From sequence record SRR2962707_5121: a stretch of DNA of 34,108 bases, one strand, 5' to 3'. Of the stretch, positions 1-34,108 are shown piece by piece. The position numbers were made by a program, and so were the translations under genes. A model generated the notes under the pieces. That model had not been told where the DNA came from and did no database searches. It saw nothing but the letters and a program-made list of their open reading frames with translations. Position 1 is the first letter of the stretch. Each line of letters opens with the position of its first letter.

Positions 1-294
1 GGGCAGGGGGGACCACCCACGCGCAGCGCGGCCAGAACGGATCTCGCGAAGCGGAATCCGTGTCGGCCGTCCTGCAACGAACGGATGCGCGCCGGTCTGC
101 CGGCGCCAGGAGTAAGTGAAGGATGGGGGATGCGCTCTTTCCGCTTGCGGGGAAAGGCGGGCAGAGCCCCCTATCCCCCTAAACGGGGCAACTCGGCCGC
201 CATTGGCGGCCTCCATGATCGGATAGCTTCAATGAACCTAAGTGATCGGCTTACGGGTATTCGCCACGTTCGATCATTTCGTTGGCACGACGAA

Positions 295-780
295 TATGCC
301 CGCGAGCTCCTGAACGCCGTCCCGCCGCCTGATCAAGCCACAGCCGAAGACCCGTCGGACGTTCGCCCGCCATGCCCGTGCTGCAGCGGACGCATGATTG
401 TCATCGAGATCTTCAAACGCTGGCGTCAGCCCCGCGGACCGCCAAATACGGTGGCAACGAACCGGGAGAATGCACCATGACCCCGCATGGCTTGCTCTCC
501 ATATGGCCTCTTCAAACCAGCGGCGGCCAACGAGATGGCTTGCGCCATGCCGAATGGCGATCGCTCCCAGTCGGACAAGCGCACACCAGAACGCCTCAAA
601 AAGCTCTGCGGTCCAGCCCGCAAGCAACGTCGGCGAACCGATGGGGCCAATAAACGCTCCTCAAGCCGCTCACTCCTGGGCAGCCCTAAAATACAAAATC
701 CCATAGCCCAAACCATGCCGACCGCGGGTTCCTGCATGAGGGGCTTTCGTACGCCTGACGGCACCCGAAAACCTTCACCA
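295..780 (+). mobile_element. IS91-like rolling-circle transposase remnant (C-terminal end plus downstream terminus region)
   Basis: The 85..480 frame ends ARELL...RPPCPCCSGRMIVIEIFKRWRQPRGPP, resembling the C-terminus of alphaproteobacterial IS91-family transposases. The catalytic N-terminal part is absent. Boundaries are approximate. Confidence 0.6.
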
Positions 781-1018
781 TTTTTGTCGTCTACCGCTGG
801 CGGCGAATTTACCAAGAGCGGACGCAGCCGATGTCGCCTATTTGCGGTTGACCAATGACGCTTGGGTCGCCAATTTTGCAGTTGCGCGGCCTGCGCCTAA
901 CCTCTTAAGGGTCCGGATCGGAGTCGTTGAGGTCGAGCTGGTGCTGTCGTTTGGCCGACTGACCCGCGGCTCACGCGCTTGCCACCGCCCAGTCGCTGGC
1001 AATCGACGGCGGCCTGAG

Positions 1019-1498
1019 CTACGACTGATCCTCATTGGCAGGTGCCGTGCCCATCTTCGCGACGATGCTCTTTTGAACGGCGCCCAGGAGTCCGAGGAAC
1101 TGGCGTCGTTCGTCTGCCGTGAAATTGGCCGCGGCATCGTCGACGACCTGCTTGGCAAACGGCAGAAGTAGTGGTTTGAGGTCGCGCCCCTTTTCGGTCA
1201 GGAAGATGTTAATCTTCCGGCCGTCCTCAGCGTTCCGCTCACGCCGGATAAAACCAGACCGTTCCATAGAACGCATTGCGGTTAACGTAGTCGGCTCCAT
1301 AGTACCGACCCGGTGCGAGAGTTCGCGCTGGGTAAGGCCGTCCGCTTCCCATAGTACACGTAGGAAGTACCACATGCCGAGAGATACGCCATAAGGTTCG
1401 ATCTTCGACTGGAGGTAGCTCTGGAACAAACGGTGCGTTGCTCGGATTTGATAGCCAAGGCTTGTTTCGAACGGTAGGGGATGGCGATTTTTTGACAT
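1019..1498 (-). CDS. MarR family transcriptional regulator (likely regulator of the phthalate cluster)
   Basis: Winged-helix MarR pattern: LGYQIRATHR...WYFLRVLWEADGLTQRELSHRVG...MERSGFIRRERNAEDGRKINIFLTEKG. ATG at 1498 preferred. Confidence 0.9.
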   Translation of the reverse strand: MSKNRHPLPFETSLGYQIRATHRLFQSYLQSKIEPYGVSLGMWYFLRVLWEADGLTQRELSHRVGTMEPTTLTAMRSMERSGFIRRERNAEDGRKINIFLTEKGRDLKPLLLPFAKQVVDDAAANFTADERRQFLGLLGAVQKSIVAKMGTAPANEDQS

Positions 1499-1718
1499 CA
1501 AGACTTCCAATACACAATTTGGCCATACGGCTCGTCGCCGCTAAGGCGTGAATTCCTACATACTCGTCGATTGCTGGAGTTGCCCCTAAAAGTCGGAAGG
1601 ATCAAGTTTCAGCTTGGCGGTTTAAGACCTCACGGGGTGATCGATATCCTAATGTCTTGCGCGGGTTAAGCGTGTTGTAATGCTCGAACTACAAAAACAA
1701 AGTAACCGGCCGCTTTTG

Positions 1719-2850
1719 CTGACAATTACCCATAAGTGCTTGATGATGGGTCTTGAGCGATACGGGCTCCTTCGACGAGATCGGCGAGGCGGGAAAGGCC
1801 TCGCCAGACTACCGTAGTTCCCGGCGGCGCGTCGGAGGTGGGTCGAGATAGCCTCCGAGCCGTGCTACGGCGGTGATGTAGAAGTCGAGGTTTCGCGGGT
1901 GGTCGCGCTTGCCATCTGGCATCGAACGTTCGAGTAGGCGGCTCGATATCCGTGAAGACGGCAGCAGGCGATGCGGCCGTAAGTATCGTGAGCCACGACA
2001 CGTGCCAGGCCACAATGCAACACAGTGCGATGCAGTTGCCAGGCAATCGGCTGTGGTCAGACCCAACTCCTCGATCCGACATCTGGTCTTGATAGTTTTG
2101 AAAAAGATTTCGATGTTCCAGCGCAAGGCATACCAGTCGTGCTTGTGCACGGCATCGGTGTGCGTTTCGACAGGAAGGTTCGTGATCAACTTCCAAAAGA
2201 CCGGCGCTCGACATTGTGGCGGACTGATCTCCTCGGCATAGATGATCTGCAACTCCTGATGCCGGTATTGCTTCTGTTTTCCGATTGGCGGGCGCACCGT
2301 CATCGTCGCATGCCAGATTGACAGCACGGCGCGCTGGTCTTTTCCCTGCCCATCGTGGAACTGGACTTCGTGGGTGCCGCTGGACTGCACCGCCGCCATC
2401 ACTTTGGCGATGGTCGTATCGCCGTCCTCCGCAAGGCGATCCACGCAGTTCCGGACCAGGAAGCTGGTCCCAAGCTCCTCTGCCAGGCAGTAGAGTCCAT
2501 AGATATCGCTTTCCCGGTCCCGATATATACGCAGCGCTCCGGCGCGCCCGTCAGTTCGGTGGACAGGCGAAGGTTGTCGAGCCAGTGCATGCTCTCTTTC
2601 CGGTCGATCGGCACCCGCGTGAGGTTGATCTTGCGCTTGAGAGCGTCGGTCCCCTTGAACTTGCTGCGCGACCAGAATTTGGCTGCTGGCAGACCGAGCG
2701 GCAGCCCATCCGGCGTGATCGCCACACTGGCATGCATCAGCAGGCCGCAAACCGCGCGCTTTTCATTGGTTCCGAATTTCGTGAACCCGATCTTCTCTGG
2801 TGCGGAGCGCTTGAAGGAGAATTCCGTGGTGCCTTGAGGTGATGATGTTG
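1719..2850 (-). pseudogene. IS4 family (IS50/Tn5-like) transposase, frameshifted and 5'-truncated, with right terminal repeat
   Basis: Transposase motifs are split over three frames: CGLLMHASVAITPDGLPLG, DRESDIY, WKLITNLPV, YALRWNIEIFFK, PPGTTVVWRGLSRL. The end at 1719-1737 (CTGACAATTACCCATAAGT) matches the IS50 outer end (CTGACTCTTATACACAAGT) at 14/19 positions. Confidence 0.85.
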
Positions 2851-2991
2851 ACAGATTCCGCGACACTTGTCTGTTCGAAGTCATCATTCACCAGCTGCTG
2901 ATGATGGATCGGGAGCGGGCCGGATGCTAGAGCCTGTTCGACTGCTAAATATGAACGTCGCCACGCTCGCCTATCTCGCAAGCGTCAGCTA

Positions 2992-3942
2992 TCAGCTGAT
3001 GGCGACCAGCGCCACGCCGATCGTGGCGACGATCGACGCAATGATGATACGCATGTTCGGCTTAGCCTCGGTGCGCAACACGTAGGCGGCCAGATAGGCG
3101 CCGATAAACACTTCGAGCGATCCGATGATGGCCACCACCGCGACGTCGGCATTCTGGAGCGCGAAGAATTGCAAGGTTTGGCCAAGCGACATGCTTGCCG
3201 CTGCAATAAACTGCCACCGCCCGGTGTCGCGAAACAAACCCCTGAATGTTTGCCTGTATCGCTTGTTGAAAAGCGCGGCGGCGAGGTACCAGACAAGCCC
3301 CGTAACCGCTCCCACGAATGCACCCAAGGCCGGGTCCGGCAGATGACGCATAGCCATTTTGCGCACGACATAGGAGGCGCCGTAGGATGCCGCGGAAGTG
3401 GTTCCTAGCATCTGCCCAAGCCGCAACGACGAATAAGCTGAAGAAATGGGCCCAAGGTCGCCTACCGGCTGGCGCAGTTTGAATTCGCCCGAAGCAACGG
3501 CCTGCGGCGATCTGTCGAAGAGGACGATCATCAGGCTCGCAACCGTGATGACCATGCCGGCAATAGCGAGTCCGGCGATCGTCTCCCCGAGAACGGCGAA
3601 CGCAATCAATGCTGCGAAGAGGGGAATGAGCCGGCGGAACAGACTAGCATTGATCGCGCCAGCCAGCGCGACCGACTTGAACAACATCGTCCGACCAATG
3701 ACTGTGGCAAGTACTCCCCCGACGACGAAGATCGCGATTCCCAGCCACAGCCCCTCTGTGCACAGTCCCTGTTCATAGGAGGGGCCGATGACGAGCCACA
3801 ATACGCCGGAGAGAAGGCAGGTTAAGACGATCGAAAGTAGAGCCCCATTGTCGCCGCGTTTGACTTTGGAGCCCTTGGCGATTGCCGCGCTTGCCGTTCC
3901 GAAGCAGAGCGCGGCCAAGAAGGCAAACCCTACTCCAATCAT
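2992..3942 (-). CDS. EamA/DMT family transporter
   Basis: 316 aa with about 10 hydrophobic segments in two repeats; LIPLFAALIAFAVLGE motif. Confidence 0.85.
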   Translation of the reverse strand: MIGVGFAFLAALCFGTASAAIAKGSKVKRGDNGALLSIVLTCLLSGVLWLVIGPSYEQGLCTEGLWLGIAIFVVGGVLATVIGRTMLFKSVALAGAINASLFRRLIPLFAALIAFAVLGETIAGLAIAGMVITVASLMIVLFDRSPQAVASGEFKLRQPVGDLGPISSAYSSLRLGQMLGTTSAASYGASYVVRKMAMRHLPDPALGAFVGAVTGLVWYLAAALFNKRYRQTFRGLFRDTGRWQFIAAASMSLGQTLQFFALQNADVAVVAIIGSLEVFIGAYLAAYVLRTEAKPNMRIIIASIVATIGVALVAIS

Positions 3943-4321
3943 GCGTGCTGCGCCGCGAAGGCAACCATACCGCGACTGAATTCACCCTTGTGTCTACGCC
4001 GCACTTCTATTGGCATACAAGGTTCACATGGAAGGTTTTCTCTTGCGTAAAACTTCACAGGTCGTCGACGCTTTCCTCGCGTCCGATACGAGGGCGCGCG
4101 CCTTCAGACTCGACAGAAAGGATAAAGTCCACTTCGCAGTCGAAATGCGCCTTCGAGATGAGCGTGCCGAAGTTCTCTGGGGAGGCTGAGCTTACTATTT
4201 CCGAGGCGGCCGTCATTCAGATGCTCTTGGTTTGGCAACAGTCGGCTCGCGCCCTAGCCGAATGTTGCGCCCCTGGCCACGCTTGCGAAAGTGGTCAGAG
4301 GCGAGATTGTAAGCTTGACGC

Positions 4322-6250
4322 TTAGCGATTCGCGTCCAAGGTCGGGGGCGCCAGAACGCGAATGAAGGGAAGCCCACCCTTTCGCTTCCACCACAGGCCA
4401 GCGATGAGCGCAAGCACGATGATCGGAATGGCAAGCCACAGATAAGGCGACAGCGCGGCTGCACCGAGCGCCAGACACACGATCCGCACGACAACATTCA
4501 TCTTCGCCTCCGCCGCAAGTGCCAGGAGCGTTACGGCGACAATGCCGCCAAGGGCTGCGACCGTGATCTGCAGGCCGCTTCCCTGCGCCAGAAGCGCCTC
4601 GTTCCAAACAAAAAAGAACGGAATGATGAACCCTACAGAAGCAAGCTTTACCGATGTGATCGCAATCTTCATCGCATCCTCGTCGGCAATCGCCGATGCA
4701 GTAAAGGCGGCCACGGCAACGGGAGGTGTCAGCGCGGACAGGAGTGCGAAATACAACAGGAACATATTGGACGAAAGTACTGGCAGACCGCTGGCCGCAA
4801 AGGCTGGACCAACAAGCACAGCCGCCAAGATGTAGGCGCTCGGAGTCGGCATCCCGAGGCCGAGAATGATGGAGATACCGGCACCGACCAAGAGAAGCAT
4901 GATTGATCCCGAGCCCGCAACAAGCAGGACGAGACTGGACGTCTTCAGCGCCAGCCCAGTCATCGTCAAGCCGCCGATGACGAGTCCAGCGGCAGCACAG
5001 GCACCCACGACCGGCAACATTCGTAGCGTCGTCTCGCCCAAGCCTTCCAGCATTTTAGTCGGAGTCATGCGGGTCTTTCGCGTGAAGAAGGATGCCACAA
5101 CCAACGCGATCGTGCCGTAGACGGCGACATAGGTAGGCGTATAGCCCAACAACAGCGCGATCATGATGACGATGAGCGGCACAATGAACACCCACCCGGT
5201 CTTCAGCGTCTCGAGCACTGGATCAACCTCGTCGACGCCGCGCAGCCCCTGACGCACGGCACGGAGATGCACCTGCAGATAGACGCCTAGATAATAGAGC
5301 ACGCCCGGTATAATGGCAGCGAGCACGATGTTGCGGTAGTCAATGCCGGTGTACTCGGCGAGAATGAATGCGGCCGAGCCCATGACGGGCGGCAGTGCGG
5401 CACCCCCGGTCGATGCGGCAACCTCGACCGCGCCTGCAAAGCGAGGCGTGTAACCAAGACGCTTCATCATGGGGATCGTCACCGAACCGGTCGTTGCTAC
5501 GTCCGATGTCGGGCTGCCGGAAATCATACCGTACATGCCAGACGACACGACCGCAATCTTCGCTGGTCCGCCTGGAGATTTGCCGGTTAACGCGGCGGCC
5601 AGTTGGAACATGAAGTCAGCACCGCCCGCATGCGATAGAAGTGAGCCGAACATGACGAACAAAAACACATAGCTGGCCGCCACTTGGATGGGAACGCCGA
5701 AGACTCCGTCGGTGGTGAACATCAGCGTGTCAATGAAGGAGCCGAAATCGATGTAGCCATGACCGAGTGGTGGCGGGATCAAATGGCCCCACAGATTATA
5801 GGCCATAAAAACGAGAACAACGACAGTTAGACCAAGCCCCGTCGTGCGTCGCGTGGCTTCGACCGTCAGCAACAGAAGAGCCGTGCCGAAGAAGAGCATA
5901 TACGGCGAGAGCGGATTAAGTAGCGTAATGTGGTTCACGAGGTCGGAGCGGATCATGTAGAAATAGATGCCGCAGGCAAGGCTGGCTGCGCTCAGCAGCC
6001 AATCGAGAATGCTTGGCCGCTCACTGCAATCGCGCGTTGCGCCCACTGTCAGGAATAAAAGCGCGAAAATGCCGCAGACGAACAGGATGCCGATCAGCAA
6101 CGCGTCGGGTAGCGCAAAGATATTGCCGTAAACTACGCCAAGCGCAACGACGGCCGCCGCAGAAAAAAGAGCAGTGCGGGCAGCGCCGTTGAATGAACGG
6201 CGCCGGCCCGTGCCCAGAAATCGGCCGATACCAACGGGCTTTAGATTCAT
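4322..6250 (-). CDS. TRAP transporter fused 4TM/12TM permease (TAXI-associated)
   Basis: Motifs EATRRTTG, GGPAKIAVVSS..GMISGS, AVEVAASTGG...PPVMGSAAF, GMPTPSAY and TPPVAVAAF. Overlaps the stop of the TAXI gene. Confidence 0.93.
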   Translation of the reverse strand: MNLKPVGIGRFLGTGRRRSFNGAARTALFSAAAVVALGVVYGNIFALPDALLIGILFVCGIFALLFLTVGATRDCSERPSILDWLLSAASLACGIYFYMIRSDLVNHITLLNPLSPYMLFFGTALLLLTVEATRRTTGLGLTVVVLVFMAYNLWGHLIPPPLGHGYIDFGSFIDTLMFTTDGVFGVPIQVAASYVFLFVMFGSLLSHAGGADFMFQLAAALTGKSPGGPAKIAVVSSGMYGMISGSPTSDVATTGSVTIPMMKRLGYTPRFAGAVEVAASTGGAALPPVMGSAAFILAEYTGIDYRNIVLAAIIPGVLYYLGVYLQVHLRAVRQGLRGVDEVDPVLETLKTGWVFIVPLIVIMIALLLGYTPTYVAVYGTIALVVASFFTRKTRMTPTKMLEGLGETTLRMLPVVGACAAAGLVIGGLTMTGLALKTSSLVLLVAGSGSIMLLLVGAGISIILGLGMPTPSAYILAAVLVGPAFAASGLPVLSSNMFLLYFALLSALTPPVAVAAFTASAIADEDAMKIAITSVKLASVGFIIPFFFVWNEALLAQGSGLQITVAALGGIVAVTLLALAAEAKMNVVVRIVCLALGAAALSPYLWLAIPIIVLALIAGLWWKRKGGLPFIRVLAPPTLDANR

Positions 6251-7257
6251 TGCATCAGGCCTGCTTCGCGATAGGCGCGGATGGCGCCATCATGGAATGG
6301 GGCCGCCGTCTCGCGCGTCAGCAGTTCATGATCGAGCTCGGCCATCGCGGGATGTACCGAACGGATGGAATCGATGTTATCGATCAGCGCCTTGGTCAGT
6401 GTATAGGCATCCTCTTCGGACATATCGGCGCTGGCGATGAGAACGGCACCGAGTGCCACGGTTTCGACAGGCTCAGGCTGATTCTCATACGAGTTCGCGG
6501 GGATGGTGAAGTTGCCGATCGAGAACTGCTCTGCGACCTTTGCCCGGACATCCTCCGGAACGCTCAGAAGCTTAATGTCAATCCCGTTCTCGATTTCTCG
6601 GATGGAGCTGTGCCCAACAAAGACACCGTTGGTATAGATGTCGACGCGGCCGTTCATTAACAGTCCGCTTTGCTCCGATGAGCCCGCCTGGATAGTCGTG
6701 CCACCCCATGCTTCGATCGAAGCGTCGTCAGCGCCAGCCGCTTCCATCATAGCCGTGGCCACTTGCCCGGTGATGTTGCCCGCCCGGTTCACCGTAATGC
6801 GCACTGGCACCTGCTTCTCGGCAAAATCCGCTAAAGTTTCGATACCATGTTCATCCGCGAATGATTTCGATGCGATGAATTGCATCGGTGCCCAATCATA
6901 CAGATAGCCGATTGTGCGAAGGTTCTCGATCGGCGCTTCGAACGGCTCGCCTCCTTGAACTGCAATGGCAAGCTCGGCATCATGGATAAGACCAATCTGA
7001 GCACGGCCCTGGCTGACCATGGCGGCATTGGCAAATCCGCCGCCGGTGGTCTGATACGTCACGGTTGAGTCGGGCTGCGTGCCCTTGAGCGCTGCATCGA
7101 GTCCAGCCCCCAGGAGCGTCCATAATCCGCCGGGGCTCGCGCCGGCCAGCGTCAGGTTGAGCGATTGGGCATTCGCCGGCACTGCTGCCAGCGCGCTGAT
7201 GGCAACTGCAATGCCAATTGAACGCATTCTTGAAGTGAACATGGTATCCTCTCCCAT
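6247..7257 (-). CDS. TAXI family TRAP solute-binding protein
   Basis: Signal peptide (AVPANA/QS), GASPGGLW, TTGGGFAN, and C-terminal PFHDGAIRAYREAG. The start may be the ATG at 7242. Confidence 0.92.
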   Translation of the reverse strand: MGEDTMFTSRMRSIGIAVAISALAAVPANAQSLNLTLAGASPGGLWTLLGAGLDAALKGTQPDSTVTYQTTGGGFANAAMVSQGRAQIGLIHDAELAIAVQGGEPFEAPIENLRTIGYLYDWAPMQFIASKSFADEHGIETLADFAEKQVPVRITVNRAGNITGQVATAMMEAAGADDASIEAWGGTTIQAGSSEQSGLLMNGRVDIYTNGVFVGHSSIREIENGIDIKLLSVPEDVRAKVAEQFSIGNFTIPANSYENQPEPVETVALGAVLIASADMSEEDAYTLTKALIDNIDSIRSVHPAMAELDHELLTRETAAPFHDGAIRAYREAGLMQ

Positions 7258-7384
7258 TATAATCTAGGTTTCTGCCTATAGAGCTCCGTTCCACCTTCTC
7301 TCCCTGCAGATTTGCACGTAGCGCTACGGACAGATGGTCACCTGTACGGCAGGCAGAATGTGTGGTCTGCTCATCGGAGCAAAA

Positions 7385-7402
7385 TACTTACATGTCTAAG
7401 CT
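7385..7402. promoter_or_regulatory. Putative operator (TACTTAC-ATGT-CTAAGCT) upstream of the TAXI-TRAP operon
   Basis: Same TTA(G/C)-N4-CTAA dyad as the two sites in the ophA1/ophA2 intergenic region. Confidence 0.5.
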
Positions 7403-7557
7403 ATGTCCATTCTGTGCCATACGTCAATGCCGGCCGGATAAATCGCTCGTGCGAACAGTCTTGTCGACTCGCCACCCAACACTTTGAATTTCGGCCAGAA
7501 GTTTGCTCCGTAGGCGTGACAGAACGAAGCCTCGATCGCGGCTACGGGCGATTAGGT

Positions 7558-8001
7558 TTAGTTCGCGGCAGCGAGGCGCCCCAGAAATGCGCTTACGGTC
7601 AGCACCTCGCGCAATGGGTAGTCTTCGGTCTCCCCACCCGGATGTTCATCGTAGCGCAAACCGTCACCGTCCCAGAACCACCAGTAGGCAATATCGCCGT
7701 GCTTATCGCGGATCGCCATCCTGAAGGTCGGGAAGATCTGATCTCTTGCCGGAATGTCGGCCTGGGCGACCTTCTCACCAGCGAGCGCGCCGCGAGCTAT
7801 CGCACCGCCCAGAGGGATCATTGCGGTGAACACGCTCGGTTGTGCCGCCAGATCGTCAAGGTTGTCCGGCCGGTCCTGAAAAAGGCCCGGCAATGCGCGC
7901 ACGACCTCCGGATAGGATGCATGTCGATGCGTGACCTGAACATAGGCAAGGTCCGTCTTCGTCTTGATCTCGACGACGTCGCCCGGCTGAAATTCGTTCA
8001 T
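7558..8001 (-). CDS. Hypothetical protein, Imm26-like N-terminus, last gene of the ophA1BC operon
   Basis: GGGAG RBS before ATG 8001. Sequence PGDVVEIKTKTDLAYVQVTHRH...FPTFR...YWWFWDG. Confidence 0.7.
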   Translation of the reverse strand: MNEFQPGDVVEIKTKTDLAYVQVTHRHASYPEVVRALPGLFQDRPDNLDDLAAQPSVFTAMIPLGGAIARGALAGEKVAQADIPARDQIFPTFRMAIRDKHGDIAYWWFWDGDGLRYDEHPGGETEDYPLREVLTVSAFLGRLAAAN

Positions 8002-8048
8002 GTTCGTTCTCCCAGAAGGTGCTCTGTCCGAATCGATTTTGCCTATAG

Positions 8049-9041
8049 TCACAGGCTATAGGCTTCGACCGTCGCCGGATGAAACAGCTCCTCGACGGCA
8101 ACCCGGCGCGGCGAAAGCCCCTGCGCATAGTGATAGTCGAGGAAGGTCTCCAGCACACCAACATTGGGGGTTAGTCCATAGGTCCAGATGTCGGGACCGA
8201 TCAGTTGGCGCGCGCGGCGCAGATTATCTTCGACGAACGGCATAGTCACCTTGGTCGCCGAGGTGTCGCCGAGGGCAGCCTGCGCGATCTGCTTGGACTG
8301 CGAGAACGCCTTGAGCAGTGCGCCCGGCAGCCAAGGATGCGCGTCGGCGAGTTGCCGGCGCACGCCCAGCACATGCATGATCGGGAAGATCTTGCGGCGG
8401 CGGAAGTAATCCTCCGCGGTCGCGACCGTGTCCGGAAACAGACGGTCGACATGTGGATGTCCTTCGTCGTAGCAGCGCGGCCAGCGCGGGCCGATGAAGC
8501 CGTCGATCTCGCCCGCCGCAAGCATCTCGTTGAGCGTTTCCCCTTCGGGCGCCTGCTCGATGCGGATGTCGGCAGGCAGGTCAATCTTCATTTTTTCTGG
8601 GCGACCGGGCGTATCCATTCCCCCGCGAACCCAGACGATGTCGGACGGCTTGACGCCGTACTCGTCTTCTAGGATGCCGCGCACCCACACATTGGCCGAG
8701 AGCTGGTACTCCGCAATGCCGATGCGCTTGCCCTTCAGATCCTGCGGCTTTTCGATCCCCTTATCGGTTCGGATATAGATCGAGGTGTGACGGAAGGCAC
8801 GCGACAGGAATACCGGAATGGCGACGTAATGCGGGTCGTCCCGCGCGACGGAGATTGAATAGGACGACAGCGACAATTCACTGACATCGAAGGCCTGATG
8901 GCGGAACGCGCGAAAAAACATCTCTTCAGGCGACAGGAGCATGCAGGTTGGTTCGACGCCGTCGATCTTGACCCGTCCGTCGGCAATGGGCCGCGTGCGG
9001 TCGTAGTCGCCCATGGCAATGGACAGGTTGAGATCGATCAT
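8049..9041 (-). CDS. ophC: 4,5-dihydroxyphthalate decarboxylase
   Basis: MIDLNLSIAMGDYDRTRP...EEMFFRAFRHQAFDVSELSLSSY...FPIMH; TAATG overlap with ophB; operon context. Confidence 0.9.
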   Translation of the reverse strand: MIDLNLSIAMGDYDRTRPIADGRVKIDGVEPTCMLLSPEEMFFRAFRHQAFDVSELSLSSYSISVARDDPHYVAIPVFLSRAFRHTSIYIRTDKGIEKPQDLKGKRIGIAEYQLSANVWVRGILEDEYGVKPSDIVWVRGGMDTPGRPEKMKIDLPADIRIEQAPEGETLNEMLAAGEIDGFIGPRWPRCYDEGHPHVDRLFPDTVATAEDYFRRRKIFPIMHVLGVRRQLADAHPWLPGALLKAFSQSKQIAQAALGDTSATKVTMPFVEDNLRRARQLIGPDIWTYGLTPNVGVLETFLDYHYAQGLSPRRVAVEELFHPATVEAYSL

Positions 9042-10249
9042 TAGCGTTCCTCCGCAATTGGATGTGGTGCGCCGTCAGCTGCGGCGATTTGATGGTTAAG
9101 GGCGACGGATGTGCCGGTCCGGGCCGCCTCCAGGATAGCGTAGCAGACTTCGAGGGTCGCCAGCCCCCAGGCGCCTGTCTGGGCTGGCGCCCTATTGCCG
9201 CGCACCGCATTGACAACGGCATCGAAAACCTCTGCCCGTGGAAAACGCAGCACTGGGGCCGGGCGGAAAGATTTTTCGAAGTTATCATAGACGTGAAGAC
9301 CCGTTGGCGTCAGCCGCAAATCACCACGTTCGCACAAGACGATGATCGGTCCGAAATGTTCGTGGTGGGATGCTGCCGGCGGTGCCTCGCCCGCCCCATA
9401 GGTGCGCGTCGATTTGAGCGCGGCCTCGGCGTCGGCCGTATCAACCGCTTGCAGCGCCTTTCGCGCCCCGCCATAGGCTTCCGGCGACTTTGGGTGGCCG
9501 AGTTCGCCGATCCAGCCCATCCATTCGTCACTGTCGAAATGCGCATAGCCAGAATACGTCAACGACGCGAAGGCGCTGCCCTGAAAGTCAAGTAGCGCCG
9601 AATACGCGCCCTCAGTCGGACGCGCGGGGTCCCAAGCGCCCGTCATCGCCGTAACCGAGCTCGCTAATCCGCCCGCTAAAAGCCGCACGATGTCGATTTG
9701 GTGGACGCCCTGCGAAAACAGCACGCCGCCCCCCTCTTTCGTGCGCAGCTCTTCCGGCCGACGTGGGCGGTAGAGGAAATCCGTATAGTTTAGTGCCTGG
9801 ATCATCCGAACTCGACCGAGCGCACCGCTGTCGATCAAAGCGCGCGCCTGAGCGACGGGTCCATCGAAGCTGTGACTGGGTCCGACGATCAGGTGAATAC
9901 CCGCCTCGCGTGCGGCGGAAACCATAGCCGTTCCGTCTTCCATCGAAACCGACAGCGGCTTGTCGACGAGCACATGTTTGCCGGCTTTGGCGGCTGCAAT
10001 TACATGGGCGCAATGGAATTGATGCGGCGTGGCGACATAAATTGCCTCGACTTCCGGGTCGGCGCACAATCCCTTAATATCGGCATAGGTGCGGCCACCA
10101 AATTCAGCCTCGAAGGCGTTGCGCGACTGCTCGCGTGGCGCAGCCGCCGCCACGAGCTTCACGCGCGGATCGGCGCGAAAGCCTGGCAGCATGAGCATGA
10201 AAGCGCGCCCGAGCCCCACCACGCCGAAGCGCACCGGATCACAGGTCAA
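9041..10249 (-). CDS. ophB: Phthalate 4,5-cis-dihydrodiol dehydrogenase (Gfo/Idh/MocA family)
   Basis: GVVGLGRAF Rossmann motif, ATPHQFH, GKHVLVDKP, NYTDFLYRPRRPEEL; operon context. Confidence 0.88.
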   Translation of the reverse strand: MTCDPVRFGVVGLGRAFMLMLPGFRADPRVKLVAAAAPREQSRNAFEAEFGGRTYADIKGLCADPEVEAIYVATPHQFHCAHVIAAAKAGKHVLVDKPLSVSMEDGTAMVSAAREAGIHLIVGPSHSFDGPVAQARALIDSGALGRVRMIQALNYTDFLYRPRRPEELRTKEGGGVLFSQGVHQIDIVRLLAGGLASSVTAMTGAWDPARPTEGAYSALLDFQGSAFASLTYSGYAHFDSDEWMGWIGELGHPKSPEAYGGARKALQAVDTADAEAALKSTRTYGAGEAPPAASHHEHFGPIIVLCERGDLRLTPTGLHVYDNFEKSFRPAPVLRFPRAEVFDAVVNAVRGNRAPAQTGAWGLATLEVCYAILEAARTGTSVALNHQIAAADGAPHPIAEER

Positions 10250-11189
10250 GAACGAGACCTCCGGCGCGCGCCCTCGATACGCAGATCATGATGTAGTCGT
10301 CCTTCTCCTCATCCATCAGAACCATATCGCGATGATCGGCCTCGCCCGCGAGCATCCGGGATTTGCAGGTGCCACACGTGCCGCTTTCACAGGAACTGAC
10401 CGTTTTGAAGCCGGCGTCGCGAAGCGCCTCGAGGATCGACCGATCCTCCGGCACCATTACTGTAGCACCCGACTTGGCAAGCTCGACATCGAAGGCCACG
10501 TCGTCTTCGCGCACCACCTCGACAGGTTTGAAATCCTCGAAATTAACGCGACCCTCGGGCCAGTGGCCAGACAGCGCCTTGATCTCTTCCATCAGCGGCT
10601 GAGGTCCGCAGCAATAGACGTGCATATTCTGCACGTCTTCGAAATGATCCCAGAAATCATAGAGCTTGTCAGGGTCGCCATCGTCGTGGTGCACCGTCAG
10701 CCGGCTACCAAACGCTGCCTTCATCTCGTCCAGATAGGCTGTGTCTTCAGCGCTTCGTGTACAGTAGATGATGCGAAAAGCTTTACCCTCGCGGTCAAGG
10801 TGCTGCGCCATGGCATAGATCGGCGTGACACCGATGCCACCGGCGATCAGCAGATATTTCGATGCATCGCGGAGCTGGAAGTTGTTCTCCGGCGCTCCGA
10901 CATTGAGAATCGTGCCAACCTTGGCGTCCTCATGCATAGAGGACGAGCCGCCTCGCGAGTCTGCTTCCCGCTTCACCGCAATGGTATAGCTCGAAGCGGG
11001 CGAGCCATCACCCACCAGTGAGTAGCGTCGCATGGCGCCCGACGGCGTCTCGACTGTGATGTGCGAGCCGGCACCGAAACTTGATAGTTCGCGATCGTCG
11101 ACCGGCTGCAGAACGAATTCATCTATATAGGCCGTTAGCGCGCGTCGGGCTGTAACTTTCATGGCAATGAGATCGATATTCGGGTCCAT
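10239..11189 (-). CDS. ophA1: Phthalate dioxygenase reductase (PDR/VanB family, FMN plus 2Fe-2S)
   Basis: RRYSL, GGIGVTP, YCCGP, and C-terminal ferredoxin motif CESGTCGTC...ICVSRA. Confidence 0.9.
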   Translation of the reverse strand: MDPNIDLIAMKVTARRALTAYIDEFVLQPVDDRELSSFGAGSHITVETPSGAMRRYSLVGDGSPASSYTIAVKREADSRGGSSSMHEDAKVGTILNVGAPENNFQLRDASKYLLIAGGIGVTPIYAMAQHLDREGKAFRIIYCTRSAEDTAYLDEMKAAFGSRLTVHHDDGDPDKLYDFWDHFEDVQNMHVYCCGPQPLMEEIKALSGHWPEGRVNFEDFKPVEVVREDDVAFDVELAKSGATVMVPEDRSILEALRDAGFKTVSSCESGTCGTCKSRMLAGEADHRDMVLMDEEKDDYIMICVSRARAGGLVLDL

Positions 11190-11231
11190 CTGTCCTCTAC
11201 CGTCAGGCGCCCAAGGCGCAGGAGTTCATTT

Positions 11232-11311
11232 TACTTAGTAAACTAACTATTTGCTGTCAACGGCTGGACGTGCAGCACGATGTGCGATATTTTTGGTTAG
11301 TTATCTAAATT
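11232..11311. promoter_or_regulatory. Divergent promoter region with two dyad operators (11232-11249 and 11294-11311)
   Basis: TACTTAG-TAAA-CTAACTA and TGGTTAG-TTAT-CTAAATT in the AT-rich ophA1/ophA2 intergenic region. Confidence 0.6.
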
Positions 11312-11323
11312 TCGGAGAACCTG

Positions 11324-12607
11324 ATGCTCACTCACGAAGAAAACGATCTGCTGACGCGCGTGTGCGGCGATGCACCGATGGGCGAGTTGATGCGCCAGCA
11401 CTGGACGCCGGTCTGTCTCATCGAAGAGGTCGCAGAGCGCGATGGCACACCGCTTTTGGTGGAGGTGCTCGGCGGACGCTATGTGGCCTTTCGTGACACC
11501 GACGGGCGGCTCGGACTTCTCGATGAACTCTGCCCCCACCGTCGCGCCTCGCTGGTATTCGGGCGCAATGAGGAATGCGGCCTGCGCTGCCTCTATCATG
11601 GCTGGAAGATGGACGTGGAAGGCAACGTCGTCGCTATGTCATCGGAGCCTGAGGGCAGTCCGCTTCTCAACAAGGTCAAGCATCGCGCCTATCCCGTAGA
11701 GGAGTGGGGCGGTTTCGTCTGGGCATGGCTGGGCGATCAGGAGAATGTGCCGGCTTTCGATCCCCCGGCCTTTGCGCCGACCAAGGATACGCCGGTCGCC
11801 ATCGTCAAGATTCGCATTCCCTGCAACTGGGCGCAGATCCACGAAGGCCAGATAGACAGCGCGCATTCATCGAGCCTGCATTCCTCCGATATGAAGCCGG
11901 CGCGCGTCGAAGGCGCTTCGGCCGACGATCAGGCATGGTATCGCCCCTCGACCGATAAGTCACCGCGCATGCAGACGCAGACGACGAGCTATGGCTTCCA
12001 CTATGCGGCCATCCGTAAGCCGATCAAGAATGCCTCGACCCACAATTATCTGCGCATCACGGAATTCATCGCGCCTTTCATGTCGCTCATTCCGCCGAAC
12101 AACAACTACAACGTCGCCAGCGTCATCGTGCCGATCGATGACGAAACGACCGCCTTCCATTTCGTCGCATGGGGTGGCAAGAAATGTCCGTCAACTGAGG
12201 ACTGGCGCAAGTTCAACCACGCGCGTCCCGGCATCGATCTTGACGAAAAGTGGCGCTCGCGCCGCACGCTGGAGAACAACTTCCTACAGGATCGCCAGGC
12301 AATGAAGCTCGGCAACTTCACTGGTGTTCCGGGCATTCCAAATCAGGACATCATCATGTGGGTCAGCATGGGCAAAACCGTCAATCGTACGGATGACTTG
12401 CTCGGCGCATCCGATCTGGCCATCGTCGAGTTCCGCCGCCTGATGGTCGATGCTGCACGCAAGGTCGCAGAAGGCGGGAAGGCGATTGGTACGGAAGAGC
12501 CTCGCATCCCGCATGCTTGCATCGCCTCAAGAGAAGGCGTCTATTCGAAGGAAACCGACTGGCGGACCTTGGCTGACGCAACCGAACAGATAGACGCAGC
12601 GGAATAG
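11324..12607 (+). CDS. ophA2: Phthalate 4,5-dioxygenase oxygenase subunit (Rieske)
   Basis: MLTHEENDLLTRV..APMGELMRQHW N-terminus, Rieske CPH...CLYH, mononuclear iron site EGQIDSAHSSSLH, GGAG RBS. Confidence 0.92.
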   Translation: MLTHEENDLLTRVCGDAPMGELMRQHWTPVCLIEEVAERDGTPLLVEVLGGRYVAFRDTDGRLGLLDELCPHRRASLVFGRNEECGLRCLYHGWKMDVEGNVVAMSSEPEGSPLLNKVKHRAYPVEEWGGFVWAWLGDQENVPAFDPPAFAPTKDTPVAIVKIRIPCNWAQIHEGQIDSAHSSSLHSSDMKPARVEGASADDQAWYRPSTDKSPRMQTQTTSYGFHYAAIRKPIKNASTHNYLRITEFIAPFMSLIPPNNNYNVASVIVPIDDETTAFHFVAWGGKKCPSTEDWRKFNHARPGIDLDEKWRSRRTLENNFLQDRQAMKLGNFTGVPGIPNQDIIMWVSMGKTVNRTDDLLGASDLAIVEFRRLMVDAARKVAEGGKAIGTEEPRIPHACIASREGVYSKETDWRTLADATEQIDAAE

Positions 12608-12705
12608 AATTTTGGCGCAGGGCGATTAAATGTGACTTATGGTCCTGCCCCGGCGGGGACCATTCTCTTTTGGGGTAGCGGCCCCCACTTTAGGACAGCA
12701 CTTCA

Positions 12706-13638
12706 ATGGCAGTATCAGCGAAGCAGGACCGTTTCCGACAGATATATCTTTTGGCCGTGCTGCCTCCCCTCTTTTGGGCTGGGAATTTTCTGGTGGCCCG
12801 GATGTTCAACGAGGTCATTCCGCCATTCCAAATGTCATTTTGGCGCTGGTCTATTGCACTCTTGATTATCCTGCCGTTCACAGTGCGTGCTGTCCTTAAA
12901 AATATGCCGGCAATTCGCCGGGAACTGGCATATCTGGCTTTTCTGGGCGCCATTGGCATTACAGCCTTTAACTGCCTGATTTACCTGGCTCTGCAGTATA
13001 CGACCGTTGTCAACGCAGCGCTCATAAACTCCCTCATGCCTGTTGTGACGTTCATCCTCGCTCTGTTTTTCATGGGCGACCGTCTGAGAATGAGACAGAC
13101 GTTTGGTGTCGTAGTGTGCATTATCGGCACGTTGCTCATTATTGCGCGCGGTGATCTCGCCGTTTTGCTTGCGCTGGACATCAACGCTGGCGACTTCCTT
13201 GTACTCGCAGGGCTTACCTTTTGGGCGCTGTACACTGTGATGATACGATGGCGAAAGAGCGTCTTGCCACCTATGGTTTTCTTGACGGTGACGATCGCGT
13301 TTGGCGTCCTCTTTCATTTTCCGTTGGTAGGCTGGGAATTTGCGACGCGCGGCGGCCTCGCTGCGGAGCCCACCAATTTACTCGCCCTGCTCTACCTAGC
13401 AATTTTTCCGTCGTTGCTGGCATATATCTTTTGGAACCGGACGGTTTCGGCTCTCGGCCCTGGGAAGACAGGCCTCTTTATGTATCTCATGCCGATCTTC
13501 AGCACCCTTTTGGCGGTTCTCCTCCTTGGTGAAGAGTTCAAGATCTTTCATCTGATCGGCATGACGCTCATAGTCATCGGCATCGCTCTTGTAACGCGGC
13601 CGTTGATACAGCCTGTGCCTGTGCAGTCGGCCGGCTGA
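12706..13638 (+). CDS. EamA/DMT family transporter
   Basis: LFWAGNFLVAR, ALQYTTVVNAALINSLMP, LMPIFSTLLAVLLLGE. Confidence 0.9.
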   Translation: MAVSAKQDRFRQIYLLAVLPPLFWAGNFLVARMFNEVIPPFQMSFWRWSIALLIILPFTVRAVLKNMPAIRRELAYLAFLGAIGITAFNCLIYLALQYTTVVNAALINSLMPVVTFILALFFMGDRLRMRQTFGVVVCIIGTLLIIARGDLAVLLALDINAGDFLVLAGLTFWALYTVMIRWRKSVLPPMVFLTVTIAFGVLFHFPLVGWEFATRGGLAAEPTNLLALLYLAIFPSLLAYIFWNRTVSALGPGKTGLFMYLMPIFSTLLAVLLLGEEFKIFHLIGMTLIVIGIALVTRPLIQPVPVQSAG

Positions 13639-13719
13639 AAAGAAAGAGCTGTCTACGGCAGGGTATGATGGTTGTCAGGCTGGACAGGCAAAGCGCGGGC
13701 GTGGCAGGAGCCGCTCATG

Positions 13720-14099
13720 TGCCCCATCTTTGTCAGGTTAGTGCCCAACACCGCATCGATCATCTTGGGTGTGTTGCTCACGGTCACCGTGTAGAAGATG
13801 GCTTGGCACCGCGTGATTTCTGCTGCAAGTGAAAGTGCAAGTTTGCCGAGAACACCATAGCCTTGCAGGTTTGGGAAACTGGCAAACTCGCGTGCCGACC
13901 GAGTTTTGCCTACGCCAGGGCGGCCGTGACATACGCCAATGTAGCGATAGCGCGAGCATGCCTCTGCGAACTCGACGAAGCGTGCGTGTTCGCGCGTTGG
14001 CAGGAACGTCTGCTCGGTCGGGAACTCAATCGTCAGTGGCTTAGAGCCGGAGTCCTCGGACTGTTGTCGGCCGGGGATCTGGACACGCTTGGTCGCCAT
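13720..14099 (-). pseudogene. Truncated transposition AAA ATPase (Mu B/TniB/Tn552-type)
   Basis: Walker A GRPGVGKT after FLPTREHARFVEFAEAC. Homology appears to stop before a Walker B motif. Confidence 0.75.
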
Positions 14100-15032
14100 T
14101 GGCAGCCTCCAACTCGGTCAGCGCGCCAGTATCGCGTCTTTTCGCCTTGCGCCGCGCGGCTTGGATGTCGCGCAGCGATGGTGCGGCGAGGTGTTCGGGG
14201 CTGAGAGCGCGACAGATAAAATGACGCTCGTGGTAGACGTGCACTTCAGTGAGATCTCGCGGATCGTAGAGCACTTCAACGTTTTCACCGACAAAAGGCG
14301 GCCAGCGTGGGCTCTACGTATCGGCGACCAAGAAGGCGAATGCCGTCACGCAATACTTTGCGTGACTTGGGGACATGTACCAGCAGCATGTCGAGCTTTT
14401 CGATGCTGTCAAGCATCGCCGGTAAGAAGCCGCCCCTTTGCCAGCGGACACGGGCGGTTCGCCCGTGCTACCGTGGGAACGCGCGTGTGGTAGACGCGGC
14501 AGACAAACGCCTCGAAATGCGCGCAGAGATCGTTCAGCGATAGTGTGGGTGCCGACAGCGGTTTGCCTCGGATTAGGTGGCCTGGAAGGTCGGGCAGAAA
14601 CATGTCGTTGGAGACGGCTGCCTCCCGATGATACACCAGCTCATGATGGTCGCGGTATGCAGCCGGATCGATTGTTGCTGCGATCCGGCTTTCAGGCACC
14701 TTGCGAACGACGCGAGCAACTGACGAATAGCTAGGTGCACAATGCCCTTCGGCGATGGCAAGCGCCGCAACCTTTCGATGGATCGAGCTGACCGGAGGAC
14801 GTGGCCTTTTAACCGCGAACTCTTGGACAATTCCCATAACGAAGTCCGGAAGATTCCGTCGGCCCCGATCGCTACGCTGTTTCCGCTCAAGACCGGTCAG
14901 CCCCTCAGCACGGTAGCAGCTCACCCACCTCTGCAACGTCCGCTCACTTGCAACGGCGGTCTGCGCCAATGCGGTGAGCGTGACGCCATCACGCAGGTAC
15001 GGCTCGATGGCGCGAAAGCGTTCAATCGCCAA
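14041..15032 (-). pseudogene. Mu/Tn552-like DDE transposase, internally deleted and frameshifted
   Basis: N-terminal HTH (SERTLQRWVSCYRAEGLTGLERKQRSDRG) and Mu-transposase C-terminal motif (LYDPRDLTEVHVY...FICRA) lie in different frames. The DDE core is missing. Confidence 0.8.
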
Positions 15033-15239
15033 AGGCGATGAACACAGGATGCGTCACAGAAGGTTGCCCAAAACAGCAGGCAGAAAAAAGGAGGTTTGTT
15101 TGCCCATGGTCACGCGATCTCTATCACGTTGCCAATTCTACCGAACACCGGTAAATCTACTCGGTAAAGAAAACTATGGCAATAAATTTTAAGACGAAAT
15201 GAGTTTTCTTCCTCTTCTCAAGGGTTCGGCAACGCTCAC

Positions 15240-15812
15240 ATGAAAATTGGCTACGCGCGGGTCTCGACCATTGAGCAAAATTTGAACCTGCAAACCGACG
15301 CCCTTCACGCAGCGGGTTGTGAGAAGGTCATCACCGACAAGATCTCCGGCATCGCTACGGCAAGGCCTGGCCTCGAAAAGATCAAAGAGCAATTACGCGC
15401 CGGCGACACACTAGTGGTATGGCGGCTGGACCGTCTCGGGCGATCGATGCGGGATCTCATAAACTGGATGACCTATCTGGAAGAACGCAAGGTCGGGCTG
15501 CAAAGCCTGCAAGAGGCTATCGACACCAACACCGCCTCGGGGAAGCTGACATTCCATCTTTTTGGAGCGTTGGCGGAATTCGAACGAAATCTCATCAAAG
15601 AGCGAACTCAAGCCGGATTGCTGGCTGCGCGGGCCCGGGGTCGAAAGGGCGGCCGTCCAATGTCACTCGATGCTGACAAACGTGATCTCGCTGTGCGCCT
15701 CTACCGGGAGCGCTCGCTTCCCATCGCTAAAATTTGCGCCATGCTCGAGATTTCAAAGCCAACGCTTTATGCCTATGTGCGGGCTGCTGAAGAAGCCGCG
15801 AGTACAGCTTAA
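15240..15812 (+). CDS. Serine recombinase (resolvase/invertase), divergent from the transposase
   Basis: IGYARVST, GDTLVVWRLDRLGRS, AEFERNLIKERT, C-terminal HTH. Confidence 0.93.
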   Translation: MKIGYARVSTIEQNLNLQTDALHAAGCEKVITDKISGIATARPGLEKIKEQLRAGDTLVVWRLDRLGRSMRDLINWMTYLEERKVGLQSLQEAIDTNTASGKLTFHLFGALAEFERNLIKERTQAGLLAARARGRKGGRPMSLDADKRDLAVRLYRERSLPIAKICAMLEISKPTLYAYVRAAEEAASTA

Positions 15813-15853
15813 GACGGCAACTTCCGACGCCAATTCAAGTCATCGGGATTTAA

Positions 15854-16180
15854 GAGCCCAACCCAAAAAGAGTTGAGCAGTTTCAGCAGGTTGTGATTCA
15901 GTTCGGTTGCGAGACTAAACGGAGATCACGATGGCCTGGACCGAAACTGCCCGACGCCAGTATGCGCGACGTGGTCGTCGCTATTCAAGTGATCTGACTG
16001 ACCCGGAGTGGGCCATCATTGCGCCGCTGCTGCCGCCTGCACGGCCCACAGGTCGTCCCCGCACCACAGATTTGCGAGCGGTAATGGACGCCGTTCTCTA
16101 CATGGCTTCGAGCGGCTGTCAGTGGGGCCTGCTGCCTGGGGAGTTTCCACCACCATCGACGGTGCAGCGCTATTTCTATG
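15854..16180 (+). mobile_element. IS5 family (IS1031-like) left end and truncated transposase
   Basis: TAA followed by GAGCCCAACCCAAAAA as likely target and left end. ORF from 15931 reads YSSDLTDPEW...GRPR...GCQWGLLPGEFPPPSTVQRYFY and then breaks off. Confidence 0.8.
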
Positions 16181-16350
16181 TCCAACATCATGCTCCATGA
16201 GTTTGATGCGTGACTGGAAGCGAAATACCTGAACAAAAAGGCTCGCAAGGATCGCCGGGCATGGAACTTCGGCATTCAGCAGGGCCGCCCCATAACGGTT
16301 CGTGAGAACCGGCAATCTTTCTCAATGCGCGTTTGGTCGCAGCGGGCTCA

Positions 16351-16560
16351 TTAAGCTGGCGTATCGAGGCTTGCGGAAGACGTCACAGGCGTCCCGTAGA
16401 ACTGGTGCATGTCGCCGATCTCCTCATGGCCGTTCATCCACAAAAGCCACGAGCCCAAAGGGATTGCTGCGATCAGTCCTGCTACGACGACGAATGGATC
16501 GGCGCCGCCCGCATCGATTTCCTTTCGGCGTTCAGTGGCTGCACGGTGATCCAGCGGCAT
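16351..16560 (-). CDS. Small hypothetical membrane protein
   Basis: Strong RBS (GAAGGAGGGG) before ATG 16560; one hydrophobic segment (FVVVAGLIAAIPLGSWLLW). Confidence 0.55.
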   Translation of the reverse strand: MPLDHRAATERRKEIDAGGADPFVVVAGLIAAIPLGSWLLWMNGHEEIGDMHQFYGTPVTSSASLDTPA

Positions 16561-16621
16561 GGCGATCCCCTCCTTCATGAGGAAACGAGTGGTCAGCGCC
16601 ATAGTTCCTGCCGCTTGTCGA

Positions 16622-16873
16622 TCACTCCATGTCGGGCACCGGCCCGAAGCTGAATAGCACCTCGGGCGGCCCGTATTCCCCGATATCCGGCCGTGCTTCT
16701 CGCGACCAGGCGATGACGGCCGGATAGGTATTGATCAGCGATCCGGCCTCGATCTTGGCCCGCTGCTCGCTCTGGTATTCGCGGGGTTCAAACGCCGGGC
16801 GCATGCCGCCCTCATTGTCGTCCTCGAATGCCATGACCACGATCAGTTTTGTCGGCGGGGTGGGCTTGCTCAT
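16622..16873 (-). CDS. Hypothetical protein in SRAP operon
   Basis: 83 aa, ATGA overlap with the upstream gene; LIVVMAF...VIAWSR..PDIGEYGPPEVLF. Confidence 0.7.
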   Translation of the reverse strand: MSKPTPPTKLIVVMAFEDDNEGGMRPAFEPREYQSEQRAKIEAGSLINTYPAVIAWSREARPDIGEYGPPEVLFSFGPVPDME

Positions 16874-17244
16874 TGTCCTTCGCCTTCTTCGCGATCCAAA
16901 AGCTCACCAAGTTTGTGCAGCGCATTGGAAATCGCGTCAATTTCGAACCGCTCGTCGGCGATGCGAAAGCCACCCATTCCGAAGCGCGGGTCCGTCATCC
17001 CATCAATCAATCGCTCGTCTGCCGCCTCGCGAAACAGGTCGCGCAACTCCACTGCGGCGGGATCCATGCTTGCATCACCGAGATAAAGGCTGAACAGCCG
17101 AGCGAGCGCGGCGTGCTCCAGAAACTCGTCGAGGGTCGGCCGCATCTCCTCGATGGTGTCGCCACAATCGGCGGCCGTATCGAGGGCCAGCACGGCCTCC
17201 TGAGCCAGCTTGATTTCGTTACGCAGGCGCTTGATCGTCGTCAT
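16870..17244 (-). CDS. Hypothetical acidic helical protein in SRAP operon
   Basis: ATGA overlap with the SRAP stop; GGAG RBS; starts MTTIKRLRNE. Confidence 0.65.
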   Translation of the reverse strand: MTTIKRLRNEIKLAQEAVLALDTAADCGDTIEEMRPTLDEFLEHAALARLFSLYLGDASMDPAAVELRDLFREAADERLIDGMTDPRFGMGGFRIADERFEIDAISNALHKLGELLDREEGEGQ

Positions 17245-17990
17245 ACCACTCCGTCCTCTTTGACACCCCTCGCCACGATCTTGAGCGCACCGTCTGGCAA
17301 TGGGCGCTGGAGCCCTCGGGCTTCGCTCCACGGCGCCATCAGCCAAGTCTCGACCTCATCTAGCGTTGTCAGGATCACCGGCATTGCCTTGGGGTGGATC
17401 GGCTCAACGTCTGCGTTCGGCTCTGTGGTGAGAAAGGCAAACAGGTCGGTCGTGATCTGCCCTTCCTTGACTTTGCGAACGCAGGTCCACTGCGGCGCCC
17501 ATATGCCGGCGAAGAATGCCAACGGGCGGCTATCATCGAACGCGAACCAAACGTCGCCACCTTCGTCCTTGTTGAACTCGCTGAATGACGTGAAGGGGAC
17601 GACGCACCGGAAGCGTGGGGCCAGCCACCGCCGCCAGTGCGGACTATCAGAATTGCGCACGTTGGTGACGCCGCGATCGGGCTCCATCTCGACCAAGCGC
17701 CGGAATTCTTCTTCCGATAGCTCCCGGCCTTCCTTCTCCTGGATCTTTTGGGCGCGCTTCCGTGCGGCTTCATAGAGCACGCGCGATGACGTGGGCATGC
17801 CCCAACGCACCATCGCCAGTTGGCGGCTCAGGTCGTCCATGTTTCGGATGATCGGGGCCAGATAGTCGGGGTAGATGCCCGGCTGCGGCGGGAAGTTGCC
17901 GAGGTTGGGGTGAAGCTGGATCTCGCGCGTGGCCTTTACGAAGGCGCGGATCGCCTCAACGTTGGTCGTCATCGAGTAGAGATTGCACAT
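17241..17990 (-). CDS. SRAP (SOS response-associated peptidase; YedK/HMCES-like abasic-site protein)
   Basis: MCNLY N-terminus, RWGMP, TNVRN, RCVVPFTSFSE, FAGIW, FLTTEPN..V.PIHPKAMPVIL. Confidence 0.93.
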   Translation of the reverse strand: MCNLYSMTTNVEAIRAFVKATREIQLHPNLGNFPPQPGIYPDYLAPIIRNMDDLSRQLAMVRWGMPTSSRVLYEAARKRAQKIQEKEGRELSEEEFRRLVEMEPDRGVTNVRNSDSPHWRRWLAPRFRCVVPFTSFSEFNKDEGGDVWFAFDDSRPLAFFAGIWAPQWTCVRKVKEGQITTDLFAFLTTEPNADVEPIHPKAMPVILTTLDEVETWLMAPWSEARGLQRPLPDGALKIVARGVKEDGVV

Positions 17991-18317
17991 CCTGCCGTCC
18001 GTCACGATGGTTGTTTCGCTGAAAGGTAACGGAGTTTCCCTCGGTGTCCACTTCATCCAGTTACGGCCACGGCCTCGGTCCCGAGGATCGAACCAAAGAC
18101 CGTCGACAATGCGACCGAACTTTTCAGCCTGCTCTTTGGTCGGAAAACATAGCACGTTCCACCACGCGCCTTCATGAGCAACGGAATGGCCGCGGTCGCA
18201 CGCTCCATGAACCCTGCGCGCGGCGTCGTTGACGATCGTGCTGGCCGGCACGGCGATTTGCCAAGGGTAAAGCCTATCCACCTGGGCCGGCGACAACTCG
18301 CCTTTCCTTCGCGACAT
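17991..18317 (-). CDS. Hypothetical domain read in frame with SRAP (no intervening stop)
   Basis: ATG 18317 (MSRRKGELSPAQVDRLYPWQIAVPA...) lies just downstream of the LexA box, and the frame is open into MCNLY. Confidence 0.55.
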
Positions 18318-18335
18318 TTGATCAAGAGTCCGGTT

Positions 18336-18350
18336 GTTCTCATTTTGTTC
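18336..18350. promoter_or_regulatory. Alphaproteobacterial LexA (SOS) box
   Basis: GTTC-TCATTTT-GTTC is an exact GTTC-N7-GTTC match, located between divergent genes. Confidence 0.85.
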
Positions 18351-18393
18351 CCATTCTATGACTCCGGTCCCATGTTTGCGCAAGAGGGGTCAA

Positions 18394-18981
18394 TTGGCGA
18401 AAGGAACGGACAGGCTCAATCAGTTCAAGCCGACATCGCTGCGGATCGAGTGCATCCGATGCAAGCGCATGGGTGAGATGCGGACCCATAAGGCGGTCCA
18501 AGCTTATGGCAATATAACGCTCGATGAACTGGCGCGGCGGGTAGCAGAGAACCGGGGATGCGCTTTGGCGGTCGCCGGCGATAATGTTTGCAGCGCCCGC
18601 GTTGTCGAACCTCCATTCGACAGTTGGGCCAGGTTACAAGACGCGCTCCAAGATGGTTGGACCGCCACACTTTATTGTCAGCGGCGCTATTATGCGCTCA
18701 AGCGGGTCCAGCCGTGTCCGCCCGTACCGCTCGACGTCGCCACGCTCGTCGGCGCCTTGGGTTCAGATTACCGACTGGACCGGCTGGAGACAAAAGCCAG
18801 ATGCCCGCACTGCGGCACCGACGGGGTAAAAGTCCACTGGCATGAACCTGCACCGGAACCTGATCCAGGCGGAACGACACAAAAGACCCCGGTGCTGCAA
18901 CTTCGCCCTTCGGGGGCGGCGCTGGGGCGGCGACGGTTCCGGGTCATCAATCGGATGGGAAAGGCAGTTGAGGGATCGTAG
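18394..18981 (+). CDS. Cys-rich putative zinc-binding hypothetical protein
   Basis: TTG start after GAGGGG; motifs CIRCKR, GC...C, YC...PC and CPHCG. Confidence 0.65.
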   Translation: MAKGTDRLNQFKPTSLRIECIRCKRMGEMRTHKAVQAYGNITLDELARRVAENRGCALAVAGDNVCSARVVEPPFDSWARLQDALQDGWTATLYCQRRYYALKRVQPCPPVPLDVATLVGALGSDYRLDRLETKARCPHCGTDGVKVHWHEPAPEPDPGGTTQKTPVLQLRPSGAALGRRRFRVINRMGKAVEGS

Positions 18982-18986
18982 GCGGA

Positions 18987-19523
18987 TCACCTGGCGAAAA
19001 ATGGCACCACCCAGACGAACAACAGAAGAAACGCCACCACACCCAAAACCACAACGTCGCCTTTCATAAGCCGTTCTTTGCCGGTGCGAATATTTCTTAT
19101 CGTTTGCCACGCATTCCAGCACCCCCGAAGCGAAAACGAGACGACCTCGGCCGCCAACCACCAAATTATGGCCCAAGCCACAATCGAGATGAGCAAGAGC
19201 GCCCAGCCGGGGGTAGAATAGGGGCCAATTTCGAAGAAGGCCAAAATGCCTGGCGTGGCGCTGTCCAAGGCCCTAAGAACTTGGACCGATGGTTCGATGA
19301 ACGAGAACTCGAAACCCTTGGCGACGTCGCGGATGGTGAATTTTCCATCACGCGTTATGTCGCCACCGGGCGACAAGCTGACGAAATACCACGCGCGGCC
19401 AATAATCCAGATCGGCACGCCGATGAGAGCGACGAATATGCCGAGTATGTGCGCGCTTTCCCGGCGCATATGGAGAGCCTGAAGCGCTTCATACGCATCT
19501 CGGCGGTTGTCTGCTTCCGTCAT
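18987..19523 (-). CDS. Hypothetical integral membrane protein (about 3 TM)
   Basis: Hydrophobic stretches ILGIFVALIGVPIWII, WALLLISIVAWAIIWWL and VVVLGVVAFLLLFVWVVPFF. Confidence 0.7.
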   Translation of the reverse strand: MTEADNRRDAYEALQALHMRRESAHILGIFVALIGVPIWIIGRAWYFVSLSPGGDITRDGKFTIRDVAKGFEFSFIEPSVQVLRALDSATPGILAFFEIGPYSTPGWALLLISIVAWAIIWWLAAEVVSFSLRGCWNAWQTIRNIRTGKERLMKGDVVVLGVVAFLLLFVWVVPFFAR

Positions 19524-19675
19524 GAGCCCCACCCCGTTCACGGAGATTCTGCATTAAGTGCAGCGCGGCCGCAATACAATGTGAAGCCTGGCCAAGATGT
19601 AGGGAAGCAATCGTTGGCTGCTGACCGACTATTCTGGTGTTGCCTGATTGGTTGGCCCGATTACTGAGGGGCGCC

Positions 19676-19777
19676 TCAGCGTCCTTGGCCGCGCACCATA
19701 ACCATGGCAACGGTTGCCACTGTCCCGCCGATCATAATCCCAACGACAAGGCCGACCAGTAAGCTGAATAGGTCCAT
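19676..19777 (-). CDS. 33-aa single-TM peptide
   Basis: GGGGGA RBS, then MDLFSLLVGLVVGIMIGGTVATVAMVMVRGQGR. Confidence 0.55.
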   Translation of the reverse strand: MDLFSLLVGLVVGIMIGGTVATVAMVMVRGQGR

Positions 19778-19885
19778 CTGATCCCCCAATAAGATGCCGC
19801 CCGCCAGGCGCGGCGCCCTGCACGGCGGGCGGCCCTTTGCAACGCATGGAAGGTGTTGCCCCAGTACCCTGACACAGGCGGCGAG

Positions 19886-19930
19886 AAAAAACGAGCCGCC
19901 TGCGGGCTTGGGGGCATTGCAGACGGCTCG
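19886..19930 (-). terminator. Rho-independent terminator after the ejection-like genes
   Basis: Minus strand reads CGAGCCGTCTGC-loop-GCAGGCGGCTCG followed by TTTTTT. Confidence 0.75.
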
Positions 19931-20044
19931 GCGGCCGTTGAAAATCAACTTGCCGCAACAGATAACGCGATGCCGGTATCTAATGTTCTGGCAGGTGTTC
20001 GGTTGACTGGCCACCATCGCAAACACGGCTCTTTGAACGGAGTC

Positions 20045-22690
20045 TTAGCGCGCGCCCGCCATAATCAAATCCACCAGATCGGGCTCTCGCTCGTCAGTCG
20101 TCGCCGCCGCTCCGCCGATCATGCCGGTCGCAGTACGGGAAAGCACCTGGGACAGCTTGCCCTCCTGCTGCGGCGTGATGCGATCGCTCGGGGTCAACAA
20201 GATTTCGAAAAGCTCCCGATCGCCGGCCACCGCCTGCCGGATCAATCCCTCTGCGCGGTCGAGCGTCAGCGTTTCGAGAATGCGTTGCATCCGCTGCGAG
20301 GCGAAGTTCGCCGTGAGCAGCGATGCGCCGCTCGTACCCCGACCGGCCTGGGCGCCCATGCGGGCGGCGAGCGTCCTGGCGATCATGCTGACCATCGAAT
20401 TGGGCTCGCCTTCCATGACGCCGCCGACATTGGGCAAGCGGCCCTGCATGGTCTCAAAGCGGGCGAGCTCGTCGGCGATCGCCGCGAACCGCGACCGTTC
20501 TTCCATCGAAAGCAGATTGTTGGCCACCGCCAGCACGCGATTGTCGGCCAGGGCGTTCTGCATGGCCCGCCCGGAAAGGATCGGTGCGCCTGTGTCATCG
20601 AAAGCGCCCGTGCGCGATCGGGCCATCAGTTCATCAACGAAAGCGCCTTTAAGACCGAAAAGAGCCTGGCCAGTCGGGTCACCGGCCGCCTGGGCGACAA
20701 GCTGGGCCGTCGCCTGCTGTGGGTTCGACGCGTTGATGATCGAGCGGATTTCCTCATTGGGCCTCGCGCTGGAGAAAAGAAGCGGCGCCGATTGCCGTGA
20801 ATTGAGCATCGAGGATGTCTCATCGATCCGCTGGAAAAACGCTTCGGCGGCATCGGTCGGCAGGATCATGCCGATCTTATCGCGCACTGCGCGGCTGGAA
20901 AGCTGGGTAAGGGCCTGCTGGGCTTCACGAATGCCCACGTCCGGGTTCGCCATCGCGGCGCGAACGTTCGAAAGCGTCTCATCGAGATAGGACCGCACGC
21001 CTTGGCGCACAAAGGCGAGCTCGGGCTCGGTCATATCGGCAAGCCGCTCGGCGGCGAAGTCGCGCGCCGTGCCTGACCTGAGTAAATCCTGGCCGAACAG
21101 AAGTGCGTTGCGCTGCTGGATCGGCGTAGCGGCCGTGGCCACCGCTTCACCATATTGCGGGTTGGCCTCGCCCAGCGCGCCGCGAATATCACGCGCCAGA
21201 TTGCCCATGACGCGGCCGATGTCGGTCGTGCCACCAAGAGCACCTTGCCCGTCGCCGCTCGCGGCCATCTGGTTGAGGGCGCGGGTGATGTAATCGATCT
21301 GCCGGGTGTCGGGCATCCGAGCAAACGTCACGGTGCCATCCTGGCCGATATTGGCCATGATCTGCTCCGACTGGATGCCCTCGCCCGCCATAAGCCGGTT
21401 CGCCAGCGCGATTGCACCGGGCGCGGCGCGCTCGACGCGACCGATCAAGCCTTCGAGCGTTCGGCCTGCCTCACCAGCGTAGTCGATCGGCTGGGCATAT
21501 GCAGCGTCGTAGGCGGTGCTGCGCGCCGGCTGGCTTCCCGTGCGAAGAGCGGTCGAAACGTTGGTGACGCCAAGCGGCCGCCCGAATGCTTGGTCGAGCG
21601 TAGCGCCGAGACCGTCGACGCTCTGCTGGACGGTTTGCGCCATGTATTGGCGCGCCGCGGTGCTCGGGACGCCCTGGGCGGGCGCCGCGAGTTCGTCGCG
21701 CAGGATCTGCCCGCTGCCCAGCTCGCGATCACGCATGATCAGGTCAATGGTCGGATCAGTGTCGCGCACGGTCTGCTCGAGGCCCATGAGGCGCCTTTCG
21801 CCTGTCGAGACGGCCGGGGAAAGATCGCTGATCGTCGGCGTATTGAGCGCGTTGATTGCAGCGTCGGGATCTTCGACCAGTCCGGCAACGCGGCTGCGGG
21901 CACGCTCCAACGCCCCCACTTCGGTGAACGGGGCGATTTCGCTGGCGGCAAGCCGGGAGCCCGCAGCGATGGCGCCGCCGATCCCCGGAGTGTGCTGGAC
22001 CCCTTGCCACCCAAGATATGGGCCGGCGCCGCCGGCTACGCCCCCGACGAGCGCGCCCAGCGTCGAGGCGACGGGATTATCGGGCGCAACGCGATTGGCG
22101 ACGTCCATGCCAGCCCCGGCCCCGGCGCCCGCTGCAATCTCGGACGCGAAACCGCGAACCGGCGTTTGAACGAATGGCTGGGTGAGCGTGTTGCCCACAG
22201 CTTGCGCCATCGGCGAGGCCGTGGACGACATGAGACGCCCCGCCACCCCTACCGGGCCGATCGCACCCGCTGCGCCGCCTGCACCGGCGAAAATATGCTC
22301 GATCAGCGTCTCGGGCTGAATATCGGGCGGGGCCGCGTCGAAGCCCATGGCGTTGAGGCCGCGGTTGATACTGGCCGATCCGCCGAAAGGCTCGTCGATC
22401 GTCGGGATTCCCCAGCCCGTAACGGCATTGACCCCGGAAACACCCGCGTTGAGCGCCCCAGAGATGGCATCTACGGGAATGCCGAGCCCCTGAGCGAGCC
22501 CCTGATTGAGAAACGCGCCCAAGTGCGGCCGCTGCTCGGGGGCCGGTTCAGCGCTGCCATCGCCATCCAGGACAAAGCCGTCGGGCGGCGGAGGGGGGTC
22601 GGAATACCGAACCGTAATCTGCAACGGCGCGCCCGGTACGTGCGGCGGCTGATCAAGGACGAACCCGGAAGGCAAATTGACGCTCGCCAT
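20045..22690 (-). CDS. Large putative phage DNA-ejection / internal virion protein (881 aa)
   Basis: N-terminal duplicated P(S/D)GFVLD motif, a Gly/Ala-rich hydrophobic region, then a long Ala/Arg/Gln-rich helical body. Coupled to the upstream gene by TAATG. Architecture recalls podovirus DNA-transfer proteins (P22 gp16-like position). Confidence 0.65.
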   Translation of the reverse strand: MASVNLPSGFVLDQPPHVPGAPLQITVRYSDPPPPPDGFVLDGDGSAEPAPEQRPHLGAFLNQGLAQGLGIPVDAISGALNAGVSGVNAVTGWGIPTIDEPFGGSASINRGLNAMGFDAAPPDIQPETLIEHIFAGAGGAAGAIGPVGVAGRLMSSTASPMAQAVGNTLTQPFVQTPVRGFASEIAAGAGAGAGMDVANRVAPDNPVASTLGALVGGVAGGAGPYLGWQGVQHTPGIGGAIAAGSRLAASEIAPFTEVGALERARSRVAGLVEDPDAAINALNTPTISDLSPAVSTGERRLMGLEQTVRDTDPTIDLIMRDRELGSGQILRDELAAPAQGVPSTAARQYMAQTVQQSVDGLGATLDQAFGRPLGVTNVSTALRTGSQPARSTAYDAAYAQPIDYAGEAGRTLEGLIGRVERAAPGAIALANRLMAGEGIQSEQIMANIGQDGTVTFARMPDTRQIDYITRALNQMAASGDGQGALGGTTDIGRVMGNLARDIRGALGEANPQYGEAVATAATPIQQRNALLFGQDLLRSGTARDFAAERLADMTEPELAFVRQGVRSYLDETLSNVRAAMANPDVGIREAQQALTQLSSRAVRDKIGMILPTDAAEAFFQRIDETSSMLNSRQSAPLLFSSARPNEEIRSIINASNPQQATAQLVAQAAGDPTGQALFGLKGAFVDELMARSRTGAFDDTGAPILSGRAMQNALADNRVLAVANNLLSMEERSRFAAIADELARFETMQGRLPNVGGVMEGEPNSMVSMIARTLAARMGAQAGRGTSGASLLTANFASQRMQRILETLTLDRAEGLIRQAVAGDRELFEILLTPSDRITPQQEGKLSQVLSRTATGMIGGAAATTDEREPDLVDLIMAGAR

Positions 22691-24294
22691 TACATCGGCT
22701 CCCATTGTCCGCTGCGGAAGATGACACGCTCACCCGTGGTGGGGTTCGTGGCCGTTGCGCCTTCTTGCGGCCCGGCGTCACCCGGCGACGGTGGCACGGG
22801 CGGGCTCGGGGGTGAGGGCGGGGCTGGCGTCGGTGTCTGCCCACCGCCATCGAATGATTGCAGAGCGTCGGTAACGCGACCGATTGCGGCCCGCAGTCCG
22901 ATCACGCGGGTTTCGGTTTCCTGCCGATTGGTTGGGCTCAAGTCGCCGCGCAAGGTTTCCTCGGCGGTGCTCAACTCGTCGGTGAGCGAGCGGCCCAACG
23001 CCGTGAGTTTTGATTGGGCGGTGCCTGAACCTTCAAAGACGTTCCCCGCGCGTGGCGTAAGCGCCTGGATATTCTGCAAGAGCCACGACGGTGGTTGGCG
23101 CGGATACGCTGAGGCGATGTCGTTAAGCAGCGTCTCCCGGAGCACATCGAAGTCCGATTGCGTCTGCTGGACCTCGGGATATGGCGCACCAGCGCCCACC
23201 GCGTCGAAAACGGTATTGATGCCGCCTGTGAGGGCACCGCCGACGCCAAAGGCTTCAGGCGAGTTGGAGAAGCGAGTGCCGAAGGGGCTTTCGCTGTTTT
23301 CTTCGTCGCGCATGATGGCGTCGAGCGTCGGATCGGTCGCGTCACCTACCGCGTTGAAAGCCCCGTCGAAGGTGCCACCGCCCGCTGGCGTTGCGGCGCC
23401 ACCGCGCGAAACGGGTTCGCCCGTTGCCACGTCCAGAACAAGCGCATCGCCCGTGACCGGGTGACGGCTCACGGTGTAGCGATTATCGACGATGCCGATT
23501 GCGAGGTTCCGCGCTTCGCTGGGATCGGCTGTAAGGCCCGTATCGATGAACTGCTGCGACAGGCGGTCAATCTGGGCTTCGGCGGCGCTGCTGCCACCGC
23601 CGGAAGCCGCTGGCGTTGCCCCGGTCCGGGTTGCGGCGCCCGGTGTCATGAACACCGGCTGTCCGTCCGGCCCAAGTGCCTCAACAGGCGTGCGCTCGCC
23701 CATGATGGTGTCGTGAATGTCCTGATCGGAGAGCATCCCCGACATACGCAGACGCTCGCTCTGCGCGGCGTCCCACTCGCTTTCCGTCAGCGGCTTTTCA
23801 GGACCGGCGAACATTCCACCACCGGCCGAATGCGTAACTTCGCCAGGCGCAAGATTGATGTTGCCCGTCATGATCTGCGGCAAGCCGGTCGCGCCTTGGG
23901 TCTGACCAGGCAGAAAGGCTGTCTGGTTCTCATTAACGAGAATGGGCGCTGCGTTCTGGCGATCGAGCGCGCCAGCATTGTTGATGTTGGCAACGTCGAG
24001 CGCTGAACGATGGCCCACGTCCTGCCCACGCATGGTCGTGGCGTTGTTCCGGTCCACCGCTGTCATCGACTGGCTGGGGTTGAACATGCCAGCACCGACG
24101 CCTTGGCGACTGATCGCTTCCCAGTCCGTATTTGGATCTTGGGTCAGGGCGTAGAACTCGGCGAGACGCTGGGCCTGCTGGCGCGTGGCATTGGCGCTCG
24201 CATATCCCGCGAGTTCTTGCCCTGACGGCGGGCGAAAAATTTCTGCTAAGTTTTGCGCGGCTTGGGCCAAGGCAGGATTGTTCACAACGGCCAT
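22690..24294 (-). CDS. Putative phage DNA-ejection / internal virion protein (534 aa)
   Basis: Gln/Ala/Asn-rich N-terminus with NNATTMRGQD, a Pro-rich linker, and C-terminal EGATATNPTTGERVIFRSGQWEPM, a motif type I associate with podovirus DNA-transfer proteins. GAAGGGG RBS. Confidence 0.65.
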   Translation of the reverse strand: MAVVNNPALAQAAQNLAEIFRPPSGQELAGYASANATRQQAQRLAEFYALTQDPNTDWEAISRQGVGAGMFNPSQSMTAVDRNNATTMRGQDVGHRSALDVANINNAGALDRQNAAPILVNENQTAFLPGQTQGATGLPQIMTGNINLAPGEVTHSAGGGMFAGPEKPLTESEWDAAQSERLRMSGMLSDQDIHDTIMGERTPVEALGPDGQPVFMTPGAATRTGATPAASGGGSSAAEAQIDRLSQQFIDTGLTADPSEARNLAIGIVDNRYTVSRHPVTGDALVLDVATGEPVSRGGAATPAGGGTFDGAFNAVGDATDPTLDAIMRDEENSESPFGTRFSNSPEAFGVGGALTGGINTVFDAVGAGAPYPEVQQTQSDFDVLRETLLNDIASAYPRQPPSWLLQNIQALTPRAGNVFEGSGTAQSKLTALGRSLTDELSTAEETLRGDLSPTNRQETETRVIGLRAAIGRVTDALQSFDGGGQTPTPAPPSPPSPPVPPSPGDAGPQEGATATNPTTGERVIFRSGQWEPM

Positions 24295-24307
24295 GAGATT
24301 GCCCCTT

Positions 24308-24790
24308 CTAGTGGACGGGATCGGAGGGAAGACGCGGCGTATCCATCAGCCGCTTCATGTGGAGGGCATGGGCAAGCGGAAATCCTCGGCCGCGAAGATC
24401 GCGGTCGTGAAAAGCGAGCTTGAGCCGCGCCGAGAGAATGCAGGAGTAGTTGAGCCGGTCATGGTGAAACTCGTCCCGCCCGACCGTGAGCAGCCCGGAG
24501 GCGTTGCCCAACATGAAATAAATGTCTTCGGCGGTGATATCGTCTGCCACCGCTTCTGCGAGTGCGGGCGCGATGCCGAAAAGGGCTTCGTGCATCGCCT
24601 GCGCCAGTTCGGCACCCAATTGTGTCAGGTCCGGGCTTATCACTGCGGCTTGGCAAAGCGCATCGAGGGCGTTGGAAACATCGACGAGAATTAAACTCTG
24701 CCTCGGCTTGGTGCGCTTGATCAGCCCAAGGGCGCCGTGAACGCGTTCGTGCGCTGCCTGCTGGTGGGATTGCGCATCGGGTACGGTCAA
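24308..24790 (-). CDS. Hypothetical protein (160 aa)
   Basis: TTG start overlapping the upstream TGA, with GGAG RBS. Its stop is 14 bp before the next ATG. Confidence 0.6.
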   Translation of the reverse strand: MTVPDAQSHQQAAHERVHGALGLIKRTKPRQSLILVDVSNALDALCQAAVISPDLTQLGAELAQAMHEALFGIAPALAEAVADDITAEDIYFMLGNASGLLTVGRDEFHHDRLNYSCILSARLKLAFHDRDLRGRGFPLAHALHMKRLMDTPRLPSDPVH

Positions 24791-25371
24791 GTCGCCAACT
24801 CCGGTTTTGAAGCGGAGCCCAATGCAATCGAGCGGAGGTCTGCGACGTCCTTGGCGGCGCGCTCCTTCATCCGCTCTTCGATTTCTTCGGCCAAGCAGAT
24901 GTTGTGCATCAGGTTTTGGAAGATCCGAGCGTAGGCGTAGATATCGAGCCGCTCGTCGTCTGACGGCCCAAGACGGAAAAGATCGTAAGTCCAAAGCTCA
25001 ACGATCTTTTCCAGAGTGTCGAACCCGTGGCGGGTGATCTGGCGCGTTACCGGGGTATCTTCCCAGAACATGCAGGGGTTGGCCCACCGCGCGGCTCGGG
25101 CAGCGTTCAGAACACGATCGCGCTGGCTGGGGGTGAGATAACCCTTATCGTCGCCCTTCCGCCCCGCCCGCCGGCTGTGCACAACCGCGCTGCTGAAAAC
25201 GTGCGACAGGCAATAATATCTGTCGTGGCCCTTGGCGACGGAATTGAGCCAGCCAATGACTACCTCCGCATTGTAGTAATCTTCGTCGTGCTCCGGCGGA
25301 ATGGGCGGCTCGCCCTCGAACTCGGGCGTACCTTCAAAGAGCGAACTTACATCGTTGCTGTCATCCGACAT
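24787..25371 (-). CDS. Hypothetical protein (194 aa), first gene of the ejection-gene operon
   Basis: GGAG RBS before ATG 25371; acidic N-terminus. Confidence 0.65.
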   Translation of the reverse strand: MSDDSNDVSSLFEGTPEFEGEPPIPPEHDEDYYNAEVVIGWLNSVAKGHDRYYCLSHVFSSAVVHSRRAGRKGDDKGYLTPSQRDRVLNAARAARWANPCMFWEDTPVTRQITRHGFDTLEKIVELWTYDLFRLGPSDDERLDIYAYARIFQNLMHNICLAEEIEERMKERAAKDVADLRSIALGSASKPELAT

Positions 25372-25834
25372 GCGCGAAAACTCCAATGTTTCATGGAGAA
25401 TACCGGCGCGGCTGTTGAGTAAGAAGCGGGGGGTATCTGCGCAAAAAACTCAACTCGGGAGCGGTTGAAACGCAAGGACAAGACGTCAAAAGTTCACGCG
25501 CGGCATAAATTGGTATGGCGGTCGGTTGACGTTTCAGCGCGGCAATTTGGACCGGGCCAGGGGGGTGATCCGGGGGTCGGGTGCCACTGGTGCGATCGGC
25601 ACGTTCCTCCACCGCCACCGAACGACACTTCGACTGCGCAAAATGTTGGATTGGTCGGGAGCGTCGAACGACAGCGCGGACAGGAGCCAACAAATCAAGG
25701 GCCACCGTCCGACACGCCGATAAGCCATTGTTTTTGCTATGAAACAAAGTGTCGTTGTAGGCCAATCCATTGCTTGCCAGACACGCCTTCGTCTGCCCAG
25801 AATTGCGCATCAACCCAAAGAAAAGGACTGACCA

Positions 25835-26158
25835 ATGACCAATCGCAAAGCCCAAGACCTCGAAGATCGCGCCCACCACATCGCTAATGCTCTCTTGGTC
25901 GCGGATGAGCCTGACAGCCGGGCGCATCAAATCGCTCGTTCTGCTGAGGCGCTTATTGAAGAACTTAAACAGGTCGTGGGTGCTGAGAAAGCCATTGTGC
26001 TTGCAGAAGGCATCAGGCAGCGCGCCGAGCGGCTTTCTGACGATCTCGACCCTTACAATCCCGATAGCCTCGTGCCGCCCGCACGCCCTGACTGGTTGGG
26101 CGCCGCTCAACTCGCCGTGCGGTATGGCGTAAACGTGGTGCCCTTCGCCCCTCGCTAA
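25835..26158 (+). CDS. Hypothetical helical protein (107 aa)
   Basis: AAAGGA RBS; followed directly by a terminator. Confidence 0.7.
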   Translation: MTNRKAQDLEDRAHHIANALLVADEPDSRAHQIARSAEALIEELKQVVGAEKAIVLAEGIRQRAERLSDDLDPYNPDSLVPPARPDWLGAAQLAVRYGVNVVPFAPR

Positions 26159-26179
26159 CACCGTCCGCCCTGACCGAAG

Positions 26180-26205
26180 AGCCCGGCCATCGCGCCGGGC
26201 TTTTT
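26180..26205 (+). terminator. Rho-independent terminator
   Basis: AGCCCGGC-CATCGC-GCCGGGCT followed by TTTT. Confidence 0.8.
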
Positions 26206-26206
26206 C

Positions 26207-26326
26207 GTGTCCGATTTGCGTACACGCACACGCTACAGCGCAAAACGCGCAAAAAATGTCCGATTAGGGTTGTCTCAAAACTCAATATGCGTCATTCCTA
26301 TAATGTCTATAACCCAAATAGGACAC
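26207..26326. promoter_or_regulatory. Putative res site upstream of the serine resolvase
   Basis: Related half-sites GTGTCCGATTTG (26207), ATGTCCGATTAGGGTT (26256) and inverted AACCCAAATAGGACAC (26311-26326) in an AT-rich spacer. Confidence 0.65.
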
Positions 26327-26332
26327 TTCGAC

Positions 26333-26878
26333 ATGATTGTAGGATACGCACGGGTATCATCGACCGGGCAGAACGAAACGGCCCAGGTCGAGATATTGAA
26401 GGACAAGGGCGCTGAGAAGGTCTTTGTCGATAAGGCCAGCGGCACCAGTCGCAAAGGACGTGAGAAGCTTGCACAGGCGATCGAGTGGGTGCGACCTCGT
26501 GACGTCCTGATGGTGACGCGGCTAGACCGGCTCGCCCGGTCTGTGAGCGACCTTCACAACATTGCAAAAGAGTTGGAAGCCAAGAATGTGGACCTGATCG
26601 TCACCGAGCAGAACATCGACACGACAACGCCAACCGGGCGGCTCATGTTCAATGTGCTGGGGTCGATCGCCGAGTTCGAAAACGATCTGCGGAAAGAGCG
26701 CCAGGCGGAAGGCATAACCAAGGCCAAAGCGGAAGGGCGCTACAAGGGGCGCCCCGCCAAGATCGACCCCAACGCGATCAAAGCGGCGCTCGATGCTGGC
26801 GACAAGCCTACCGAAGTGGCGCGGCGCTTCAATGTAGCGCGCTCGTCGGTCTATCGGCTGGCGGCTTCGGTCAATTGA
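26333..26878 (+). CDS. Serine recombinase (resolvase)
   Basis: MIVGYARVSS, VTRLDRLARS, TPTGRLMFNVLGSIAEFE, C-terminal HTH (VARRFNVARSSVYR). Confidence 0.93.
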   Translation: MIVGYARVSSTGQNETAQVEILKDKGAEKVFVDKASGTSRKGREKLAQAIEWVRPRDVLMVTRLDRLARSVSDLHNIAKELEAKNVDLIVTEQNIDTTTPTGRLMFNVLGSIAEFENDLRKERQAEGITKAKAEGRYKGRPAKIDPNAIKAALDAGDKPTEVARRFNVARSSVYRLAASVN

Positions 26879-27218
26879 AAATGTCGTCGGCCTGATCGTC
26901 TTCGTCGAGATCGTCCCCTGTCGACTTTTCCTGGAATATCCCCATGGACATCGCGACGGCGGCAGAAAGCTCTTCCGGGCTCATTTCGTGGGGTTCTTTT
27001 TCCAACTGAACGCCGTTGCCGCGTTCCAGCAGCCTTGCGGCTTGCAACAGTGTGCGCGAGGCGGACGCGCGGGCGTTGGCCGGTGATTTTTGATCGCCGG
27101 CGACTGATAGCGCTGCCTCATAACCGGCCAGCGCGCCCTCAGTTTGTATTCTGTAGAGTAGATCGGCCTGGATTTGCCGCACCGTCGGCTTTCTGGGCTC
27201 TGTCGGTTCTTTCGCCAT
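26871..27218 (-). CDS. Hypothetical protein, possibly terminase small subunit-like
   Basis: Helical A..ARASASRTLL...LLER and EMSPEEL segments, acidic tail, GAAAGGA RBS; directly downstream of the HGGxSTG gene. Confidence 0.45.
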   Translation of the reverse strand: MAKEPTEPRKPTVRQIQADLLYRIQTEGALAGYEAALSVAGDQKSPANARASASRTLLQAARLLERGNGVQLEKEPHEMSPEELSAAVAMSMGIFQEKSTGDDLDEDDQADDIFN

Positions 27219-27229
27219 ATCGTTTCCTT

Positions 27230-27757
27230 TCAATCAAAAATGCTGCCGCGCCGAAGGGCAAGCGCATCGGCTTCAAGTTGCGCGATAACCTTGTCGATCG
27301 CTTCCATTTCGGGGTTGCTTGGACGAGGTGGTGGCGCTGCTAAGGTCTTGCGCATCGCTGCGGCCTGCTCACGGCGCAAACGCACCTCGCGACGACGCGC
27401 GGCAGATCCGGCCGGGTGTTCCTTGTGCCACTTCTCATATGCCGCGCGGCGTTCGGGGTTCATATCCCGGAGCATCTGTTTCCGCTGCGCGCGGGCGCGA
27501 TCGAGGTCCTCTTCTTTCTGGTGCAGCTTTTCGATCGGGGAGTTTTTGTTCGGCCAACGCGTTTTGTGCCAGTTGTCGCCCTTCGGGGTTCGGCCGCCAT
27601 GCAAGCAACAACGCCCATTTGCCATTGCCAGGCGCTTGCAGGGTTCGCCCGTCGATTTCGCCTTCGCGCCGCATTTTGCCGCGTAGGGACGCATCAACGT
27701 GTTCCATATCTGGATAGCGCGCCGGCCGTTTTCTGATCGCCTGATCGATTTGCTCAT
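27230..27757 (-). CDS. HGGxSTG domain-containing protein
   Basis: CGAKAKSTGEPCKRLAMANGRCCLHGGRTP. Confidence 0.8.
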   Translation of the reverse strand: MSKSIRRSENGRRAIQIWNTLMRPYAAKCGAKAKSTGEPCKRLAMANGRCCLHGGRTPKGDNWHKTRWPNKNSPIEKLHQKEEDLDRARAQRKQMLRDMNPERRAAYEKWHKEHPAGSAARRREVRLRREQAAAMRKTLAAPPPRPSNPEMEAIDKVIAQLEADALALRRGSIFD

Positions 27758-27883
27758 ATCCCGACCCCCATTTTAGAATAGCGTTCTTGAGGTATGATCG
27801 CGCGAACAGCCCTAAGCGGGGCGTTCCGCCCGCTCAACCTCTTGGACAATTTGTCTAAACAGCGAAGAACAGCCCGAACCGGG

Positions 27884-27996
27884 TTTGTCGCAAATGTCAC
27901 CGGAAATGCCCCTAAACAGTGAAACAGTTCCCAACATAAAAAAGAGGGGTGTTCACGATATTTGTCTTCGTGCGCGCAAGTGACATTTGCGACAAA
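27884..27996. repeat. Perfect 17-bp inverted repeat (candidate replication origin)
   Basis: TTTGTCGCAAATGTCAC (27884-27900) and GTGACATTTGCGACAAA (27980-27996), immediately downstream of the rep gene. Confidence 0.8.
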
Positions 27997-28007
27997 ATGA
28001 GCCCTCA

Positions 28008-30827
28008 TTAGCTAAAAACTCCCTCGTCATATCCACTTTGGGAAACAAGCCCCTCTTTCCGTATCCGGCCCGCTGCCGCAATTTTGAACTGCCGCTCGGC
28101 GCGTTCCTGCTTTTCGCGCTGGCCGCGTTCCTTAAATCGCGTGTGAATAAGGGGATCGACCGCCCATTTTGTCGGCCCCGTTGCGTCACGATCCAAAACC
28201 CTGCACCAGCCAAATGCTTCCAGCTCTGCCATTGCTGACAACAAGAGACGATTGCCGGGCTGGCTGAGATGTTTCCTGGCGCGATAAATCGTGCGTCGAT
28301 CGATGGTCGCGAGGTCTGGCCGCGTCAGCAAATAGCCGGCGATGGCCTGTGCTTCCGAAGCGGTGCCTGATGGATCGAAATACTGGCTGTAAAACGCATA
28401 GGCATGGTCGAGCAAAAGGTCGGCGAGCCGTCCCGTCATTTCGACCGTATCGACGTCCACCAGTTGGGAAGGATCGAAGCCCCCGCCCTCTTCGAAGCAG
28501 CGAACGACATGCACGATCAAGATCAGCCGAAACAGAAGGCGTTCCCATTTCGATATATGACCCTGAAACTCGACGGGTGTGCCTGGTGCGTGTTTCAGTT
28601 TCTCCATTCGATCACGGATTTTCTGCGCCAACGCACCAGCTTCGGGCGTTAGCCGTATCGGCCCGCTCAACACCGGACCCGCTGTCACCAACTGCTCGAT
28701 CATGTTGACGTACCATTGAGCGGCTTCACGGTCGGGCGTTGCATCTGCGCTGCGGCGTTCTCTCCCGTCCGGCAGAATAAATATGAAGCGCTGCCCCAAG
28801 CCGTCCGCAAACAGGCCCTTCATGGTCTCTTTCAATTTATCGGGCTGGGTAGTGGCGATAACGGAGAGCGCCGCACTCGGCGCGCTGATCGTTCCCGAAC
28901 CAACTCGGGTGGACTTGAGGCCCTTGCCTTCAAAGCTGCGCAGAAGGTGCGCCCTGTCTGGACCGCCGCCCTGCTTATACGCCCCCAACCCGCCAAGCAG
29001 CGCCGCCAGCTCGTCGGTATTGCTCAACACACCGCGAGGATTGTCACGGAAAACGCGGATCTGGGCTTCCATTGTTGTGCTGTCGACGGTGAGGTGCCGC
29101 ATCGCAGGTTCTGGCCCTGGGTCCGCCGCTGTCTTCGATCCTCGTTTGTATGCCCTGTCCGCTACCGCCCATTTTGCGTGCCGCGCCTCATCTTCCCTGA
29201 GCCAACGGCTCTCGATTTGCTCCAAGGGCTTGATTGCAGGTTCGATCACATGAGATTTGGCGCTGCCCGGATTTGCGACGAGCACAGTCCAGAGATTGGG
29301 CATCTCAAGCCAGCTATCATCGTTCTGTCCGACCTGAATGCGAACCTGAGCGCCAATCGCCGCACCGATTGCGGTCAGGAATGGTGCCGCGGCAAATATT
29401 TCGGACGTGCCCTTGCGAAGCGCCTCGTCTTTGATCCGCCGTTCAAGCATTGGCGGCAATGCGCCAGCGGGAATGTCGGCCAGCCGTGCCGGATCACTAT
29501 CGCCGAACAGGTCCAGCGGGCCATTATCGCGATCAAGGAAAACGACATCGGCGCTCTGTTCCGGCTTCTGGTCGTTTGCTGTGGGTGGATTGTCATCGCC
29601 GGTCGGCCGCTGCGGACTATCCGGCGCGCTCGTCACCTCGTCAGGTTCTTCGTCCATATCTTTGATGTGTTCATCAACGAGGCGGTCGATTTTCCTTTTG
29701 GAGTTTACCCAGCAACGAGCGATCTCACGTTTGGTGATCACGTCGCTGTGCTTGTCGCCAGCCTTCACCGCCCCATCCCAAACCCAAAGCAGCGCGCCAA
29801 ACTCTTCGATGGCAAAGCCGCTGTTCCGGTGAAGCCGCCCGCCAAGATTGAAGCGGCGTGTCGAAGCCGTGCCGTCCTTTTTCAGCTTCGCCCCATCGTA
29901 CCAAAGGGCGGACAAGTCAGGGTCATCCTGCAATGCGGCTTCGAATTTCTTCCGCAATCCGGCATCAAGATCGCCGTACTCAGGCGCGGCCTGCACATAG
30001 CCCATGTTGAGAAGCGCCATGGTGGCGTTGATTTCTTCGTTGTTGTCGGTGTCGTTGCTCGATTTGATCTTTGGCTCGTAGCGCCTGGCGATTTCGGGAA
30101 GAGAATAGCGCTTGCCCGACTGGTCGAAGATGCTGGCCGGTCGGCGGACGCGGCCCTTGGCGATCTTGCCGGCGTCAGGAATATTCTCGGTGCCCGGCAA
30201 ACGCAGCAGCGTGGCGATCTCTGCGACCTTCGTGTCGCCCTGCAAGATGTCAGCGAGCCCATAGCATTGTTCTTCGACAAATTGCATGTAGGCATCAACG
30301 TCGAGTTTTTCGTCCAGCATCCAGATAAGCTGAAACCCGCCGCCGCTGTCGACTGTGACCGTAGGGGGAAGATCGCTGTCGCAGAGCGCGCGCACCTTTT
30401 CCTCAATAAGCCGTCGATCGGTCGCGTAGTCTTCGCCAGGGTCCAAATCGACGCAAACGCCCCGAAGCGAGGCAATATCGCTCTTGCTGAGTTTGCCGTA
30501 GCTGTCTTTGTTGGCGGGCGCCCCGGCCTTTGCCTCGTTCATCGAATAATAGACGTTCTGCTTCCCGGACCGCGCGGCGATCCATGCAGACATACCTTTC
30601 CAATCGCCCGGCTCGAACGTTGCGCCGCCCTTTTTGCCGGTCTGGGGATCTTTGGCCCACAGGTTATGCCTGCCAGTGGGGTCCAGCAGCTTTAGCAATG
30701 CAATCGCAGGCTCGTCAGGTTCAGTCTTGCCATCGGTTTGGTGGGCGGGGCGAACCTCGTCGGATATCGTCGCAATGTAGTCGCCGAATTGCTTTATCGG
30801 CGCGGTTTTGCTATAAAGTTCTGGCAT
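28008..30827 (-). CDS. Replication protein: N-terminal RepB/AEP-like primase domain plus C-terminal DUF3987 (helicase-like) domain
   Basis: N-terminal VCVDLD, TVDSGGGFQLIW and LLRLPGTEN. C-terminal PNLWTVLVANPGSAKS, DSTTMEA, DELAALL and GLGQRFIF. Confidence 0.82.
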   Translation of the reverse strand: MPELYSKTAPIKQFGDYIATISDEVRPAHQTDGKTEPDEPAIALLKLLDPTGRHNLWAKDPQTGKKGGATFEPGDWKGMSAWIAARSGKQNVYYSMNEAKAGAPANKDSYGKLSKSDIASLRGVCVDLDPGEDYATDRRLIEEKVRALCDSDLPPTVTVDSGGGFQLIWMLDEKLDVDAYMQFVEEQCYGLADILQGDTKVAEIATLLRLPGTENIPDAGKIAKGRVRRPASIFDQSGKRYSLPEIARRYEPKIKSSNDTDNNEEINATMALLNMGYVQAAPEYGDLDAGLRKKFEAALQDDPDLSALWYDGAKLKKDGTASTRRFNLGGRLHRNSGFAIEEFGALLWVWDGAVKAGDKHSDVITKREIARCWVNSKRKIDRLVDEHIKDMDEEPDEVTSAPDSPQRPTGDDNPPTANDQKPEQSADVVFLDRDNGPLDLFGDSDPARLADIPAGALPPMLERRIKDEALRKGTSEIFAAAPFLTAIGAAIGAQVRIQVGQNDDSWLEMPNLWTVLVANPGSAKSHVIEPAIKPLEQIESRWLREDEARHAKWAVADRAYKRGSKTAADPGPEPAMRHLTVDSTTMEAQIRVFRDNPRGVLSNTDELAALLGGLGAYKQGGGPDRAHLLRSFEGKGLKSTRVGSGTISAPSAALSVIATTQPDKLKETMKGLFADGLGQRFIFILPDGRERRSADATPDREAAQWYVNMIEQLVTAGPVLSGPIRLTPEAGALAQKIRDRMEKLKHAPGTPVEFQGHISKWERLLFRLILIVHVVRCFEEGGGFDPSQLVDVDTVEMTGRLADLLLDHAYAFYSQYFDPSGTASEAQAIAGYLLTRPDLATIDRRTIYRARKHLSQPGNRLLLSAMAELEAFGWCRVLDRDATGPTKWAVDPLIHTRFKERGQREKQERAERQFKIAAAGRIRKEGLVSQSGYDEGVFS

Positions 30828-30875
30828 CAAATTTCACTTTCTGGCCAGTTCCCGTTCCCGCGGGCGCTGGCCTTT

Positions 30876-31121
30876 CTATTTCGTGTTGTCGATGACGAGG
30901 CGCAGATGCGAACCGGTTCTGACGGCCAGTTTTTCGCGCGCCTGCTTGTTGAGAAGACGCTTCAAGCTATCGAGCGAGACGGCATGACGTCCGTCCAGCT
31001 CCATAGGAATAAGCGGCCCGAAATTGCGATTTGATCGTATCCATGACGTGGACCGGCCGGCGATTTTCGCTGCCTCGGCAATGGTCACGGCGCGATCTTC
31101 TGTGGGCTCTACGTGCAGCAT
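30876..31121 (-). CDS. Small HTH DNA-binding protein (excisionase/AlpA-like)
   Basis: VTIAEAAKIAGRSTSWIR...VSLDSLKRLL; GGAGG RBS. Confidence 0.7.
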   Translation of the reverse strand: MLHVEPTEDRAVTIAEAAKIAGRSTSWIRSNRNFGPLIPMELDGRHAVSLDSLKRLLNKQAREKLAVRTGSHLRLVIDNTK

Positions 31122-31143
31122 GTTCTAACCTCCGGTGGGTCGG

Positions 31144-32085
31144 TTATTGTGCTGCTCGACGTGTTGAGTTCCCACTGGGGTCGGGCGGGCTGCTTTGCGC
31201 AATAGCGCGCCGTTTCTGCTCGGCCTTGAGCGCAGCCAATTCATGCTCAATCATGGGGAGTACGAAGGTCGCATTGTTTGGGGCGACCCGGCGCTTTTCG
31301 ACCAAATCGGCGCAGAGTTTGTGGATCTCGCCTGTGTCAATCAAGCGAAGCAAATCGGCTTGTGCTTTGTCGCCGCCACTGTGCTGGCTGCCGCCCAGGT
31401 ATTCCCAAAGGGCGAAATTCAGGTGAGCGTTCCACGCGAAATGTTTGGCCCACACCTGCCACAGTTCGTGCCGTCGACCGACATTGGCGCGAACGGTTTT
31501 CATGAAACTGTAAAAGGCGTCACGCACGTTCCAAGGCGTGACGCTCTGCAATGAAGCGGGAACACCTTGGTCGAGAAAGGAGGCCGTAGCTGTGGTCTTG
31601 CCCTGCCCGAAAGCCATATGAACACCGGCGATCGTGCCGTGAACGGTCTCGGCCGCAAACTTATAGTTGGTAGCGGTCGGCTTTGGGACTGGTTGAAGCT
31701 CCAGCCCGGTCGATCTGCGAAACGCCCGCATTTTGGTCAGCGCCGTATCGTCCAAGAACGGATCGAACCGCTCTGATTTTAGCAGGTTGTCCGAGACGCC
31801 AGTTTCTTCCAAGGCATATGTCGTCGCGAGCCGGAAGACCTGTTTGGTTTCATCAAACCCCCGGATGATCTGCTCGATCTCCGGCATGGGCAAGTGTCCG
31901 ACCAATTCCGGGAAATTTGGTTCGAACATCAGATCGATGGGGTAGCTCTTGTCGAAACCCCAACTGTGCTCGTTGCGCACCAGACAAAAGCGAAGGTAAT
32001 TCGTGCTTTCCGTTGTGCGTACTGTGGCGCGGTGCGGCGGCTTTACAGTCGCGGCCTCGTCCATTTCGTCATCCCAATCGCTCAT
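31144..32085 (-). CDS. Hypothetical protein (313 aa)
   Basis: GGGAGG RBS, starts 2 bp after the upstream HTH stop; no recognisable motif. Confidence 0.7.
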   Translation of the reverse strand: MSDWDDEMDEAATVKPPHRATVRTTESTNYLRFCLVRNEHSWGFDKSYPIDLMFEPNFPELVGHLPMPEIEQIIRGFDETKQVFRLATTYALEETGVSDNLLKSERFDPFLDDTALTKMRAFRRSTGLELQPVPKPTATNYKFAAETVHGTIAGVHMAFGQGKTTATASFLDQGVPASLQSVTPWNVRDAFYSFMKTVRANVGRRHELWQVWAKHFAWNAHLNFALWEYLGGSQHSGGDKAQADLLRLIDTGEIHKLCADLVEKRRVAPNNATFVLPMIEHELAALKAEQKRRAIAQSSPPDPSGNSTRRAAQ

Positions 32086-32087
32086 GA

Positions 32088-32387
32088 TCAGCCCTCCCAC
32101 GACGCGCGAGCGCGTTCAGTGCGAGCACGGCGAGCGTGCTGCCCTCGATCGGAAGGCGTCCAATCCTCGGCACTGTCGAGCAGCGCGATGAGGCTTTTCG
32201 TGGTGACGAGGGTGCGACCGGCCAGGCGCTTGAACTCGAGGCGCCCGGCGCCATTCAAGTTGTAAAGCGAAGTGGTCGAAATGCCCGCAATTTCACTTGC
32301 GCGGGAAACTGGGAGGTATGCGGAATTGCGCCAATCGATAGACTGGCCAGCGTAAAGATTTGCGGGAGTGGTGGCGCTCTGTGTCAT
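32088..32387 (-). CDS. HTH excisionase/AlpA-like protein
   Basis: LPVSRASEIAGISTTSLYNLNGAGRLEFKRLAGRTLV; AGGAG RBS. Confidence 0.8.
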   Translation of the reverse strand: MTQSATTPANLYAGQSIDWRNSAYLPVSRASEIAGISTTSLYNLNGAGRLEFKRLAGRTLVTTKSLIALLDSAEDWTPSDRGQHARRARTERARASWEG

Positions 32388-32645
32388 CGTTTTCTCCTGA
32401 ACGAGCGAGCACGGCCAGCTACGGGCCTTGCTAAGTTTTCGTGGAGCGCTAAGCGAGAAAAACGATGGTAACGATGATAACTAAACCGCGGTCTCCAATC
32501 GATATGCTGACAAATGCCAGCACCGGAGACCCAGCCTCATGTTAGACGCCGACTTTGAATGTCAGCGCAACCTGCGACCGTGGCGCGCAGATTCTGTATA
32601 ACAGAGGGATTCCATCTATGGCAATCAAAAATAACCAATATCGAG

Positions 32646-33953
32646 TTAAAAAGTGAACGAGGCCCGACGCGCAAGGTCTTCCGTCATGTCTACGATGAAC
32701 GCCGAATAGTGTTTCTCGATCATCTCCGACGACGTGTCGTGCAAGCTGGCGACGAGGCGGATCGGCAAACCCGCCTTGAGCCCGCGCACGATCGAGGAAT
32801 GCCGTAGGGCGTACATGATCGTATCAGTCGGCACCTCGGCACGCTCGACGGTCGCGGCCCAAGGCTTTTCGATTTCATACGCTGGGCCCCAAGGGCGTCG
32901 GCAATCCTTTTCCCATTTGAACGGGCCGATATTGCGATATGCCCACCGCATCAGAAGGGGCTCATCGGCTGCGCGACCTTCCACCGCCGGCAACAGCTTT
33001 TCGATCACCGCATCGGATAGCGGTACAGCAACGGGCGGACGCGCGGTTGCGGAGCGGCCCTTACTGGCCCCTGGCACCATGATGCGCTTGTTCTGGATCT
33101 GGACCCCACCGACGCGAATGCGTGTGAGCTGAGAGTAGCGGGCGCCGGTGCTGGCAGCGAGCAACGTCAGCCGCCCGAAGTCGCCATCAGCATCCACCGC
33201 GAAGGCCGCATCAACCACCGCCTTGATTTGCTCGTCGGTCAGCAACTGCTTGCGGGCTTCGGTCGCAACGCGCCCTGCCCTCGTGCCAACCTTGATTTCG
33301 GCGGGAAGGGCTGCGGGCAGTTGCCGCCGGTGTTTCTCGGCGTTGGCATTGAGCGCGGCCCGTAGATCGTTCAGCAAACGATTGACCGACGACGGCGCCA
33401 GGCGCTTCCGGTCGTCATCAGGCGAGGGCTCGGCAGTGAGCCGTTCGCGCCATTGCTGGATGGTGGCGGCGCGTAACTTTGAAAGGGGCGTCTTTGCGAA
33501 AGCTTCGTCGCTCAAAACATAGTTCTCGAGCCGCCCCTTCGTGATCGTGCCGTCACGCTTCGATCGCGCGAGCCGTTCCTTGACGTATTCGTTGATAGCG
33601 GTTGTGACAGTTGGACCGGTTCGCGGCGCTGATGCCTCCCGGCCCTCGATCGCTGCGTGCTGTTGGTGTCCCCATTCAAGCGCCGCAGCCACCGCCTTGC
33701 GATAGGTCAGCGCGCCATGAGGTGCGCCGTCATCATCGGCAGCGCCCAGACGTTCCTCGACGCGGTTGCCTTCCAGCACAACCTTGGCCACCCAACTGCC
33801 GTGCGCTCGCGCGGGCTTGCGGTAGCCAAGAGACACGCCACCGCGGCCCCCGCTTACGCCAAACCAATACGGGTTCTTGCGCGGCTCCAGGCGAGCCCGC
33901 TTGGAAGGGGTGTCGATCTCGGTTTTTAGCGTCTGTCCCACACAGCGTCCCAC
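32646..33953 (-). CDS. int: Tyrosine recombinase / integrase
   Basis: N-terminal arm-binding region (SLGYRK...GSWV), TGARYSQ, YALRHS, LHDTS and IEKHY catalytic region; adjacent to the tRNA fragment. Exact start is uncertain. Confidence 0.92.
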   Translation of the reverse strand: MGRCVGQTLKTEIDTPSKRARLEPRKNPYWFGVSGGRGGVSLGYRKPARAHGSWVAKVVLEGNRVEERLGAADDDGAPHGALTYRKAVAAALEWGHQQHAAIEGREASAPRTGPTVTTAINEYVKERLARSKRDGTITKGRLENYVLSDEAFAKTPLSKLRAATIQQWRERLTAEPSPDDDRKRLAPSSVNRLLNDLRAALNANAEKHRRQLPAALPAEIKVGTRAGRVATEARKQLLTDEQIKAVVDAAFAVDADGDFGRLTLLAASTGARYSQLTRIRVGGVQIQNKRIMVPGASKGRSATARPPVAVPLSDAVIEKLLPAVEGRAADEPLLMRWAYRNIGPFKWEKDCRRPWGPAYEIEKPWAATVERAEVPTDTIMYALRHSSIVRGLKAGLPIRLVASLHDTSSEMIEKHYSAFIVDMTEDLARRASFTF

Positions 33954-33957
33954 ACAG
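33935..33957. repeat. Tandem 11-bp direct repeat (putative integrase arm-type sites)
   Basis: GTCCCACACAG at 33935-33945 and 33947-33957. Confidence 0.65.
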
Positions 33958-33998
33958 ATGGTAGTTGCGGGAGTTTTACAGATTAGAGTGCGTCATCG

Positions 33999-34011
33999 CA
34001 AGCTATTGATT
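33999..34011 (-). promoter_or_regulatory. IHF consensus site
   Basis: Minus strand AATCAATAGCTTG fits WATCAANNNNTTR and lies between the arm repeats and the att core. Confidence 0.6.
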
Positions 34012-34057
34012 TTCAGGCCATAATGCATAGAATGCTCGCAAGACGTGTGTCGCCTAT

Positions 34058-34107
34058 CTGCCCTCCGAAGGCAGAGGTCACACGTTCGAATCGTGTCGGG
34101 TGCGCCA
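34058..34107 (+). repeat. att site: 3' half of tRNA-Arg(CCG)
   Basis: CTGCC-CTCCGAA-GGCAG anticodon arm, T-arm ACACG-TTCGAAT-CGTGT, and acceptor strand ending CGGGTGCGCCA. No D-arm or 5' acceptor strand upstream. Confidence 0.88.
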
Positions 34108-34108
34108 A

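Follow-up and report, generated by a model that had tools for sequence, protein, structure and literature searches.

Known satellites and the island in SRR2962707_5121

Classical Gram-negative PICIs such as EcCICFT073 are built as int-alpA-primase-ori, insert site-specifically with direct repeats, carry no virion shell genes and measure about 10-15 kb. Other satellites bring certain virion components or assembly factors of their own: capsid, portal and connectors in cf-PICIs, Sid and Psu in P4. The textbook cases of internal virion, or ejection, proteins are T7 gp14-16 and P22 gp7/gp20/gp16. EcCIMP1, a PICI of E. coli MP1, is mobilised by the P22-like phage vB_EcoP_Kapi1, and its transduction by this podophage helper has been demonstrated experimentally (Pick, Stadel and Raivio, ISME J 2025, PMC11773190). 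Its authors report identifying no structural genes and discuss a similarity to “DNA transfer proteins” as packaging candidates. Marine VEIMEs, which are small integrase-bearing elements without capsid genes from hosts that include Alphaproteobacteria, are packaged into heads of full size in concatemeric form (Eppley et al., PNAS 2022, PMC9618062); the terms “ejection” and “internal virion” are absent from the main text of that paper.

The window analyzed here, a stretch of 34,108 nucleotides (SRR2962707_5121), is best explained as carrying the two thirds on the integrase side of a mobile island, about 21 kb long, that sits in tRNA-Arg(CCG). This marine Devosiaceae island lacks capsid and tail genes, encodes two homologues of podophage internal virion proteins and is probably a phage satellite that provides part of the machinery for its own DNA delivery. 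It shares with classical Gram-negative PICIs the int-alpA-primase-ori backbone, site-specific insertion, direct repeats and the lack of shell genes. Unlike them, it is about 21.5 kb long and includes homologues of ejection proteins along with a serine recombinase and SOS-linked cargo, and no terS, rpp, ppi or capsid-size gene can be recognised in it. Judged from its genes alone, it would resemble cf-PICIs and P4 in supplying some virion parts or assembly factors, and it differs from them in having no capsid, portal, connectors, Sid or Psu. With the marine VEIMEs it has in common an integrase and the lack of capsid genes.

EcCIMP1 and the island have a common layout: an integrase adjoining a tRNA, HTH/AlpA regulators, a large primase, small genes and two large genes, without capsid, tail or lysis genes. 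The large EcCIMP1 genes, downstream of the primase, are named in RefSeq as a “phage DNA ejection protein” (439 aa) and a “lytic transglycosylase domain-containing protein” (906 aa). They have no detectable sequence relation to the ejection genes in the window (hhalign probability <1%). The primase is of the TOPRIM/DUF927 type in EcCIMP1 and DUF3987 in the island, host class and tRNA also differ, and EcCIMP1 has no annotated serine recombinase. The original prediction knew of no described satellite of this kind. That statement needs qualifying, since the EcCIMP1 layout, with annotated DNA-ejection genes after the primase, is already published; its ejection genes are not detectably similar to those of the Devosiaceae island.

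Boundaries, backbone and cargo

On the integrase side the island is bounded by a 3' fragment of tRNA-Arg(CCG) at 34058-34107 (plus strand, 45-nt core at about 34059-34103). These 50 nt are tRNA-like from the anticodon stem to the 3' end only and lack the D arm and the 5' acceptor strand. The fragment shares 98% identity with each of the two sequences that bound the island of a Pelagibacterium MAG, an intact tRNA-Arg and an int-side fragment. The predicted att site was thus confirmed, and a tRNA-Arg gene at 34032-34107 was rejected. Perfect 45-nt direct repeats of the tRNA-Arg 3' end flank islands in two genomes (Pelagibacterium MAG and Arsenicitalea; about 21.9 and 21.5 kb). An island of about 21 kb exceeds classical PICIs in size.

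An island end at 20045, as originally proposed, was also rejected: relatives run 7-8 kb past the 886-aa gene, up to an intact tRNA-Arg, and the corresponding stretch of the window, which keeps collinearity with the P. mangrovi island as far as 16309, reaches about 16.3 kb. This further cargo (16309-20044) includes two membrane-protein ORFs with predicted TM segments (19676-20026 and 18987-19541), a 215-aa ORF (18334-18981, plus strand), an SRAP peptidase (17241-18383, SRAP 8.9e-18) and small ORFs. SRAP lies inside or adjoining four related islands, and one relative carries UmuDC, which together with SRAP makes up SOS-linked cargo. Because the window lacks the far end of the island with its intact tRNA and attL, this copy may no longer be mobile; it adjoins transposon remnants.

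The backbone is PICI-like, and profile matches bear out the predicted integrase, two HTH genes, primase/DUF3987 and HGGxSTG gene. The following genes lie on the minus strand unless noted. The 435-aa tyrosine integrase (32646-33953; phrog_1 8.8e-30; Pfam Phage_integrase 8.7e-06, narrowly missing the cut-off) has 95% amino acid identity to that of the Pelagibacterium MAG island. A 99-aa AlpA/HTH_17-type regulator (32088-32387; HTH_17 at 0.009) is kept in three other islands, and an 81-aa AlpA-like excisionase/regulator (30876-31121; phrog_66, excisionase/regulator, 8.9e-4) in all of them; the two are paralogous and match each other in jackhmmer searches. Between them, a variable slot holds a 318-aa protein of unknown function (31144-32100), with a homologue in the P. 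mangrovi island only; Pfam, PHROGs, NCBIfam and PADLOC place it in no family. The 940-aa primase/DUF3987 helicase-like replication protein (28008-30830; DUF3987 4.3e-53; phrog_2373 DNA helicase 1.2e-24) matches primase PHROGs weakly at its N-terminus.

Directly after the primase, a non-coding gap contains a perfect inverted repeat with arms of 17 nt and an A+T-rich spacer of 79 nt (27884-27996; arms 27884-27900 and 27980-27996). The predicted repeat folds better as DNA than shuffled sequence (z = -4.7; 0/200 shuffles fold equally well), and all related islands have an inverted repeat or iterons of their own in this gap. It is probably the replication origin.

The 175-aa HGGxSTG zinc-motif protein (p175, 27230-27757) scores 27 bits against NF041373, just below the cut-off of 29 bits; C29, C40, C50 and H53 are invariant across five islands. 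The 120-aa acidic-tailed protein (p120, 26871-27233) is island-specific, kept in 5/5 islands and without a family in Pfam, PHROGs or NCBIfam. On the opposite (plus) strand follows a serine recombinase of the resolvase/invertase type (about 26334-26878, the start read from the sequence; Resolvase 3.1e-41 plus HTH_7), whose position is kept in 5/5 islands (window, P. mangrovi, Pelagibacterium MAG, Arsenicitalea and D. enhydra). This gene was absent from the original list. A 107-aa plus-strand ORF (25835-26158), likewise read from the sequence, is followed by a hairpin and T-run at 26176-26205; no Pfam family was found in this region, and a 256-aa minus-strand ORF overlapping it is probably not a gene. 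An island-specific 199-aa protein (p199, 24787-25386) opens the operon that closes with the two large genes. Next in it is p165, also island-specific (about 165 aa, 24308-24805, start uncertain), which has only five homologues in a set of 5.8 billion proteins. Both are kept in islands; p175, p199 and p165 have no match among phages, and p199 has no usable Atlas match.

Among the island ORFs scanned against Pfam and PHROGs, none matches a capsid, portal, terminase, tail or lysis family. With tblastn at 1e-3, no island locus matched the terminase, portal, MCP, adaptor, nozzle or fibre of three reference podophages. These results agree with the original prediction that no capsid, portal, TerL, tail or lysis gene is recognisable. 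Nothing supports the TerS-like gene that it proposed, and neither a packaging gene nor a pac/cos site was found in the island.

Two large genes related to podophage internal virion genes

The two large coupled genes were found as predicted, and they overlap. B (22690-24294, minus strand) encodes 534 aa, and C (20045-22705, minus strand) encodes 886 aa, or 881 aa from an alternative ATG at 22690. By tblastn, B matches a “putative injection protein” of Rhizobium phage RHph_N65 (7e-35) and gp20, a “structural protein”, of Paracoccus phage KLEP18-1 (3e-23). C matches the gene following B in three podophages (1e-47 to 2e-24). In four annotated phages the B-C homologues lie downstream of adaptor/nozzle and acetyltransferase genes and upstream of fibre or lysis genes. 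In T7-like phages, the place after capsid, adaptor and nozzle is that of the internal virion genes. The central domain of C was found in 72 IMG/VR loci, with the recovered order MCP-adaptor-nozzle-A-B-C and homologues of nozzle in 33/72, B in 33/72 and MCP in 21/72; the island's own B had no tblastn match at 1e-5 in these loci. Some phage or metagenomic relatives of B are fused to phage tail lysozyme (PF18013) or SLT (PF01464) domains.

The AF2 structure predicted for C is all-alpha (mean pLDDT 83) and has 46 phage matches in BFVD at E <= 1e-3; among Pfam-named Atlas clusters, Phage_P22_gp16 comes closest (score 0.96), which we treat as a lead only. Neither B nor C matched Pfam, NCBIfam or solved structures, or the T7 and P22 proteins by sequence or fold.

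The island pair resembles that of podophages (KLEP18-1, RHph_N65, RHph_I3_18 and Microcystis phage Mwe-JY13) in order, coupling and all-alpha large proteins. In the phages, however, the pair sits after the nozzle gene, whereas in the island it stands without any other virion gene, and the island proteins lack the peptidoglycan-hydrolase domain of some phage relatives. Sequence homology covers parts of both proteins. An internal-virion role of the phage relatives is suggested by gene position, depositors' labels and the enzyme-domain fusions. The best explanation is that B and C derive from the pair of large internal virion (ejection) proteins found in temperate short-tailed phages that infect Alphaproteobacteria.

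Proposed function, alternatives and related islands

The capsid-less layout recurs in Devosiaceae, at four loci in Pelagibacterium, Arsenicitalea and Devosia. Three further genera or species keep the order hth-alpA-primase-p175-p120-recombinase-p199-p165-B-C at 30-85% amino acid identity, and the B-C pair, without upstream virion genes, also occurs in two more islands, which are of other types. The dN/dS ratios of C (0.11-0.28) and B (0.12-0.35) resemble those of the integrase (0.09-0.22) and indicate that B and C are under purifying selection. In a quick tree all six C proteins from islands fall in a single clade (SH-aLRT 100), whose sister group (support 89) includes a Devosiaceae prophage. 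Complete prophages with portal-MCP-nozzle-A-B-C occur in two other Devosiaceae genomes. The interpretation of the island as a satellite with its own ejection proteins is partly supported: three tests run against it, of homology to internal virion proteins, of structural modules in homologous loci and of relaxed selection, did not refute it.

We infer that the island is packaged into the heads of a podophage helper with its own B and C built in, a proposal to which we give about an even chance. On podophage infection or induction the island would excise through its integrase and AlpA-type protein, replicate from its own origin and be packaged into heads made by the helper. Inside the head, B and C would take the place of the helper's counterparts or sit beside them, and the particle carrying the island would deliver DNA with the island's own channel proteins. 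We found no helper phage; island-bearing genomes have no second copy of C and therefore no resident helper. Contigs matching the stretch show no circular joint of an excised form, and among the 23 runs listed none is labelled virome.

B and C might instead act against phages in a satellite or defence-type element, either by entering the heads of an incoming or induced podophage as ill-fitting core proteins, which would spoil its progeny, or as aids to superinfection immunity. Satellites commonly interfere with their helpers, and the D. enhydra island encodes a Schlafen AlbA_2/HATPase_c_4 protein, a kind that we take to be often found in defence contexts. EcCIMP1, whose architecture is analogous, helps to make lysogens immune to superinfection by its own helper, through a gene that the paper does not name (PMC11773190). 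We consider this explanation unlikely, since B and C keep their full length and every domain shared with the phage proteins, under purifying selection across genera, which better fits a working structural role. PADLOC matched 0/10 island proteins, and the sequences of B and C have no evident signal peptide for action in the envelope.

Redirection of helper capsid assembly, with B and C nucleating or sizing smaller heads as satellite scaffolds do, would suit an island of 21.5-21.9 kb, about half of the 39-43 kb of related phage genomes. Internal capsid proteins such as T4 Alt and P1 Dar can influence capsid size, according to a review (PMC6893505). However, the island proteins are equal to or longer than the phage versions (C 886 aa against 670-876 aa), and a half-length genome equally fits dimers in normal heads; this explanation seems to us improbable. 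If the island is a satellite as proposed, it could be packed as a dimer, given its length, and speculatively be resolved after entry by the serine recombinase.

We see similarly little chance that the island is an integrative plasmid-like element, never packaged by phages, that put B and C to use in the cell itself, for instance in the envelope. The lack of any detected packaging function, the replication protein, the resolvase-type recombinase and the SOS-linked cargo would suit such an element. Yet no relaxase or conjugation gene was found among the ORFs scanned, B and C are always adjacent, overlapping and in phage order, and the proven satellite EcCIMP1 shares the layout.

Two observations would suit a decaying prophage with deleted head and tail genes: the integrase and B-C are close together on the circular map of related temperate podophages, and the window copy lacks a far att site and adjoins transposon remnants. 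We scarcely credit this reading, because four genomes of three genera share the capsid-less layout, two islands keep intact att repeats, dN/dS is 0.11-0.35, the island C proteins form a single clade beside a Devosiaceae prophage, the island-specific genes have no phage homologue, and the PICI-like backbone is unlike the early region of the phages compared, which match only at B and C. The integrase module has been swapped in P. mangrovi and the D. enhydra island adjoins tRNA-Val genes; this variety of hosts, integrases and att sites speaks against one recent vertical inheritance of the related loci.

Gene layout and ends of the island

All convincing genes but two within 20045-34108 are carried on the minus strand. 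The tyrosine integrase gene (32646-33953, minus strand) lies beside a 3' fragment of tRNA-Arg and is followed on the same strand by a gene with a weak HTH_17 match (32088-32387), a 318-aa gene of unassigned function, an AlpA/excisionase-like gene (30876-31121; the phrog_66 match is weak) and the gene of a 940-aa primase-type protein with DUF3987 (4.3e-53) and weak N-terminal matches to primase PHROGs. A perfect 17-nt inverted repeat is located in the 250-bp gap directly after the primase gene, and beyond it follow, again on the minus strand, genes for an HGGxSTG zinc-motif protein (p175, named like other small island proteins by its length in aa) and a 120-aa protein (p120). The two plus-strand genes are a serine recombinase (26334-26878; Resolvase, 3.1e-41) and a 107-aa ORF adjoined by a terminator-like hairpin. 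A minus-strand operon of four genes encodes proteins of 199 aa (p199), about 165 aa (p165), 534 aa (B, 22690-24294) and 886 aa (C, 20045-22705), the genes of B and C overlapping.

A tRNA-Arg had been predicted at the integrase end, and 34058-34107 does resemble tRNA-Arg(CCG), but the 5' half of the predicted gene is unrelated to a tRNA and there is no whole gene here; no intact tRNA was found within the window. In the related islands of a Pelagibacterium MAG and Arsenicitalea aurantiaca, an intact tRNA-Arg(CCG) stands 7-8 kb beyond C and a perfect 45-nt copy of the tRNA-Arg 3' end lies on the integrase side; bounded by these 45-nt repeats, the two islands measure about 21.9 and 21.5 kb, respectively. 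Since the tRNA-Arg fragment of the window is 98% identical to the bounding repeat of these relatives, it represents the integrase-side att site, and the island extends to the left of 20045. No second att copy was found within the window, which holds the integrase-side copy only. A circular joint was not found in the sequencing-run contigs aligned to the window, and one low-depth 'skip' from 24406 to 30237 (side 20) in that alignment was disregarded.

These features describe a mobile, tRNA-inserted island of self-replicating type that carries no shell genes, that is, no capsid- or tail-type virion genes. It shares with PICIs an integrase at one island end and insertion flanked by direct repeats, as well as an AlpA-type regulator, with weak matches, and a primase/replicase with an adjacent repeat. 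PICIs are about 10-15 kb in size, however, and the islands of the two relatives are larger. An inverted repeat or iterons follow the primase gene in all five islands compared; the position is conserved while each island has its own version, and these repeats probably serve as the origin.

Scans with Pfam, PHROGs and NCBIfam and tblastn with the virion proteins of three phages detected no capsid, tail or lysis genes, and the original prediction that the element has no recognisable capsid, portal, TerL, tail or lysis gene held in all of these searches. A PHROG 'major head protein' match to C (aa 66-227, 5.3e-05) was rejected as a weak match to a Gly/Ala-rich N-terminus in a protein whose model is all-helical. 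No packaging-hijack genes (terS, rpp, ppi, cpm) or helper pac or cos site were recognised in the island. The Pfam and PHROGs scans also found no hallmark genes of P4-like satellites (sid, psu, delta) or of cf-PICIs (capsid, portal and connector genes of the island's own). No phage match was found for p199, p165 or p175, ESM Atlas gave no usable match for p199, and only 5 homologs of p165 were found in a set of 5.8 billion proteins. No family was found for the four conserved small island proteins, and none of 10 island proteins matched a PADLOC family. A promoter and terminator scan gave sites not in excess of shuffles.

The serine recombinase gene is located on the opposite strand just upstream of the B-C operon in every island of the family (window, L016, L022, L023 and L024). 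No convincing inverted repeats flank an invertible segment around it, and multimer resolution is our guess at its role. Directly after C there are two small membrane-protein ORFs (18987-19541 and 19676-20026), one with three TM segments and the other with one C-terminal TM segment; they are common to the window and Pelagibacterium mangrovi only, in the latter as one longer frame. A GTTC-N7-GTTC site, which we take to be the LexA-box type of Alphaproteobacteria, was found at 18336-18350 at the start of an SRAP (SOS-response-associated peptidase) gene, and UmuD and UmuC adjoin SRAP in the MAG island. No such site lies upstream of the B-C operon, and the one found in the window compares with a chance expectation of about 1.15.

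Two conserved genes of podophage internal-virion origin

Neither B nor C has a Pfam or NCBIfam match, and the PDB gave no sequence match for B, C or the profile. A C-type lectin row over 25 residues in the search of solved-structure sequences was taken as chance. Using tblastn, B matched the 'putative injection protein' of Rhizobium phage RHph_N65 (aa 19-216, 41%, 7e-35) and gp20 of Paracoccus podophage KLEP18-1 (aa 275-481, 36%, 3e-23), and C matched the next downstream gene in KLEP18-1 (gp21), RHph_I3_18 and Microcystis phage Mwe-JY13 (2e-24 to 1e-47). In these phage records the B-C pair is located after adaptor, nozzle and acetyltransferase genes and before fibre or lysis genes. The same genome position is held by gp14-16 in T7-like phages, and the phage homologs of B and C lie after portal, capsid, adaptor and nozzle, as expected of internal virion proteins. 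Depositors labeled KLEP18-1 gp20 and gp21 'structural protein', as against the injection label in RHph_N65.

A 16-row alignment of C matched 72 IMG/VR loci with the C central domain, many on 36-45-kb contigs; a 70-row alignment proved too heterogeneous for this purpose, and a scan with the full-length C alignment found no relative. With proteins of three phages as probes, the gene order MCP-adaptor-nozzle-A-B-C was recovered, A being the phage gene that precedes B. Among the 72 loci, many of which have short flanks, C was recovered in 68, nozzle and B in 33 each, A in 31, adaptor in 22 and MCP in 21; the island integrase, primase and small genes were found in none. Some B relatives are fused to the phage tail lysozyme PF18013 (P0141) or to SLT PF01464 (P0153), and B of RHph_I3_18 (protein 015) carries Phage_lysozyme2. 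Peptidoglycan-degrading domains occur in these relatives; the Pfam scan found none in B or C of the island.

AF2 gave a confident, all-helical model of C (mean pLDDT 83). This model matched 46 predicted phage proteins in BFVD at E <= 1e-3, several of them with SLT, LT_GEWL or M15B domains, and the B model gave only 6 weak rows. Foldseek found nothing for C in the PDB at E <= 1e-3, and VIA-align returned generic helical bundles only (Z <= 10.3), with no informative solved structure. In ESM Atlas, C falls among viral clusters whose nearest named family is Phage_P22_gp16 (PF26808; 0.96, 179 shared features), which we treat as a lead only; PF26808 was not matched in the Pfam scan of C, for which the Pfam version used may lack that model. 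By sequence, B and C are homologous to genes that occupy the internal-virion position in podophages. Position, domain fusions and depositors' labels together suggest that these phage homologs are ejected proteins.

Full-length relatives of C (48-87% identity) were found in records of Pelagibacterium, Roseibium, Arsenicitalea, Devosia and Nitratireductor, and five genome loci with C relatives were compared with the window. The order hth, alpA, primase, p175, p120, recombinase (opposite strand), p199, p165, B, C is kept in P. mangrovi, the MAG, A. aurantiaca and Devosia enhydra at 30-85% aa identity, with no phage shell genes between the conserved genes or in the flanks examined of these four relatives. 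Cargo genes in the stretch beyond C vary between islands. SRAP occurs in four related loci; the MAG has UmuDC and a trypsin-like protease, Arsenicitalea a PG-binding protein and D. enhydra a Schlafen-like ATPase. The P. mangrovi island has a different, P4-type integrase, and that of D. enhydra adjoins tRNA-Val genes. Between the window (16309-24481) and P. mangrovi, nucleotide identity is 90% and C is 96% identical in aa; protein identity is 86-100% for C and the cargo to its left, 74% for B and 30-76% further right. This mosaic suggests that island variants have recombined recently.

Other arrangements also exist. An island of about 11 kb in genome G231 (L028/L029) consists of a P4-type integrase, an AAA_25 replication protein, a DUF5681 protein unrelated to p175, B with a weak SLT match, and C, which is followed by a chromosomal GGDEF gene. 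In a Rhodovulum MAG (L025/L020), B and C come straight after a P4-type integrase gene, which is itself preceded by an aminotransferase gene.

Pairwise dN/dS (Nei-Gojobori) was 0.11-0.28 for C, 0.12-0.35 for B and 0.09-0.22 for the integrase, many pairs being near synonymous saturation. For a tree of the C central domain, 72 of 83 targets gave a segment of at least 200 query residues, and removal of 7 identical rows left 65 distinct ones. In this quick IQ-TREE search, the six island C proteins group in a single clade (SH-aLRT 100), and a prophage of Devosiaceae genome G488 belongs to its sister group (support 89); C of the G231 island falls outside the clade. The low dN/dS of B, C and the integrase and the single island clade argue against a decaying prophage. 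B and C are both conserved and under selection, and they descend from internal virion genes of podophages.

Possible helpers and comparison with known satellites

At 1e-10, the C profile matched 14 of 201 Devosiaceae genomes, and C itself matched 2 of 401 genomes across the order. Among six of the 14 inspected (the stronger matches), four hold islands and two, G582 and G488, hold complete prophages that include portal, MCP, nozzle, A, B and C. Prophages of this type are candidate helpers. Any helper would be external to the island strains, since each of the five island genomes has a single copy of C.

Known satellites appropriate capsids, alter capsid size, divert packaging or make their own heads. 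The strongest outside support for reading this island as a satellite comes, by analogy, from EcCIMP1, a PICI of E. coli MP1. Its RefSeq annotation shows no shell genes and lists, downstream of the primase, a DUF2824 protein, one of 225 aa, a 'phage DNA ejection protein' and a lytic-transglycosylase protein of 906 aa. EcCIMP1 and the island of the window are of similar length and have the same module order. The ejection genes of EcCIMP1 have no detectable sequence relation to B or C, so the likeness is one of design and not of descent. Excision of EcCIMP1 and its specific transduction by the P22-like podophage Kapi1 are demonstrated in the EcCIMP1 paper, in which no structural genes are identified and similarity to a 'DNA transfer protein' is mentioned only for a packaging candidate (PMC11773190).

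The island would by this analogy be a satellite of podophages with B-C-type genes, and its B and C may be assembled into helper heads, where they would serve entry of the island DNA. It is about half as long as the genomes of related phages (39.1, 43.1 and 41.3 kb). The half length would be compatible with dimer packaging and later resolution by the conserved serine recombinase, but this is speculation.

Other functions of B and C have to be considered. EcCIMP1 contributes to superinfection immunity (PMC11773190), and B and C could poison helper progeny or give immunity, which we consider unlikely. Still more doubtful is that they set capsid size, although proteins inside the capsid may influence how large a head becomes, according to a review (PMC6893505). 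A role for the island, or for B and C, outside phage biology is just as improbable.

Delivery of an island's own ejection proteins through helper heads could be a general, independently arisen strategy of short-tailed-phage satellites, in which the channel proteins loaded into the heads would decide which cells are entered and which entry blocks are passed. We put this forward tentatively, as a serious possibility that falls short of even chances. The strategy would include EcCIMP1-type islands with P22-type genes in Enterobacteria and, in Alphaproteobacteria, the present family together with the G231 and Rhodovulum types; the enterobacterial and alphaproteobacterial modules have no detectable sequence similarity. 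No satellite supplying ejection proteins appeared in the accessible text of papers found by a search combining satellite with ejection or internal-virion terms, and the main text of the VEIME paper lacks such terms (PMC9618062). The present analysis adds an independent lineage in Alphaproteobacteria, for which island ends are defined and selection data, a tree and candidate helper prophages are available. If the reading is true, which hosts are reached and whether entry exclusion is evaded could depend on the satellite and not on the helper, and prediction of satellite gene flow would change. The Devosiaceae islands offer a tractable, non-pathogenic marine system, Pelagibacterium occurring in synthetic-community data sets, and as a second independent lineage beside the E. 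coli islands they make the idea testable by comparison.

Sequence to the left of the island genes

Collinearity of the window with P. mangrovi ends at about 16.3 kb and gives way to transposon remnants. The remnant at the synteny break (13653-15812) includes an AAA_22 fragment (13653-14099), an IS481-like HTH fragment (14409-15032) and a second resolvase gene (15240-15812), a homolog of the island's serine recombinase by jackhmmer match. Contigs from several runs end near 13650 and 16200. The nearest genome, G001, has only 988-13722 in common with the window and does not hold the island. Within that stretch, 988-1524 and 2968-13722 are 97-98% identical to G001 (family f1, the Pelagibacterium MAG being f8) and encode a TRAP transporter, a GFO/IDH oxidoreductase, a LigXa-like Rieske oxygenase with its reductase, EamA transporters and MarR. 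The whole looks like a recently transferred catabolic block, and it is split by a DDE transposase gene (1809-2750).
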